This document shows, in pieces, positions 1 to 64,000 of a stretch of 64,000 nt of DNA; position 1 is the stretch's first letter, and every line of letters starts with the position of its first letter. Under the pieces are notes generated by a model, which saw only the letters and a list, made by a program, of their open reading frames with translations, had not been told where the DNA came from and made no database searches. The position numbers were made by a program, and so were the translations under genes. This DNA comes from an uncultured Pseudomonadota bacterium (lineage in GTDB: Bacteria > Myxococcota_A > Polyangia > Fen-1088): positions 227,902 to 291,901 of the forward strand of contig CAWKBC010000034.1 of NCBI GenBank assembly GCA_963847705.1, in the 5' to 3' direction.

Positions 1-1050
1 GGGATTGGTCCCCCCCGAGTACGACCCCGCCCGTTCGTCGTCGTTCGCGAACACGTAGATGTAGTGCGCCCCGATGATCACCTCTTTCTTGAACACCGCG
101 CCGACGTGCCCGTGCGCCACGAACGTCGACTCCTGCGGCACCGGCCCCGGATACGGGTCCCAGGCCGGCAGATTCTCGTTCGCGCTCACGCTCGCCGTAT
201 TTCCTGCCGGCGGACCGTAGAACGGGATCGGCTCCAGCTTGCCGCCGAACCCCTCCTCGACCTCGAAGGTCCAGTCGTCGACGTCATAGTCGTACGTCGC
301 CGTCTCGCCCGCCGTGTGCGTCCGACCGAACAGGTATGTCTCGTACCGGCCCGCGTCGTAACGACCGGCCGCGCCGTAGCGGTTGGTGTACGCCCCGGCG
401 ATCAGCGTCAGCCGCGCGTTCTCGCTCACGAACTCCGGCCAGGTCATCGAGAGGAACGCCTCGTTGATCCCCAGGTTCGACTCCAGCCGCCGGTAGCCCG
501 AGTCGGTGATGTTGTAGGAGGCGATCTGCACCGTCGCCTTCACCCGGTCGTTGCCGTAGTGGAAGTTCAGCTCGGTCCAGGGGCCGACCATGCTGTTCGT
601 GTAGCGCCAGTCGATGTAGTTGGCGTCCGGCACCAGCGGCGGCGTCCGCAACTGCGTCCCCGCGTTCCCGGGCGCGAACGGGTTCTGCGTCGTCGGCGGC
701 CCCCACGAAAAGCGCAGCGGCGCCCGGAAGTACCCGGTCACGTCGAACTTCCACTCGCCGGTCGCCGGCTCCTCGGGCGCGGCCGGCGCCGACTCCGTCG
801 TGGTGTTCGCCAGGCCCCCCACCTGCGGCGCCTCCGGGCTGAGCCCCAGCGCCGGCGCGCTGCCGCCCTTCTTCTTCGGCGCCGCCGCCGGTGCCGCGGC
901 GGGCGCCGCGGGCGTCACCTCCGGCGCTGCAGCAGCGGCCGGCGCCTCTTGGGCGAAGACCGACGACGAGAGAGGGGGAACCGCCAGCAGGAGACTCGTC
1001 AAAGCGATCGACCGACCGACCGGTCGAATCAAGGACACCAGGTTTCTCAT
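1..1050 (-). CDS. Secreted outer-membrane beta-barrel / porin-like protein, runs off the left edge of the window
   Basis: Not in the ORF track because it has no stop in the window. Manual translation from ATG 1050: MRNLVSLIRPVGRSIALTSLLLAVPPLSSSVFAQ (signal peptide), an Ala/Pro linker, then aromatic amphipathic strands (WKFDVTGYFRAPLRFSWG, WTELNFHYGNDRVKATVQI, YTNRYGAAGRYDAGRYETYLFGRTH). Frame is open to position 1. Confidence 0.75.
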   Translation of the reverse strand, partial: MRNLVSLIRPVGRSIALTSLLLAVPPLSSSVFAQEAPAAAAAPEVTPAAPAAAPAAAPKKKGGSAPALGLSPEAPQVGGLANTTTESAPAAPEEPATGEWKFDVTGYFRAPLRFSWGPPTTQNPFAPGNAGTQLRTPPLVPDANYIDWRYTNSMVGPWTELNFHYGNDRVKATVQIASYNITDSGYRRLESNLGINEAFLSMTWPEFVSENARLTLIAGAYTNRYGAAGRYDAGRYETYLFGRTHTAGETATYDYDVDDWTFEVEEGFGGKLEPIPFYGPPAGNTASVSANENLPAWDPYPGPVPQESTFVAHGHVGAVFKKEVIIGAHYIYVFANDDERAGSYSGGTNP

Positions 1051-1063
1051 CGTCCGTGACCCC

Positions 1064-1079
1064 AGCAACGGTCGCGCCA
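1064..1079 (-). promoter_or_regulatory. sigma54 (RpoN) -24/-12 promoter for the porin-like gene
   Basis: Minus strand reads TGGCGC-GACCG-TTGCT, against consensus TGGCAC-N5-TTGCW with exact GG-N10-GC spacing. It ends 13 nt upstream of ATG 1050. Confidence 0.65.
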
Positions 1080-1127
1080 ACGTGGCTCCTGCCCGAAACA
1101 GGCCTCCCCGGCTTCCTGGACGGGGTC

Positions 1128-1160
1128 CCGGACGTCCGCCGGACGTCCGCCGGACGTCCG
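1128..1160. repeat. Perfect 3 x 11-bp tandem repeat CCGGACGTCCG, each unit containing the palindrome CGGACGTCCG
   Basis: Units at 1128-1138, 1139-1149 and 1150-1160, between two divergent sigma54 motifs. Confidence 0.9.
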
Positions 1161-1198
1161 AACGGCGAGGAACTGCGCCCGAAACCACCGGGTCGCGG

Positions 1199-1214
1199 TG
1201 GCACCGAGGTTGCT
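1199..1214 (+). promoter_or_regulatory. sigma54 -24/-12 promoter for the TPR-PEGA/lipoprotein operon
   Basis: TGGCAC-CGAGG-TTGCT is a perfect consensus match, about 90 nt upstream of ATG 1303. Confidence 0.75.
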
Positions 1215-1302
1215 GACACCGAGGTCGCACGAGCGAATCGCCAACACCAGACAGGTAGGAGCCGGCGATGCGACGAACACGTATGATGGCTGGAAATGGC
1301 CG

Positions 1303-2457
1303 ATGGTCGCTAGGCGGAGGGGGCTGAGAAGCACGGCGCTGCTCGCCGGGCTGTTGGCGCTCGGCGCGGCGCGGATCGGGCACGCCGACGATCCGCGGGG
1401 CGAGGCGCGCGCCCACTACGCCAGGGGGGTGGAGCTCACCGGCCAGAATGGGTACGAGGAGGCGCTGCGCGAATTCAACGCGGCGTACGCCATCAGCCCG
1501 CAGTTCGCCGTGCTCTACAACATCGGCCAGGCGCACATCGCGCTCGGGCACACCGTGGAGGCGATCGAGGCGCTCACGCGATATCTGCGCGACGGCGGCG
1601 ATCGGATCTCGCCCACCCGCCGCACGCAGGTGGAGCGACAGATCGCCGGGCTGCGCTCCACCCTGCCCAACCCGGAGGGGACGTCCGAGGCCGAGGCCGC
1701 GCGGGCGAACGCGGCCGCGGCGGCGGCGGCCGCCGGCGAGGCGATCGAGGCGGCATCCGAGGGCTCGCGCGCCGCCAGCGTCGCCCACCCGGGAACGTTG
1801 ACCATCCGCTGCCCGGAGCCCGGCCTCAAGCTCTCGCTCGACGGCAAGCGGATCGATCTGGCCACCTCGAGCCGCGGCGTGGCCCTGCCAGGAGGGGTGC
1901 ATCATCTCGTTCTGTCCGCCCCCGGACGGCGCTCCGTGGAAGAGAGCCTGGAGATCGCGGAGGGGGGCGTCGCTCTGGTCGTCTGCGAAAATCTCCCGGC
2001 GGCCACGGCCTCACCGGCCATCGTGCCGTTGCAACCAATCGGCCCGCCGGTGTTTGCCGCCGTCCCCACCAGCGCCGAGACGCCGACGATCCACGCGAGG
2101 ACCGTGGCCTACCTCCTGGGCGGCCTCGGCGTGGCGCTCGGAGGAACCGCCATCGGCGTCTACTTCTGGAACCGCGCGCAGTACCACGATGTGCAGGCGG
2201 AGGGGAAAGGCCTCACCCCGATTCCGCCGCCGAACCAATACGAGCAGGCCGTCCAGTACAACGCGGATGTCGACGCGCTCCACCGCAACAGCGTTCTCAC
2301 CGTGGGGCTCGCGGTGACGAGCATCTGCCTGCTCGCCGGCGGCGCCTATCTTTATCTCCACGAGCGAAGACACGACTCCCGGACGGGACAGGCCGACGCC
2401 TCGGGGAGCTGGGCCTCGGTCACGCCGGGCGGCGTCTTCTGGAACGCCGTTTGGTGA
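1303..2457 (+). CDS. Secreted TPR + PEGA-like domain protein with hydrophobic C-terminal anchor
   Basis: Signal peptide (RRRGLRSTALLAGLLALGAARIGHA), TPR helices (ARAHYARG..YEEALREFNAAY..VLYNIGQAH), PEGA-like beta domain (GTLTIRC..LSLDG..LPGGVHHLVLSAPG), two hydrophobic helices, and C-terminus GVFWNAVW. Start placed at ATG 1303 (ORF track 1198). Confidence 0.85.
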   Translation: MVARRRGLRSTALLAGLLALGAARIGHADDPRGEARAHYARGVELTGQNGYEEALREFNAAYAISPQFAVLYNIGQAHIALGHTVEAIEALTRYLRDGGDRISPTRRTQVERQIAGLRSTLPNPEGTSEAEAARANAAAAAAAAGEAIEAASEGSRAASVAHPGTLTIRCPEPGLKLSLDGKRIDLATSSRGVALPGGVHHLVLSAPGRRSVEESLEIAEGGVALVVCENLPAATASPAIVPLQPIGPPVFAAVPTSAETPTIHARTVAYLLGGLGVALGGTAIGVYFWNRAQYHDVQAEGKGLTPIPPPNQYEQAVQYNADVDALHRNSVLTVGLAVTSICLLAGGAYLYLHERRHDSRTGQADASGSWASVTPGGVFWNAVW

Positions 2458-3197
2458 CAACCGTGCGTCGCACAACCTCGAGCTCGATTCGGTTCGCGCT
2501 GCTCTCGGCGGCGCTGCTCTCGCCCGCCTGCTTCAGCCTGCCGAAAGCCGACGTCAGCACCCACGTGATCGCCGACTTCGAGGAGGACGCCGGCGCTGGC
2601 CTCCTCCCCACCTGGAGCGCGTTCACAAAATGGACCTGCAGCGCTTTCGCCATCCGCGATCAAAGCACCGGTGACGCCGGGGCCGATGGTGGATCCCTCA
2701 CCGACGCCGGTCAGCCCCCGAGCGTCGACGGGGGTCCGCCCCTGGCGTGCATCTTGGGCCCCGGCGACGGCAACCCACACGGGCTGGCGGCGACCTTCGA
2801 CCTGGCCCCACCGAGCAGCACCTTGGGCGTCGCCGTCACCACCGAGACAATGTCCGGAACGGTCGACTTCACCGGCTTCAAGACCTTCCAGTTCGACGCC
2901 AGACTGTATCCGGCCACCAAGGTCCCGCCGGGGACGCAGCTGGAAGTCGAGCTCGGCTGTGCCACGAACACGACAGACGTCGTCGCCTCCCAGATCGCCG
3001 TCATTACCGTGGGGGCACCAATCTGGGCTCCAATCGCTCTTCCTCTGGCCGGCTTTCAGGTCACGCCCAGCTCGCAGAGCCGAACCTCTTGCCTGAGCAC
3101 GGTCGACCGATTGAGCTTCGTCGTCCTTCTCCCCGCGGGGGCAGACCCAATCGCCGGCACGTTGCAGCTCGACAACATCGAGCTGACCAACGACTAG
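2454..3197 (+). CDS. Lipoprotein with carbohydrate-binding-module-like (CBM11/CIA30-type) beta sandwich
   Basis: Lipobox LLSPAC; motifs VIADFE, VDFTGFKTFQFDAR, W..IALPLAGF, GTLQLDNIEL. GTG start overlaps the upstream TGA. Confidence 0.7.
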   Translation: MTTVRRTTSSSIRFALLSAALLSPACFSLPKADVSTHVIADFEEDAGAGLLPTWSAFTKWTCSAFAIRDQSTGDAGADGGSLTDAGQPPSVDGGPPLACILGPGDGNPHGLAATFDLAPPSSTLGVAVTTETMSGTVDFTGFKTFQFDARLYPATKVPPGTQLEVELGCATNTTDVVASQIAVITVGAPIWAPIALPLAGFQVTPSSQSRTSCLSTVDRLSFVVLLPAGADPIAGTLQLDNIELTND

Positions 3198-3201
3198 CCA
3201 C

Positions 3202-4593
3202 TCACTCGTAGGGGTTCTGGGGATCGAACGTGGCGGGGGGGACGGACGGCTTGCCGGCGGCCGCCGCCGGCGCAGCGGAAGAGGCGGCCGAGGTGGGCGC
3301 CGGCCGCGCCGGGTGTCGCCGCGGGGGATGAGCCGCGGCGGATCCGCCCGCGCCCGCGAGCGGGTGAAGGGGCGGGGCGGCGTTCAGCGCGGGCGCCACA
3401 TTCGTGGTGAGCGCTCCGGGCGCCGGCACCGACGGTTGCTCACGCGACGCGAGCGGTGGCTTCGCTGCCGGAGCGTCCGCCTCGTGCGACACCACCAGCG
3501 GCTTCTGTCGGCCCAGGCCCAGCGCCGCGAGAGCCCCCGCGACCGCGAGCGCCGACGCGCCGACGATGAGCCCGATACGACCGGGACGCCAACGCCGCGG
3601 TGCCCGGCTGGCCGGTTCGACGGCGCCCACGCTCCCGCGCGTCTCGCCGCCGATCGGCGAGGGAGGCGTCGACGAGAGGCGCGCCGCGCCCGAGTCGTCG
3701 AGCTTGGGGGCCGGCCAGACCTCGCGCCTGACGAAGGGCGCGAGCGCCTCCACCAGCGCCCCGGCCGACGCCGGACGCGCCGCCGGCTCGGGGGCCAGCG
3801 CGCCGGCGACGATCGCCAGAAAGCCGACGGGCAGGTCGGCCACGACGGACTCCAGCGGCACCGCCGGCTGCGTGGCGATGTGGTGAAGGATGGCGTTGTG
3901 CGATTCGCCGGGGTGCGGTTTCCGCCCCGAGCAGAGCTCGTAGAGGATCGCCCCCAGCGCGTAGACGTCCGAGCGCTGGTCGACGACCTTGTCGCCACGC
4001 GCCTGCTCCGGGGACATGTACGCCACGGTCCCGACCACCGCGCCGGTCCGCGTCGCCGCGTTCAGCTCGTCGATCGTCTGCAGCTTGGCGACCCCGAAGT
4101 CGAGCACCTTCAGCAGATCGGTCCCGTCCTGCCGCCGGCAGACGAACAGGTTCTGCGGCTTGAGGTCGCGGTGGATGATCCCCGCGGCGTGCGCGACCTC
4201 CATCCCGCGGCCGGCCTGCGACACCAGATCGGCGGCGCGTCCGACGGGCAGGGTCCCTTCGCGCCCCAGGAGCGCCGTCAAGCTCTCGCCGACCAGGTAC
4301 TCCATCACGATGTAGGGCGCGCCGTCCTCGGCGATGCCGAAGTCGACCGCCGCCGCCACGTGCTCGCTCTCCAGGGCGCCGGCCGCCTCGGCCTCGCGCT
4401 GGAACCGCGTCAGGATGTCCCGCCGCTCGGCGAGATCGCGACGCATGAACTTCACCGCGAAGCGGCGCCGCACGACCGTGTGCTGCGCCTCGTACACCAC
4501 GCCCATCCCCCCTTGAGCCAGCAGGCGAACGATCCGGTACTTGGCCCCGACGAGCTCTCCCACCCGCGCGACCGCCACCGAGCCGCTGGTCAT
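3202..4593 (-). CDS. Membrane-anchored Hanks-type Ser/Thr protein kinase
   Basis: GGMGVVY, AVK, HRDLKPQN, DFG and GTVAYMSPEQ motifs; one TM helix (IGLIVGASALAVAGALAALGL); Pro/Ala-rich tail ending FDPQNPYE. Confidence 0.95.
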   Translation of the reverse strand: MTSGSVAVARVGELVGAKYRIVRLLAQGGMGVVYEAQHTVVRRRFAVKFMRRDLAERRDILTRFQREAEAAGALESEHVAAAVDFGIAEDGAPYIVMEYLVGESLTALLGREGTLPVGRAADLVSQAGRGMEVAHAAGIIHRDLKPQNLFVCRRQDGTDLLKVLDFGVAKLQTIDELNAATRTGAVVGTVAYMSPEQARGDKVVDQRSDVYALGAILYELCSGRKPHPGESHNAILHHIATQPAVPLESVVADLPVGFLAIVAGALAPEPAARPASAGALVEALAPFVRREVWPAPKLDDSGAARLSSTPPSPIGGETRGSVGAVEPASRAPRRWRPGRIGLIVGASALAVAGALAALGLGRQKPLVVSHEADAPAAKPPLASREQPSVPAPGALTTNVAPALNAAPPLHPLAGAGGSAAAHPPRRHPARPAPTSAASSAAPAAAAGKPSVPPATFDPQNPYE

Positions 4594-6017
4594 TCTCGCC
4601 GCTCGTCCGCCTTGCGGAGCGCCTCCAGGTCGACGGCCTGCCCCTCCATCAAACGATAGGCGCGCTGGCGGCTGATTCCCAGCATGGCGGCGGCGCGCGC
4701 CACGTTGCCCCCCGAGGCCCGCAGGGCAACGACGAGCGCCGGCAGCTCGACCGGCTCGGGTGACCCACCCGGCGCCGGGCGCTCGGCGCCGGATGACCTG
4801 GCGACCAGCTCGGGCGGAGACGACGCGCTCGAGCTGCCGGCGCTCCCGGCGCTCCCTGCTTGGCCGGCGATCCGTTCCGGCAGATGCTGCGCGCGCAGCG
4901 TGACGTCGCTACCGTGCAGGGTCACCAGGCGCTTGGCCAGCAGCACCAGCTCGCGCACGTTGAAGGGCCAGTCGTGCATGCAGAGCCGCTCCGCGAAGTC
5001 GCTCTCCATCGCGGGGACACGCCCCTGCCCGATCTCCTCCAGGAGGCGCGAGAAGAGAGGCAGCACGTCCTCGCGGCGCTTGCGCAGCGGCGGCAGGCGG
5101 ACGGTCAGCCCGTCGAGGCGCGCCAGCAGATCGGCCCGAAAGCGCCCCGCCCGCACCGCCTCGATGAGCGGCTGCTGGCCGGCGACCACCACGCGCACGT
5201 CGATCGGGACCGGGTGAACCTCGCCGAGCGGCTGCACCTCGCGCTCCTCGAGGACGCGCAGCAGCTTGGCCTGGAGCCCGAGCGGCAGGTCCGAGACCTC
5301 GTCGAGCAGCAGGGTTCCCCCCTGCGCGCCCCGAAAAAACCCGGCGCTGGCCCGATCCGCGCCTGTGAAGGCGCCGCGGCGATAGCCGAACAGCTCCCCC
5401 TCGGCCAGCCCCTCGGGGAGCGCCGCGCAGTTGACGGCGGACAGCGGCCCCGACCGGCCGCTCCAGCGGTGGAGCGCCCGGGCCGCCAGCTCCTTGCCGG
5501 TCCCGGTCTCCCCCTCGAGGACGATCGGCAGGTCGCTGACCGCCGCCGTGCGCAGCGGCGCCAGCGCCGCTTGCAGCATGGCGCCGCCCCAGAGGCCGGG
5601 CGCGATCTGCGTGAATTCACCGCCGCTGGCCGCCACCACGCCGACCCAGCCGCCGAGACGCACGACGTCGCCCACGCCGAGCTGCGCCTCCGAGACCGGG
5701 CGGCCGTTCACGCGGACACCGTTGCGGCTGCCCAGGTCGGCGATGCGCACGCCCGAACCGGGCGAACCGGGCGAACCGAGCTCGACGTGCAAGATCGCGT
5801 GCCTCCGCGAGACATCGTTGCCCGTCAGGCAGACGTCCGAGGCCTCGTCCCGTCCGATCGTCAGCTCGCGCTTGCGCTCTCCGTGCAGCGCGACCGGCGC
5901 GCTCGAGCGAGGAAATAGCCAGACCAACGCGGCTTCCTGGGAGTCCACGCTCGCGGCCGAGGCCGCCTCGGTAACCGTCGTGTTACCCCCGCCCGAGCTC
6001 ATTGGTGGCCGATCCAT
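4590..6017 (-). CDS. FHA-domain sigma54-dependent transcriptional activator (bEBP)
   Basis: FHA (IGR..VSRRHA..DLGSRNG), Walker A GETGTGKE, GAFTGA, LLLDEV, WPFNVREL, Fis-type HTH (GGNVARAAAMLGISR). Its stop overlaps the kinase ATG. Confidence 0.95.
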   Translation of the reverse strand: MDRPPMSSGGGNTTVTEAASAASVDSQEAALVWLFPRSSAPVALHGERKRELTIGRDEASDVCLTGNDVSRRHAILHVELGSPGSPGSGVRIADLGSRNGVRVNGRPVSEAQLGVGDVVRLGGWVGVVAASGGEFTQIAPGLWGGAMLQAALAPLRTAAVSDLPIVLEGETGTGKELAARALHRWSGRSGPLSAVNCAALPEGLAEGELFGYRRGAFTGADRASAGFFRGAQGGTLLLDEVSDLPLGLQAKLLRVLEEREVQPLGEVHPVPIDVRVVVAGQQPLIEAVRAGRFRADLLARLDGLTVRLPPLRKRREDVLPLFSRLLEEIGQGRVPAMESDFAERLCMHDWPFNVRELVLLAKRLVTLHGSDVTLRAQHLPERIAGQAGSAGSAGSSSASSPPELVARSSGAERPAPGGSPEPVELPALVVALRASGGNVARAAAMLGISRQRAYRLMEGQAVDLEALRKADERRE

Positions 6018-6136
6018 TGATAACACGGCCCGGCCTCGGGGCGGCGAAAGAGCGGTCCCCGCCCGGAGCCGCCAGCCACCTGCGGCACCTGGGGGCTCCC
6101 GCGGCGTGCGGGGAGCAGCGCTGCGCGGCGGTCAGG

Positions 6137-6754
6137 TCAGGAGGCGCGGCGGAAGGTGAACGGCCGCTCGACGCGGACCGCCCCGCCGCGGGGCTGGGCG
6201 AATGACCAGCGGCTCATCGCCGCCTTCACGCAGTCCATGAGCTCGAGGTCGACCGGCGTGGCAGCCACCACCTCCGTCGGGCCGGTCAGACCAGAAGGCT
6301 CGATGGTCCAGCGCAGCAGCAGCTCGTCGGCGACCACCTTGGACAGCGCAACCCGCTTGGCGCGCGCCACGTCGACCCTGCAGTTCTCGATCGTTTCGAA
6401 GTTGGCCTGGATGTCCTGGGCCAGCCGCACCGGATCGGTGGTCCCCTCCAGCGGCCGGGGCGGTGGGGCGTCCGCGATGTCGGCCGCCACCGGCTTGATC
6501 GACTTCTCGCTGTTGCCAGCCCACTGCAGCTCGGCCGGAACGGGCGTCGGCCCGGGCGTCGTGGCCGACTCGGGCACGACGCCGACCTTCCCCGTCTCGT
6601 ACAGCGAGGGGCCCGAGACCAGGTTCGCGGGCGACAGCTGATCCGCAGCAGCGGGCGAGATTGCCGCCGGCTGGGCTTGCGCCGGTGTCACGAGCCCGAA
6701 CACCAGCACCAGCGGCGCCCCAAACTTCGAGCAGACGACACGGCCGAGCTTCAT
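6137..6754 (-). CDS. Secreted protein with AgmX/PglI-type (TonB-C-like) C-terminal domain
   Basis: Signal peptide, then IENC...LLLRWTIEPSG...LMDCVKAAMSRWSFAQPRGGAVRVERPFTF. Confidence 0.7.
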   Translation of the reverse strand: MKLGRVVCSKFGAPLVLVFGLVTPAQAQPAAISPAAADQLSPANLVSGPSLYETGKVGVVPESATTPGPTPVPAELQWAGNSEKSIKPVAADIADAPPPRPLEGTTDPVRLAQDIQANFETIENCRVDVARAKRVALSKVVADELLLRWTIEPSGLTGPTEVVAATPVDLELMDCVKAAMSRWSFAQPRGGAVRVERPFTFRRAS

Positions 6755-6841
6755 GACGACCTTTCCGACCGAGCTCCTGTAACGATGATCCTGACAGCAA
6801 CCTGTCCATCGCCCGGCGCTGAACAAGGGCGACCGCAGCCG

Positions 6842-8062
6842 TCAATACTTAAACCAGCGCATCTCGGGCGGACCGTTGAGGTCGAACAGGAAGCCGAACC
6901 CGAAGTTGATGAGGCCGTTGGCCTCGATCAGCTGGCGCGGCGGATTGGGAAACGGAGCCGCCTGCTTGAACGCCTCGATCGCCTCGTCGTCGAGAAAATC
7001 GAGCCCGCTCGGCTGATAGACGGCCACGTTGCCGAGGCGCCCGTCCGGCTTGAGCTGGATGCGGAGCTCGGTGTACCGGTTCCGCTTGCCGTAGATCATC
7101 CCGGTCGGATCGCGCTGGCGATACGACTCTTCCGGGTGCCAGTGCTCGGCCACCTGGCGCTTGACGCGGTTGAAGAACGAGGCGAACCGCCACTTCTTCG
7201 AGTTGAGCGCCGTCTCCTCGCCGTCGTCGACATTGGCCAGCGCATCCTGCGTCCCCGAGCCGATGGCCCGCGCCAGCTGCTGGTCGGTCGGAACGAGCGC
7301 CAGCCCCGAGCCGCCACGCGCGCCGCCGCCCTGCTTGGGCCGGGCCTCGGCCCCCAGTCCGGAGAAGGCGCCCTGCGGATTGGGGCTCCCTGGATCCAGC
7401 GCGCCGTAGCTCGACCCGGGCCGCCCGGCGCGCGACGGCTCGCCCGTCGCGCCCGTCGCGCCACGCAGGAACCGACCGAGATCGGGGGTTCGCATCGCCA
7501 GCCGGCCGTCTCCCTTCGGCATCGCCGGCTGCGAGGTCGACGCCGTTCCGCTGGCGTCCCCCTGGCGCGCGTTGTCCTCGAAGCGGCCGTATTTCTTGGT
7601 CTCACGCTCGACCGAGCTGTCGTGCTCGGAGACGAACTTGGCGCTGTCGGGGCGCTTCTCCTCGCGCGGCGCCGGGAGGTCGACGATCTGTCCGGGCGGA
7701 TGGACCGATTCTTCTTCCTTGCGGGCCTCTTCGGCCTTGCGCTGCTCTTCCTGCTTCTCGAGATCGGCGACGATCTCGCGGGCCGCGTCGTCGTCGACCG
7801 TGCCGACGTCGATCGATGGACCCTGGTCGCCGCCGGAGAGCCCGCGCGCCAGGTCAGCGCTGCGCGGCGCGTAGAAGTAGAGGCCGATTCCGACGAGCAG
7901 CACGAGCTCGGCGTGCAAGAGCGCCGCGATGGCGAGCCAAAAGCCAATCCGACGGCTGCCGCCTGGCCGACGGCTGCCGCCGCGCCGACCGCTGGTGTGC
8001 GAATCCCTTCGGCCTCTTTCTCCTGGGCCGGGACTCGAATCGCGTTGGCCGGTTACGCGCAT
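6842..8062 (-). CDS. TonB family protein
   Basis: N-terminal TM with AALLH, charged/Gly-Pro linker, TonB-C domain (FFNRVKRQVAEHW..PSGLDFLDDEAIEAFKQAAPFPNPP). Confidence 0.85.
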   Translation of the reverse strand: MRVTGQRDSSPGPGERGRRDSHTSGRRGGSRRPGGSRRIGFWLAIAALLHAELVLLVGIGLYFYAPRSADLARGLSGGDQGPSIDVGTVDDDAAREIVADLEKQEEQRKAEEARKEEESVHPPGQIVDLPAPREEKRPDSAKFVSEHDSSVERETKKYGRFEDNARQGDASGTASTSQPAMPKGDGRLAMRTPDLGRFLRGATGATGEPSRAGRPGSSYGALDPGSPNPQGAFSGLGAEARPKQGGGARGGSGLALVPTDQQLARAIGSGTQDALANVDDGEETALNSKKWRFASFFNRVKRQVAEHWHPEESYRQRDPTGMIYGKRNRYTELRIQLKPDGRLGNVAVYQPSGLDFLDDEAIEAFKQAAPFPNPPRQLIEANGLINFGFGFLFDLNGPPEMRWFKY

Positions 8063-8129
8063 CTGGCAGGCTCACCCAGCGTCACAAATCTAGCGCCGCC
8101 GCGGCGAGAATACTCATCGATTTTAGAGC

Positions 8130-9452
8130 CTACCGGACGACGGGATTGTCGAATATCACGCGCAGCGACACCGGCAGAGGGCGGGCCGTGGCGGGATCGG
8201 GCATCGGTGGAAACGGGGCCGCACGACGTACGGCGCGCACCGCGGCGGCGTCGAATTCCTCGAACCCGGACGACTTGATGACCCGCGGGCCATCGCCGAT
8301 TCGCCCGTTCACGTCGACCACGAACGTCACGATCGTCTCGCCCTCGAGGAGGCGGACGGCCAGCGATCTGGGAAACTCCCGGATCCGGCGGACGCGCTGG
8401 CGGATCTCCTCGACGTACCGCTCGTAGCGTCGATCGATCGTGCGCTCGTCGACCCCGCGACTGAGCTCCCGCGGATTTCGCGCGCCCAGCTCCGCGGCTG
8501 CGCTGCCGACCGCCGGCCGCGACACCACCCCGGGGCTCTGGGACGGCCCGCGCCCCTCCGCGAGCGCGATCGGTTGCGGGGCCGCCGCGCGCGAAAAATC
8601 GGTGATCCCGGGGTGAAGCTCGGCCGAGGCCGTCCGCTCGGTGCGATCGTCGGCCGCCCGCCCCGGCTGCTCGGTGTCGAAGCTGCGCCGCCCTGCCTCG
8701 GCGTCCAGGGGGCCGACCGCGTGAGCGGCGTTGGGGTCCGGGTCGACGCGCGCCACCAGCGGCGGGGCCTCGGCGCGGGTGGCGGGCACCGCGGCGCTGG
8801 CCGCGCCGGCCGGCTCGCCCCCCAAAGACGGATCGGCGGCGGCGTTCGCCGGCGAGATCGGCGCGCGGCTCGGCGCCACGGTGCGGACGGAATCGCCGAT
8901 GCCGACGGTCGGCTCGCGACGGATGGCCTGGGGCGAGGCGCGGCGGCGCGAGATCCGCAGCCGCGCCGGTTGCGCCTCGGCCGCGCCGTCGGTGAGCCGC
9001 GACCGCAGCGTCGAGCGATCGAGCCGGAAGGCGTGGTCGAGCGGCGCTCCGCCGGCAAGCCCGCTGTCGGGCGCGGCGGCCTGGCGATCGCGGCCGTCAC
9101 TGTCGGCGGGCGCGCGGGTCCGCGCGATCGGATTGTCACGCTCGCCCGCCGGCGCGTCCCAGGGGCGCACGAGCGGCGGCGGCGCGTCCGCCGGGGGCAG
9201 CTCCGTCACCTCGATGTCGGTCGCCTCGACCGGAAGCGCGATTGGCGCCAGCGCCAGCGCCGTCGAGGGTGGCGCGACAGGGCCGGTGGCCGCTTCGACC
9301 AGGTCGCTCGAGCGGCCATAGACGACGAAGGCGGCCAGGATACCCAGGTGGACCAGGGCGGACGCGCCCAGGGCCAACGTCCATCCGACCGACTGCCGTC
9401 GTCCGGCCGACTGCCGTTTGGCTCGCCTGGTTGTTACAAGAGCCTCGGACAT
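8130..9452 (-). CDS. TonB family protein
   Basis: TM with SALVH motif, Pro/Ala linker, TonB-C domain (EGETIVTFVVDVNG..SSGFEEFDAAAVRAVRRAAPFPPMP). Start moved to ATG 9452 to avoid overlap with ttcA. Confidence 0.85.
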   Translation of the reverse strand: MSEALVTTRRAKRQSAGRRQSVGWTLALGASALVHLGILAAFVVYGRSSDLVEAATGPVAPPSTALALAPIALPVEATDIEVTELPPADAPPPLVRPWDAPAGERDNPIARTRAPADSDGRDRQAAAPDSGLAGGAPLDHAFRLDRSTLRSRLTDGAAEAQPARLRISRRRASPQAIRREPTVGIGDSVRTVAPSRAPISPANAAADPSLGGEPAGAASAAVPATRAEAPPLVARVDPDPNAAHAVGPLDAEAGRRSFDTEQPGRAADDRTERTASAELHPGITDFSRAAAPQPIALAEGRGPSQSPGVVSRPAVGSAAAELGARNPRELSRGVDERTIDRRYERYVEEIRQRVRRIREFPRSLAVRLLEGETIVTFVVDVNGRIGDGPRVIKSSGFEEFDAAAVRAVRRAAPFPPMPDPATARPLPVSLRVIFDNPVVR

Positions 9453-9501
9453 GAGTGGCGCTGCCCGCTGTGATGAAGGTAGCATGCGCGTCCGGTCGAA
9501 C

Positions 9502-10317
9502 ATGGATTTGGAACGCCGCCTCCTCCGCGACATGGGCCGCGCCATCGGCAATCACCACCTCATCGAGGATGGAGATCGGATCATGGTGGCCATCTCTGGA
9601 GGCAAGGACAGCTACGGCCTCCTCGTTCTGCTGCGCGCGCTGCAGGCGAGGGCCCCGGTGAGCTTCGAGCTGCTGGCGGTTCACCTGGATCAGGGGCAGC
9701 CCGGCTACGACGGCGCGCCGCTCGAACGATGGCTCCAGGCGGAGGGCGTTCCCTACAAGATCCTACGTGAGAACACCTATGCCATCGTCACCGACAAGAT
9801 CCCCGAGGGGAAGACCTACTGCTCGCTCTGCTCGCGGCTGCGGCGCGGCATTCTCTACCGGGTGGCCGGCGAGCTCGGCTGCAACAAGATCGCGCTCGGT
9901 CACCACCGGGACGACGCGCTCGAAACGCTGCTTCTGAACCTCTTCTTCGGCGGCAAGCTGGCCTCCATGCCGCCGCGCCTGGTGAGCGACGACGGACGCT
10001 TCGTCGTGATTCGCCCCCTCGCCTACGCGGCCGAGGCCGATCTGGCCGCCCTGGCCGAGCAGCGCGGCTTCCCGATCCTTCCCTGCCGGCTCTGCGGCTC
10101 GCAGGACGAGGCGCAGCGCAAGCAGATGAAGGCGCTGCTCACTGACCTCGAGCGCAAGCACCCGACGCTGCGGCAGACGATGCTCGCCGCGATCGGCAAC
10201 GTCGTTCCGTCGCACCTCTACGGCCGCGCCGAAACAACAACGCCATTCGCCGCCGCATCCGAAGCGACCTTGGCGGTTGAAACGCCCCTGATCGCCGCCT
10301 CCTCACTCCGCCGCTGA
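9502..10317 (+). CDS. ttcA: tRNA 2-thiocytidine(32) synthetase TtcA
   Basis: PP-loop SGGKDS, CSLCSRLRRG, ALGHHRDD, IRPL and PCRLCGSQ. Alternative start at 9484. Confidence 0.93.
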   Translation: MDLERRLLRDMGRAIGNHHLIEDGDRIMVAISGGKDSYGLLVLLRALQARAPVSFELLAVHLDQGQPGYDGAPLERWLQAEGVPYKILRENTYAIVTDKIPEGKTYCSLCSRLRRGILYRVAGELGCNKIALGHHRDDALETLLLNLFFGGKLASMPPRLVSDDGRFVVIRPLAYAAEADLAALAEQRGFPILPCRLCGSQDEAQRKQMKALLTDLERKHPTLRQTMLAAIGNVVPSHLYGRAETTTPFAAASEATLAVETPLIAASSLRR

Positions 10318-10421
10318 TCGGAGGCGGGCTTTGCCCGCCGGAGACACCACCCGTCGAGCAACTCCGGGCTCGCACCACTCTCGGGGTGGGTCCGCGGGAG
10401 GGCCCACCCTCCCGCGTTCCG

Positions 10422-12926
10422 TTAGGCCATGCCGGGGCGGGGCGTGACCTTGCGCCGCTCGCGCCCGCGCTCGCCCTTCGCCGTCCCGCTCGTCGGGACG
10501 CCGGCGCCGGTGGCCTTCTTGGTCGCCGGGGGGGTGAGCGGCCGCGCCAGCGCAATCTCCAGCACCTCGTGCATGGTGCGCACCGGCCGCACCGACAGCT
10601 TGTCGGTGATGTAGCCGGGGATCTCGGTCAGGTCCGAGGCGTTGGCGGCCGGGATGATCACCGTGGTGATCCCGGCGCGCGCCGCGGCCAGCAGCTTCTC
10701 CTTCAGGCCGCCGATCGGCAGCACCTTGCCGCGCAGGGTGAGCTCGCCGGTCATCGCCACCTCGTGCCGGACCGGGATCCCGGAGATCAGCGAGACCAGC
10801 GCGCAGGCCATCGTCACGCCGGCCGACGGTCCGTCCTTCGGCACGCCGCCCGCCGGGACGTGGATGTGGATCTCGCGCCCCGCGTAGAACTCGCTGGCCA
10901 GGCCCAGCGCCAGCGCGTGGGCGCGCGCGAACGACAGCGCCGCCTGCGCCGACTCTTTCATCACGTCGCCCAGCTGGCCGGTCAGGATCAGCGACCCCTT
11001 GCCGGCCATCGTCTGCGCCTCGATCAGCAGCACCTCGCCGCCGTAGGGCGTCCAGGCCAGGCCATTGACGGTGCCGATCTCGGCGACGCGGTGGCGCTCT
11101 TCCGGCAGGTAGCGCGGCGGACCCAAAAAGGTCGGGACTTCCTCGATGCCGATCGTGGGCGCGCGCGGATTGAGCACACTGGTCGCCCCGTTGCCGTTCG
11201 CCCGCGCCGCCTCCTCCACGACCCGCCGCGCGATCTTGCGCGCCAGGTGGGCGATGAGGCGCTCCAGCTCCCGCAGCCCCGACTCGCGGGTGTACTCGCT
11301 GACGATCCGGCGGGTGACCTCGCGGCTGATGACGATCTCGTTGGCGGTCAGCCCGGCCTCGGTGATCTGCTTGGGGATGATGTAGCGCTCTGCAATGGCC
11401 AGCTTCTCTTCTTCGGCATAGCCGGAGAGCCGGATCGTCTCCATCCGGTCGCGCAGCGGCGGCGGGATCGTCTCCGGCTGGTTCGCCGTGGCGATGAAGA
11501 CCACCTTCGACAGATCGAACGACACGCCGAGGTAGTGATCGCGGAAGGTGTGGTTCTGCTCCGGGTCGAGCACCTCGAGCAGCGCCGCCGAGGGATCGCC
11601 CCGGTTGTCGGCGCCGACCTTGTCGACCTCGTCGAGCAGCAGGACCGGGTTGTTCGTCCCGGCCTGCTTGAGCGCCTGGATGAGACGTCCCGGCATCGCG
11701 CCCACGTAGGTGCGCCGGTGGCCGCGGATCTCCGCCTCGTCGCGCACGCCGCCCAGCGAGATGCGCACGAACTTCCGTCCGAGCGCCCGGGCGATCGAGC
11801 GCCCCAGCGAGGTCTTGCCGACCCCGGGCGGCCCGAGGAAACAGAGGATCGGCCCGTGCGCGCCGCCGCGCAGCTTGCGCACCGCCAGGTAGTCGAGGAT
11901 GCGATCCTTCACCTGCTCGAGGTCGTAGTGGTCCTCGTCGAGGATCTTGCGCGCCGTCTCGAGGTCGATGGTCTCCTCGCTGGAGACGCTCCAGGGCAGC
12001 TCGGTGAGCCACTCGATGTAGGTGCGCAGGACGCCCGCCTCGGCGCTCTCGGCGTGCATCTGATCGAGGCGCCGCACCTGCTTCTCGGCCTCGACGCGCG
12101 CCTCCTCGGGGAGCGCCGCCCGCGTCACCTTGGCGCGCAGCTCCTCCATCTCCTCGCCGTGCACGTCGCTGTCGCCGAGCTCGTGCTTGATCTGCCGCAG
12201 CTGCTCGCGCAGATAGTAGTCGCGCTGGGTCTTGGACATCTCCTCGCGCGCCCGGTTCTGGATCTGCGACTGCACCTCCAGGATGCCGATCTCTTTTTCC
12301 AGCGTCTGGTTGACGCGCGTGAGGCGCTGCACCGATTCGTCCAGCTCCAGCAGCTCCTGCGCCTCGGGGACCTTCAGCGTCAGGTGCGAAGCGACGAGGT
12401 CGGCCATCCGCCCCGGATCGTCGACGCTCTGCACGACCATCGACAGCTCGGGCTGGATGGTCTTGCCGAGGCCGGAGAGCTTGTCGATGTTGCCGCGCAC
12501 CGAGCGCAAGAGCGCCTCGATCCCCAGCGAGCGCGCCGGCGGCTTGTCGTCGTGGCGATCGAGCCGCACGCGATAGCAGGGGCTCTCGCCCACGAACTTC
12601 TGGATGCGCGCCCGGCAGAGTCCCTGCACCAGCACCTTCAGCCCCCCCTCGGAGAGCTTGCGCATCCGCATGATCATGCCGATGGTGCCGGCGCGATAGA
12701 ACCCTTGCGCCGTGGGCTCGTCTTCCAGCGGGTCGCGCTGGGCGACCAGGAAGCAGAGACGCTCGTCGGCCTCCAGCGCCTTGGCCACCGCCTCCATCGA
12801 CACCGGCCGCGTCACCCGCAGCGGGACGATCATGTACGGGAACACGACCAGATCCCGGATGGGCAACAGCGGGAGCACATCGGGGATCACCGGGTCGGCC
12901 TGGCGACTACCCTCATGCGTCGTCAC
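10422..12926 (-). CDS. lon: ATP-dependent protease La (LonA type)
   Basis: Lon N-domain ([13 protein letters not shown]), Walker [19 protein letters not shown], catalytic PKDGPSAG and IGGLKEK. Confidence 0.97.
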
Positions 12927-12968
12927 GCGACGACCATATCACGAACCTCTGTCGACGATAATTTTGCT

Positions 12969-15020
12969 CTATCGTCCTGGCGCCGGCACGACCTTCGGTG
13001 CCGGAGAGACGAGCCCGATCGACGACGCCGAGAGAGCCCAGAGGCGGCCGAACCCGTCGCGGGTGAGATCGCGCATGTCGTCGGGGATCACCAGCGGCGC
13101 GCCGTCGAGATTTCCGGAGGTGCGGCCCGAGGCGCCGACGATCCGCAGCCCCTTGGCGGTCGCCGCCCACAACCAGCCCGCGTCGTCGGCGGCCAGGCCG
13201 TGCACCGCCACCTTGGCCCCTTCTGCCGGGTGCCAGCTCTTGCCGTCGAAACGCGCGAGCCCTTCGGACGTCGCCGCCCAGATCGCGCCGTCGCCACCAC
13301 GGGCCACGCTCCAGCACAGCTCGCTGGCCAGCCCTTCGGCCTCGCCCCAGATGACGAGCTGCCCCTGTTGAAAGCGCGCGACGCCCGACAGCGAGGCGAA
13401 CCAGGTGGCGCCGCCGTCGAACAGCACGCCGTTCAGATCGGCGGGCAGCGGCAACGACTCGAGCGGGATCGTCTCGCCCGCCTTGCGCGGGCGATGCTGC
13501 ACGGTGAGCCCCGTCTGCAGATCGATCTCCACCGCGCCGTAGCCGAGGTCCTCGCCGCTGCCGCCCGCCACCCGCAACCCGAGCCAGAGCGCGCCCGACG
13601 GTGAGATCGCGGCGAACGAAGCCTTGGGCGTCGTCCGCGCCGGCAGCTGCAGCGGCGCGCGCACCGCCACCGTCCAGTCGTTGCTCCCCGCCGCGCGCCT
13701 GGTGATCGTCAGCCCTTTGAACGGCGTCTCGGCCGAGACTGCGAACACGTTCCCTTGATGGTCGGCGGCCACCGCCAGCACCGTCGCCCCCTTCGCCTCG
13801 CCGACGCTGGCCTTCTGGTAGTGGTCGCCGTCGGTCTGCCAGGCGTTCGGCCCGTCGGTGACGACCAGGCAATGGTCGTGCGCGCGGCAGGCGACGGTGA
13901 ACCGCTCGGCGTCGCCCACCAGCTCGGACCCTTCCAGATGATGCGGGCGCCCCGCCTCAGCGCGCGCCACCCCGAGCGCGACGCTGCCGACGTAGAGGTC
14001 GGCCCCGACCGCCGCGGCCGCGGTGACCGCGCGGGGAAGCGCCAGCTCGGTGGGCGCTCCGGCCCAGTGCGCGATCTCGGTCCCCGCTTCGGAGAACCGC
14101 AGGCCCCCCGGGGGGACCGGCTCGCTCGCCTCGAGGGCGCGCAGCGCATAGGCCTGTTCGTGCCCGACCGGTCCGGCGATCAGCACCGCCTCGTTCGCCT
14201 TTTGAACCAGCGCCACGGCGTGGATCCCGATCGGCGCCTGCAGCTCGACGGTGCCGGCCAGCGTGAGCGCGTAGATCCGCGCGTCGCCGTTGACGTTGCC
14301 CGCCACCACCCGGGTCCCCGCCGCCGTCCTCGCCATCCCCAGGATCTGCTCGCACCCGACCGCCGCGCCGCCCGGCGCCGGCGTCGCGCCCTGGTCGTCG
14401 GCGCGGTAGAGGCCGCGCGCGCGCGTGCCGACCCAGGCCGTGACGCCATCGTCGTCGAGCCCCAGCCAGGTGACCGCCGTGTCCTGCAGGCCCTCGACGA
14501 TCGCCCAGCGGCGCCCATCATAATGAAACAGCCCGCCGGGGCCGCCGGCCCAGACGCCCTTGGTCTTCACCGGCCGCCGCGGCGCCAGCGTGACGACGTC
14601 GCCCGGCGAGCCTGCGGTGAGGTAGCGCGGCTCGCCCGAGCCCTGGCCTGCCTGGTCGGCGACCCAGCGCCCCGTCTCGCCGGCGCTGGCCACCCAGGCG
14701 CTCCCCTCATCGTCGACCGCGAGCGCCGTGAGCGCGCGGGTCTCCCTGGCGTCGTCACCGCCGACCACCTCGTACTCGCCGCTGCCGACATCCCAGCGGC
14801 GCAATCCGGGTGCGCCGGCCGCCCACAGGTACGGCGCCTTCGCCGCCAGCGCCGTGATGGGGCCGGTCTCGGCGCGCTCGACGACCAGGAAGTCCCCCGC
14901 CGTCGGGAGCGCCGGCCCGACACCGACGCCGGCGTGGCACGCCGGCAGCACCAGCATGGTGGCCGCCAGCATCGCCAGCGCCACGCGCTCGCCGCACCAC
15001 CCGAGACCGCCAGGCCGCAT
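12969..15020 (-). CDS. Lipoprotein with beta-propeller repeats (two-component-regulator-propeller-like)
   Basis: Lipobox LVLPAC; repeated 'D.dG.(L/A)W(V/A).t..Gl.r.dG..W' blades. Confidence 0.75.
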   Translation of the reverse strand: MRPGGLGWCGERVALAMLAATMLVLPACHAGVGVGPALPTAGDFLVVERAETGPITALAAKAPYLWAAGAPGLRRWDVGSGEYEVVGGDDARETRALTALAVDDEGSAWVASAGETGRWVADQAGQGSGEPRYLTAGSPGDVVTLAPRRPVKTKGVWAGGPGGLFHYDGRRWAIVEGLQDTAVTWLGLDDDGVTAWVGTRARGLYRADDQGATPAPGGAAVGCEQILGMARTAAGTRVVAGNVNGDARIYALTLAGTVELQAPIGIHAVALVQKANEAVLIAGPVGHEQAYALRALEASEPVPPGGLRFSEAGTEIAHWAGAPTELALPRAVTAAAAVGADLYVGSVALGVARAEAGRPHHLEGSELVGDAERFTVACRAHDHCLVVTDGPNAWQTDGDHYQKASVGEAKGATVLAVAADHQGNVFAVSAETPFKGLTITRRAAGSNDWTVAVRAPLQLPARTTPKASFAAISPSGALWLGLRVAGGSGEDLGYGAVEIDLQTGLTVQHRPRKAGETIPLESLPLPADLNGVLFDGGATWFASLSGVARFQQGQLVIWGEAEGLASELCWSVARGGDGAIWAATSEGLARFDGKSWHPAEGAKVAVHGLAADDAGWLWAATAKGLRIVGASGRTSGNLDGAPLVIPDDMRDLTRDGFGRLWALSASSIGLVSPAPKVVPAPGR

Positions 15021-15098
15021 GTCCGTCGGTACTATGCCACCCACGACCCGTCAAGATCGCGCCCCGACAGATCGCGCCCCGCGCGTTAACATCCGTCC

Positions 15099-15974
15099 GT
15101 GCTGCTGGTGTCGGCCCGCCTGGTCCTCCTCGCGCTCCTGGCTGTCGTCTGCATAGCCCCCCCCTTGGCAGGCGCCGAGGTGGTCCTGGCGCCGCCTGGC
15201 CGGACCATCACCGTCATCGTGACCGACGACGTGGGCGCCCCGCTCGAGCGCGCCTTCCCGAGCGCGAGCTACGCGCGTGCCGCCGCCGCGGACGCCGAGC
15301 TGCGCTGGGACGACGCCCGGCTGCTCTACCGCCAGGCCGCCGAAGATTGGACCGCCTCTGCCCTCACCCGCCCCTCGCGCACGCTGGAGAGCGCGATCGC
15401 CAAGGCCCAGCACGAGGCGGGCCTCTCGCAAGCGCTGGCCGGGTACCAACGCCTCGGCGCCCCGTCGCTGGAACACCTTCCCGCGGAGGCGCGGCGCGCC
15501 TTCCAGCAGCGGCGGGCGCTGGAGGTCGGACGCATGCTCCGCGCGAAGCTGATGGCCACGCGCGCGGTGCTGGGCCGCGCGCCGCCGGAGCTCTACGCCC
15601 GGACGCGCGCCCGTCTCGAGGAGGCGCGCGACGCCGCCGCCCCGACCCCCGCCGCCCAGTTCCTGAACGGCGGCAGCGACGCCGAGACCGAGCTGTTGCT
15701 CTGCGCGACCTACGCCATTGGCGGAGACGCCGCCGCCGCCCGCCTCGCCCGGGCGCAGGTGCCCAGCGCCGCGCGCGCCAATCCCGCCAACGCCGTCGCC
15801 CGCGCCGCCTGCGCCGCCGCGCTGGGCGAGACCGACGCCGCCCTCGCCGCGCTGGAGAGCTTCGTGCTTCGCCCGCTGTTTCCCCGCAGCGACATCGTCC
15901 TGCGCGACGTCTATCTGGCGAACGACTGGGACCACCTGCGCGGCGACCCCCGCTTCGAGAGCCTCTTTCGGTAG
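15099..15974 (+). CDS. Secreted helical/TPR-like hypothetical protein
   Basis: Signal peptide, Ala-rich helices, and C-terminal DWDHLRGDPRF resembling a TPR end-cap. Confidence 0.65.
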   Translation: MLLVSARLVLLALLAVVCIAPPLAGAEVVLAPPGRTITVIVTDDVGAPLERAFPSASYARAAAADAELRWDDARLLYRQAAEDWTASALTRPSRTLESAIAKAQHEAGLSQALAGYQRLGAPSLEHLPAEARRAFQQRRALEVGRMLRAKLMATRAVLGRAPPELYARTRARLEEARDAAAPTPAAQFLNGGSDAETELLLCATYAIGGDAAAARLARAQVPSAARANPANAVARAACAAALGETDAALAALESFVLRPLFPRSDIVLRDVYLANDWDHLRGDPRFESLFR

Positions 15975-15989
15975 AGCTTTCGGCGGCGG

Positions 15990-16018
15990 TTGACCTCGTC
16001 GCCAGGGACTGCTAATTA
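15990..16018 (+). promoter_or_regulatory. Possible sigma70-type promoter of tRNA-Ala
   Basis: TTGACC-N17-TAATTA ending 27 nt upstream of the tRNA; the -10 element is imperfect. Confidence 0.4.
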
Positions 16019-16045
16019 CAGCCCCCTGTCGGGCAACCGGCATCG

Positions 16046-16118
16046 GGGGCTGTAGCTCAGCTGGGAGAGCGCCTCAATGGCATTGAGGAGGCCGACGGTT
16101 CGATCCCGTTCAGCTCCA
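16046..16118 (+). tRNA. tRNA-Ala(GGC)
   Basis: Acceptor stem GGGGCTG/CAGCTCC with the G3:U70 alanine determinant; D-arm TAGCTCAGCTGGGAGAGC; anticodon arm CCTCA-ATGGCAT-TGAGG; T-loop GGTTCGATCCC; discriminator A. CCA is not encoded (followed by CGA). Confidence 0.97.
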
Positions 16119-16250
16119 CGAAAACCAACTTCGCGCCGCGCTTCTGGTTTCAAGCGCCGCGAGCCGAGCCGGCAGCGACGGGAAATCGGCGCGCTGGTTT
16201 TCACCTGGTTCACTGGGACCCGGGGCGCATGATACTTTCGAGCGCATCGG

Positions 16251-16706
16251 ATGACGTGCCGGCGCAGGCAGCTGGTCGGCCTGGTCGTGCTGCTCGCGTT
16301 GGGCGTCGGGACATCCGGCTGTTCGCTGCTGTTCGTGGATGCGGCACCTCCGCGCCCGCGGCGCCCGGATTTCGACTGTACGTCGACCTACAGCGTGCCG
16401 GCCCTCGACACCGGCCTCGCGCTGCTCGGGCTCGGCTTCGTGGCGCTGAGAGGGAGCCTCACCGCCGGCGATCAGAGCCAAAATGGCGGAATCCTGCTGC
16501 TGGCGGTCAGCTCGACATTCCTCTTCTCGGCGTTTGACGGCTACCGACAGGTCCACGACTGCCGCCAGGCCCTCGAGGAAGCCGCGCCGCCACCCGAGAC
16601 GCCGCGCCACTATCGGCCGCCGCCATTTCGCCCGGCGCCCGCCGGCGTCGCGACGCCGTCGGCCCCGCCCGTTCCCCAAGAGCCCGATTCGTCCAAAGCT
16701 CCGTGA
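16251..16706 (+). CDS. Small hypothetical lipoprotein
   Basis: Lipobox GTSGC, then C-T-S-T..PALDT, two hydrophobic segments and a Pro-rich tail. Confidence 0.7.
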   Translation: MTCRRRQLVGLVVLLALGVGTSGCSLLFVDAAPPRPRRPDFDCTSTYSVPALDTGLALLGLGFVALRGSLTAGDQSQNGGILLLAVSSTFLFSAFDGYRQVHDCRQALEEAAPPPETPRHYRPPPFRPAPAGVATPSAPPVPQEPDSSKAP

Positions 16707-17141
16707 GCTGAAGACGCTCGTGTGATCCCATGTTCGGACGGCTTCGCGGCTGGAACCAAACGCCCATCGCCGCGACGTTGACAGACGGGGTTGGATGTTC
16801 GGCGAGCTCGGACAACCGTTTCGCCATCCACGTCTGACGTGCGCCTGCCTCCACGCGCTGGCGAATGCTGCTGACTTCGCTCAGCGCTTCTTCGAGGCGG
16901 TCAGCTGCGTGGTGTTCATCGGGTGGCTTGCGCGGCACGGTTCTGGCGCTTGGTGAGCGCTCGGTGCACGACGGCGAACGCCCTCACGACGGCGACGCTC
17001 TATCGGAAGGAGCTGCGCTCTCACTTCGTTGCGAAAGCAACAGATGTCTCACCAGATCGAAATGCATTCGAAACGCCCTATCCGGCATGATGAGAGGGTC
17101 AGTCATGCAGTCCGACGCTGGTCAAACACAAGGAGACGATC

Positions 17142-17468
17142 GTGGAGCCCGGGGGCAGTTGGGGATGGAACGAAGGTTGGTCTGGAAGAGCCAAGGAGCT
17201 GATCGAGGTCGGTAAGATCGAGCTCGGTAAGAGGTCAGCTGGCTCCGAGTGGAACGCGGAGCGCCGAGAGCGCGTCTTTCAGCAGGTGCTGGCCAGAGTC
17301 GAGCGAGGGCGAGAACGCCGACGTTTGTTGAAGGCCTACGCGGCCGGAGCGTCGACGGTCCTGATCGTCGGACTGCTCCTCAGGGTGATCGGCGTCGGGG
17401 GACCCGCGCCGGCGCGCCCGCCGGAGCTGGCGGCGCAGGCGCCGATCCAGCGTCTCGCCGCCGAGTAG
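17142..17468 (+). CDS. Small single-TM hypothetical protein
   Basis: AGGAGA RBS before GTG; charged helix WNAERRERVFQQVLARV followed by a TM helix. Confidence 0.55.
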   Translation: MEPGGSWGWNEGWSGRAKELIEVGKIELGKRSAGSEWNAERRERVFQQVLARVERGRERRRLLKAYAAGASTVLIVGLLLRVIGVGGPAPARPPELAAQAPIQRLAAE

Positions 17469-17493
17469 ACCCCGCCGCCGGTCCGCCGGGGCC

Positions 17494-18054
17494 TCAATGG
17501 TCCAACATCGGTCGTCCCTCGTGGGCGACCAGGAGATCGTGCATGTCGTTGGCGTGCTCTTCTTCCTGCGCGAGCACCTTCTCGAGCAGGCTCCGGGTGG
17601 TCGGATCCTTGTCGGCGAAGTAGCGGATCATGTCGCGGTAGGTCTCGATCGCGATCCGCTCGGCGACCAGGTTCTCCCGGATCATGTCGACGAGGGTCGA
17701 ACCTTCCACGAACTGGGTCGCCGAGCGCCCCGAGACGCCGGCGGGATCCATGTCCGGCTTGCCGCCGAGCTGATTGATGCGCTCGGCGATCCAGAGCAGA
17801 TGCTGCTCCTCCTCCGCCGCGTGCTCCGCGAACTCCTCCTTCACGGAGTCGCTGGCCAGTCCGGTGGCGGCGACGGCGTGAAAACGATAGCGCAGCACGC
17901 AGACGATCTCGGTGGCCACCGCCTCGTTCAAGAGCGCGATGGCGGTTTCGACGTCGCCTCCGTAGTTTGGCGTGAGGGCGCCCCGTTCGAGGTGCTCGCG
18001 CGCGCGCTTGCGGATGGTCGCGATGTCCGAGGTGAAGGATCCGGTGGTCGCCAT
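17494..18054 (-). CDS. Bacterioferritin-like / ferritin-like diiron protein
   Basis: LNEAVATE..Y..H, EEEQH, ENLVAERIAI..Y and QEEEH ferroxidase-type ligand pattern. Confidence 0.88.
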   Translation of the reverse strand: MATTGSFTSDIATIRKRAREHLERGALTPNYGGDVETAIALLNEAVATEIVCVLRYRFHAVAATGLASDSVKEEFAEHAAEEEQHLLWIAERINQLGGKPDMDPAGVSGRSATQFVEGSTLVDMIRENLVAERIAIETYRDMIRYFADKDPTTRSLLEKVLAQEEEHANDMHDLLVAHEGRPMLDH

Positions 18055-18209
18055 GGCAGCAATGTTGGGCCGCGCGCGCCACCGTCAACCTCTGCGGCGC
18101 GAGGGACCAGGCTCGAACGGAGCTCGAACGGAGCTCAAGGAAGTGGGGCCTTGGCGCCGTCGCGCCCGACGGCCTTGCCCGGGTCGGAGCGGCGCGCGAG
18201 ACTCGCGCG

Positions 18210-20225
<2,016 letters not shown>

Positions 20226-20502
20226 CGCATCGGCGTCAGCTCCCTCCGTCGGAGGGGGCCAATTGACGAACCTCGATGTTCTCCAGCATCAGCGCTGTCC
20301 AGCATCAGCGCGCCCGAAGCACAATCACCGTCGCCGAGGTCGAGCTGGGTCTGGAAATCGACACCGTCGATCACCTCGAGACAGTCGCTCAACGCGACGG
20401 GCGGCTGTCCCAGATAGGGTGATTGTGAGAAGGAGGCGAAGGGGATGCAGCCGACGCAGGTCGCCGTCGACAGGATCGTGGCGGTGGGGACGGGACGAGG
20501 TT

Positions 20503-22863
20503 TCATCGCCTGGAGGACCTCGCTGCAGTCGGGGTCCCGCACGAGCCGCTGCTGTCGCAGGTGGCTGGCGCCACACAGTCACCGTCGGAGGTGCACGCGT
20601 TCTTGCAGACGTTGGCGCCGCACTGGTACGGCGCGCACGAGCTCGAGCTGGGCGACAGACAGGTCCCCGAGCCGTCACAGGCGCGTGCCGCCGTGAACAG
20701 ATCGCTCCCCACGGGACAGCTCTGGCCGGCGCATACGGTCCCCGGGAGATACTTTTCGCAAGCGCCGTTGCCGTCGCACCGGCCGTCGGTGCCGCAGGAA
20801 GAGGCGCCCTGATCGCCGCAAATTCCCGCGGGATCGACCACGTGCGGGGGGACGTTGGTGCATGTTCCAAGTGCGCTGCTGAGGGCGCATGACTGGCACA
20901 CCCCGGTGCAGGCCGTGTCGCAGCAGACTCCCTGGGCGCAGTTGCCGCTCGCGCACTCGGCGGATTGCGAACAGGAGGCACCGTCGGTCTTGAGGCCGCA
21001 GCTCGAATCGACGCAGACGCTCGGCGATGCACACTGACTGTTGTTCGAGCAACTGCCGAAGCACTGCGTGCCATTACACTCGAACGGAAAGCACGGCAGA
21101 GGGTTGGGCGCGACACATTGGCCGGTGGCGCCGCAGCTCGAAGGCGGGGTGTAAGCGCCCCCCGCGCAGGTCTCGCTCGCGCAGACGGTCCCTGGGGCGT
21201 AGAGGGCACAACCACCACCGCCGTCACACTTGCCGTTCGTGTCACAAGATGCGGCGCCTCTGTCGACACACAACCCGCGCGGGTCGGGGTTACCGGCCGC
21301 GACCTCGGCGCAGTGCCCGGGCGAGCCAGGGAGGTTGCAGGCTCGGCAGCTGCCAGCGCAGGCACTGTCACAGCAGACGCCGTCCACACAGGTGTTCGAA
21401 GCGCACTCGCCGGCACTCACACAGCTCTGGCCAGGACGCTTGGGGCCGCAACTTCCGTTCACGCATGCATGTCCAGCCACACAGTCGCTGTCGGTCTGAC
21501 AGCTCGCGAGACAGGCTCCGTCCACGCAGAGGAACGGAGTGCAATCGAGGGCGCTTCCCGAACGGCACGTCCCCAAACCATCGCAGCTCCCTGCCGTGTT
21601 GAGAACGTTGCCCGAGCAAGACGGCGCAAGGCAGAGCGTATCGGTCGCGTAGTTCGCGCAACCGCCCAAGCCGTCGCAGGTGCCGTTTTGTCCGCAGGTC
21701 GAAGCCCCATGATCGACGCAGATGCCACGGGGATCAGGGTTGCCGGCGTCGATCTGCCAGCAGGCCCCCAGGCGCCCCGGAAGATTGCAGGCGACGCAGC
21801 CACCTTGGCAGGCGACGTTGCAACAGACGCCGTCGGCGCAGAACCCCGTGATGCAGTCGAGGCCGGTCTCGCAGTGCGCCGCCAGTTCCGCTTTGCCGCA
21901 ACTGCCGGTGGCGTCGCAGGTCTGTCCGGCGGCGCACTGGGCGTTGCTCGTGCAGCCTTGCTCGCAGGCGCCAGTCGTCACGTCGCAGGTGAACGGCAGG
22001 CAGAGGATCGCGGTCAGACCCGCGATGCACCGACCAGCTCCGTCGCAGCTGAAGGCACCAATGACGGCGTCACCTGAGCAAGTGCCGCCCACGCAGGTGT
22101 TCCCCAGATAATTCCGGCAGGCGCCGGACCCGTCACAGGTTCCGTCCAGCCCACAGGACGGGGGCGCGTCGGGCGGGCAGTCAGTGGGGTCACGCGGACT
22201 CGCGCCTACCGGCCGTGAGATGCAGGTCCCCACCGAGCCCGACTCGGTACAGGTCTGACAACCACTGGTGCAGGCATTGTTACAACAGACCCCTTCGACA
22301 CACTGCTTCGAAGCGCACTGGCCGTTGGTGGCGCAGATCTGTCCAAGCGCTTGCAGGCCACAGCCGCCGTTCACGCAAGCGACTCCCGATCCGCAGTCCG
22401 CATCAGTCCGGCACGAACAGCTGTTCGTCTTGGCGTTGCAGCCGCCGGAACCGCAGTCGGTGGGCTTGCTGGCGATGCAATTTCCCGCGCCGTCGCAGGT
22501 GGCGGCAGGCGTCCAGACCGAGCTGGTGCAGGTCGACGCGGCACAGACCCCGTGAGGATCCAGGACACCCGCGGGTACAGGGAGGCATCGACCCGCGGGA
22601 GGCGAATAATAGTCGGCGCTCGTCGAGAGCGGACCGCAGAACTCGCACGGGCCACGACAAGCTTCGGCGCAACAGTAGCCGTCGGCGCAGAACCCACTGA
22701 TGCATTCGTCGTTGCTCCCGCAAGGGACTCCGGGCGAGAGGCCCCCGTCGCCCGCGCCGGCATTCGCCTGAATGACGTTCACGTCGATGCAGCCGCCCCC
22801 GAGCACGGTCGACAGCGTCGCGGTCAGGACGGAGCAAACGACCCGGCGTTGCGCCGCGGTCAA
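20503..22863 (-). CDS. Cys-rich repeat surface lipoprotein (five ~145-aa repeats)
   Basis: TTG 22863 overlaps the upstream TGA; lipobox LGGGC; five repeats starting C-x5-C-x4-C-x4-CC and containing CDGxGxC. Confidence 0.85.
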   Translation of the reverse strand: MTAAQRRVVCSVLTATLSTVLGGGCIDVNVIQANAGAGDGGLSPGVPCGSNDECISGFCADGYCCAEACRGPCEFCGPLSTSADYYSPPAGRCLPVPAGVLDPHGVCAASTCTSSVWTPAATCDGAGNCIASKPTDCGSGGCNAKTNSCSCRTDADCGSGVACVNGGCGLQALGQICATNGQCASKQCVEGVCCNNACTSGCQTCTESGSVGTCISRPVGASPRDPTDCPPDAPPSCGLDGTCDGSGACRNYLGNTCVGGTCSGDAVIGAFSCDGAGRCIAGLTAILCLPFTCDVTTGACEQGCTSNAQCAAGQTCDATGSCGKAELAAHCETGLDCITGFCADGVCCNVACQGGCVACNLPGRLGACWQIDAGNPDPRGICVDHGASTCGQNGTCDGLGGCANYATDTLCLAPSCSGNVLNTAGSCDGLGTCRSGSALDCTPFLCVDGACLASCQTDSDCVAGHACVNGSCGPKRPGQSCVSAGECASNTCVDGVCCDSACAGSCRACNLPGSPGHCAEVAAGNPDPRGLCVDRGAASCDTNGKCDGGGGCALYAPGTVCASETCAGGAYTPPSSCGATGQCVAPNPLPCFPFECNGTQCFGSCSNNSQCASPSVCVDSSCGLKTDGASCSQSAECASGNCAQGVCCDTACTGVCQSCALSSALGTCTNVPPHVVDPAGICGDQGASSCGTDGRCDGNGACEKYLPGTVCAGQSCPVGSDLFTAARACDGSGTCLSPSSSSCAPYQCGANVCKNACTSDGDCVAPATCDSSGSCGTPTAARSSRR

Positions 22864-23921
22864 AACACGGCTCGGATCGAAAATGTCTCGCTCCATGGAT
22901 CGATGGCGGCGGTCAGCGGGGGCATCCGTTTTCCGAACCAGTGGTGCAATCCCGAGACCACCAGCAGCGCGCCCCCCGCGATCCAGGACCCGATCCCCAG
23001 ATACTGCAGGGTGTCGATGGTGGAGACGCGGTCGCTCTTTTCTGACGGTGAGCAGCCTGGGCTCTGATTGCAGGCGTCCTTGGCGGAGTCGAACTTCGTG
23101 TAGGCGATCCCGTAGAGCACCGTGCCGCCGACCAGCAGCACACCGCCGCCGGCGGCCGCGTAGAGGTCGAAGGACTGTCTCCGGGTCGACTTGCCTGGCG
23201 GCCGGTCGACCAGCGAGACCGTCACCTCGGTGGTCGGCGGGACCGCCGGAGCCGGCAGGGGCTTTGGCTCCTCCACCAGGGGCGGGATCTCCAGCGTGCG
23301 CTGTTCGGCCTCCCTGATCTCCAGCGTCGCCGTCCAGGGACGATGCCCGGGCGCGCTCGCCTTCACGGCATGCATGCCCGGATCGATCGGCATGGCGACG
23401 CCCAGGCCGCCTTCGTCGAGCGAGCCCGCTTCGCTGGCGACGGTGAGACCGGGGACTGGCGCCCGCGCCGTCAGGGTGAGGCGAGCAAGCTTCGGCTCGA
23501 GCGCGGCGACCTTTTCATCGGCGGCGCGCGCCCGATCCTCCCGCCCCTGCCCCCGCGCCAGGCGGGCCGCGGTCCTGTACTCCGCCCAGGCGGTGGCGGT
23601 CTTCCCTTCTGTCTGGTGGCAGAGCGCCAGGTTCAGCAGCGTTCCCGACGAGGCCTCCTGCGTATAGCTCTCGGTGAAACGCGCGCAGGCCTCGGCGGTT
23701 TTTCCGGCTGCCATCAGTCGCCGGCCGTCCTGGAAGAGGGCCTCGGCGGCGGGGGAGACCGCGCGCGCGGTGACCGGCGCCAGCCCCAGGAGCGCCGCGA
23801 CGGCGGCCGAGATCGCTCGAGACCGCCGCCACTTCACCCTACCCGTCCGGCCCTTCCGACCCCTCAGATCCGTCCGACCTGGCCGATCTGGCCGACCTGG
23901 CCGACCTGGCCTGCTTTTCAA
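22860..23921 (-). CDS. Secreted TPR + PEGA-like domain protein with hydrophobic C-terminal anchor
   Basis: AEALFQDGR..AC..F.ESY..GTLLNLALC..GKTATAW (TPR), IDPGMHAVKASAPG (PEGA-like), two hydrophobic helices, C-terminus FSIRAVF. TTG start is coupled to the kinase stop; alternative GTG at 23837. Confidence 0.87.
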   Translation of the reverse strand: MKSRPGRPGRPDRPGRTDLRGRKGRTGRVKWRRSRAISAAVAALLGLAPVTARAVSPAAEALFQDGRRLMAAGKTAEACARFTESYTQEASSGTLLNLALCHQTEGKTATAWAEYRTAARLARGQGREDRARAADEKVAALEPKLARLTLTARAPVPGLTVASEAGSLDEGGLGVAMPIDPGMHAVKASAPGHRPWTATLEIREAEQRTLEIPPLVEEPKPLPAPAVPPTTEVTVSLVDRPPGKSTRRQSFDLYAAAGGGVLLVGGTVLYGIAYTKFDSAKDACNQSPGCSPSEKSDRVSTIDTLQYLGIGSWIAGGALLVVSGLHHWFGKRMPPLTAAIDPWSETFSIRAVF

Positions 23922-25249
23922 GGCTCATCCCAGATTCGGTCCCGCCCGGTCTCGGACGGCGGCGGCGCCGGATGGCGGCGACGCGGGCGGACCGGGCTCG
24001 GCGCGGGAACCGCGAGCAAGGTCTCGCCCTCGGACAGCGCAGGCTTCGCTGGTGACAGGGGCGCCGCTGACGACACCGCGACGGGCGGCGAGATCCCGAC
24101 CGCTCCACTCGAGACCGCGATCGAGCCTCGACTGGTCTTTCGATGTGCGCCCCCCCAGACGACGGTCGCCACCAGCCCGCCTGCGACGGCCAGCGCCGCC
24201 CAGGGACGCGCGCGGCGCCACGGGCTCGTCGCCATCGAGACACCGGCCAGCGCTTGCGCCAGGGCCTCGATCTGCTCGGCGCAGGTGGCGAAGCGATCCC
24301 CCGGCCCGAACGCGCAGGCCCGGGCGAACCAGGCGTCGAAGGCCACGCCCCGGTCGCTGCCGAGAGCGCTCGGGCGCGCCACCGGCCCGCGCGACACCTC
24401 GCGCAGCAAGCCGACCCAGTTGTCACCCGCGAAGTAGTGACGCCCGCAGAGCAGGCGGAACGCGATCAACCCGAGCGCGAATCGATCCGCCGCCGCCGAG
24501 ACCTCCTTGGCGCCGATCGCCTGCTCGGGCGCCATGTAGCGTGGCGTTCCCAGAATCTGCCCGGTCGCGGTGGAGCTGCCTTCGCCTTCGGCGGTCATCT
24601 TGGCGATCCCGAAATCGAGGATCTTGACGATCGGCGGCAGGCCCTCGCGCTCGGCCAGGAAGAGGTTCTCCGGTTTGAGATCGCGGTGAACGATCCCTTC
24701 CCGGTGCGCCTTGTCGAGCGCGGGAGCGAGCTGGCGCATCCAATCGACGACCTCGGCCGCCGTCGGCCGGCGCCCGAGGGCGATCCGCTCGAAGTCCTGC
24801 CCGGCCAGGAGCTCCATGACCAGGAAGGGGGCCTCGTCGAGCTCGGGCGCCACGTCGGCGTCGACGACCCGGACGACGTGGTCGCTCTTCACGGAGCTGT
24901 GGATGCGCGCCTCGCGGCGGAAGCGCTCCACCAGCTCCGGCGTCAGCAGCGAGCGCGCCAGCATCAGCTTCAGCGCCAGGTGCTCGCCCGTGTTCGCGTG
25001 AATCACCTCGTAGACGGCGCCCATTCCCCCTTTGGCGATGAGGCGAAGCGGGCGGTACTTGCGGCCGATTGCCGCCGGCAATGCGACCGGCGTGGCCAGG
25101 GAAGGCGCCCGAGAGACCTCCGTGCGGCTGTCAGGAGCCTCCGCTGCGATCGGGGGGGTCGTCGCTTCTCCCGGTTGGTCCGGTGCCACGGCCTGCGCAG
25201 TATAGGCACGGTCGAGATCGGTTGTGCAGGTCTTGTACGACTTGATCAT
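23918..25249 (-). CDS. Membrane-anchored Hanks-type Ser/Thr protein kinase
   Basis: GGMGAVY, ALK, HRDLKPEN, DFG and GTPRYMAPEQ motifs; one TM helix; Pro-rich tail ending RDRIWDEP. The true start may lie about 60 nt further in. Confidence 0.95.
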   Translation of the reverse strand: MIKSYKTCTTDLDRAYTAQAVAPDQPGEATTPPIAAEAPDSRTEVSRAPSLATPVALPAAIGRKYRPLRLIAKGGMGAVYEVIHANTGEHLALKLMLARSLLTPELVERFRREARIHSSVKSDHVVRVVDADVAPELDEAPFLVMELLAGQDFERIALGRRPTAAEVVDWMRQLAPALDKAHREGIVHRDLKPENLFLAEREGLPPIVKILDFGIAKMTAEGEGSSTATGQILGTPRYMAPEQAIGAKEVSAAADRFALGLIAFRLLCGRHYFAGDNWVGLLREVSRGPVARPSALGSDRGVAFDAWFARACAFGPGDRFATCAEQIEALAQALAGVSMATSPWRRARPWAALAVAGGLVATVVWGGAHRKTSRGSIAVSSGAVGISPPVAVSSAAPLSPAKPALSEGETLLAVPAPSPVRPRRRHPAPPPSETGRDRIWDEP

Positions 25250-25281
25250 TGCCTGGCCAACTCGCGTAATACTCGGGTCAC

Positions 25282-26679
25282 ATGTCGGCCGGCGAGAATC
25301 ACCACGGGGGGGACGCGGATCGCGAGCTGGTGGTCTTCTCGAGCGAGGTCCGAACCTTCACTCTGCCGCGGGAAGGGACCGTCACGATTGGCCGTGGAGA
25401 GGCAAACAACGTCCGGATCGACGATCCCTCCGTCTCGCGCAACCATGCCGTTCTTCGGGTCGGCTCCCGGTTGGTCATTCAAGATCTCGGCAGCGCCAAC
25501 GGGACGATGGTGCGCGACAAAGCGGGAGCGGGCTCGGTGGGCGAGACGTTGAACGTTCGGCAGCTCCTCGGTCGGGAGGCCGACCTGGCGGTGGGCGACA
25601 CGATCCTGTTCGGAACCGCCAGCGTGGTGGTCCGCCACAAGCCGATCGTCGACCTTCCGGATCTCGCTGCCCAGCGTCCTGGGGTCGTCGTCCGGGCCCC
25701 CGCGATGCGCCTCATTTACGAGCAGGCTGCGCGCGCGGCCCGCACGCAGATCAACATCCTCATCCTGGGAGAGACGGGCGTCGGCAAGGAGGTGCTCGCG
25801 CGAGCCATTCATCTGCGCTCGACGCGCGCCAAGGGGCCGTTTCAGGCCATCAACTGCGCCGCCCTCACCGAATCGCTGCAGGAGAGCGAGCTCTTCGGTC
25901 ACGAGAAAGGGGCCTTTACCGGCGCGCATCAACCCCGCGCCGGCCTGTTCGAATCCGCCCACAGCGGGACCGTGTTTCTCGACGAGGTGGGGGAGCTCTC
26001 GCCGGGGGCGCAGGCCAAGCTGTTGCGGGTCCTGGAGGAGCGCGCGGTGACCCGGCTCGGTTCGAACCGTGCGCGCCCCGTCGACGTTCGCATCGTGGCC
26101 GCGACGAATCGGGATCCAGAGGCCGACGGTGCCTCCGGCCGGTTTCGCCAGGATCTCTTCTTTCGCTTGAACGGGATCTCGCTGTTGATTCCGCCCCTGC
26201 GCGAGCGCCGGGAGGAGATCGAAACCTTTGCCCGGCTCTTCGTCGCGGCGGCCTGCCAGGGGGTCGAACGAACGGCGACGCCGCTGCTGACGGCCGAGGC
26301 TCTCGAGGTCCTTCGGCAACACGAATGGAAGGGGAACGTGCGTGAGCTTCGCAATGCGATCGAGCGCGCCGTGGCCCTCTGCCCCGGCGACACGATCCTT
26401 CCGGAGCACCTGCCACCGGCCCTCCTCAAGGCCACGGAAGCGCGACGCGCGGCGGCGCTCGCGACCCCACCGTCCGCCGTCGGAAACCGCGCGGCCGCCC
26501 TGCCGGGCGAAATCGAGACGCTGGAGAAGGGACGCATCCTGGACATGCTCGCGGCCTGCGCGGGCAATCAGACGCAAGCCGCACGGAAGCTGGGAATCTC
26601 CCGCGGGACCCTGATCGCACGGCTCGCGGCCTTCGGTGTCCCCCGTCCTCGCAAGCGCGACGACGCGCCGGAGCGATGA
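25282..26679 (+). CDS. FHA-domain sigma54-dependent transcriptional activator (bEBP)
   Basis: FHA ([17 protein letters not shown]), [48 protein letters not shown]. Confidence 0.95.
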
Positions 26680-26691
26680 TCGTCCCGTAGC

Positions 26692-26707
26692 CGGCACGAT
26701 GATTGCT
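26692..26707 (+). promoter_or_regulatory. sigma54 -24/-12 promoter upstream of the ECF sigma factor
   Basis: CGGCAC-GATGA-TTGCT with exact spacing, starting 13 nt after the bEBP stop. Confidence 0.65.
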
Positions 26708-26879
26708 GTGCGTGCCGGCATGGTCCCGGACACGTCGTGGAGCTCGAGAGCGACCGGGCTCGTCGCAGGTTTCGAGCGCGCGGATGGCAGGTGAACCGCT
26801 TTCGCTCCCTGGTCATTGGTCTCCGGAGCCGGTACGGCGGGCGTCGCGAAAAGTTTCTCGGCGGTGGCCAGAGAGCTGC

Positions 26880-27500
26880 GTGACGGCCAACGATGGCAAA
26901 GCGACGGCCGACGAGGCGATGACCCGGTACGGACAGGGCGAAGCGTGTGCCTTCGGGATCGTCTACGACGAGGTAGCGCCCCGCATCGAGAAGTACCTGC
27001 GCCGCCACCTGCGCGAGACGGCGCTGGTCGAGGACGTCGTGCAGCAGACGTTCGAGAACATGCACAGGGCCCGCGGGACGTTCCTGCCCGGCTTCCCGGT
27101 CCTCCCCTGGGCCTTCACCATCGCGAGACGGCTCATGATTGACTGTCCGAAGAAGAGAGGCCGCGAGGTGTCACGCGACATGTCCGCGGAGGACGACGTC
27201 ATGAACGCGCTCTTCGTCGCCGCACGGGAGAACGGTGAGGAGAAGGTTCAAGCGCTCGAGACGACGGCGCGCCTGTTGGAGGCCTTCAACCAGCTTTCGG
27301 CGGTGAGGCGTTCCGTGTTCGAGCACGTGAAGATTGAGGGGCTTTCGTACGCCACGGTGGCGGCGATGCACGACCTCACCGAAGACAGCGTGAGAATGCA
27401 CGTTCACCGCGCGTCCAAGGCGCTGCGGGCGGTCGTCGACGGTGTGGAGCAAAGCCCCCGGACACCCAGCGCCAAGAAACAGGCGCCCCGGACTCAGTGA
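26880..27500 (+). CDS. ECF-family RNA polymerase sigma factor
   Basis: Region 2 (AF..VYD..VEDVVQQTF..PWAFTIARR..ID) and region 4 (L...RRSVF..KIEGLSY..VA..VRMHVHRA..ALR). Confidence 0.88.
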   Translation: MTANDGKATADEAMTRYGQGEACAFGIVYDEVAPRIEKYLRRHLRETALVEDVVQQTFENMHRARGTFLPGFPVLPWAFTIARRLMIDCPKKRGREVSRDMSAEDDVMNALFVAARENGEEKVQALETTARLLEAFNQLSAVRRSVFEHVKIEGLSYATVAAMHDLTEDSVRMHVHRASKALRAVVDGVEQSPRTPSAKKQAPRTQ

Positions 27501-27617
27501 GCCAGCATGGGCCGGGCCTTCCCGCGCGGATACCGAGGAGATTGGACGTGTCGTGTTCCGGCCTTCGCGCGCGGGCCATCTACCAGGAAGTGGGAACGCG
27601 CGGGAACTAGATCCGGC

Positions 27618-28094
27618 TCAGCGATTCCCGCGCCGGACGTAGCTGTGCGCTTCCTTGGCCAGGGCGACCCAGGGAAGCGTCCCCGCCTCAACGGCGATCC
27701 ACTCCCTCATCAGACGGCCGTGCCCCGGATCGAACCGTGTCCCCTTGCCCGCCTCGACCAGATCGTCGACGCGCTCCTTCGGGAGCTTCACGACGAAACA
27801 GCCGCGCGTGAGCATCGCGAAGATCTTGCCGTCGACGGCGAAGGCATTCTCCGAGCTGAACATGCGCCGGCGACTCACGCCCCGGACGTCGGCAAAAGCG
27901 TCGGCGACGGGCGCGAGAACCGGAGGGATCTCGGACGCCGGCGGCTTGGCGGGCCTCCTGTTTTGCGCGGGCTTCGCGGCCTTCGGACTTTTCGCCCGGC
28001 CCGGGCTCTTCGAGGGCGCCAACCGCTTCTGGCTTTTCGCGGGCTGCGCCCGTCCCGCCCGCTTCGGGCTCGCCCGCTTCTTCGAGTTCACCAC
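27618..28094 (-). CDS. TfoX/Sxy N-terminal-like (MmcQ/YjbR-like) protein with Lys/Pro-rich N-extension
   Basis: RRMFSS.AF.VDGKIFAML....VVKLP......L...G.G..FDPG.GR.MREW. Confidence 0.75.
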   Translation of the reverse strand: MVNSKKRASPKRAGRAQPAKSQKRLAPSKSPGRAKSPKAAKPAQNRRPAKPPASEIPPVLAPVADAFADVRGVSRRRMFSSENAFAVDGKIFAMLTRGCFVVKLPKERVDDLVEAGKGTRFDPGHGRLMREWIAVEAGTLPWVALAKEAHSYVRRGNR

Positions 28095-28310
28095 GTCAGC
28101 CTCCCGCAGAGCGTAGGCTAAACGCGCGTTCAGGGTCAATGGCCGCCGGTCGAGCTGACCGAGGCGGACAGCCGAACCGGGCTATGCCCCAGGAGACCGC
28201 GCCTGAGGCGCTCAGCCCGCGGCGCAAAATCAGCCACAGCGTCTGGCAGATGACCGATCGATATCCAAGATCCCGGATAGGCGGCGGAAGCCGTTCTTTG
28301 GAGGTGACTC

Positions 28311-28628
28311 ATGAGGAAGGTACTGATCGGACTTGGTCTGGCGGGTGCCCTCGCGCTCGGGTTTGGCAAGCTCACGACAGCGCGCGCGGATGACAACATG
28401 CCGTCGAGCGAGTCGGCCAAGAGCGCCTCGGACAAGGCCCAGGGCGCGGCCAACTCGGCCGAAGGCGCGGCCAAGAGCGCCGGCGACGAGGCAGACAAGG
28501 CGGCCAACAGTGCCGACGACGCCAGCAAGGCCGCGGTCGACACGACCGACAAGGCGGCGAAGAGCGACAGTGCCGACAAGAAGGCCGACATCCCGATGGA
28601 CAAGACCAAGGACCAGAACAACAACTAG
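28311..28628 (+). CDS. Small secreted hydrophilic Ala/Asp/Lys-rich (LEA-like) protein
   Basis: GGAGGT RBS, signal peptide ending ARA, repetitive A-D-K-A-A segments. Confidence 0.75.
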   Translation: MRKVLIGLGLAGALALGFGKLTTARADDNMPSSESAKSASDKAQGAANSAEGAAKSAGDEADKAANSADDASKAAVDTTDKAAKSDSADKKADIPMDKTKDQNNN

Positions 28629-28674
28629 AGAGCTCTGGATTTTCGGGTCGCCACCGTCGTGGGCGGCCCGAAAC

Positions 28675-29517
28675 CTACACTGGCCGTCGCGACGCCGCAG
28701 CGGAGATGCGCGGCTTGGTCCTGCCGATCTCTCGTTCGACGGTGGTCACCTCTCCGTCCCAGACCACCGCGCTCTGGTAGGGGGCGAGAATGTCGTTGAG
28801 GCGGCGCAGCCGCTCCAGCGCGCGTCCCATCCGCTGGGTCTGGACGCACAGTTGCGGATCCTCCGTGAGCAACCGCTGCCGGACCAGCTCCAGCGTCTGG
28901 ACGGGCGTGTTGGCGAGATCGCGCAGCGCCATCGCGACCCGGGCCACCCGCTCCAGCGCCAGCTTCTCGGACCGCTCGTGCTCGAGCTCGCCGCGCAGCA
29001 CGTAGCCGCGCTGCTTGAAGGCCAGCACCACCAGCGCGAACATGCCGTAAGCGATCACGCCGAACGGTTCGCCTGCCGCCATCCGCGCGCGCAGCGCATC
29101 GGCCAGCATGGCTTGGTGAATGAGCGCCGAGCCGACGAACACCGAGATGGCGACCGTTCCGATCCGCCAGCCAGGCGGCGCAATCATCGCCAGGGTCAAC
29201 ACCGAGAGCTTGATCGGCTCGTAAGGGACCCAGTAGGCGCTGTGGGCGGCGCGGGCGTCGTCGATCAGCCAGGTCATCACCACCGTCGGGACCAGGACCA
29301 ACAAGAAAATGGCGTTCGAGCGCGAGCGGGAGAACGGAGGCAGCCGGGCGTAGAGCCACCACAGAGCGCCCCCGTTGATCAGAAACGTCAGGGTCTGAGC
29401 GGAGCGCAGCGACAGTCCCGAGATCCGCCAGAAGCCGACGACACTGCTGGCCGATCCAAGGACGCCCAGCAAGGCCGAGACCACGGCCGCCCGGTGCGCT
29501 TCGGCGGCGTGGTCCAT
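28675..29517 (-). CDS. Multi-TM membrane protein with His-less DHp-like C-terminal coiled coil
   Basis: About six TM segments, then LERVARVAMALRDLANTPVQTL...ALERLRRLNDIL; no HATPase domain. ATG lies 2 nt after the receiver gene stop. Confidence 0.7.
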   Translation of the reverse strand: MDHAAEAHRAAVVSALLGVLGSASSVVGFWRISGLSLRSAQTLTFLINGGALWWLYARLPPFSRSRSNAIFLLVLVPTVVMTWLIDDARAAHSAYWVPYEPIKLSVLTLAMIAPPGWRIGTVAISVFVGSALIHQAMLADALRARMAAGEPFGVIAYGMFALVVLAFKQRGYVLRGELEHERSEKLALERVARVAMALRDLANTPVQTLELVRQRLLTEDPQLCVQTQRMGRALERLRRLNDILAPYQSAVVWDGEVTTVEREIGRTKPRISAAASRRPV

Positions 29518-29519
29518 GG

Positions 29520-29915
29520 TCAAGCCGTCGGGTGGGCGCCTGCCGTGCTTCCCGCGCCCACGCCCAGGATACGATCGAGCAGCACCTGGCCGTCGAGCGG
29601 CTTGTCGAGCACGATCGCTCGATTGAGCCGCTCGGCCCGGGCGACCAGCGGATGCGCGTGGGCGTGGCCGGTGAGAAAGAGCAGCCGGCCGGCGAAGTTC
29701 TGGCTCAGCAACCAGTCGTAGGCGTCGATGCCGCTCGGCTGCCCCGTCCCGAGATTGATGTCGAGGACAGCCACGTCCGCCTCCAGCACCTCCGGCCCGA
29801 GCGCCTTGAGCTCGGCGAGCGAGTGCGCCAGCAGGCACCGGCAATTTCGCTCTTGCAGCAGCTCGGCAAGGATCTCCAGGAGGTCGGTGTCGTCATCGAG
29901 CAGAGCGGCGGTCAC
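29520..29915 (-). CDS. Single-domain response regulator (receiver)
   Basis: LLDDD, VLDINL (phospho-Asp), FLTGH and DKP. Confidence 0.85.
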   Translation of the reverse strand: MTAALLDDDTDLLEILAELLQERNCRCLLAHSLAELKALGPEVLEADVAVLDINLGTGQPSGIDAYDWLLSQNFAGRLLFLTGHAHAHPLVARAERLNRAIVLDKPLDGQVLLDRILGVGAGSTAGAHPTA

Positions 29916-30006
29916 GGGTAGCAGCTAGCGTAGGGTCGAGGCTGACAGAAACAAGCCCTGCGACGGGCCCTCGGGGGGCATCGCTTCCAGGATCTCGAGA
30001 TCGAAT

Positions 30007-32394
30007 TCAGCGCGCGGACGCCTCTGGCTGCCGCGGCTCGAGGGTAATCGGGATCGACTTGGAGGCCGGCTGGTTGCTGCCCGCGGAGACGGCGGCCAAC
30101 GGAACGAGCACGTTCGTCTCCGGGTAATAGGCGGCGGCGCAGCCGCGTGGGATCTCGTAGGGGATCGCCTTGAAATGCTCGGCGCGGCGGCGCTCGGCGC
30201 CGAAGTGGCTGACCAGATCGACGATCTGGTTCTTCTCGATCCGACGCTCGCGCATGTCCTCTTCGTTGAGAAAGACCACCCGCCGCCCGCCGTGGATCCC
30301 CCGGTAGCGATCGTTGTCGCCGTAGATGGTGGTGTTGAACTGGTCATGACTGCGCAGCGTGGTCAGCAGCAACCGGCCGTCCGGGAGCGCGTGCTCGGGG
30401 ATGGGGTGGACGGTGAAGCGCGCGCGCGCGGACGGCGTCGGGAAGATCCCCTCGCGCGGACCGTTCGGCAGGTAGAAACCGCCCGGCTCACGGACGCGGC
30501 GGTTGTACTGCGCGAAGCCGGGGACGACGTGCTCGATGTGCTCGCGGATCCGATCGTAGTCGTCGATCAACCCCTGCCAGTCGACGGTGCTCCGGGCGCC
30601 CAGCGTCGCCAGCGCCATCCGGCCGACGATGGCCGGCTCGCTCAGCAGCTGCTCCGAGCCCGGCGGCAGGACGCCGCGCGACTGGTGAACCACGCCGGTG
30701 GTGTCCTCCACGGTCACGAACTGCTCGCCCGATTTCTGCATGTCGCGTTCGGTGCGACCGAGGCAAGGGAGGATCAGCGCCGTCTGACCGGTGATGAGGT
30801 GCCCGCGATTGAGCTTGGTGGCGATCTGCACCGTCAGCCGGCAGCGCGCCATCGCCTCGGACGTGTAGTGGGTGTCCGGCGAGGCGCTGAGGAAGTTTCC
30901 GCCCAGCCCGACGAACACCTTCACCGCGCCGTCGTGCATCGCCTGGATGGTCTTCACCGTGTCGAGGCCGTGCTTGGCGGGGGGCGAAAAGCCGAACTCG
31001 CGGCCCAGCGCCTCCAGAAAGGCCGGGCTCATCTTCTCCCAGATGCCGACGGTCCGGTCCCCTTGCACGTTGCTGTGGCCGCGCACGGGACAGAGGCCGG
31101 CGCCGCGGCGGCCGATCTGGCCGCGAAGCAGCGCGAAGTTGACGATGCTCTGCACGTTGGCCACGCCGTTTTCGTGCTGGGTGATCCCCATCGCCCAGCA
31201 GCAGATCATCCGCTCCGAGCCGAGCGCGATCTTCGCCCCCTCGGCGATGAGCGCGCGCGAGACGCCGCTCTCCCGCACGATCACCTCCCAGGAGGCGGCG
31301 TCGAGATCGCGCACCAGCGCCTCGAACCCCTCGGTGTGGTGCGCGATGAAGTCGTGCGCCAGCAGCTTGCCGCCGGCGGCGCGATCGGCCTCCAGCATCT
31401 CCTTCATGATCCCCTTCAGCAGCGCGACGTCGCCGTTGATCCGGACCGGGAGAAACAGCGAGGCGATCTCCGTGCCTCGGCCCAGCAACGACAGCGGCTC
31501 CTGCGGGTTCTTGAACCGGATCATCCCGGTCTCGGGCAGCGGATTGACGCTGACGATCTTGCAGCCGTTGCGGGCGGCGATCTGCAGCTCCGACAGCATG
31601 CGCGGGTGGCAGGTGCCGGGGTTCTGGCCGATGATGAAGATGCTGTCGGCGTAGCTGAAGTCTTCGATCTTCACCGTCGCCTTGCCGATGCCGATCGTCT
31701 CGGTCAGCCCCAGGCCGCTCGACTCGTGGCACATGTTCGAGCAGTCGGGGAGGTTGTTGGTCCCGAATTGCCGGACGAAGAGGCCATAGAGAAAAGCCGC
31801 TTCGTTGCTGGCCCGTCCCGAAGTGTAAAACGATGCCTGGTCCGGTGAGGCCAGCGCGTTGAGCTCCTGGGCGCAGAGCGCGAACGCCTCGTCCCAGGAG
31901 ATCGCCTGGTAGTGATCGCTCCCGGCGCGACGCACCATCGGGTGCGTCAGGCGCCCCTGCTTGTCGAGCCAGAGGTCGCTCTGCGCCAGCAGCTGGGGAA
32001 TCGAATGCTGCGCGAAGAACTCGGGCGTGACGCGCGCGCGCGTCGCCTCGGCGGCCACCGCCTTGGCGCCGTTCTCGCAGAACTCGGCCGTCTTTCGCTC
32101 GTCGTCGGGATCCGGCCAGGCGCAGCTCGGACAGTCGAAGCCGTCCTTCTGGTTGAGGTTCAGCAGCGTCTTGAAGCTCCGCTTGACCCCCATCTCGCGG
32201 GCGCCACGACGCATCGTCTCCCAGATCGAGGCGACGCCCGCCGCCGCCAGGTCGCGCTTCCCCGCCTTCGGACCCTGCTCCTCGGGCGGCGGCTCGGCGC
32301 CGGGGATGCCCTGGGCCAGGTGCGCGTCGACCACCACCGCCTTGGCGTCCCTTTGATTGGGCGCGCTGTTCTCGTCCTGCGGATCGTTTGCCAC
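30007..32394 (-). CDS. FdhF/YdeP-family molybdopterin oxidoreductase
   Basis: GFDCPSCAW, EFCENGAKA, FYTSGRASNE, NNLPDCSNMCHE, RGHSNVQGDR and LRSHDQFNTTIY. Confidence 0.95.
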   Translation of the reverse strand: MANDPQDENSAPNQRDAKAVVVDAHLAQGIPGAEPPPEEQGPKAGKRDLAAAGVASIWETMRRGAREMGVKRSFKTLLNLNQKDGFDCPSCAWPDPDDERKTAEFCENGAKAVAAEATRARVTPEFFAQHSIPQLLAQSDLWLDKQGRLTHPMVRRAGSDHYQAISWDEAFALCAQELNALASPDQASFYTSGRASNEAAFLYGLFVRQFGTNNLPDCSNMCHESSGLGLTETIGIGKATVKIEDFSYADSIFIIGQNPGTCHPRMLSELQIAARNGCKIVSVNPLPETGMIRFKNPQEPLSLLGRGTEIASLFLPVRINGDVALLKGIMKEMLEADRAAGGKLLAHDFIAHHTEGFEALVRDLDAASWEVIVRESGVSRALIAEGAKIALGSERMICCWAMGITQHENGVANVQSIVNFALLRGQIGRRGAGLCPVRGHSNVQGDRTVGIWEKMSPAFLEALGREFGFSPPAKHGLDTVKTIQAMHDGAVKVFVGLGGNFLSASPDTHYTSEAMARCRLTVQIATKLNRGHLITGQTALILPCLGRTERDMQKSGEQFVTVEDTTGVVHQSRGVLPPGSEQLLSEPAIVGRMALATLGARSTVDWQGLIDDYDRIREHIEHVVPGFAQYNRRVREPGGFYLPNGPREGIFPTPSARARFTVHPIPEHALPDGRLLLTTLRSHDQFNTTIYGDNDRYRGIHGGRRVVFLNEEDMRERRIEKNQIVDLVSHFGAERRRAEHFKAIPYEIPRGCAAAYYPETNVLVPLAAVSAGSNQPASKSIPITLEPRQPEASAR

Positions 32395-32525
32395 GCGGAC
32401 CGCCTTTTCGAAAGCTTACACGCTCACTCCGGCCGGAGAACGAGAAGCCCAGAAAAAAAGCCGGAACCCCGGCCAGAAACATAACCATCTTCTTTGAGGG
32501 AATCCCCGATACACGGAGGTCAGCC

Positions 32526-33932
32526 ATGGCTGGATTTCTTCCTCGATTTCTCGGCAGAGAGCAGATCATCGCCCGGCCCGGATTCAATCGCTGGTTGATC
32601 CCACCCTGTGCGCTGGCCACGCACCTGTGCATCGGGCAGGCCTACGCGCTCAGCGTCTTCAACTTGCCCCTCACGCGACAGCTGGGCATCTCTCACGCGA
32701 TCGCCGGCGATTGGCGGCTCACCGAGCTCGGGTGGATCTTCACGCTCGCCATCTTCTCCCTCGGCCTCTCCGCCGCGCTCTTCGGCAAGTGGGTGCAGAG
32801 CGAGGGACCGCGCAAGAGCGGCTTCGTCGCCGCGCTCTGCTGGGGGCTCGGATTCCTGGTCGGTGCCCTCGGCATTCATCTGCACGCGCTCTGGCTGGTC
32901 TATCTCGGCTACGGCGTCCTGGGCGGGTGCGGCCTGGGGATCGGCTACATCACGCCGGTCTCGACGCTCATCGCCTGGTTTCCCGACCGGCGCGGCATGT
33001 CGACCGGCATGGCGATCATGGGATTCGGAGGCGGCGCCCTCATCGCCTCTCCGCTCTCCGACTTCTTGATGCGGCACTTCGCCTCGCCGACCTCGACCGG
33101 CGTCGCGCAAACGTGGCTCGTGCTGGGATTCGTCTACCTGGCCTTCATGCTGGGCGCCGCGTTCGGCTACCGCGTCCCCGCTCCTGGGTGGAAACCCGAA
33201 GGCTGGGTGCCACCGCCCGAAAAGGCACAGGCTCTCGTCACGCGTTACAACGTCACCCCGGCCGATGCCATCCGCACGCCCCAGTTCTGGCTGCTGTGGG
33301 TGGTGCTCTGCTTCAACGTCACGGCCGGGATCGGCGTCCTCGGGCAGGCGTCGGCGATGATCCAGGAGGTGTTCAAGGGGCGGGTCAACGCCAGCGCGGC
33401 GGCAGGCTTCGTCGGCCTGTTGGGCCTCTTCAACATGGCGGGCCGCTTCCTGTGGGCCTCGCTGTCGGACAAGATCGGACGCAAGCCGACCTACATGTGC
33501 TTCTTCGCGCTCGGCACCGCCCTCTACGCGCTGGTGCCGCTGGCCGGCAAGAGCGGCAGCGTGGCGCTGTTCGCGGCCTGCGTCTGCCTCATCATCAGCA
33601 TGTACGGCGGCGGCTTCGCCACCGTCCCGGCCTATCTCGCCGACGTGTTCGGAACCAAGTACGTGAGCGCGGTGCACGGCCGCCTGCTCACGGCCTGGTC
33701 GGCGGCCGGGGTGTTCGGCCCGGTGCTGGTGAACTACATCCGCCAGTTCCAGATCGACCGCGGCATCCCCAGGAGCGAGGCCTACAACGTCACGATGTAC
33801 GTCATGGCCGGGCTGCTGGTGATAGGCTTTTTCGCCAACCTGGCGGTGAAGCCCGTCGCCGACCGCTTCCATGAGCACAGCGATCCGCTGGGGGCGCGCG
33901 GCGCGGGCAACGATCGCCGGGTGTTGGCCTGA
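32526..33932 (+). CDS. OFA-family (oxalate/formate antiporter-like) MFS transporter
   Basis: GFNRW, IGQAYA.SVF, GIGYITPVSTL..WFPDRRG..TG.AIMGFGGG, SMYGGGFAT.PAY and HGRLLTAW; GGAGGT RBS. Confidence 0.92.
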   Translation: MAGFLPRFLGREQIIARPGFNRWLIPPCALATHLCIGQAYALSVFNLPLTRQLGISHAIAGDWRLTELGWIFTLAIFSLGLSAALFGKWVQSEGPRKSGFVAALCWGLGFLVGALGIHLHALWLVYLGYGVLGGCGLGIGYITPVSTLIAWFPDRRGMSTGMAIMGFGGGALIASPLSDFLMRHFASPTSTGVAQTWLVLGFVYLAFMLGAAFGYRVPAPGWKPEGWVPPPEKAQALVTRYNVTPADAIRTPQFWLLWVVLCFNVTAGIGVLGQASAMIQEVFKGRVNASAAAGFVGLLGLFNMAGRFLWASLSDKIGRKPTYMCFFALGTALYALVPLAGKSGSVALFAACVCLIISMYGGGFATVPAYLADVFGTKYVSAVHGRLLTAWSAAGVFGPVLVNYIRQFQIDRGIPRSEAYNVTMYVMAGLLVIGFFANLAVKPVADRFHEHSDPLGARGAGNDRRVLA

Positions 33933-33942
33933 AGCGCGAGGA

Positions 33943-33978
33943 GATCCCATGACCGATCCCATGACCGATCCCATGACC
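33943..33978 (+). repeat. Perfect 3 x 12-bp tandem repeat GATCCCATGACC carrying three in-frame ATGs
   Basis: Units at 33943, 33955 and 33967. Confidence 0.9.
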
Positions 33979-34095
33979 AACAAGAAAAATGACACGGTGA
34001 AGCTGGCGCTGGCCTGGCTGGCGGTCGGAGTCCCGCTGGGCTGGGGCGTCGTCGAGACGCTCAAAAAAGCGATGGCCCTGTTCGGCGCCGCGTGA
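33949..34095 (+). CDS. MFS transporter small subunit
   Basis: KLALAWLAVGVPLGWGV.ETL.KA..LF, the small TM protein that typically follows OFA transporters; GAGGAG RBS. Confidence 0.8.
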   Translation: MTDPMTDPMTNKKNDTVKLALAWLAVGVPLGWGVVETLKKAMALFGAA

Positions 34096-34961
34096 AGCCG
34101 CCGACGCCGGCAGGCCCTCTCACGCTGCCGATCTGGTCGCAGGCTGGGGCGCGCTGCGTGGAGCGCCCCGTCGAACGGCGCGGGACCCGTCCGCTCGGGG
34201 GGCTTCCCGCGGATCGCGATCTGGTGGTGGCCGAAGAGCCGCTCGAGATCCGCATCGCAGGCGAGAGCCTGATGGTGACCATGCGGACGCCCGGCGACGA
34301 CCTCGATCTTGCCGCCGGCCTGCTCTACACCGAGGGGGTCATCTCCTCTCTCGACGAGGTCGCCGCGCTCACACAGGGAGACGCCTCGGCCGGGCGCGAT
34401 CGCGACAACATCGTCGACGTGACCGTGGCGCGCGGCCGCAAGCTGGAGGCCTCGGCGGCCCGGCGCGTCCTGCGCGCGAGCGCGGCCTGCGGCCTGTGCG
34501 GCAAGGAGAGCATCGCCGCGGTCCGCCGGCGTCTCCCGGCGCTCGACGATCCGACGACGGTGCCGCTGGAGGTCGTGCTCGCGCTCCCCGACACGATCCG
34601 GGCCGCACAACCGGTCTTCTCGGAGACAGGCGGCCTGCATGCCGTCGGTCTGTTCACGGCCGAGGGGGCGCCGCTCGTGGTCCGCGAGGACGTGGGGCGC
34701 CACAACGCGGTCGACAAGGTCATCGGCGCCCGGCTGCGCGCCGGGTACCCTTCGCTGGCGGGCGCGGTGATGCTGCTCTCCGGGCGCGCCGGCTTCGAGC
34801 TGGTCCAGAAGGCGGCGGTCGCCCGCGTCCCCATCGTCTGCTCGGTCTCGGCCCCCTCGGCGCTGGCGGTCGATCTGGCCCAAGAGGTGGGCATGACGCT
34901 GGTCGGCTTCGTGCGCGGCGGCTCGGCCAACGTCTACACCCACCCGCGCCGGATCATCTGA
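34092..34961 (+). CDS. fdhD: Formate dehydrogenase accessory sulfurtransferase FdhD
   Basis: EEPLEI, TMRTPG, CGLCG, TGGLHA, REDVGRHNAVDK and SAPS.LA. Confidence 0.95.
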   Translation: MKPPTPAGPLTLPIWSQAGARCVERPVERRGTRPLGGLPADRDLVVAEEPLEIRIAGESLMVTMRTPGDDLDLAAGLLYTEGVISSLDEVAALTQGDASAGRDRDNIVDVTVARGRKLEASAARRVLRASAACGLCGKESIAAVRRRLPALDDPTTVPLEVVLALPDTIRAAQPVFSETGGLHAVGLFTAEGAPLVVREDVGRHNAVDKVIGARLRAGYPSLAGAVMLLSGRAGFELVQKAAVARVPIVCSVSAPSALAVDLAQEVGMTLVGFVRGGSANVYTHPRRII

Positions 34962-35138
34962 CCGCGTTCCCCCCAGGGACTGCGGTCAGAAAAGTGGTGC
35001 ATCAAAAACTGCGATTTCTGCGGGAATGACGCGCTTTATTTGCTTCAGGCGCTCCCGGGCTGATGACAGAATTCGGGTCGCCGCCTGACGCGTCGGCGTC
35101 GATCAGAATTCGCAACGTCCGCTTGGAGAGGCGCCCCC

Positions 35139-36713
35139 ATGAACCAACGGAAGCTGGTCGCGAGATGGATCCTGTCGTTCGCTTGCTCGACGCTCATCGC
35201 CTGTAGTGGCGGCTCGGGCGACGGCGCCGGCGAAACGGGTGGCTCGAATGGGTCCGGCGGCGCCGGCGAAACGGGCGGCACCACCGGCACCGGCTCAGGC
35301 GGCAGCGTCGGCTCGGGCGGTAACAGCGTGACTGGCGGAACGTCGGGCGCCACCGGTGGCAGCGTCGGCTCAGGCGGCAACGCCGCGGCCGGCGGTCGCG
35401 GCGGAGGCGCGGGCGCGGGCCAAACGGGCGCGACCGGCGCGGGCGGCAAGGGGACCGGCGGCGCGACGGCCACCGGCGGCGTGACGGGGACGGGCGGCGC
35501 GACGGCCACCGGCGGCGTGACGGGGACGGGCGGCGCCGCGGGCGCCAAGGGGACCGGCGGCGCGACCGGGACCGGCGGCGCAGGCGGCAAGGCGACCGGC
35601 GGTGCCACCGGCACGGGTGGCACCACGGGCACCGGCGGCAGCTGCACCGTCGCACCGGGCTCGGAGATCGGCACCTTCACCGACCCGGTGACCGCCACGC
35701 CGATCGCACCGCCGAATCCACCCGGCATCAGCTTGAAGGACACCGACGGCAACCTGGTCGACGCGCATGGTGGCGGCATCATCAAGGTCTGCGACACCTA
35801 CTACCTGCACGGCGAGTACTTCCTCAGCACGACCACCGACAACGACTTCAACGGGTTCTCCATGTACTCGTCCAAGGACATGGCGACCTGGAAGAACGAA
35901 GGGATCATCCTGCCCCAGCAGGCGAGCGGCTCGCTGCTCGGGCCCAACCGAAAAGGAGAACGGCCCCACATCATTCAGTGCCCGAGCTCCGGCGAGTTCG
36001 TTCTCTACGCGCACGCGGCGGACACGACCTACCAGGTCGACAAGGAGGTCGTCTACGCGACCGCGGCGAAGGTCACCGGTCCCTACACGTTCAAGGGAGC
36101 CCTGACCAGCACCGGCGCCCCCAGCGACTGCCAGGTCACCACGGTCCCGCCGTCCTCCTGCAGCGGATCGATCGCCGCCCACAGCGACATGAGCGCGCTC
36201 ACCGACGGGAGCAACGCCTACGTCGTCACCGAGAGCGCCGTGGTCTACACGCTGGCCGCCGACTGCCACAGCTGGGCGTCGAGCAAATCGTACGGGACGG
36301 TCAACGGGACCACCGGCGGCATCGAGGCCCCCACCGTGTTCAGGGCCGGGAGCACCTTCTACTGGATCGGCTCCGACAAGACCGGATGGCGCGCCAACGA
36401 CGACTTCTACTCGACGGCGCCCGCGATGACCGGGCCCTGGACCTACCAGGGCTACCTCGCCCCCGAGGGGGACCTGACCTGGATGACCCAGAGCACCTGG
36501 GTCATGCCGATCGTGGGGAGCGCCGGCACGACCTACGTCTACTGGGGCGATCACTGGTACGGCAACCAGGACACCACCCACCCCGGCCAGCACAACAACC
36601 TGGCGACCTACGTCTTCCAGCCGCTGGTGTTCACCGGCACGAAGATCGGCCTGCCGACCTATCAGGTCAGCTGGAAGCTGGACGTCGGCGCGGGCACCTG
36701 GTCAGCCAATTAA
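35139..36713 (+). CDS. Lipoprotein glycoside hydrolase family 43 (subfamily 24-like) with long Gly/Thr linker
   Basis: Lipobox LIAC, about 140 aa of G/T linker, then DAHGGGI..YYLHGE, YSS.D...W..EG, ERPHI, EAP, TGW..N, TQST and Y.GD.W. Confidence 0.85.
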   Translation: MNQRKLVARWILSFACSTLIACSGGSGDGAGETGGSNGSGGAGETGGTTGTGSGGSVGSGGNSVTGGTSGATGGSVGSGGNAAAGGRGGGAGAGQTGATGAGGKGTGGATATGGVTGTGGATATGGVTGTGGAAGAKGTGGATGTGGAGGKATGGATGTGGTTGTGGSCTVAPGSEIGTFTDPVTATPIAPPNPPGISLKDTDGNLVDAHGGGIIKVCDTYYLHGEYFLSTTTDNDFNGFSMYSSKDMATWKNEGIILPQQASGSLLGPNRKGERPHIIQCPSSGEFVLYAHAADTTYQVDKEVVYATAAKVTGPYTFKGALTSTGAPSDCQVTTVPPSSCSGSIAAHSDMSALTDGSNAYVVTESAVVYTLAADCHSWASSKSYGTVNGTTGGIEAPTVFRAGSTFYWIGSDKTGWRANDDFYSTAPAMTGPWTYQGYLAPEGDLTWMTQSTWVMPIVGSAGTTYVYWGDHWYGNQDTTHPGQHNNLATYVFQPLVFTGTKIGLPTYQVSWKLDVGAGTWSAN

Positions 36714-36715
36714 GA

Positions 36716-36867
36716 TGGGACCCTGGGAGGGTTCCCAATTCCCCACGCGCTGGCCTCCGGCCAGCGAAGCTGTCCCTCCCCCACGCCCAATCAACATTGG
36801 AACCCGGGAAGGGTTCCCGATCCCTCCCCGTTGGGCTCCGGCCAGCGAAGCTGTCCCTCCCCCACGC
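36716..36867. repeat. Two ~81-bp-period direct repeats with internal hairpins (REP-like), between convergent genes
   Basis: Identical 32-mer CTCCGGCCAGCGAAGCTGTCCCTCCCCCACGC at 36755-36786 and 36836-36867, each preceded by a GG(G/A)ACCC..GGGTTCC hairpin. Confidence 0.85.
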
Positions 36868-36871
36868 GAAA

Positions 36872-37174
36872 CTAGCCGGGGACTTTGGCGGCCAGCACGT
36901 CGACCTGTTCGATCTTCGGCGGGGCGGACAACAGCTCGCCGGCCTTGGCCATCAGCGCGGCGGCGATGGGGCCGTTGAGGTGGGCCTTGCGGCCAGTGTC
37001 GCTGGGGAAGGCGTCGAAGATCCCGAACGTCGACGGGCCGAGCCGCAGCGCGAACCAGACGGTCGTCTCGGGTTCCTGCTGGGCGAGCGCGAGACCGCTC
37101 GTGAGAAATTCCGCCACCGCAGATTCCTTGCCCGGCTTTGCTTCCAGCCTGACGAAAAGACCAACCTTCACCAT
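36872..37174 (-). CDS. ABM-domain protein (putative quinol monooxygenase)
   Basis: VRLEAKPGKE..V..FL, EP.T..WFA, FGIFD.F, GR.AHL.G; AGGAGG RBS. Confidence 0.85.
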   Translation of the reverse strand: MVKVGLFVRLEAKPGKESAVAEFLTSGLALAQQEPETTVWFALRLGPSTFGIFDAFPSDTGRKAHLNGPIAAALMAKAGELLSAPPKIEQVDVLAAKVPG

Positions 37175-37289
37175 GGGAGCCTCCTTTGGTCCCCTTCTCA
37201 TGCTTCTGGGCCTGCCCATCCGCAAGACCCGATCGTCGCGGGACGTTTTTTTTTCACCGCCGGGCGCCGATCACCGCTGAGGCTGCCGG

Positions 37290-37850
37290 TCAACGACGCG
37301 CCAGCAGCCGCCAGTCGACCGACCAGACGGCCCCGCGCTTGATCCAGCGCAGCGGGCGCCGCTTCTCGACCGGCGTGCCGAGGGCGTGGTGATAGAGGTG
37401 GTCGATGCGCGTGTAGAAGCCACGGGTGTGGTAGCTCTCCGGGCAGGCGAGGCGCGTGCAGTCGAGGTGGTGGCAGAACTCGTGCAGCAGCGTGTTGAGC
37501 AGCGCCTTGGGGCTGGAGACCTTCTCGCGGATCGCCGTGCGCATCCAGACCCGGATGCGATGGGTCTTGGGCGTGTAGTCGCCAAACAGCTGGTAGGTGC
37601 AGACGCCGGCGGTGACCCGGTGGGGCCGTACGCCGAGGACGCCCAGCGGCGGCACGGGCACGGCGTAAAATTCCGACAGCGCGGCGAGCAACCTGGCGCC
37701 GGCGCGCTGGACCGGCGCCGTCTTCTCGGTCGCCATCGCTTCGGCGAGCGCCAGCGTCAGCGCCGGGATCTGTCCGTCCTTGGCCAGAGGGACGGTGACG
37801 ATGGCGTCGCTGCGATCGTATTCGCGGCGCTTGGCCTCCGCGCGCGGCAT
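37290..37850 (-). CDS. SprT/WLM-like zinc metallopeptidase-domain protein
   Basis: TLLHEFCHHLD (HExxH) plus a downstream HT.GF third ligand. Confidence 0.75.
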   Translation of the reverse strand: MPRAEAKRREYDRSDAIVTVPLAKDGQIPALTLALAEAMATEKTAPVQRAGARLLAALSEFYAVPVPPLGVLGVRPHRVTAGVCTYQLFGDYTPKTHRIRVWMRTAIREKVSSPKALLNTLLHEFCHHLDCTRLACPESYHTRGFYTRIDHLYHHALGTPVEKRRPLRWIKRGAVWSVDWRLLARR

Positions 37851-37979
37851 CGGATCGGTGATCACCTGTGCCAGTTTAGCGCGTGGCGCGCGCGGAGCAC
37901 GGCCGCCGAAACGGCGCCGGCGAACAGCGCCGCCTCTCACAGTTCGTCACATCGCCGGTGCCGAGCTGGCGTTCCGCCG

Positions 37980-38227
37980 AGCTCGGCGAGGTGGCCGGCT
38001 CCGATCGCTCACGGCTGTTCAAGCTGGGTGCGATGGAGGCGCCCGCCGTCGCCGCGCACGCCTACCGGGCGATGATGGCGGGAAAAACGATCGCCATCCC
38101 CGGCGTGCGCAACAAGATGATCCTGCAAGCCCAGCGCCTCAGCTCGCGCAGCCTGAGCCGCGCCGTCGCCGGACGGCTCAATCAGCCCGAGCGCGTGCTC
38201 AGCGTCCGAAAACCATCGGGAAGGTGA
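37980..38227 (+). pseudogene. C-terminal remnant of a short-chain dehydrogenase/reductase
   Basis: ELGEVAGSDRSRLFKLGAMEAPAVAAHAYRAMMAGKTIAIPG.RNK resembles the SDR C-terminus; no upstream TGxxxGIG or YxxxK was found. Confidence 0.6.
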
Positions 38228-38807
38228 GCGTCGATTCCCCGCCGGTCGACGACGGTGGGAACTTGAGATCGCGCAGCGCCTCGACCATGCAGAGCTCCGG
38301 GTCACCGCCGCCCAGCGTCGAGGTGACCACCTCGGTCAGCGGCACGCGCCCGCGCTCGTCGATCGACAGCCGAAAAATCACCCGCCCCGCCAGCGCGGCG
38401 TTCTTGGCGTGTTCCTTGTCGTAGCAAGCGTCGAGCTTGGCGCGAACGGGGCGCAACACGGTCTCCGCATCGGCCTTGGTGATGCTCCCCGAAACCTGGA
38501 ACCCACCGGCGGCCGGACGCGGGGACGAGGCGGCTCGGTGCGCGCGGCCGCGCGGCGGCCCGGCCAGGTCAGGCTGGGCGTCGACAGGGACCAGCAGATC
38601 GACCGCCGCGTCCTTGACCACGGGCGCGGCCGCAGGCAACGGCCGCTCGAGCGCGGCGTCGACCACGGTCGGTGCCTCCGCGCGGCGCGCGCACGCCCCG
38701 ATCCCCAGCGAGAACCCAGCCCCCAGGACCAGCGCGACGATCAGCGCGACCACCAGCGCGCTCCACCCTCGAGCAACCGTGTGCAACGCAAGCGCGACCA
38801 TCAGCAT
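38199..38807 (-). CDS. Single-TM protein with AgmX/PglI C-terminal domain
   Basis: GSI....AE.VL......L.ACY......A.LAGRV.FRLSI...G.V...CMVEAL..LKFP......LTFPMVF. Confidence 0.8.
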   Translation of the reverse strand: MLMVALALHTVARGWSALVVALIVALVLGAGFSLGIGACARRAEAPTVVDAALERPLPAAAPVVKDAAVDLLVPVDAQPDLAGPPRGRAHRAASSPRPAAGGFQVSGSITKADAETVLRPVRAKLDACYDKEHAKNAALAGRVIFRLSIDERGRVPLTEVVTSTLGGGDPELCMVEALRDLKFPPSSTGGESTLTFPMVFGR

Positions 38808-38873
38808 CCGTCGTTCTCCCGTCGTTCTCCCGTCCTTGCGGAATCCGACCATACTAACCTGGAGGTGAAGAGC

Positions 38874-39770
38874 ATGAGCGTGCAGAGCGCTACCGATCCG
38901 ACGACGCCCATCGCCCTGGTCATTGAAGCGCGCCCACGCGATCTGGGCGGGTTCGGCGTGCGCCGCGCGCTCCCCTCGGGGGGGCGCCGGATGGTCGGCC
39001 CGTTCATCTTCTTCGACCACATCGGGCCGAGCGAGATGCCGCCCGGCCACGGCATCGACGTCCGCCCGCACCCGCACATCGCGCTGGCGACGGTGACCTA
39101 CCTGTTCGCCGGCGAGATGGACCACCGCGACAGCCTCGGGTCGCACCAGACGATCAAGCCGGGCGACGTGAACTGGATGCTGGCCGGCCGCGGGATCGTC
39201 CACTCGGAGCGGACCGGCCCCCAGGCGCGCCGGAGCGGTGGGCCGCTGCACGGGATCCAGTCGTGGGTCGCGCTGCCGACGGCCGACGAAGAGAACGCGC
39301 CCCGCTTCGATCACCATCCGGCGGCGACGATCCCACACCTCACGCGGCCGGGCGCCTCGCTACAGATCGTGGCCGGCACCGCCTACGGCGCGCGCTCTCC
39401 GGTGGGCGTCTGCTCGCCGACCCTCTATGTGGCGGCGACGCTGGAGGCGGAGGCGACGCTGCCGCTGCCCGAGGAGCACCCCGAGCGCGCCATCTACGTC
39501 GTCGAGGGGGAGGTGAGCGTGGGCGGCCGGCGGCTCGCACCGGGCGCCATGGCCGTGTTTCATCCGGGCGCCGCCGAGGTGCGCGCGCTCGTCCCCAGCC
39601 GCTTCGTCCTCATCGGCGGCGCGCCGGTCGACGGCGAGCGGCACATCTGGTGGAACTTCGTCGCCAGCTCGCCCGAGCGGATCGAGCGCGCCAAGACCGA
39701 CTGGAAAGAGGGGCGTTTCGCCGTCGTCCCCGGCGACGAACGCGAATTCATCCCCCTGCCCGAAGGTTGA
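38874..39770 (+). CDS. Pirin family protein
   Basis: VRRALP, GPFIFFDH, PHPHI...TVTY, HRDS.G, M.AG.GI.HSE and Q.WVALP; GGAGGT RBS. Confidence 0.93.
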   Translation: MSVQSATDPTTPIALVIEARPRDLGGFGVRRALPSGGRRMVGPFIFFDHIGPSEMPPGHGIDVRPHPHIALATVTYLFAGEMDHRDSLGSHQTIKPGDVNWMLAGRGIVHSERTGPQARRSGGPLHGIQSWVALPTADEENAPRFDHHPAATIPHLTRPGASLQIVAGTAYGARSPVGVCSPTLYVAATLEAEATLPLPEEHPERAIYVVEGEVSVGGRRLAPGAMAVFHPGAAEVRALVPSRFVLIGGAPVDGERHIWWNFVASSPERIERAKTDWKEGRFAVVPGDEREFIPLPEG

Positions 39771-39817
39771 GCCGGGCCGCCGTTCCCCAACGGCCCCCGA
39801 CGACGCACATTTTCAGT

Positions 39818-40501
39818 ATGAGAAGGATCCTGACCGTCATTGGCGCGGGCGTGCTGGCGAGCACGCTCGTCCTGGCCGGTTCTGCGCGCGCCCAAGCACA
39901 GTCGACCACCTCGACCACGGCCCCGGCGACACCGCCGGCCAGCAATCTGGGGACCACGACCGGGCCACCCCCGGGAGCAGGCCCCGGCGGTTACACCGGA
40001 GGTGGCCTCGGCTCGAGCAGTTTCTACATGGGAACCTCGACGCCGACGCCCGGCGCGACAGCGACGGCGGGCAGCTCGACGACCGGCGCGTCCGCCACCT
40101 CGGCGACCTCGAGCATCCTTGGTGCGCCCACCACCGCAACCTCGGACATCCTCACGCCGACGGGAACGGCGCCCGCGACCTCGTTGTCGCCTCCCGCGAC
40201 GCCAACCGGAACCGCGCCCGCTTCTTCGACGAGCGTCGTCGCCACGGTCGTCGCGGCGCCCGCCACTTCGGCGACCGCGCCCGCACCCACGACTCCGATC
40301 ACCGTCGGCCCCAACGCGGCGAGCCCGGGTGTCTCGGCGCTGGGCGAGTCACTCTCTTCAGCCGGCACCGCCGTGACCCCATCGCTGCTGTCGACGCCGA
40401 CGACCTCGCCGGCGCCCACAGCCGGCGGCGCCGCGGCGAGCGGGGCGGTTGGAACCGCCCCCGCCGCGACGCCTTCACTCTACCCGTACCTGAATGACTG
40501 A
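39818..40501 (+). CDS. Secreted low-complexity Thr/Ala/Pro/Ser-rich protein
   Basis: Signal peptide MRRILTVIGAGVLASTLVLAGSARA; the remainder is low complexity and ends LYPYLND. Confidence 0.7.
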   Translation: MRRILTVIGAGVLASTLVLAGSARAQAQSTTSTTAPATPPASNLGTTTGPPPGAGPGGYTGGGLGSSSFYMGTSTPTPGATATAGSSTTGASATSATSSILGAPTTATSDILTPTGTAPATSLSPPATPTGTAPASSTSVVATVVAAPATSATAPAPTTPITVGPNAASPGVSALGESLSSAGTAVTPSLLSTPTTSPAPTAGGAAASGAVGTAPAATPSLYPYLND

Positions 40502-40523
40502 CCGCCGCCCCACCTGGGCGTGG

Positions 40524-41036
40524 TCAATGCGTGGTGCTGCCTCCGTAGCTCGGCACCGACGTCGAGCTGGGCGCGCTGGGCGTGGTGCTCGGGCTGCCCG
40601 GGGTCGTGGCCGTGCTCGGGCTGCCCAGCGTCGGCGAGCTCAGACCGCCCCCCAGGCTCGGGCCCGACGAACCAGGCGCCGACCCCGTCGACGGAGCCGG
40701 TGTCCCGGTCGTCGACGTGGGAGAGCTTCCACTCGACGACGGCACGGCGCCGGCGCCGCTACTCGAGCCGTAGTCGGGCACCCCCTGGTTCGTGCCGGTC
40801 GTGCCGGTGGTTCCGCTCGGGCTGCTGATCCCGCTCGACCCGGTGCCAGGCGTACTCACGCCGCTCGGGGCGCCCATCGTTCCGCTGTTCGTGCTCGTGC
40901 CCTGCGCGACCACCCGCCAGCCCCCGAACGGCTTGCCGGTCGCGACCGGAGCTCCAGCGACGCGCGTCTCGACCGCAGGCGGCGGCGCGGCCGCCGCAGT
41001 CTGTACTCCCATGTCCCCTGCAAGAATGAACGCCAT
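40524..41036 (-). CDS. Low-complexity Ser/Thr/Gly/Pro-rich protein
   Basis: AGGAGG RBS 7 nt before ATG; GC3-biased codons in this frame. Confidence 0.6.
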   Translation of the reverse strand: MAFILAGDMGVQTAAAAPPPAVETRVAGAPVATGKPFGGWRVVAQGTSTNSGTMGAPSGVSTPGTGSSGISSPSGTTGTTGTNQGVPDYGSSSGAGAVPSSSGSSPTSTTGTPAPSTGSAPGSSGPSLGGGLSSPTLGSPSTATTPGSPSTTPSAPSSTSVPSYGGSTTH

Positions 41037-41110
41037 GTCTATGCCTCCTGCGGAGGAATCTGAGACCCGTTCGCCTCATGGCCAGCCCTGGACCGATATA
41101 CTGATCGCCC

Positions 41111-41794
41111 ATGCTTCAGCTCCACCTCGAGCTTCTGGTGCGCATTCTCGTGGGTACCTTGCTGGGCGGGGCGATCGGGTACGAGCGCGATCTGCACGGC
41201 CGACCGGCCGGGCTGCGCACGCACGCCATCGTGGCGCTGGCCTCCGCGACCTTCATGGTCGTGTCGACGCGGTTCGTTTACTTTCAGCACTACGCGAAGG
41301 ACGATCTGGTCGCGATCGATCCGTCGCGCATCGCCGCCTCGGTGGTCTCGGGGATCGGGTTCCTCGGCGCGGGCGCGATCCTCCGCGACGGCATCACCAT
41401 CCGGGGCCTCACCACCGCCGCGGGGCTCTGGCTGGTCGCCGCCATCGGCATGGCCTCGGGCGGTGGGATGTACGTCGAGAGCGTGTTCGCCACGGTCGTC
41501 GGCCTGGCCGCCCTGACGCTGCTTCGTCGCTTCGAAGATCGCGGCCTGAAGATCACGCGGCGGCGCCTCTCGCTGGCGATCGACCCGTCACGGGTGTCGA
41601 TGCCAGCGATCGTCGATCGCCTCGCCAAGCTGGGCGCGACGCTCAAGCAGGAGGAGTACGAACGGCAGGCGGGCGTCGGGCAGACCATCGCGACGTTCGA
41701 GCTGCGGCTGCCCGAGGCGTTCGACCTGCAGAGGCTGGTCGACGCGCTCGAGCACGACGAGGCCATCCGAAGCGTGCGGATCCAGCAGCTCTAG
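41111..41794 (+). CDS. MgtC/SapB family protein
   Basis: GG.IG.ER, AGLRTH, DPSRIAA.VVSGIGFLGAG.I and GLTTAA.LW; ACT-like C-terminus. Confidence 0.93.
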   Translation: MLQLHLELLVRILVGTLLGGAIGYERDLHGRPAGLRTHAIVALASATFMVVSTRFVYFQHYAKDDLVAIDPSRIAASVVSGIGFLGAGAILRDGITIRGLTTAAGLWLVAAIGMASGGGMYVESVFATVVGLAALTLLRRFEDRGLKITRRRLSLAIDPSRVSMPAIVDRLAKLGATLKQEEYERQAGVGQTIATFELRLPEAFDLQRLVDALEHDEAIRSVRIQQL

Positions 41795-41992
41795 CTATTC
41801 GATCTCGATCACGCCTGGGCAGCGCCAGTGGCCGGGGTGCCAGCGCCCGCGCGGGCCATAGTGTCCCTCGACCCAGTAGCCTCCCGGACAGTGGCCCGGG
41901 CCCGGGGCCACGTAGCAGCCCGCCCCGACCGTCCCCAGAGCGAACACCAGCGCAAAGACCGCGAACACCCGTCGCATCGCAACCTTGACCAT
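41795..41992 (-). CDS. Small lipoprotein with WxxGxW (YXWGXW-type) repeats
   Basis: Lipobox GAGC; YWVEGHY and RWHPGHW; GAGAGGGG RBS. Confidence 0.75.
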   Translation of the reverse strand: MVKVAMRRVFAVFALVFALGTVGAGCYVAPGPGHCPGGYWVEGHYGPRGRWHPGHWRCPGVIEIE

Positions 41993-42072
41993 GGACCCCC
42001 TCTCGCCTCACTGAGGCGATCACCTACAAGGTAACGCCGACCTCGCAGATTGGGAAATGACGCCGCTCACAT

Positions 42073-45000
42073 TCACTTGGTGAGCTGGCACCCCCGCAGG
42101 TCGCTGTCGTCGAACCAATCCGCGAGCGCGAGGGCGGTGCGCGCGTAGGCCCCGTCGCCGCGCAGGCGGCCGGTCCACCTGGCGCCGCGGCTGGTGGCCA
42201 GGAGGTGACACTGAAAATCGACGGTCACGTCGGGGAGCACCGGCACCGCGACGCTGAGCCCTTTGTTCGACCCGCGCAGCTCGAGATTCGAGCGTCAGGT
42301 GGGGCGGCAGCGCCTGGTACCACGGTCCGGAGGCGCGCGGCTTGGTCGACGAAGCGCTCGGCGGCGCCTTCTTCTTCGATTTGCCTCGCAACGAATCGTA
42401 GGACCCACCCGCCACCGCCACCAGGCCGGAGACCGTGAGCTCGCTGCGCCCGTCGCCGGTGAGGCGGAGGTCGGTGTCGAGATCGGGAATGTAGAGCGAC
42501 GAGGTCGGCTGACCAATCTTGAGGTCGCTGCCCGCGAAGGGAACGTCGACCCTCCCCAGGCGAAACGGCGAAAGTGACGCCAGCTGGGCCGACGCGGGTC
42601 TCCCCGGCACTCCAATGGCGACCGAACCGACGGTGCCAATCTCCACCTGCAGCCCCTGCGTGCTCAGCGTCTCTCCATGCGCCTCGACGAGGCCGCTGGC
42701 CCGCGCGGTGGGCGTCGTCGGTGAGAGCTGCACGGAGAGGCCATCGAGCTGGGCGTGGCCGTCGATCCGCGGGCCGGGCGCGGCGCCCAGCGTGCCGCCG
42801 ATCTGGGCGTCGATCGTCGCCCGCCCCCCCACCGAGACGCCGGCCGGGAGGCGCACCGGGAAGTGCGCGGCGTCGAGCTCCGCCTGGAGCGCGAGGGCCA
42901 GCCGCGTTCGTTCGAGATCGTGGCGATCGAGCGTGGCGTGCCCGGCGACGCTGCCGCGCAGACCGGGCGTGGTGACGGAGAAACCCTCGAGCGCGAGCGC
43001 CTCGCCGTCGAGCGCGAGCCGTCCACCGCCATCGACGGTGAAGGGAGCCGGCCAGCCTGCCGAGCGCAGCACCAGCGCGCGCCCGATGCGCACGTTGCCG
43101 GAGAGGTGCGGGTGGGCCCAGGTCAGGCTCTTGGGCGTGACCGCCGGAACGACCGTCAGGTCGAAGTCGAGCGCGCCGGTCGCGCTCTTGAAGACGCGCG
43201 ACCAGAGCTGGGGCCAGCGGGCGACGTCGATCTCCCCCTTGAGGCGCGCGCGCCCGTCGAGGCCGTGCACCTGGCCGTCGAGGGCCACGCCCGCCAGGCC
43301 GGGGCCCGTGAGCTGCACCGTCCCCTCCCCCGACAGCGCGCCGGACGGCGCGCCCGGGTGGTAGCCGATCTTGGCGTCGCCCGAGGCGAAGAGCGGCGCG
43401 CCCGAGACCGGCGGCGGAAGCCAGGGACCGAGCGCGCGCGCGCGGAGCGCGACGGTCGCGTCGATGGCCAGGGCCGGACGCCGCCGCACGTGGGCGTGAA
43501 CGGTCACGCCCGGATCGATCGTCGCGTCGGCCTCGCCACCGTCGGTGCCGAGCCGCAGCGTGGTCTCGACGTCACCGACCGGCCGCTGGTCGAACGCCAG
43601 CGCCGTGACGCCGACCTGCCCCTTCAAGGTCGGCCGCTCGAGCGCCCCGCCGAGCGCCAGGTCGGCATGCAGCGCGCCGGTCAGCTTGCTCTCCCCCAGG
43701 TCGACCCCCGGGATCTCACCGACCGGGTAGTCCGCCACGCTCAGGCTGGCGGCAATCTTCCCATCGTCGCCGAGGCGGCCACCGAGGCCGATCGTCCCGC
43801 CGCCGACGCGCCGCAGTTGAATGCGCGGCACGCTGAGCCCGGCATCGCTGGTCCAGAGCGCGTCGACCTTGCGCGGGAGCAGAAAGCGTTGTCCGAGCAC
43901 GCCGATGGCCGTGGGCGGCGGAAAGGCCAGCCCCAGCTCGACCCGCTCGATCGTGCCCAGCGCGCGCGCCGACAGCCGGAGCGGCCCGGTCACCGCGCCC
44001 CCGGGAATCCAGTCCTCCAGCGCCGCGACCGACAGCGTGCCGCGCGCGTCGACCTCGGAGCGCGCGCGCCTGGGCGCCGCCGGACCGGTCTTGGTCCGCC
44101 CGTGCGCCGGCGTCGCGAACGCCACCCGCGCGTCGACCCGCGCCCTCAGGCCCGTCCAGTCGACCCGCAGATCGGCGAGCCGCAGGATCGCGTCGGCCAG
44201 CTGGATGCTGGTGACGGTGGCGTAGAGCGTGTCGGTGACCCCCTCGCCCCTCCAGCCCTTTCCGATGCGGAGCTCGAAGTGCCGGGGACCGGAGGGCGCC
44301 CGACGCCGATCGAGGCGCAGCTCGGCGTCGGGAATCGCCGCCTCGATTCCCGCCAGGGTCGGCCAGAGGCGCGCGGTGGCGTGGAAGTGCCCGTGCAGGA
44401 GGCCGCCCAGGAGCGGCCGCAGCGCCGGATCGAGCATCCATCCGGTCTCCACGCCGGCGAACGCCAGCGACAGATCGGCGGCGCCATGCGCGACCTTGGC
44501 CGTGAGGCGGGTGCCCCCTCCTTCCACCTGCAGCGACCCGGCCAGCCCGTTGAACGGGCCATTGATCGTGGCGCGCAGATCCCCGTCGAGGTGCTTGGCC
44601 AAGGCCCCTTCCGGACGCCAGCTGGCGTCGAGCCCGGAGAGCGCGCCGCCGAAGTTGGCCCAGCGCGCGTCGACCTCCAGCCCGGGCAGACCGGGCGGCG
44701 GCCTGTTCGGCCCGAGCGGAAAGATGTTTCGAAACGCGGCGTACCCGGAGAGCCGCGCCCGTCCCGTCTCCGCCCCGGCGACCTCCAGCCGCAGATCGCT
44801 CGGCGCGGCGGGGGTGACGCCGACGTCGGTGATGGCCACCGCCTCGAACGGCACGCGCGCCGTCCAGGCCCCGCCGGGGCGCCCAATCCGCAGCGCGCCC
44901 CCGGAGGCGATCGCGTCGTGCGCCTCGAACTGCAGCGGCGGCCCGTCGCCGCCGACCGCCAGCATCCCGCCGGCGTTCACCCGCGCGAGCTCCAGCTCCC

Positions 45001-45568
45001 AGTCGGGGAAGGCGAGATCGACGTCGACATCCTCGAGCTCGACGTCGCGAATGACGAACGCTCCCGAAGGTCCGCCCCGGCTGGGGGCCTTCTTGGACGT
45101 TCGCTTGGCGTGCGGATCGAGGCAGCCGGCGCGCCCCTGGTCGGGCACGGCCAGGAACGCGTCGAACGAGCCGACCGCGTTGTCGGGCAGCGCCAGTCGC
45201 CAGCCGCCGCGCACCATCAGCACGTGGGAGAGGACCACCCGAGGCGGCTTCATGCCGACCTCCAGCGTCGCCTCCAGGCGCGCCGCCGAGAACACCACCT
45301 TTCCGTCGGCGCCGGTGATCCGCACGTTCTCGATCGCCAGCTCCGTGGGGGAGCCGAGCAGCAGCCGCCAGACGGCGGCCCACCCCAGATGCCCGCCCGA
45401 GATCTCGAACTTGCCGCAGAGACCGGCGGTCGCCCGGGCCACCGCCCAGCGCGCCGCCGACCCCCGCACGATCAGCGGCAGGAGGGTCACCAGCAACAAC
45501 GGGGCGCCCAGCACCGTGGCCGTGATCCGGCCGATGCGACGCCGCCGCTGGCCAGACGCCTCGTTCAT
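42073..45568 (-). CDS. AsmA/TamB-like protein, apparent 1-nt frameshift near the C-terminus
   Basis: N-terminal TM and long beta-taco-like repeats (G.L.ADL.LGG.L.RP.LKG). Removing one base at 42287-42288 restores LDLELRGSNKGLSVAVPVLPDVTVD...CQLTK* with a stop at 42073-42075. Confidence 0.75.
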
Positions 45569-45659
45569 TGCACCCAGCGTATCAGCTCCGAGCCGCCGCC
45601 ACCCGTAAGGCTCCGCCGCAGCTGGCCCTTCCTGTGGTCGTGGTGCATGACCATATTCG

Positions 45660-47807
45660 GTGAAAATGATGCGGGTTCAGGCGGGCCGCCGCGGGGCCGG
45701 GCTTCGGTCCGGGCGCGCGCGTGAGCGTCTGCTCGCGTCGCTCGTGTTCGCAGGAGCGATGGTGGGGTGCGCGTCGCAGCAGAAAAAGCAGGCTCCGGTG
45801 GTGCGGGACCTGCGCATCGAGGGGAATCAGGCCATCTCCTCGCGGCAGATCCAGAAGAAGATCCTCACCGCCAAGACCGGCTGGTGGCCCTTCGCCACCA
45901 AGCAGTACTTCGATCCGGTCAGCTGGGAGGCCGACCTGCGGCGGATCGTCCGCCTCTACGAGACGCGCGGCTATTACCAGACCCGCATCGCGGAGGAGGC
46001 GGCGATCCCGCAACCCAAGGGCGTGGCGCTGGTGGTGAAGATCGACGAGGGGGCCGTGACGAAGGTGGGGACCTTCGAGGTGAGGGGCCTGGAAGCGTTG
46101 CCGGCGGCCGATCGGGAGGCCGCGCTCCTGAAGATGCCGGTCAAGGTCGGCGCGCCGTTCGAGGAGAGTGACTGGGAGTCCGCCAAGAGCGGGCTCATCC
46201 CCCGGCTGCACGCGCGCGGCTACGCCAAGGCGACCGTCGAGGGCGAGGCGCTGGTCGACGTGAAGACGCACCTGGCGGCGGTCACGATCGTCGTGCACCC
46301 GGGCGTGCGCTACCGCTTCGGGGCGATCGACGTGAAGACCGCGCCCGAGACGCACGTCCCGGCGGTGTTCGTCTGGGAACAGGCACGCCTGGCGATCCAC
46401 GAGGGCGCGCCCTACAGCGACGACGCGCTGGAGGAGGCCCAGCGTCGCATCTTCGGGATGGGGGTGTTCGGCAGCGTCACCGTGGCGGTCGGCGCGCCCG
46501 ACGAGGCGGCGGCCGTTCTGCCGGTGGTGGTGACCGTCCGGGAGGCGCCCTTCCGCACGCTCCGGCTCGGCGCCGGTGTGGTGATCGATCAGATTCATCA
46601 GGAGGCCCGGCTCATCGGAGACTGGACCCACCGCAACTTTCTGGGCGGGACCCGAAAGCTGACCATTCACGCCGAGGCTGGCTGGGCATTTCTGCCCAAT
46701 ATTTACGCCGTCGCCACCAATGACCAGTCGGTGGCGGCGCGCAGCGGGCCGGTCGCCGATCTGGGCGCCACCTTCGAGCAGCCGCGCCTCGGGGGGCATC
46801 CGTCGCTCAAGCAGCAGAGCAGCATCGACCTGTCACGAACGATCCAGGAGACCTACGACAACCTGGGCGGACGCTTGGCCGCCGGCGTCGTCTGGCAGCC
46901 GCGCGCCCGGGTGTCGATCTTCCCCGCTTACCACCTGGAGGTCGACTACCTGAACGGCTCGCCAATCAACAGCGCCGCGGCGGCGCCGCTCACCCTGGGC
47001 TGCCAGACCACCACGGGCAGCTGCGTCGTCGTTCTGTCGTACCTCGAGGAGGTGGTGACCTGGGATCACCGCGACAAGCCCCTCGAACCGCACAATGGCT
47101 TTTACGCCAGCCTGTCGCTGCAGGAGGGAGGCGGTCCGCTTCAGGGCGACTTCGGTTACTTTCGCGTGCTCCCCGATCTGCGCGCCTACGTCAGCTTCCT
47201 CGACGACAACGCGCTCACCTTCGCCGCCCGCGTGCAGGTGGGGGAGCTCTGGGCGATCTCGGGCGAGAGCGCGGTGGTGATCCGGTTCTACGGGGGCGGC
47301 GCCAATTCGATGCGCGGCTTCTCGGAGCGCCGGCTGTCGCCGCTGCTCGAGGCGCCGGTACCGAACACCAATCCGCCGGTCACCTGCTCGGGGACGTCAA
47401 TCTCCTCCACCGGGTGCGAGACGGTGCCGATCGGCGGCAACGGCATGTTCACGGGGAGCTTCGAGGCCCGTTACTCGGTGCTCGAGAACGTGCGGGTGGC
47501 CAGCTTCGTCGACGTCGGTCAGGTGACGAGCGGCCTGTTCGGCTTCGGTGACCTTCCAGGCGTGCAGTGGGCGGTCGGCCTCGGCCTGCGCTACCTCACA
47601 CCGATCGGCCCGCTCCGGCTCGATCTTGCGCGCCGACTGCCTTTCGGGACACTCCCGGCGCTCTACAGCATCAATGCCAATGGGGCCGTCAGCACCCAAA
47701 CCTATGCCGTCGACGAGAGCTGCTTCGGTCTCTTCGCCTCTCATCCGAACACGCCGGTGAGCGACGGCGCCTGCACCCTGCAGATCTCGATCGGGGAGGC
47801 CTTTTGA
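45660..47807 (+). CDS. Omp85-family TamA/BamA-like outer membrane protein
   Basis: Lipobox MVGC, three POTRA-like domains, RFYGGGANSMRGF, GLGLRYLTPIGPLRLDLA and C-terminal ISIGEAF. Confidence 0.93.
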   Translation: MKMMRVQAGRRGAGLRSGRARERLLASLVFAGAMVGCASQQKKQAPVVRDLRIEGNQAISSRQIQKKILTAKTGWWPFATKQYFDPVSWEADLRRIVRLYETRGYYQTRIAEEAAIPQPKGVALVVKIDEGAVTKVGTFEVRGLEALPAADREAALLKMPVKVGAPFEESDWESAKSGLIPRLHARGYAKATVEGEALVDVKTHLAAVTIVVHPGVRYRFGAIDVKTAPETHVPAVFVWEQARLAIHEGAPYSDDALEEAQRRIFGMGVFGSVTVAVGAPDEAAAVLPVVVTVREAPFRTLRLGAGVVIDQIHQEARLIGDWTHRNFLGGTRKLTIHAEAGWAFLPNIYAVATNDQSVAARSGPVADLGATFEQPRLGGHPSLKQQSSIDLSRTIQETYDNLGGRLAAGVVWQPRARVSIFPAYHLEVDYLNGSPINSAAAAPLTLGCQTTTGSCVVVLSYLEEVVTWDHRDKPLEPHNGFYASLSLQEGGGPLQGDFGYFRVLPDLRAYVSFLDDNALTFAARVQVGELWAISGESAVVIRFYGGGANSMRGFSERRLSPLLEAPVPNTNPPVTCSGTSISSTGCETVPIGGNGMFTGSFEARYSVLENVRVASFVDVGQVTSGLFGFGDLPGVQWAVGLGLRYLTPIGPLRLDLARRLPFGTLPALYSINANGAVSTQTYAVDESCFGLFASHPNTPVSDGACTLQISIGEAF

Positions 47808-50800
47808 GGGCCCTGCGCATCGCCGGGGTGACGATCCTGGTGGTCCTGGCGATCGCGCTGCTGGCGATCGGCGGCCTCTGGACCTTCGCCCAGACGGACC
47901 GTGGTGGGGAGACGATCCGACGGATCGCCGTGGAGAAGGCGGACGCGCAGATCGCCGGTCAGCTCTCGGTCGAACGGCTGCGGTTCGGGGGCGATCGGCT
48001 CACGCTGGACGGCGTGGTCCTGCGCGATCCCGAAGGGGCGGAGGTGGCGCGGGTCGACGGGATCGATGTGACGTTCTCGGTCTTCGCGCTGCTGCGCCGG
48101 CACGTCGACCTGCGGCGGCTGGAGATCCGGCGTCCCGAGCTGCGCCTCGTCCTCGGCGAACGCGCGTCCGACGCTTCGAACCTGGCCCGGGCACTGGCCC
48201 CGGCGCACCCCTCGAAGGCGCAACAGCCGGAGGCCTCGGCGCCGGGCACGCGCGGGTCCAACATCACCGTCGATCTGCGCGCCCTGGCGGTGAGCGGAGG
48301 GACCCTCACCGTCCGCTCCTCCGCGCCCGAGGTTCACGTCGGGGCGATCGCGCTCGAGGGCTCGGCCCACTACGACGGACCGGGGCAGAATCTGCAGACC
48401 GACCTGCGGCTGACGACGGACGCAGGGCGGGTGGATGCCCAGGGGGCGGTCGATCTCGACAAGTTGCGGGCGCCGCCGTCGGGGCTCGCCGTCCGGGTCC
48501 GCCAGCTCGACCTCGCCAAGCTGATGCGCGACACGCCGGTCACCGCCATCGACCTCGACGTCAACACGCGCGGCGAGCACCTGGATGCCGACCTCCGCGC
48601 CAACGCGCCGGGCGCCACGGTGAACGGGCACGGCGCCCTGGACGACGGTCGCGTGGAGGCGCGCGCCCGGATCGAGGCGACCGATCTGGCGGCCACGGCC
48701 CGGAGCCTGGCGCGCTGCCATCTGGCCCCGCCCATCGTCATGGCCGGCCAGGGGCGGATCGACGTGGAGCTCTCGGGGCCGCTCGCGCGCCCGTCGCTGC
48801 GGGTGGCCGGCCGGGTGCCCCAGTTGACCATCGAACACAACTCCGTCCGCGGTCTGACCGTCAGCGCGACGCTCCCGCGACTCGACGCCCCCACCGCCAT
48901 CGACCTGGATCTCAAGGCCACCTACGCCCGTCTCAGCGGCCGCGAGCTGCGCGGGCTCGACGCCACGGTGCGCGCCACCGGGCCTCTCATTCAGGCCGAC
49001 GTTCAGGTGGCGAAGCCCTACCCCCTCGCCCTCGCTGCCGTGGGGCACCGGCTCTCGCCCTGGTCGGTGGAGATCGGCGAGCTCATGCTGCGATACCCGG
49101 AGGCGACCTGGAAGCTGGCGCAGCCGACCCGGATCGCGCTTCGGGGCGAGCGCGCCTCGATCTCCGGCCTCGATCTGCGCGCCCACGGCCAGGGTGTGCG
49201 CGCCGATCTCCAGAAGGGTCCCCGCGGCGGGAAGCTTCACCTGATCGTGTCGCACCTCGACTTGGCCAAGCTCCCCCGGCCGCTGAGGTCGCCCGCGCTG
49301 GCGGCGGCGGGGGCGGTCGATCTCGATCTCGATCTGCAATTCTCTCCCGCCCGGCTGGAGGGGAGCGTCGCCGCGCGGGCGCTCGGAAACACCGTCGACG
49401 CCAAGTTCGACCTCCCCGCCTCCTGGCCGCCCACGCGCAGCCTGAAAGAGAAAGATGCGCGCTTGAAGCTGGACCTGACCACCAGCGAGATCGACCTGGC
49501 GGCCGTGGCCCGCACGGTGGCCGGCGTGACCGGTCAGCGCTCGTCGCTCGACCCACACGGAAGAATCCAGCTGTCGGCGACGGTCGACGGAGACGCGGCC
49601 CGCCCCCGGGTCGACCTGGAGCTCAAGGGACGTTCCCTCCAGCTCGCCGGACGCGCGTTGGGTGAGCTGGACGTCGCGCTCCATGGAAATGACGATCGGC
49701 CCCTCACCCTGGCGGTGCACGCCGCGCCCCCCGGGGTCCCACCCGCCGAGCTCCAGGCCACCACGCCGCTGTCGCTGCGGGCCCTGCTTCGCCGCCCCCC
49801 CAGCGTCGCGACGCTGGCGCGGACGCCGTTCGAGATCAACGGCCACGTCGCGAAGGTTCCCCTCACGACGCTGGGGAAGATGGTCGGACACCCGGTGTTC
49901 AGCGGCGGCACAATCTCGCTGCAGCTCGCCGCCCGCGGCAGCGCCACCGATCCAACCGGGACGCTGGGGATCGATCTGGCCGGCGCCAGCGGGAGGCGTT
50001 TCCCCGCCACGGACGCGCGAATCGAGCTGAAGGTCGATCGGAAGAGCACGGAGGCCAACGTCCGCGTGGTGCGCCTCGGACACCCGCTGCTGGCGCTGGA
50101 GACGCGCTTCGGCGCCGGGCTGGCGGCGCTCGAGGATCAGAGTCGGCTCGCCGACGCGCCGCTCAGCCTGCGGGCGGTGGTCGGTCCGCTGGAGATGAAG
50201 CGGCTCGGTCTGCCGGGCGATCCCAGCGTCAGCGCGCGAAAAGACGCGATGCACGGGACCCTGCACGCCGATCTCTCCGTCGACGGCACCTTGCGGGCGC
50301 CGCGCCTCCAGGCCCACGTGCAGGCCAGCGACCTCAAGCTCGATCAGACACCGATCGGCTACGCCGAGCTGGAAGCCCACTACGCCGACAGCAAGTCACG
50401 CGTCACCGCGCGGGCCGTCTCGGCCAACGGCGGTCAGGCGACGCTGGAGGCCTCCGCGACCGTCGACCTCGGGCTGCCGGCGATCCTGGCGCGTCGCCTC
50501 GAGCCAGAGCAGTGGCCGTTCGACCTGCGGCTGCAGGCGCAGAAGCTCGACCTGCGGGGGCTCTCCGGTCTGACCACCACCCTGCGGCGCGCCGGCGGCC
50601 TGTTCGACGCCGACCTGACCGCGCACGGCAACATCCACGACCCCAGGTTCACCGGCCACGCCGCCTGCAATCGCTGCGCGCTGGAGCTGGCCGGGGTGGG
50701 CGATTTCCGCGAGATCCACCTGGCGATTCACGGCGACACCGACAAGATCGTCCTCGACGAGCTCTCGGCCAAGGAGAGCGACGGGGACGGCCGCATCACC

Positions 50801-51958
50801 GCCAGCCTGGCGCGAAAAGCGGGGGGCGCCGGCTATCAGATGACCGGCACCGTGGCGGTCAAGGAGATCCCCGTCTACAGCGAGGGGCAGGTGCTGGCGC
50901 ATCTTTCACTGAACGCGGCGCTGTCGGGCAACTCCGGCGGCCGCGGGGACGTGGCCGACGCAAAGGTGGAGGTCGAGGACGCGCACGTGAAGCTCTCCGA
51001 CGAGAAACGGCGCAAGCTCCAGTCGCTGCGCACGCCCGACGACGTGGTGATCGTCGACGACGGCCGCCCGATCGACCGGGTCCAGGCGAAGAAGCTGAGG
51101 ACGGTGGCCGGTCGCATCGCCCCCCCCGCGCCCTTGACGACGACGACGGCGGGGACGACCCCGACCGACAGCGGAGAGAGCGCGCCGCCAGGTGTCCTCC
51201 TCTGGAAGCGGATCACCATCGCCGTGACGGCGCCCCACAAGCTCTGGGTGAGCGGCAGCGGCGCCGCGCTGGAGCTGGGGCTGGCGCCTGACTTCCGGAT
51301 CGTGCTCGCCGACGAGACCCACCTGCACGGCGAGGTGATCGTGCGGCGCGGGCGGGTCGACGCCCTGGGCCGGCGCTTCGACCTCAAGGCCGACTCCTCG
51401 CTGCTGTTCGAAGGGGCGCCGGACCATCCGACGCTGGACGCGACGGCGCAGTATCAGGACAACGACGACAACGTCACCGTGCTGGTGACCGCCAAGGGGC
51501 CGATCGATCACCTGACCATCGATGTCAGCTCTCCCAATCGGCCCGACCTGAATCAATCGCAGCTCTACACGCTGATCATCACCGGCCACCTGCCGTCGAC
51601 CGGGGCCAGCAGCGGCGGCCTGGGCGCCACCGCTCAGAACGAGGCGGCCTCGCTGGTCGCCGGCGTGATCGCCGGTTCGTTGCAGCAGACGCTGTCCAAA
51701 CACCTGCCGCTCGACGTGCTCACCATCGACACCGGCGGAGGCCAGGGGCTGACGGGGACGCAGCTCGAAGCCGGCCGCTACGTCACCGACAGGCTCTACG
51801 TCGGCTACGTCGGACGGATCGGCGCCGATCCGGCGCTGTACCAGAATCGGAACGCCGTCCACCTCGAGTACCGACTGACCGAGCGCTGGCAGATCGCCGG
51901 TGAGTACGGCGACGTCGGGACCGGCTCCGCCGACTTGATGTGGAAAAAGAGTTACTGA
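47804..51958 (+). CDS. Translocation/assembly module TamB-domain protein
   Basis: TTG overlaps the tamA-like stop; N-terminal TM; DUF490-type C-terminus (LEAGRYVTDRLYVGY..LEYRLT..SADLMWKKSY). Confidence 0.9.
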   Translation: MRALRIAGVTILVVLAIALLAIGGLWTFAQTDRGGETIRRIAVEKADAQIAGQLSVERLRFGGDRLTLDGVVLRDPEGAEVARVDGIDVTFSVFALLRRHVDLRRLEIRRPELRLVLGERASDASNLARALAPAHPSKAQQPEASAPGTRGSNITVDLRALAVSGGTLTVRSSAPEVHVGAIALEGSAHYDGPGQNLQTDLRLTTDAGRVDAQGAVDLDKLRAPPSGLAVRVRQLDLAKLMRDTPVTAIDLDVNTRGEHLDADLRANAPGATVNGHGALDDGRVEARARIEATDLAATARSLARCHLAPPIVMAGQGRIDVELSGPLARPSLRVAGRVPQLTIEHNSVRGLTVSATLPRLDAPTAIDLDLKATYARLSGRELRGLDATVRATGPLIQADVQVAKPYPLALAAVGHRLSPWSVEIGELMLRYPEATWKLAQPTRIALRGERASISGLDLRAHGQGVRADLQKGPRGGKLHLIVSHLDLAKLPRPLRSPALAAAGAVDLDLDLQFSPARLEGSVAARALGNTVDAKFDLPASWPPTRSLKEKDARLKLDLTTSEIDLAAVARTVAGVTGQRSSLDPHGRIQLSATVDGDAARPRVDLELKGRSLQLAGRALGELDVALHGNDDRPLTLAVHAAPPGVPPAELQATTPLSLRALLRRPPSVATLARTPFEINGHVAKVPLTTLGKMVGHPVFSGGTISLQLAARGSATDPTGTLGIDLAGASGRRFPATDARIELKVDRKSTEANVRVVRLGHPLLALETRFGAGLAALEDQSRLADAPLSLRAVVGPLEMKRLGLPGDPSVSARKDAMHGTLHADLSVDGTLRAPRLQAHVQASDLKLDQTPIGYAELEAHYADSKSRVTARAVSANGGQATLEASATVDLGLPAILARRLEPEQWPFDLRLQAQKLDLRGLSGLTTTLRRAGGLFDADLTAHGNIHDPRFTGHAACNRCALELAGVGDFREIHLAIHGDTDKIVLDELSAKESDGDGRITASLARKAGGAGYQMTGTVAVKEIPVYSEGQVLAHLSLNAALSGNSGGRGDVADAKVEVEDAHVKLSDEKRRKLQSLRTPDDVVIVDDGRPIDRVQAKKLRTVAGRIAPPAPLTTTTAGTTPTDSGESAPPGVLLWKRITIAVTAPHKLWVSGSGAALELGLAPDFRIVLADETHLHGEVIVRRGRVDALGRRFDLKADSSLLFEGAPDHPTLDATAQYQDNDDNVTVLVTAKGPIDHLTIDVSSPNRPDLNQSQLYTLIITGHLPSTGASSGGLGATAQNEAASLVAGVIAGSLQQTLSKHLPLDVLTIDTGGGQGLTGTQLEAGRYVTDRLYVGYVGRIGADPALYQNRNAVHLEYRLTERWQIAGEYGDVGTGSADLMWKKSY

Positions 51959-51964
51959 GCCGAG

Positions 51965-53389
51965 TTACTGAGCGCGCGCCTGGGGAAGCGCCCGCGAGCC
52001 GCCCGGCGTGGCGACGCCGGTTGGCGCCGCCGGCAGCTCGACCCTGAACGTGCATCCCACGCCGGGAACGGAGCGGACACCTACCCGACCGCCGTGCGCG
52101 TCGGCGATTCGCTTGACCGTGGCCAGCCCGAGACCGATGCCCGGCTGGCCGCTGTTCAGACCGCGCACGTAGGGCTCGAACACCTGCTCGCCCAGCTCCG
52201 GCGGCAGGCCCGGACCGTTGTCCTCGACCTCCATCCGGACGCGCGCCCCGTGCCGATCCGCGCACGACGACGCGCGCACGACGATGCGTGGAGAAGGGAC
52301 ATCGCCCGCATACTTGATGGCGTTGCGCAGGAGGTTGGAGACCAAGCTCGCCAGAACGCCCGGGTTGCAGGCGACCTTCCCCGGTGCGACGACCTCGGAG
52401 ACGATGGAGATCTCACGCTCTCGTTCTCCCTGACCAGCCGCGATCTCCTTGATGGCCCCGGCGATCACCTCGGCGACGTCGGCCTCGGCGCCGGGCTGCG
52501 GGCGGGCGCCGGCCCGCGCGAAGGCCAGCAGGCCGTCGGCGATCAGTCGCGCGCGCATGATCCCCGCGCGTCCCGATTCGATGGCCCGCGCGGCGCGCTC
52601 GGGTGAAGCGGTGCCGCGGGCGAGCAGATCGAGCGCCAGGTTGGCGGCCGACAGCGGCCCGACCACGTCGTGCGCCACCCGTCCGGCGAACGCCTCCAGC
52701 TCGTCGGCCCGCTGTTCGAGCAACGCCGTGGTGCGCCGCACCAGTCGCCAGGCCAAGGACCCGGCGAGCAACGTCAACAGCACGCAGATCGCGTCCAGCA
52801 CGATCGCGTTGACCACCGATTGCCGCCCCAGCCTGCCGATGGTTCGCCCCAGCTCGCCGCCCCTGGCGGCGTTGAACTCGATGAGGCGCAAGGCGGCCGC
52901 ATCAAGGCGATTGGCCGCCGGCTGCAGCTCGTTCTTCAGCACGGACCGCACCTGCATGCGATCGGGGTCCCGCTCAATCTGCTCCAGCCGCGCGATCGCC
53001 GTCACCAGATCCCCCTGCGCCTGCTCGGCCGCCGGAACCAGGTCGGCTTCCAGCGGAGAGCTGGGCAAGGCGCGGTAGCTGTTCCAGTCGCGCTCGAGCG
53101 CGGTGAGGGCGGTGTCGATCCGCTGGCGTTCGAACGGGGGACTGCCCTCCAGCGCCGCGTCGAGATCTCCGTCGCCGAGCAGGGTGATCCGGCGCAGATC
53201 GGCGCGCAGCAACGACAGATGCTCGACGCTCGGCGAGGTGCCCCGGGCGATCTGTTCGGCGGCCCTCCGGATGCCGATGTCGCTCCACTCGGCGACCGCG
53301 GTCGCGGCCATGAAGACCGCCGCGACCACGGCAAAGGCAACCAGCAGCGTGCGGCCGGATGAGTCGAGCTTGTTACGATCGGGCCGCAC
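51965..53389 (-). CDS. Membrane sensor histidine kinase (four-helix periplasmic sensor)
   Basis: Two TMs; AGRVAHD, NLLRNAIKY, EDNGPG and GIGLGL. Confidence 0.9.
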   Translation of the reverse strand: MRPDRNKLDSSGRTLLVAFAVVAAVFMAATAVAEWSDIGIRRAAEQIARGTSPSVEHLSLLRADLRRITLLGDGDLDAALEGSPPFERQRIDTALTALERDWNSYRALPSSPLEADLVPAAEQAQGDLVTAIARLEQIERDPDRMQVRSVLKNELQPAANRLDAAALRLIEFNAARGGELGRTIGRLGRQSVVNAIVLDAICVLLTLLAGSLAWRLVRRTTALLEQRADELEAFAGRVAHDVVGPLSAANLALDLLARGTASPERAARAIESGRAGIMRARLIADGLLAFARAGARPQPGAEADVAEVIAGAIKEIAAGQGEREREISIVSEVVAPGKVACNPGVLASLVSNLLRNAIKYAGDVPSPRIVVRASSCADRHGARVRMEVEDNGPGLPPELGEQVFEPYVRGLNSGQPGIGLGLATVKRIADAHGGRVGVRSVPGVGCTFRVELPAAPTGVATPGGSRALPQARAQ

Positions 53390-53506
53390 CCGCTCGGTCT
53401 AGCAGGCGGGCGCCCGCCCGCAACTCGGGTCGAGCCCTCGATTCCCGCGCGCGCCCAACGATGCCGCAACCCACCTCCAAGGAATGGTAGAAGCCAGACA
53501 TTCGCC

Positions 53507-54244
53507 ATGGCACGAATTCTGGTCGTCGAGGACGAGAAGGACCTGCAGGAGGTCCTGAGCTACAATCTGCGCCAGGCGGGCCACACCGCGATCGTCGTGG
53601 GCGGCGGGCGGGACGCGCTGGGTGCGGTGACCGAGCACCGACCCGATCTGGTCCTGCTGGATCTGATGCTCCCGGACGTGTCGGGCGTGGAGATCTGCCG
53701 CCGCCTGAAGGGCAACGCGGAGACCAAGGACGTCCCCATCGTGATGGTGACGGCGAAGGGGGACGAGGTCGACCGGGTGGTGGGGTTCGAGCTGGGCGCC
53801 GACGACTACGTGGTCAAGCCCTACAGCCTGCGCGAGCTCCTGCTGCGGGTCGACGCCGTGCTTCGCCGCACCACGCCCGTCCAGGCCGGCAGCGCGCGCG
53901 GCGTGCTGGTCTTTGGCAAGCTGCGCGTCGATCGCGACGCGCACCGGGTCTGGGTGGACGGCGAGGAGGTGACCTTGACCGCCCTCGAGCTGCGCCTGCT
54001 CTCGACGCTCCTCGAGCGCCGCGGGCGCGTGCAGTCGCGCCCGGCCCTGCTCGACGACGTCTGGGGAATGAGCGGCGAGGTCACCACGCGCACCGTCGAC
54101 ACCCACGTCAAGCGGCTGCGCGAGAAGCTGCTGAGCGCCGGCCCCTACATCGAAACGGTGCGCGGGGTCGGCTATCGCTTCACGCCGGCGCCCGACCACG
54201 CGGCGGCCACCGGCGACGGGGCCGACCACGACGACGAGCCATGA
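53507..54244 (+). CDS. phoB: PhoB-like OmpR-family response regulator
   Basis: Receiver plus winged helix (LT.LE.RLL, SR..LLD.VWG, RTVDTHVKRLREKL, IETVRGVGYRF); coupled to a PhoR-like kinase and near PstS-like and porin genes. Confidence 0.8.
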   Translation: MARILVVEDEKDLQEVLSYNLRQAGHTAIVVGGGRDALGAVTEHRPDLVLLDLMLPDVSGVEICRRLKGNAETKDVPIVMVTAKGDEVDRVVGFELGADDYVVKPYSLRELLLRVDAVLRRTTPVQAGSARGVLVFGKLRVDRDAHRVWVDGEEVTLTALELRLLSTLLERRGRVQSRPALLDDVWGMSGEVTTRTVDTHVKRLREKLLSAGPYIETVRGVGYRFTPAPDHAAATGDGADHDDEP

Positions 54245-56034
54245 GGCTCAACATCCGCGGCAAGCTGTTCGCCGTCTCGCTGGGCCTGATCGGGGTCTCG
54301 ATGCTGGCGGGCGAGATCTATCTTCGCCCGACGGTGGAGGCTGACCTGCTGGATCGGATCCGCGATGATCTGTTCGCGCGGCTTTCGCTGGTCGAGCACG
54401 CCGCCCAGGGGCAGCCCGACCTCGACCGCGCCCATTGGGACGCCCTGGCCGACGAGCTCGGACCGCTGGCCCACGGGCGGGTCACCTTCATCGGCGCCGA
54501 CGGCGTGGTCCTCGGCGATTCGCAGATCTCGCTGGAAGGGCTGGCGCAGGTGGAGAACCACCGCGACCGCCCCGAGGTGGCGGCGGCGCTGGCGGGGGGC
54601 GAGCGGTCGTCCACCCGCAACAGCGCCACGGTGCACGAGCGGCTGATGTACGCGGCGGTTCCGCTGGCGCTGCCCGGCGGGGCGCGGGGCGCGGCCCGTC
54701 TGGCCGTGCCGCTCGACGAGGTCGACGCCGCCGTCAGCAAGCTGCGCCACATCTTGTGGGCGGCGCTGGGGCTGGCGCTGATCGTGGCGGTGGTGCTCTC
54801 CAGCGCCGCCGCGCAGATGCTCTCGCGCGCGCTCGGCCGCATGACCGAGGCGGCGCAACAGATGGCCGCCGGCGATCTGGCGGTGCGGACACGCCCCTCC
54901 GGCACCGACGAGATCGCCGATCTGGGACGGGCGCTCGACGCCATGGCCGGGAACCTGGCCAGCACGCTCACCGCGCTCCGCACCGAGCGCGATCTGCTGG
55001 AGGTGATCCTGCAATCGATGCAGGAGGGGGTGCTGGTGCTCGACCAGGACAGCCGCATGCTGCTGGTGAACCCGGCCTTGCGCGCCACCTTCTCGCTCGG
55101 CCCCGACGCCGAGGGGCGGGCGGCGCTGGAGCTGATCCGCAACGCCGAGCTGCAATCGATCCTGGAGCGCGCGCGCAAGGGGAGCGGCGCCGTCACCGGC
55201 GAGATCGAGATCACCGGCCCCAAGCCACGGCGGCTGCTCGTTCACGCGGCGTCGCTGCCCCCGCTCAACGCGAGGTCTCAAGGCCTCCTGGCGGTGTTCG
55301 TCGACGTGAGCGAAATCCGGCGCCTGGAGACGCTGCGCAAGGACTTCGTGGCCAACGTCTCGCACGAGCTGCGGACCCCGATCACCGCCGTGCGCTCGGC
55401 CGTCGACACGCTCCGGCTGACGCTGGAGCGTGATCCGGGCGCCTCGGATCGCTTCATCGACATCATCGACCGCAACGCCCAGCGCCTCGGCGCGCTGGTC
55501 GAGGATCTGCTCGATCTGTCGCGCATCGAATCGAAGGAGTACCGGCCCGACGTGGCGCCGGTGCCGTTGCGCGCCGTCTCCGAACAGGTGCTCTCCCTCC
55601 TGCGTCCGCGCATCGAGGAGAAATCGTTCGACGTGGTCAACGAGATCGCCGCCGACCTGCCGTCCGCGCGTGCCGATCGCAAGGCGCTCGAGCAGGTGTT
55701 CACCAACCTGCTGGACAACGCCATCAAGTACTGCGGCTCGGGCACCCAGATCCGCCTGCGCGCCCGGCTGGCGGCGCCGGGGAACGCCCTGCGGGTCGAG
55801 ATCGCCGACTCCGGCCCCGGCATCGAGCCGCGCCACCTGCCGCGCCTGTTCGAGCGGTTCTACCGCGTCGACAGCGGCCGGTCGCGCGACATGGGCGGCA
55901 CCGGGCTGGGGCTGTCGATCGTGAAGCACCTGGTCGAAGCGATGGGTGGAACGCTCGGCGTCGAGAGCATCCCCGGCCGCGGCGCCACCTTCTGGTTCAC
56001 CCTCCCCGTGGGGTCATCGCAAGCGCTCGGGTGA
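54241..56034 (+). CDS. phoR: PhoR-like sensor kinase (TM-sensor-TM-HAMP-PAS-HisKA-HATPase)
   Basis: RRLETLRKDFVANVSHELRTP, HLPRLFERFYRVDSGRSR..GGTGLGLSIVKH. Confidence 0.82.
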   Translation: MRLNIRGKLFAVSLGLIGVSMLAGEIYLRPTVEADLLDRIRDDLFARLSLVEHAAQGQPDLDRAHWDALADELGPLAHGRVTFIGADGVVLGDSQISLEGLAQVENHRDRPEVAAALAGGERSSTRNSATVHERLMYAAVPLALPGGARGAARLAVPLDEVDAAVSKLRHILWAALGLALIVAVVLSSAAAQMLSRALGRMTEAAQQMAAGDLAVRTRPSGTDEIADLGRALDAMAGNLASTLTALRTERDLLEVILQSMQEGVLVLDQDSRMLLVNPALRATFSLGPDAEGRAALELIRNAELQSILERARKGSGAVTGEIEITGPKPRRLLVHAASLPPLNARSQGLLAVFVDVSEIRRLETLRKDFVANVSHELRTPITAVRSAVDTLRLTLERDPGASDRFIDIIDRNAQRLGALVEDLLDLSRIESKEYRPDVAPVPLRAVSEQVLSLLRPRIEEKSFDVVNEIAADLPSARADRKALEQVFTNLLDNAIKYCGSGTQIRLRARLAAPGNALRVEIADSGPGIEPRHLPRLFERFYRVDSGRSRDMGGTGLGLSIVKHLVEAMGGTLGVESIPGRGATFWFTLPVGSSQALG

Positions 56035-56150
56035 AAAGCCAGCGATCGAACTTCCTTGAATCGTTGAACTGCCGCGCCGCGGCTATTTTGTAACATATTT
56101 GTTGCACGGCCGTATCGCGACCGTGGCAAGGTGAGCCCTCCTTTCAGCAC

Positions 56151-56798
56151 ATGTCGGTCGCCAAGCGCACGCTCCGAAGAGTCATCAGCTCATGGCTGAA
56201 CGGCGGGAGCGAGCCGCCCCAGCTGCTGCGGCGCTGCGAGACCTGCGGCGAGAAGTGCTGGCGTCCCCTCGACGCCTCGATCAAGCACGTCGAGGTCGAC
56301 GCGCGGCTGGCCAACGGAGCCCGCGCCGATCTCCTCCTGACCGACAATCGCGGCGGCGTCCAGCTGGTGATTCAGCTGGACGGCGGCAGCCGCCTCCCCA
56401 ACCGGATCGATCCGCGCGCCGGATTGCCGCTGGTGGTCCTGCGCGCCGCCACGCTCGACGCCGATCCCGCGCGCTGGGCGGCGCTGCGCGAGTTCAGCAT
56501 GCCGGCCTGGCGTTGCCGCTGCGCCGGCACCCGCTCGCTCTCGGTCGACGACGACTTCTCGCTGCGCGCGATCGGCTGTCCGATTCACCTCCGCCACGAC
56601 GGCACCCAGCACTTCGCCCGCGTCATCGAAGACTGCGGCCGCTGTGCCTTCTTCGTGGGGATCGGTTATGTCGGCGCCGATCGCCGCCGCATCCAGCTCC
56701 GGTGCGGATTCGGTGCGCCACCTTCGGAACGCCGACCACCCGCGCCCGCTCCGCTGATCGAGCTCGGCCCACGTCTCCAAATCGTGGCCGGATCGTAA
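56151..56798 (+). CDS. Cys-rich hypothetical protein, possibly Zn-binding
   Basis: CxxC-x3-C, CxC, GCP.H and CxxC; GC3-biased codons. Confidence 0.65.
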   Translation: MSVAKRTLRRVISSWLNGGSEPPQLLRRCETCGEKCWRPLDASIKHVEVDARLANGARADLLLTDNRGGVQLVIQLDGGSRLPNRIDPRAGLPLVVLRAATLDADPARWAALREFSMPAWRCRCAGTRSLSVDDDFSLRAIGCPIHLRHDGTQHFARVIEDCGRCAFFVGIGYVGADRRRIQLRCGFGAPPSERRPPAPAPLIELGPRLQIVAGS

Positions 56799-56850
56799 CC
56801 GCCTCTCTCCGCGCGTTCGGCCATCATGCTGGACAGGAGACGACGCGGAG

Positions 56851-57408
56851 ATGTTCGATTTCGACGTACTCAAGATCAGCGAGGCGCCCGACGGTGAAGA
56901 GCCCAACGGTGAGGAGATGGACGGCGCGCGCGTGCGCAGCAGGAAGTCCGTTCTCGGTCTGCACACCTTGCGCCTCGACGTGCGCGTCACCGACGTGCCG
57001 CGCGGACCGGCGCTCACGCTGTCGCCTGAGGCCGGCCTGGCCTCGGCGATCGAGGCGATGCGCCAGCGGGCCCGCGGGGCGGCGGTGGTGGTTCAGAACC
57101 ATCGCCCGGTCGGCGTCGTCACCGACCGCGACATCCTGACCCAGGCCTGCGCCGAGCTCGACGACCTGCGCGCTATCCCGATCAGCTCGGTGATGTTGCC
57201 CTGCGCGGAGCCGCTCTGCGAGACCGACACGGTGGGGTCGGCGCTCCGAAGCATGTGCGCGCGGCGCCAGTGGTACCTGCCGATCGTCTGCAGCCGGGGG
57301 CTCTTCATCGGAGCGCTCGACATCGCGGATATCTCGCTGTGGCTGCGCGATCGCTTGACCATGATTTCAGTCGACGCCGCGTTCGCCGGCGTCGACGCCA
57401 GCCTGTAG
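56851..57408 (+). CDS. CBS domain pair protein
   Basis: AIEAM....GAAVVV....PVGVVTDRDIL, then a second CBS (AL..M......LPIV...G..IG.L...DI). Confidence 0.8.
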   Translation: MFDFDVLKISEAPDGEEPNGEEMDGARVRSRKSVLGLHTLRLDVRVTDVPRGPALTLSPEAGLASAIEAMRQRARGAAVVVQNHRPVGVVTDRDILTQACAELDDLRAIPISSVMLPCAEPLCETDTVGSALRSMCARRQWYLPIVCSRGLFIGALDIADISLWLRDRLTMISVDAAFAGVDASL

Positions 57409-57409
57409 T

Positions 57410-57472
57410 CCGATAGGGGTTGGGCCCGATAGGGGTTGGGCCCGATAGGGGTTGGGCCCGATAGGGGTTGGG
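57410..57472. repeat. 4 x 16-bp tandem repeat CCGATAGGGGTTGGGC (G-quadruplex-prone)
   Basis: Units at 57410, 57426, 57442 and 57458 (last is 15 nt), starting 2 nt after the CBS gene stop. Confidence 0.93.
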
Positions 57473-57560
57473 ACAGAGAAGAGACACCCGGGAGCGGCGC
57501 GCGAGGAGGACGTCGAGGAGAGGGGGGCGCGCCGCCCCCGGGGCTCGTTTGCCGCGAGCG

Positions 57561-58202
57561 TCAGAGCGTGTCGGACTTCGTATCGGAGTTGCCCCCCGAG
57601 GTCTTGTGCGCCTCGGCGTCGCCCAGCTCCTTCGCGCAGCGGGCAATCCGTTCGAAGATCTGGCGGCGCTCGTCGGGGCTGAGAACGCCGTCGCAGTTGT
57701 GCAGGATGCTTCGCGAAAGCTCCAGGCAGTCGCGCCACTCGCCGCGCGCCAGGTGAAGGTCCGCGTAGCGGTTCCAGACCCGAAACTGATCGCGAAGCCG
57801 AATCCACTCCGGCGGCAGGTGCATCTCGACCGGGCTCGCCCGCCGCAGCACGGCCCCCACGCGCAGGATCAGCTCGCGCATGCTGAACGGCTTCACCACG
57901 TAGTCATCGGCGCCGAGCGCCAGTCCCCGCACGCGGGCGTCCGACCCACCCATCGCGGTGAGGAACACGATCGGCACGCGGCGCGTCTCGGGCATCGCGC
58001 GCAGGCGCCGGCAGATCTCCACCCCGTCGATGTCCGGCAGCATCTGGTCGAGGAGGACGAGATCGGGGCATTGCCGCTCGACCTCGGCCAGCGCCTGCGC
58101 GCCGGTCAGCGCCCCCACGGCCTCGTAACCGGCGCTGCGCAGCCCCTCCCGCACGGCCTCATTGATGTCCGCGTCGTCATCCACGACCAACACCCTGAAC
58201 AT
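57561..58202 (-). CDS. Response regulator with PhoB-like receiver and non-wHTH helical C-terminus
   Basis: VLVVDDD, PDLVLLDQMLP and GADDYVVKPF; the C-terminal ~85 aa lack winged-helix motifs. Confidence 0.85.
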   Translation of the reverse strand: MFRVLVVDDDADINEAVREGLRSAGYEAVGALTGAQALAEVERQCPDLVLLDQMLPDIDGVEICRRLRAMPETRRVPIVFLTAMGGSDARVRGLALGADDYVVKPFSMRELILRVGAVLRRASPVEMHLPPEWIRLRDQFRVWNRYADLHLARGEWRDCLELSRSILHNCDGVLSPDERRQIFERIARCAKELGDAEAHKTSGGNSDTKSDTL

Positions 58203-58236
58203 CCTGGTGAGCCTACCCGACTCCACTGAGTCGTGG

Positions 58237-58254
58237 GTGACGGAACTGTGACGC
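58237..58254 (-). promoter_or_regulatory. Pho-box-like direct repeat facing the response regulator gene
   Basis: Minus strand GCGTCACAGTTCCGTCAC: GTCAC twice at 11-bp period, 12/18 match to CTGTCATAWAWCTGTCAY. Confidence 0.5.
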
Positions 58255-58293
58255 CGCCGGACGAGGTCGAAGCCGGTCTGGCCGAGGTCGAAG

Positions 58294-58320
58294 CCGTTAC
58301 TGAACCGTCACCGAGGTGTC
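58294..58320 (+). promoter_or_regulatory. Pho-box-like direct repeats facing the PstS-like operon
   Basis: CCGTTACTGAACCGTCACCGAGGTGTC: GTTAC/GTCAC/GTC at 58296, 58307 and 58318; first 18 nt match consensus at 12/18. Confidence 0.55.
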
Positions 58321-58441
58321 GGACGAGCCACACAGCCGCAACACTTCATTCCAGGATTTTGATCGGCGTTGACCCCGTTGCGTGCGCCGGGATACGGCTG
58401 CTGGCGCACCACAAAAACCAATGATTTATCGGAGGCCATCA

Positions 58442-59689
58442 ATGACACGTATGACTCGCTTTGCCGTCACGTTTGTCGTGACCGCGGGGGGACTCCTGGC
58501 TGCGCGCGCCGCAAGCGCGCAGGACGCCGGAACCAACCCCACCTGCGCCAGCTTGCCCAACCCGGTCTACATGGACGGCTCGAGCGCGTTCGTCCCGACC
58601 GTCCAGTCCTTCGCCGTCCTGCTGGCGGCGGAGTCTACTCCGATCACCATCGTCTACCTGTCGCCGGGATCGTGCGCCGGGGTGAACGACATCGCCACGA
58701 CCGCGGACCTCACCGGAACCGCGAACTACTTCACCCTGACCGGGACGACCGTCAACAAGCTGACCTGCACTCTTTCGGCCGGACAGAAGGCGGACATCGG
58801 CGTCTCGGACGTCTTCTACGGCTCGTGTGGCACGGCTGCGCCGGCGACCCAGCCGGCCACGCTGAAGGACTTCCCGGGCCCCGTGCAAGCGATGGAGTTC
58901 GTGGTCGCCAAGGCGAACACCGGCACCGCATATCTGACCGCGGCTGAGGGGAACGTCCTCTATGGCTGCGGCTCCACGGCCAACGTCTCCACCTTCACCC
59001 AGGCGAACGGGATCTTCTGCCGCAACTCGGCCTCGGGAACACAAATCATCGTCTCCGATAACGTCGGTCTGTCGCCGGCCACGCCGGCCCCTCCGATCTG
59101 CGTCTCGGCAGGCAGCAGCGGTGCGGTCGCCACGGACGTCAGCGGTTACACGACGCCGGCCGCCGCCGTCGGCTTCCTGGGCGCGGACGTCTATGACACC
59201 AACCGCACCACCCTGGGCGCGCTGGCATTCCAGGCCTTCGGTCAGACCAAGGCCTACTACGCCGACTCGACCCCCTCCGCGGTCGATCGCCAGAACGTTC
59301 GCGACGGTCACTACACGATGTGGGGCTACGAGCACATGTTCGCCTACGTCAACAGCAGCGGCGTGCCGACCAGCGCCAACGCCGCCAAGGTCATCAACCT
59401 GATCACCGGCGCGGCGACCGACGCCAACGTCGGCGACTACGTCCAGATCGAAGGAAAGGCCGGGACGATCCCGCTCTGCGCGATGGGCGTGCAGAAGGTC
59501 AACGACTCGCCCGGGTACCTGTCGGCGGCCCCGACCGCGCCGACCTGCACCTGCGCGTACGTCAAGGCGGCCAGCGGCACGGCGCCGGCTTCGTGCGTGG
59601 CCTGTGGCGGCACTTCCGACGGTGGAGCCGACGCGGCGGCCGCCGGCTGCACCGGTGGCAAGACCTGTCAGCACGGCTTCTGCGAGTGA
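58442..59689 (+). CDS. Secreted Cys-rich PstS-like (PBP superfamily) substrate-binding protein
   Basis: Signal peptide ending ASA; PstS-type motifs GSSA, GSCAG, DIGVSD, RNSASGT, VGF and GHY..WGYEH; about 15 Cys; GGAGG RBS. Confidence 0.75.
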   Translation: MTRMTRFAVTFVVTAGGLLAARAASAQDAGTNPTCASLPNPVYMDGSSAFVPTVQSFAVLLAAESTPITIVYLSPGSCAGVNDIATTADLTGTANYFTLTGTTVNKLTCTLSAGQKADIGVSDVFYGSCGTAAPATQPATLKDFPGPVQAMEFVVAKANTGTAYLTAAEGNVLYGCGSTANVSTFTQANGIFCRNSASGTQIIVSDNVGLSPATPAPPICVSAGSSGAVATDVSGYTTPAAAVGFLGADVYDTNRTTLGALAFQAFGQTKAYYADSTPSAVDRQNVRDGHYTMWGYEHMFAYVNSSGVPTSANAAKVINLITGAATDANVGDYVQIEGKAGTIPLCAMGVQKVNDSPGYLSAAPTAPTCTCAYVKAASGTAPASCVACGGTSDGGADAAAAGCTGGKTCQHGFCE

Positions 59690-59697
59690 AAGGACTT

Positions 59698-60087
59698 ATG
59701 ACCATGCGTAGACATCTGAAGAACTTTTTCTTGGTGGTGACTCTGGCTGGCTTCGGCGGCTCCGGCATGATGGCCTGCTCGTCGAGCTCATCCGGTGGCA
59801 CCGGTGGCAGCGGCGGCGGGGCAGCCGGGAGCAAGGGCACCGGCGGTACAGCAACGGGCGGCGCGGCTGGGGCAGGCACGGGCGGCGTGGGTGGCGGAGC
59901 AGGAGCAGGCACGGGTGGTGCGGCCGGCGCGGCGGGGGGCAGCGGAACCGGTGGAGCTGGCGGCGCGGGCGGGCAGAGCGCGGCGCAGGTGAACCTGGCG
60001 ATCATCAACGCCACACCGGCGACGGGCGTCACGGCCGTGACGCCGTCGCGCACCGCGCCGACGTTCACCTCGGCCACCTGTCCGTAG
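59698..60087 (+). CDS. Small Gly-rich lipoprotein
   Basis: AAGGA RBS; signal peptide ending MMAC; G/T/A linker; short C-terminus ending ATCP. Confidence 0.75.
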   Translation: MTMRRHLKNFFLVVTLAGFGGSGMMACSSSSSGGTGGSGGGAAGSKGTGGTATGGAAGAGTGGVGGGAGAGTGGAAGAAGGSGTGGAGGAGGQSAAQVNLAIINATPATGVTAVTPSRTAPTFTSATCP

Positions 60088-60098
60088 TTCACGCACGT

Positions 60099-60147
60099 TC
60101 ATTGCTGTCCCTCTCCGGGGGGGGAGGGACAGCAATGAGTTTTTTCT
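60099..60147 (+). terminator. Intrinsic terminator / stabilising hairpin
   Basis: 15-bp perfect stem TCATTGCTGTCCCTC / GAGGGACAGCAATGA followed by GTTTTTTCTT. Confidence 0.85.
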
Positions 60148-60164
60148 TCTTTAAGCGATGACTG

Positions 60165-61754
60165 TTGAACTTGGCAAACAAAGCATTCGGTAGATGGGCG
60201 CGATATTGGCTCGTTGGGTTTTTGTCCGTGGCGTCGACGACCGCCGCGGCCCAAACGGCCGGGCCGCCCGCAGCGGCACCGCCCACGGCGGCACCGCCCA
60301 CCAGAGGCTCGGACGCCGCCGCGCCTTTGGGACCGCTGTCTCCGGCGGACGACGCTGCGGCCAAGGCAGCCGCTGAAGCCGCCGCGCGCGAGCAGCAGGC
60401 GCGGGAGGCCCGCGAGGCCGCGCAGGCCCGCGAAATCGCCCAGCTGCGCACCGATCTCGAGCAACTGCGCAACCAGCAGGTCGAGGACCGTCAGGTTCGC
60501 GCCGAGGCGGTCGATGCGCTGAACGCGCGGGCGGAGGCGCTCAGGGCCGAGGCGATGCAGGCACCGCCCGATGTGCTCACCGCGCGCATCGGACTGAGCC
60601 TGACCGGTTATCTCCAGGCCGACTGGGTGGTGAACAACCAGTCGTCGCAGAACCAGCTAAGCCCGACCGGGGCACCGCTGAACCAGAACGAGATCTACAT
60701 CCGCCGGGCGCGCCTGCGCGCCGCCGTCGAGCGCTGGTGGGTGGCCGGGTTGGTCGAGTTCGACGGCAACACCGTCAACGGCGCGACGGCGCGGATCATC
60801 GGCGCCGAAGCCTCGCTGAAGTTTCCGCCCGAGCGCGGCAACCCGCTGCCGCTGTTGATGGCGACGATCGGGCTGTTCAAGATTCCCTTCGGGTTCGAGG
60901 TCGGCCAGAGCGATCGGGAGCGGCTCTTCCTCGAGCGCTCCACCGCGGAGCACGGGCTGTTTCCGGGTGAATACGACGCCGGGGTCCGGCTGCAAGGCGG
61001 CTGGCGCTTTGCCCGCTACCAGTTCGCCTTCATGGACGGCGAGCCGATCGGCGAGAAGACCGCCTTCCCGCTGCACGATCCCAACAGCGAAAAGGACTTC
61101 GTCGGCCGGGTGGGGATCGACACGCCGATCGCGCCGATGGTCTGGGTGGCCGGGGGATTCTCCGGCCTCTCCGGAACCGGGTTCCACCCCGGAACGCCGG
61201 CCACCAAGGCGACGTTGCAGTTCACCGATCGCAACGGCGACGGTGTCCTCTCTGGCCTGAACGAGATCCAGGTCATCCCGGGTGCTTCGGCCACACCGTC
61301 CCAGAATTTCTCCCGCTTCGGCTACGGCGCCGATCTGCGCTTCGGGGTGAACGAACCGGAGCTCGGCGCGACCGTTCTCTGGAGCGAGCTCTACTGGGCG
61401 CAGAACCTCGATCGGGGCGTCCTGCCGGCCGACCCGGTGGCGTTCGGCCGCAACTACCGAGAGTTCGGCTTCTACCTCGGCCTGACGCAGGATCTCGGCC
61501 CGCACCTCCAGGCCGGCATCCGCTACGACTTCTACAATCCAGACGCCGACTCCGTGAACACGGTGATGGGGGCGACGAAGCCGACCGCCTTCGCCTATCA
61601 GACCGTGGCGTTCGCGGGAGCCTTGCGCTGGTCGTCGGGCCGCCTGATTGCGGAGTACGACCTCAACCGCAACCACAACGGCCGCGACGCCGAGGGAAAC
61701 CCGGTCAACCTGCCGTCGAACGCCTTCACCCTGCGGGGCGAGGTGAGCTTTTGA
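60165..61754 (+). CDS. OprO/OprP-like (phosphate-selective porin superfamily) outer membrane porin
   Basis: Signal peptide, N-terminal coiled coil, L.GYLQAD, IRRARLR, G.FKIPFG.E, FLERS, D.N..KD..GR, RYD and C-terminal EVSF. Confidence 0.75.
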   Translation: MNLANKAFGRWARYWLVGFLSVASTTAAAQTAGPPAAAPPTAAPPTRGSDAAAPLGPLSPADDAAAKAAAEAAAREQQAREAREAAQAREIAQLRTDLEQLRNQQVEDRQVRAEAVDALNARAEALRAEAMQAPPDVLTARIGLSLTGYLQADWVVNNQSSQNQLSPTGAPLNQNEIYIRRARLRAAVERWWVAGLVEFDGNTVNGATARIIGAEASLKFPPERGNPLPLLMATIGLFKIPFGFEVGQSDRERLFLERSTAEHGLFPGEYDAGVRLQGGWRFARYQFAFMDGEPIGEKTAFPLHDPNSEKDFVGRVGIDTPIAPMVWVAGGFSGLSGTGFHPGTPATKATLQFTDRNGDGVLSGLNEIQVIPGASATPSQNFSRFGYGADLRFGVNEPELGATVLWSELYWAQNLDRGVLPADPVAFGRNYREFGFYLGLTQDLGPHLQAGIRYDFYNPDADSVNTVMGATKPTAFAYQTVAFAGALRWSSGRLIAEYDLNRNHNGRDAEGNPVNLPSNAFTLRGEVSF

Positions 61755-62698
61755 GGCGCGCCGCCCTCACGCTGCGGGCGGTCGGCTTCGTCGCGAGCTT
61801 GCTGGCGGCCGGGTGCGCCGCCAGCGCCAGCCCGGAGTCGGGCATCACCGCGCTCCTGCGGGCCTCGAACGGGCAGTTCGTCGAGGGGGCGCTGCCTCCC
61901 GACACCTCCGCGACCGGCTCGGCCGTCATCAGCGGCGTCGCCATCAACAACACCAACGTCTATCCCGGTGAGGAAAACTTTCCCCTCTCGGGGACGGTCA
62001 CCGGCGCGACCGCGCTGGTCGGCCTCGAGGACGACGCCGGCTACTGGATCATCCCTGCGACGCTCGTCGATCAGACGACGGTCGGCGGCTTCGACTTCTC
62101 CACCCAGCTGACGTTCTCGCCCCTCATGCCGGTGGGAGCGCAGACCTTGATCCTGCGCGGGGTCGCCCAGGACGGGACGGTCGGCCCGGCGCAGCTCTAC
62201 AAGCTCGCTGCCGGAACGCTGGCGCCGACCGGTTTTCCCCTGGTGATCACGCTCGCCTGGGACACCGAAGCCGACCTCGACCTGCACGTGGTGATGCCGA
62301 ACGTGACCGATCCGAGCACCCCGATCGAGATCTGGGCCAAGCACCCGGTCGGTCTGCCAGTCCCGATGCTGGGCGCGCCCCCGCTCTATCCGGACCAGAT
62401 CGCCGACGCGGCCTATCTGGACTTCGACTCCAACGCCAACTGCGTGATCGACGGCCGGCGGCAGGAGAACGTCATCTTTCCGGTGGCGCCGCCGCCAGGC
62501 GACTACACGGTCCGCGTCGATACGCCTTCGCTGTGCGGTCAGGCCGACGCGCAGTGGACCGTGAGCGCCACCCTGACCGACGCCAACATGAGCTCCACCT
62601 CGCTCGGATTCGTCCAGTGGGAGTCGACCGACGCCTCCACCCGCGGCCCTCACGGCGCCGGTTCGGGCCTGCTGGCCTTCACGTTCACGATTCAATGA
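61751..62698 (+). CDS. Lipoprotein with YfaP/DUF2135-like domain
   Basis: Lipobox LAAGC; LVITLAWDTEADLDLHV...LDFDSN..C..DG...EN......PPGDYTVRVD. Confidence 0.75.
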   Translation: MRRAALTLRAVGFVASLLAAGCAASASPESGITALLRASNGQFVEGALPPDTSATGSAVISGVAINNTNVYPGEENFPLSGTVTGATALVGLEDDAGYWIIPATLVDQTTVGGFDFSTQLTFSPLMPVGAQTLILRGVAQDGTVGPAQLYKLAAGTLAPTGFPLVITLAWDTEADLDLHVVMPNVTDPSTPIEIWAKHPVGLPVPMLGAPPLYPDQIADAAYLDFDSNANCVIDGRRQENVIFPVAPPPGDYTVRVDTPSLCGQADAQWTVSATLTDANMSSTSLGFVQWESTDASTRGPHGAGSGLLAFTFTIQ

Positions 62699-62720
62699 AA
62701 GGTAGCTGGAAGGGGGAAAC

Positions 62721-63440
62721 ATGAATTCCAACGTCCTCATGCAAAAGCTGGTGTTCGTCGCCTCGGTCGCCAGCCAGGCGGTGCTCTACGTGCTGCTCGG
62801 CCTGTCGGTGCTGTCGATCGGCGTGATCGTCGAGCGCTGGTGGTACTTCCGGCAGCGCCGCGACAACCTGGACGATCTGGCGGAGCGTCTGCGCAAGGCC
62901 TTCGGCCGCGGCGATCTGGCGGCGGCGCGCAAGCTGCTCGCGGCCAGCAAGTCGGTCGAGGCGACGATCGTGCGCGAGGCGCTCGACTGGTACGACGACG
63001 GTCCGGAGGCGGTCGAGCAGATCCTGGCCAAGGCGACCCGCCTGCGGCGCAAGTCGTTCGAGGGGGGGCTGCTGTTTCTGGGGACGCTGGGCAACAACGC
63101 GCCCTTCATCGGCCTCTTCGGCACGGTGCTCGGCATCGTCACGGCCTTCCGGGAGCTGGGGGCCAACTCGATGGGCGCGATGGGGAACGTCATGGGCGGC
63201 ATCGCCGAGGCGCTGATCGCCACCGCGGTCGGCATCCTGGTCGCCCTCCCCGCCGTCATCTTCTACAACGTGTTTCAGAAGAAGGGCGGCGACATCGAGG
63301 AGCAGGCCGCCGCGCTCGGCAACATCGTCATCGCCTCGATGCGAACCCACCGCCGCGCCGACGCGGCGCCGACCGCCACGGACCCGATCGCCGACCGCAC
63401 CGGCGAGCACGTCGGACGGGTGGCGGGGGTCGAGGCCTAG
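62721..63440 (+). CDS. exbB: MotA/TolQ/ExbB proton channel family protein
   Basis: [23 protein letters not shown] and [18 protein letters not shown]. Confidence 0.9.
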
Positions 63441-63860
63441 ATGGCCGGCACGATGGGGGGCGGCCGGGGCCGCGTCCGCACGATCGCGCAGATCAACGTC
63501 ACGCCGCTGGTCGACGTGGTGCTGGTGTTGCTGGTCATCCTGATGGTCGCCTCGACCTACATCGTGGCGCAGACGCTGAAGGTGCAGCTGCCGCGCGCCA
63601 AGTCGACCGACGGCACGGCCGACAAGCCGACCAAGGTCGAGCTCCTCAAGGACGGACGCCTGCGCTGGAACGAGGTCGACACGCCCGAGTCGGCGCTGGC
63701 CGACAAGATGAAGGCGGCCGTGGCGGCCGATGCCGACATGAGCCTGGTGGTGAGCGCCGACAAGGAGGTGATGCACGGCAACGTGGTGCACATCCTCGAC
63801 CTGGCCAAGCTGGCGGGCATCACCAAGTTCGCGATCAACGTTCAGCAGAGCGGAGAGTAG
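63441..63860 (+). CDS. exbD: ExbD/TolR biopolymer transport protein
   Basis: [23 protein letters not shown] and AD..V.HG.VV.ILD..K.AG. Confidence 0.92.
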
Positions 63861-63863
63861 TCC

Positions 63864-64000
63864 TTGCGGTTGCCCACGGTCATCATCTCCGTGGGGCTCC
63901 ACGTCGGTCTGGCCGTCGGCCTGATCTCGGTCGCCCAAAAGCGCGAGCTGCGACGGCGGGCGATCTCCGTCGCCGTGCAGGACGAGAAGAAGAAGGCGAA
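63864..64000 (+). CDS. TonB-like energy transducer, N-terminal part (runs off the right edge)
   Basis: TTG 3 nt after the exbD stop; [18 protein letters not shown] has the SxxLH TM motif, followed by a Lys-rich linker. Confidence 0.7.

Follow-up and report, generated by a model that had tools for sequence, protein, structure and literature searches.

In 2005, Jelsbak, Givskov and Kaiser reportedly described sigma54 enhancer-binding proteins with FHA domains in Myxococcus xanthus (MXAN4899), for which a link to Ser/Thr kinases was proposed. These activators have the same FHA-AAA+-HTH build as the activator of the cassette analysed here, which lies in a 64 kb stretch of Polyangia DNA (the window), and they act in development and secondary metabolism (excerpts of PMC4880591), while enhancer-binding proteins bind tandem sites upstream of -24/-12 promoters (excerpts of PMC7910581). 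For the cassette, unlike for the Myxococcus activators, the prediction extends to a cognate kinase coupled to the activator, a partner in the envelope, a palindrome as the DNA site and glucanases as targets.

Three other systems resemble parts of the cassette. In the TagQRST/RtkS-PpkA-Fha pathway of type VI secretion (T6SS), a lipoprotein or periplasmic partner acts on a membrane Hanks kinase, which phosphorylates an FHA protein (accessible sections of PMC6082577). The cassette likewise has a predicted envelope partner, a membrane kinase and an FHA protein, but its predicted output is transcription, whereas that of RtkS/TagR-PpkA-Fha is assembly of a secretion machine. The predicted partnership draws on gene co-occurrence, and the partner proteins of the two systems may not be homologous. 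T6SS genes are absent from the cassette and its flanks, and between the modelled TPR protein and one chain of structure 9k1u (RtkS-PpkA) there is a weak match (E 0.003) of the generic TPR kind. In Clostridium thermocellum RsgI6-GH10/sigma-I6, a near-inactive glycoside hydrolase is the outer sensor that controls glycosidase genes (PMC4711584, in the part available), which recalls the degenerate GH6 domain on sister kinases of the window kinase. However, RsgI6 is an anti-sigma factor paired with sigma-I in a monoderm, without a kinase or sigma54; here a kinase domain stands in place of the anti-sigma-I domain, and the window kinase has no GH domain. Finally, the actinobacterial GlnH-GlnX-PknG-OdhI/GarA pathway joins a ligand-binding lipoprotein, a relay, a Ser/Thr kinase and an FHA protein with an N-terminal phospho-Thr (excerpts of PMC9769921). 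It differs in its amino-acid signal, its soluble kinase and its output, a metabolic enzyme.

SusC/SusD loci and FecA-FecR-FecI combine an outer-membrane channel, a glycan-binding lipoprotein and glycosidases with a dedicated envelope regulator. The initial annotation proposed the cassette as an analogue of FecA-FecR-FecI or of a polysaccharide utilisation locus, and by its parts it is neither. The TonB-dependent transducer, anti-sigma factor and ECF sigma factor of FecIRA are all absent from the cassette, with an ECF gene in 4 of 41 close loci. In place of the TonB-dependent transporter of SusC/SusD there is a porin-like barrel, SusD is missing and the targets are scattered over the genome; the porin and lipoproteins have no match in Pfam or NCBIfam, and the Atlas places the porin with myxobacterial porin clusters (0.97-0.99) and BBP2 (PF07642). 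The annotation's glycan-use theme, in contrast, is supported. Individual parts thus have precedents in RtkS/TagR-PpkA-Fha, RsgI6 and the Myxococcus FHA activators, and the literature searched, which included few subscription papers, yielded no description of the whole wiring of kinase, TPR-PEGA protein, lipoprotein, FHA-sigma54 activator and glucanases.

Layout of the cassette and its promoters

As annotated initially, a porin-like gene diverges from a TPR-lipoprotein operon, each behind a sigma54 motif, beside a coupled pair of FHA activator and kinase genes (Table 1). All five genes in the window are intact. The lipoprotein start overlaps the TPR stop (GTGA), and the activator end overlaps the kinase start by ATGA. 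The cassette is conserved: in a gene-neighbourhood survey, the kinase is next to the activator in 72 of 80 loci and the TPR-PEGA gene is present in 50 of 80. Another cassette in the window (22860-26679) was rejected as a copy of this system, with ~41% identity, a different HTH and no palindrome.

Table 1 Features of the cassette, in window positions.
Feature	Position	Strand	Remarks
Second CBM11-like lipoprotein gene	-797..-1615		after porin-like gene, outside window
Outer-membrane porin-like gene, 5' part	1..1050 (ATG 1050)	-	604 aa; stop at -764, past window edge
Sigma54 -24/-12 motif TGGCGC-N5-TTGCT	1064..1079	-	before porin; kept in relatives
Three tandem CGGACGTCCG palindromes, period 11	1129..1160		between both sigma54 motifs; copies perfect; probable activator enhancer (UAS)
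Sigma54 -24/-12 motif TGGCAC-N5-TTGCT	1199..1214	+	before TPR gene here, GH6 gene in relatives
Left-over ribosome site and ATG of deleted GH6 cellulase gene	1257..1279	+	
TATGAT, -10-like box of TPR-lipoprotein operon	1282..1287	+	conserved
TPR-PEGA protein, secreted	1303..2457	+	signal peptide, 5-helix TPR, PEGA-like sandwich
Lipoprotein, CBM11/CIA30 galactose-binding-like fold	2454..3197 (start 2454/2463)	+	Cys codon 2529-2531
Hanks-type Ser/Thr kinase	3202..4593	-	one membrane helix, 3576-3514
Kinase C-terminal FDPQNPYE motif, after the Pro/Ala linker of the outer part	3228-3205	-	
FHA-AAA+-HTH sigma54 activator	4590..6017 (start 6017 or 6002)	-	
Activator N-terminal TTVTE motif, with Thr13/Thr14	5981-5967	-	

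The pattern TGGCRC-N5-TTGC matches only twice in the 64 kb, at 1065-1079 (-) and 1199-1213 (+), against an expectation of 0.37, and two matches were reached in 5 of 100 shuffles. Both motifs are kept in three of six syntenic relatives, and sigma54 itself is encoded in the window's genome. In three of the six, a GH6 gene follows the rightward motif; the other three have neither the GH6 gene nor a clear rightward motif. In the window the GH6 gene is deleted, with a junction at about 1275-1279 and 1.2 kb that is present in L046. The proposal that sigma54 induces the sensor genes therefore lacks support as a general rule, and the rightward promoter was rejected as the ancestral promoter of the TPR-lipoprotein operon. 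In five of the six relatives that operon has its own TGACG-18-TATGAT element, recognised by comparison only; a sigma70 scan gave no site, and the TGACG -35-like partner of TATGAT is lost in the window. Because the relatives' rightward promoter serves the GH6 gene deleted here, the operon would be a sigma54 target only in the window's genome.

A tandem palindrome before glucanase and porin genes

All three matches to CGGACGTCCG in the 64 kb fall within the one tandem between the two sigma54 motifs, which is probably the enhancer of the activator, common to both promoters. The palindromes lie 39-81 bp from the -24 element, nearer than the 80-150 bp stated for enhancer sites (excerpts of PMC7910581). 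That the activator drives the porin promoter, as annotated, is very likely on this sequence evidence, with the tandem palindrome in 3/3 porin promoters. As for sigma54 enhancer-binding proteins, there is a C-terminal HTH, sigma54 is encoded in the genome, and the candidate targets have -24/-12 motifs with upstream tandem sites. Its HTH sequence GISRQRAYRL is near-invariant in the clade, and among the genome's four FHA activators it occurs only in the cassette's own.

We scanned 498 relaxed sigma54-like sites of the window's genome for at least two palindrome copies, allowing at most one mismatch, and found them at five, two of which are the window's own and non-independent because the motif was discovered there. 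The other three precede a GH5 gene (E 6.6e-33), a CBM4-Ig-GH9 gene (E 4e-97) and a GH44/GH39-like gene, the last a weak assignment (E 0.0017). An additional palindrome triple lies before a GH5 gene in the same genome. By the strict count of at least two copies, CGGACGTCCG ranks 1 of 160 composition-matched palindromes; by a looser count it has 6 matches and is exceeded by many of the controls, which reach as many as 24. The palindrome is not a master cellulase switch, since none of the genome's four GH6 genes is among its sites and it is found at 0/3 sigma54 motifs before GH39/44-like genes inside cassettes.

Among 61 genomes of the family, 18 carry the activator clade (E<=1e-160) and 43 do not. 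The palindrome with promoter occurs in 12/18 genomes with the clade vs 2/43 without, the tandem palindrome in 15/18 vs 10/43 and a reversed control in 7/18 vs 16/43, all counts including kin, so that genomes are non-independent. Of 26 distinct palindrome sites read, 16 have at least two copies, and 13 of these 16 precede genes for GH6 (5), CBM4-GH9 (4), GH44-like (2), porin (1) or CBM-like (1) proteins, with three of the labels assigned by inspection; an ECF gene lies behind 2/16. In one genome (G007, 94% complete) palindrome promoters are present and the activator was not found. A search of 174 genomes from the other families in the class did not detect the clade (E<=1e-110, 8 candidates scored per genome). 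Since the likely site of the activator also precedes cellulase and sugar-pore genes, the cassette probably switches on plant-glucan digestion.

Signalling and envelope proteins

Phospho-Thr-binding FHA domains carry the residue set G-R, S-x-x-H and N-G, which is intact in the activator (IGRDE, SRRHA, SRNG). Besides FHA (E 1.4e-15), the activator has a Sigma54_activat domain (PF00158, E 5e-53) with GETGTGKE (Walker A), LLDEV (Walker B) and GAFTGA, and a C-terminal HTH. A TT-type N-terminal motif is present in 54 of 71 activators, counted irrespective of how rich in Thr the N-termini are. The kinase (Pkinase, E 2.9e-40) has a VAIK-type Lys, HRDLKPQN, DFG, an activation-loop Thr and one membrane helix. 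Outside the membrane, most sister kinases have a degenerate GH6 cellulase domain, whereas the window kinase has a linker ending in FDxxNPY; its clade in the kinase tree (30 rows, 98/93) contains fused as well as short forms, and the filter used for this tree left out most of nine GH6 kinases with HRD[LI]N (7 loci). Kinase-GH6 fusions make up 110 of 120 among the matches listed; the equivalents of Tyr73, Asp117 and Asp265 are kept in 24 of these 110 vs 11/11 stand-alone GH6 proteins, and the other 86 listed fusions miss at least one of the three.

NPY is invariant in 35 aligned kinase tails, which were chosen for NPY. The TPR-PEGA gene adjoins 35/35 NPY kinases lacking GH6 vs 0/9 GH6 kinases lacking NPY; it does not adjoin 4/5 GH6 kinases with an NPY tail, and it adjoins 11/18 kinases with other tails. 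In the window protein, TPR matches are below the Pfam cut-off (best E 3e-5) and Pfam finds no PEGA domain, which is found in a homologue (E 7.6e-7); the model (pTM 0.35) has a beta-sandwich at the PEGA position. Beyond the sandwich, the protein is modelled as a long hydrophobic helical hairpin followed by a C-terminal beta-hairpin ending in Trp; Foldseek returned generic TPR matches only, with none for the low-confidence hairpin and C-terminal strands. The lipoprotein, whose Cys23 is invariant in 25/25 aligned sequences and which has conserved Trp57 and Trp188, resembles CtCBM11 (Foldseek E 4e-8; Z 15.3, rmsd 2.7, 151 aligned); the top fold match, NDUFAF1/CIA30 (Z 16.8, above CBM11), does not bind sugar. 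CBM11 (PF03425) has no match in the window lipoprotein and scores 17.5 bits in a homologue, below the cut-off of 27.

Proposed pathway and alternatives

On balance we favour the reading that the cassette is a Hanks-kinase/FHA-sigma54 regulon for the use of beta-glucan, likely cellulose, in Polyangia. At the sequence level there is support for the parts and the palindromes, for the location of the palindromes ahead of glucanase and porin genes, and for their co-occurrence with the activator clade. Three things go beyond the initial annotation: the probable activator site, the sister kinases that bear GH6, and a putative cellulase regulon in other parts of the genome. In this regulon, plant beta-glucan fragments, probably cellulose-derived, would activate the coupled membrane kinase and thereby the activator, which would bind tandem CGGACGTCCG and switch on a small set of glucanase, porin and glycan-binding lipoprotein genes. 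The kinase would autophosphorylate its TRTG loop and phosphorylate the N-terminal TT(V/I)T motif of the activator, whose own FHA domain would read the phospho-motif and release the AAA+ domain, as in GarA/OdhI, with the sign a guess. In fused kinases the degenerate GH6 domain at the outer end would be the input; in the window, the TPR-PEGA protein would hold on to the FDxxNPY tail and pass on the signal from the CBM11-fold lipoprotein. The porin and its own lipoprotein would take up cello-oligosaccharides to feed a cellobiose phosphorylase, whose gene lies beside the second copy of this pair. More tentatively, at somewhat short of an even chance, the cassette may represent a new class of trans-envelope polysaccharide sensing in diderms, in which a Hanks kinase would read cellulose fragments through either of two exchangeable front ends (a dead GH6 cellulase fused to it, or a lipoprotein of CBM fold acting through a TPR-PEGA protein that grips FDxxNPY) and would directly phosphorylate the activator that opens CGGACGTCCG promoters.

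If the regulon is real, one FHA-type sigma54 activator would have its kinase, its substrate site, its DNA site and its targets named, and control of sigma54 transcription by myxobacterial Ser/Thr kinases, a long-standing proposal, could be tested directly in E. coli. The known ways of sensing plant polysaccharides would gain one that is based on a kinase. The regulon would also point to regulated cellulose use in an uncultured family of soil Polyangia and to a role for the many TPR-PEGA genes beside myxobacterial kinases; the front-end reading would give common myxobacterial triads of kinase, TPR-PEGA protein and lipoprotein their first function.

The regulon could be right and the lipoprotein still no glycan sensor, which we regard as rather unlikely: the envelope proteins would form a generic myxobacterial module in which the TPR protein has no role but to stabilise or anchor the kinase, a possibility left open for RtkS and PpkA (accessible sections of PMC6082577), and the signal would be something else, such as porin flux, envelope state or cell contact. 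Consistent with this, a TPR-PEGA-like gene follows 7 of 75 kinases in the window's genome, with unrelated tails and neighbours; among 39 more distant loci, 28 have the TPR gene of the activator-kinase-TPR core and only 5 a glycosidase nearby; and the lipoprotein diverges fastest of the cassette genes (35-54% vs 58-93% for the others). However, a beta-sandwich lipoprotein follows the TPR gene nearly always in the clade, the Polyangiaceae form being alike by inspection, and sister kinases have recruited a cellulase domain at the same position.

An opposite sign, with the resting kinase holding the activator off until glycan releases it, seems improbable. Either the phosphorylated kinase would keep the FHA domain docked at the membrane, or the activator's N-terminus, once phosphorylated, would bind to its own protein and block it. 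Phosphorylation of the N-terminal Thr takes OdhI off its target (excerpts of PMC9769921), regulatory domains of bacterial enhancer-binding proteins are usually inhibitory (excerpts of PMC7175178), and 43 of the 110 listed kinase-GH6 fusions, with HRD[LI]NPQN instead of HRDLKPxN, may have weak kinase activity, but every catalytic motif is preserved in the window kinase and in its close relatives. We give still less credence to the idea that the window's copy is a relic in decay, stripped of its GH6 cargo and without a sensor, its activator idle or under another kinase. Deletion has removed the GH6 gene and also the TPR operon's -35-like box, and kinase tails are frameshifted in two relatives (possibly read errors). 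Against decay, the five genes are intact, the palindromes are perfect, and three to four promoters far from the cassette have kept palindromes as well. Relatives, moreover, conserve the combination of short kinase, TPR protein and lipoprotein, and the short form appears to be the working kinase in the window's genome and five short-kinase relatives because no kinase-GH6 fusion was found in them.

The second copy of the porin and its lipoprotein was rejected as a gene under the same control, its upstream region having neither sigma54 motif nor palindrome; 99% identical to the first, it lies on contig C35 beside genes for GH1 and the cellobiose phosphorylase (E 0).

Layout and conservation of the cassette

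The source genome, G000 (6.1 Mb, 69% GC), carries the window on contig C34, encodes sigma54 and has uncultured Polyangia/Myxococcota as its close relatives. Every cassette part named in the initial annotation was found at the locus, including both sigma54 motifs, which are the only matches in 64 kb where 0.37 would be expected. Pfam calls no PEGA domain in the window protein but calls one in a homologue, and the domain fits the structure model.

Coordinates of the cassette genes, promoter motifs and related loci
Feature	Position	Strand	Remark
FHA-AAA+-HTH activator	6017 or 6002 to 4590	minus	ATGA overlap with kinase start
Hanks kinase	4593-3202	minus	start overlapped by activator gene (ATGA)
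TPR protein	1303-2457	plus	converges on activator-kinase pair; stop overlaps lipoprotein gene
Lipoprotein	2454/2463-3197	plus	start overlaps TPR gene stop
Porin-like gene, 604 aa	runs past left edge of window	minus	divergent from TPR gene; followed by second CBM-like lipoprotein
Sigma54 motif	1065-1079	minus	motif search of window
Sigma54 motif	1199-1213	plus	motif search of window
GH1, TolB-like lipoprotein, porin, CBM-like lipoprotein, cellobiose phosphorylase	L045:2-8660 (G000 contig C35)		likely cello-oligosaccharide uptake locus
Duplicate porin-lipoprotein pairs	window 1-921 to -1615 / L045:2355-4891; L164/L170; L165/L169; L171/L166

Scanning species genomes yielded 80 cassette loci, with neighbours called using profiles built from those loci; contig ends cut many of them, and they overlap the G-numbered genomes and so are not added to these. 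The 41 closest loci contain the kinase (38), a glycosidase domain (32), TPR-PEGA (22), a CBM-like lipoprotein (19) and a porin (7), and the 39 more distant loci contain the kinase (34), TPR-PEGA (28), a CBM-like lipoprotein (6), a glycosidase domain (5) and a porin (3). Since kinase and TPR genes are common in distant loci and glycosidases occur mostly in close ones, gene content argues for an older, general activator-kinase-TPR core, with the glucanase tie confined to the close clade. The commonest arrangement is a single activator-kinase-TPR-lipoproteins operon, of which the convergent layout in the window is a genus-level variant. The cassette is a real, conserved regulatory unit.

The window holds a second FHA-activator/kinase/TPR-PEGA cassette at 22860-26679 (region 20400-27500). 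Its HTH differs from that of the first, its kinase tail has RIWDEP at the end, and its TPR gene is followed by an ECF gene and a gene of Cys-rich repeats. By inspection, genes labelled lipoprotein, barrel-like protein, lipoprotein and ExbB/ExbD-like lie in a row at 58382-63860.

Promoter targets and a probable enhancer palindrome

In the syntenic relative locus L046, the two stretches that align with the window are separated by 1.2 kb containing a GH6 gene, whose ribosome site and ATG are left behind in the window at 1257-1270. The conserved target of the rightward sigma54 promoter is therefore a cellulase. A TGACG box lies 18 bases before TATGAT in 5/6 relatives and is replaced by the GH6 remnant in the window. 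The TPR-lipoprotein pair thus seems ordinarily to be under a housekeeping-type promoter, and the alignment indicates that it came under the sigma54 motif in this genome through the deletion. The suggestion that sigma54 induces the sensor genes would consequently apply to the present arrangement, but not to the ancestral one.

Midway between the two sigma54 motifs, three perfect copies of CGGACGTCCG occur with a period of 11 (1129-1160). Such repeats accompany 12/13 sigma54 motifs preceding GH6 genes and 3/3 preceding porins in related loci, and 0/3 of those of GH39/44-like genes inside cassettes. In a whole-genome scan of G000, at least two copies (at most one mismatch) were found at 5/498 relaxed sigma54-like sites: two in the window and the others preceding GH5, CBM4-Ig-GH9 and GH44/GH39-like genes. 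By this strict count the palindrome ranks first among 160 palindromes of like composition (runner-up, 3 sites), while a looser count gives it 6 sites and many control palindromes more, up to 24; the sixth site belongs to a lipoprotein gene without a Pfam match. Another triple palindrome in G000 precedes a second GH5 gene where a canonical sigma54 motif is absent, a double palindrome on contig C47 has no evident target gene, and none of the four GH6 genes in G000 is among the matches of the genome scan.

Across 61 family genomes, which are incomplete and include kin that are not independent, the palindrome-plus-promoter combination occurs in 12/18 genomes with close homologues of the window activator (the activator clade) vs 2/43 without, tandem palindromes in 15/18 vs 10/43, and a reversed-motif control in 7/18 vs 16/43. 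At least two copies are carried by 16 of 26 distinct sites inspected, which precede genes for GH6 (5), CBM4-GH9 (4), GH44-like proteins (2), ECF sigma factors (2), a porin, a CBM-like protein and a small lipoprotein; a glycosidase gene lies downstream at 2 of the remaining 10. The recognition helix GISRQRAYRL is near-invariant across the activator clade, and among the four FHA activators of G000 only the window gene carries it. Because the palindrome tracks this clade and the helix has this distribution, the window activator is the likely reader of the palindrome. The prediction that glucanase and porin genes make up its regulon is well supported.

ECF sigma genes lie directly behind palindrome-sigma54 promoters in G007 (L143:1612-2229; L157:837-1300), and ECF genes adjoin several cassettes; these could form a second regulatory tier.

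A proposed path from the kinase outer end to the activator

In 17/41 close loci the kinase bears a GH6 domain past its membrane helix, and a protein search returned 110 kinase-GH6 fusions among the 120 matches listed. Compared with solved GH6 enzymes, the fused GH6 query has EPN in place of the catalytic EPD and has lost KxPGESDG. Equivalents of Tyr73, Asp117 and Asp265, in T. fusca Cel6A numbering, are all kept in 24/110 listed fusions vs 11/11 stand-alone GH6 proteins. Since so few fusions keep all three, most fused GH6 domains probably bind rather than cut. A second subtype comprises 43 of the 110 listed fusions (among P0001-P0118), which read HRD[LI]NPQN where HRDLKPxN is expected; 40 of the 43 also lack the Tyr73 equivalent, with the catalytic acid mostly kept. 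P0120, a single predicted protein, has a LacI repressor and an intact GH6 domain on either side of a signal-like stretch, and may result from two genes called as one.

The window kinase falls in a supported clade in which fused and short forms are mixed, and its outer part is only a Pro/Ala linker ending FDPQNPYE. No kinase-GH6 fusion was found in G000 or five short-kinase relatives, and palindrome promoters are present in four of these six genomes (G000, G002, G005, G014). In a set of 67 distinct kinases whose flanks were long enough, a TPR-PEGA gene adjoins 35/35 GH6-less kinases with an NPY end and 0/9 GH6 kinases without one; counter-cases are its absence beside 4/5 GH6 kinases with NPY and its presence beside 11/18 other-tail kinases. 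C-terminal peptides are common ligands of TPR domains, so it is a fair inference that the TPR protein contacts the kinase tail. The lipoprotein-to-TPR-to-kinase step is the weakest link of the proposal.

The kinase-to-activator step is likely. The FHA domain of the window activator keeps its phospho-Thr residues, and a TT-type motif occurs in the extension preceding this domain in 54/71 activators, a count without a background control. Together with the translational coupling of the genes, these features suggest that the kinase would phosphorylate Thr13/Thr14 of the activator, whose own FHA domain would read the phospho-Thr. FHA activators were reportedly described beside kinases in M. xanthus by Jelsbak in 2005. 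OdhI is a precedent for an FHA domain reading its own N-terminal phospho-Thr (PMC9769921). Phosphorylation may switch the activator on or off; on is taken as the likelier direction.

The cassette resembles TagQR/RtkS-PpkA-Fha in its envelope-to-FHA relay (PMC6082577) and RsgI6-GH10 in that a disabled glycosidase acts as the sensor (PMC4711584). The polysaccharide utilisation loci to which the initial annotation compared it are alike in output, but their defining parts do not match, and by such parts the cassette belongs to none of the three. No mention of FHA was found in the accessible part of a bEBP review (PMC7175178), nor any description of a combined kinase/FHA-sigma54/glucanase system in the literature searched, where coverage of subscription journals was thin. 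The cassette combines known kinds of parts in a wiring that is new as far as that literature goes.

Envelope proteins and the duplicated porin-lipoprotein pair

Modelled at pLDDT 81.7, the lipoprotein is similar in fold to NDUFAF1/CIA30 (Z 16.8) and to CBM11 of C. thermocellum (Z 15.3; 151 residues at rmsd 2.7). Its gene is the fastest changing of the cassette (35-54% identity, others 58-93%, in six syntenic relatives), as would be expected if its ligands vary or if constraint on it is weak. The TPR-PEGA protein has a hydrophobic helical hairpin and then a C-terminal beta-hairpin that ends in Trp or Phe (27/27 aligned sequences), which suggests association with the outer membrane. The porin is similar to BBP2 and to porin clusters of myxobacteria. 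Because a second porin and lipoprotein copy, 99% identical, sits between a GH1 gene and cellobiose phosphorylase, the pair points to cello-oligosaccharide uptake; both sigma54 motif and palindrome are absent from that locus.

The 2.5-kb porin-lipoprotein pair is present twice in each of four genomes, with copies 98.4-99.8% identical inside one genome and 83-87% across genomes, and flanks and signal peptides that follow orthology. An assembly effect could give such identity within a genome; repeated gene conversion is the probable cause. At L044:1144-1318 (window -1758..-1584), a 35-bp unit derived from the CBM-like lipoprotein gene at its 3' end is present in five copies, which may be an assembly stutter. 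A distant porin paralogue (L132:7850-11024, G000 contig C10) lies between genes labelled on inspection as arabinofuranosidase-like and galactose-pathway-like.
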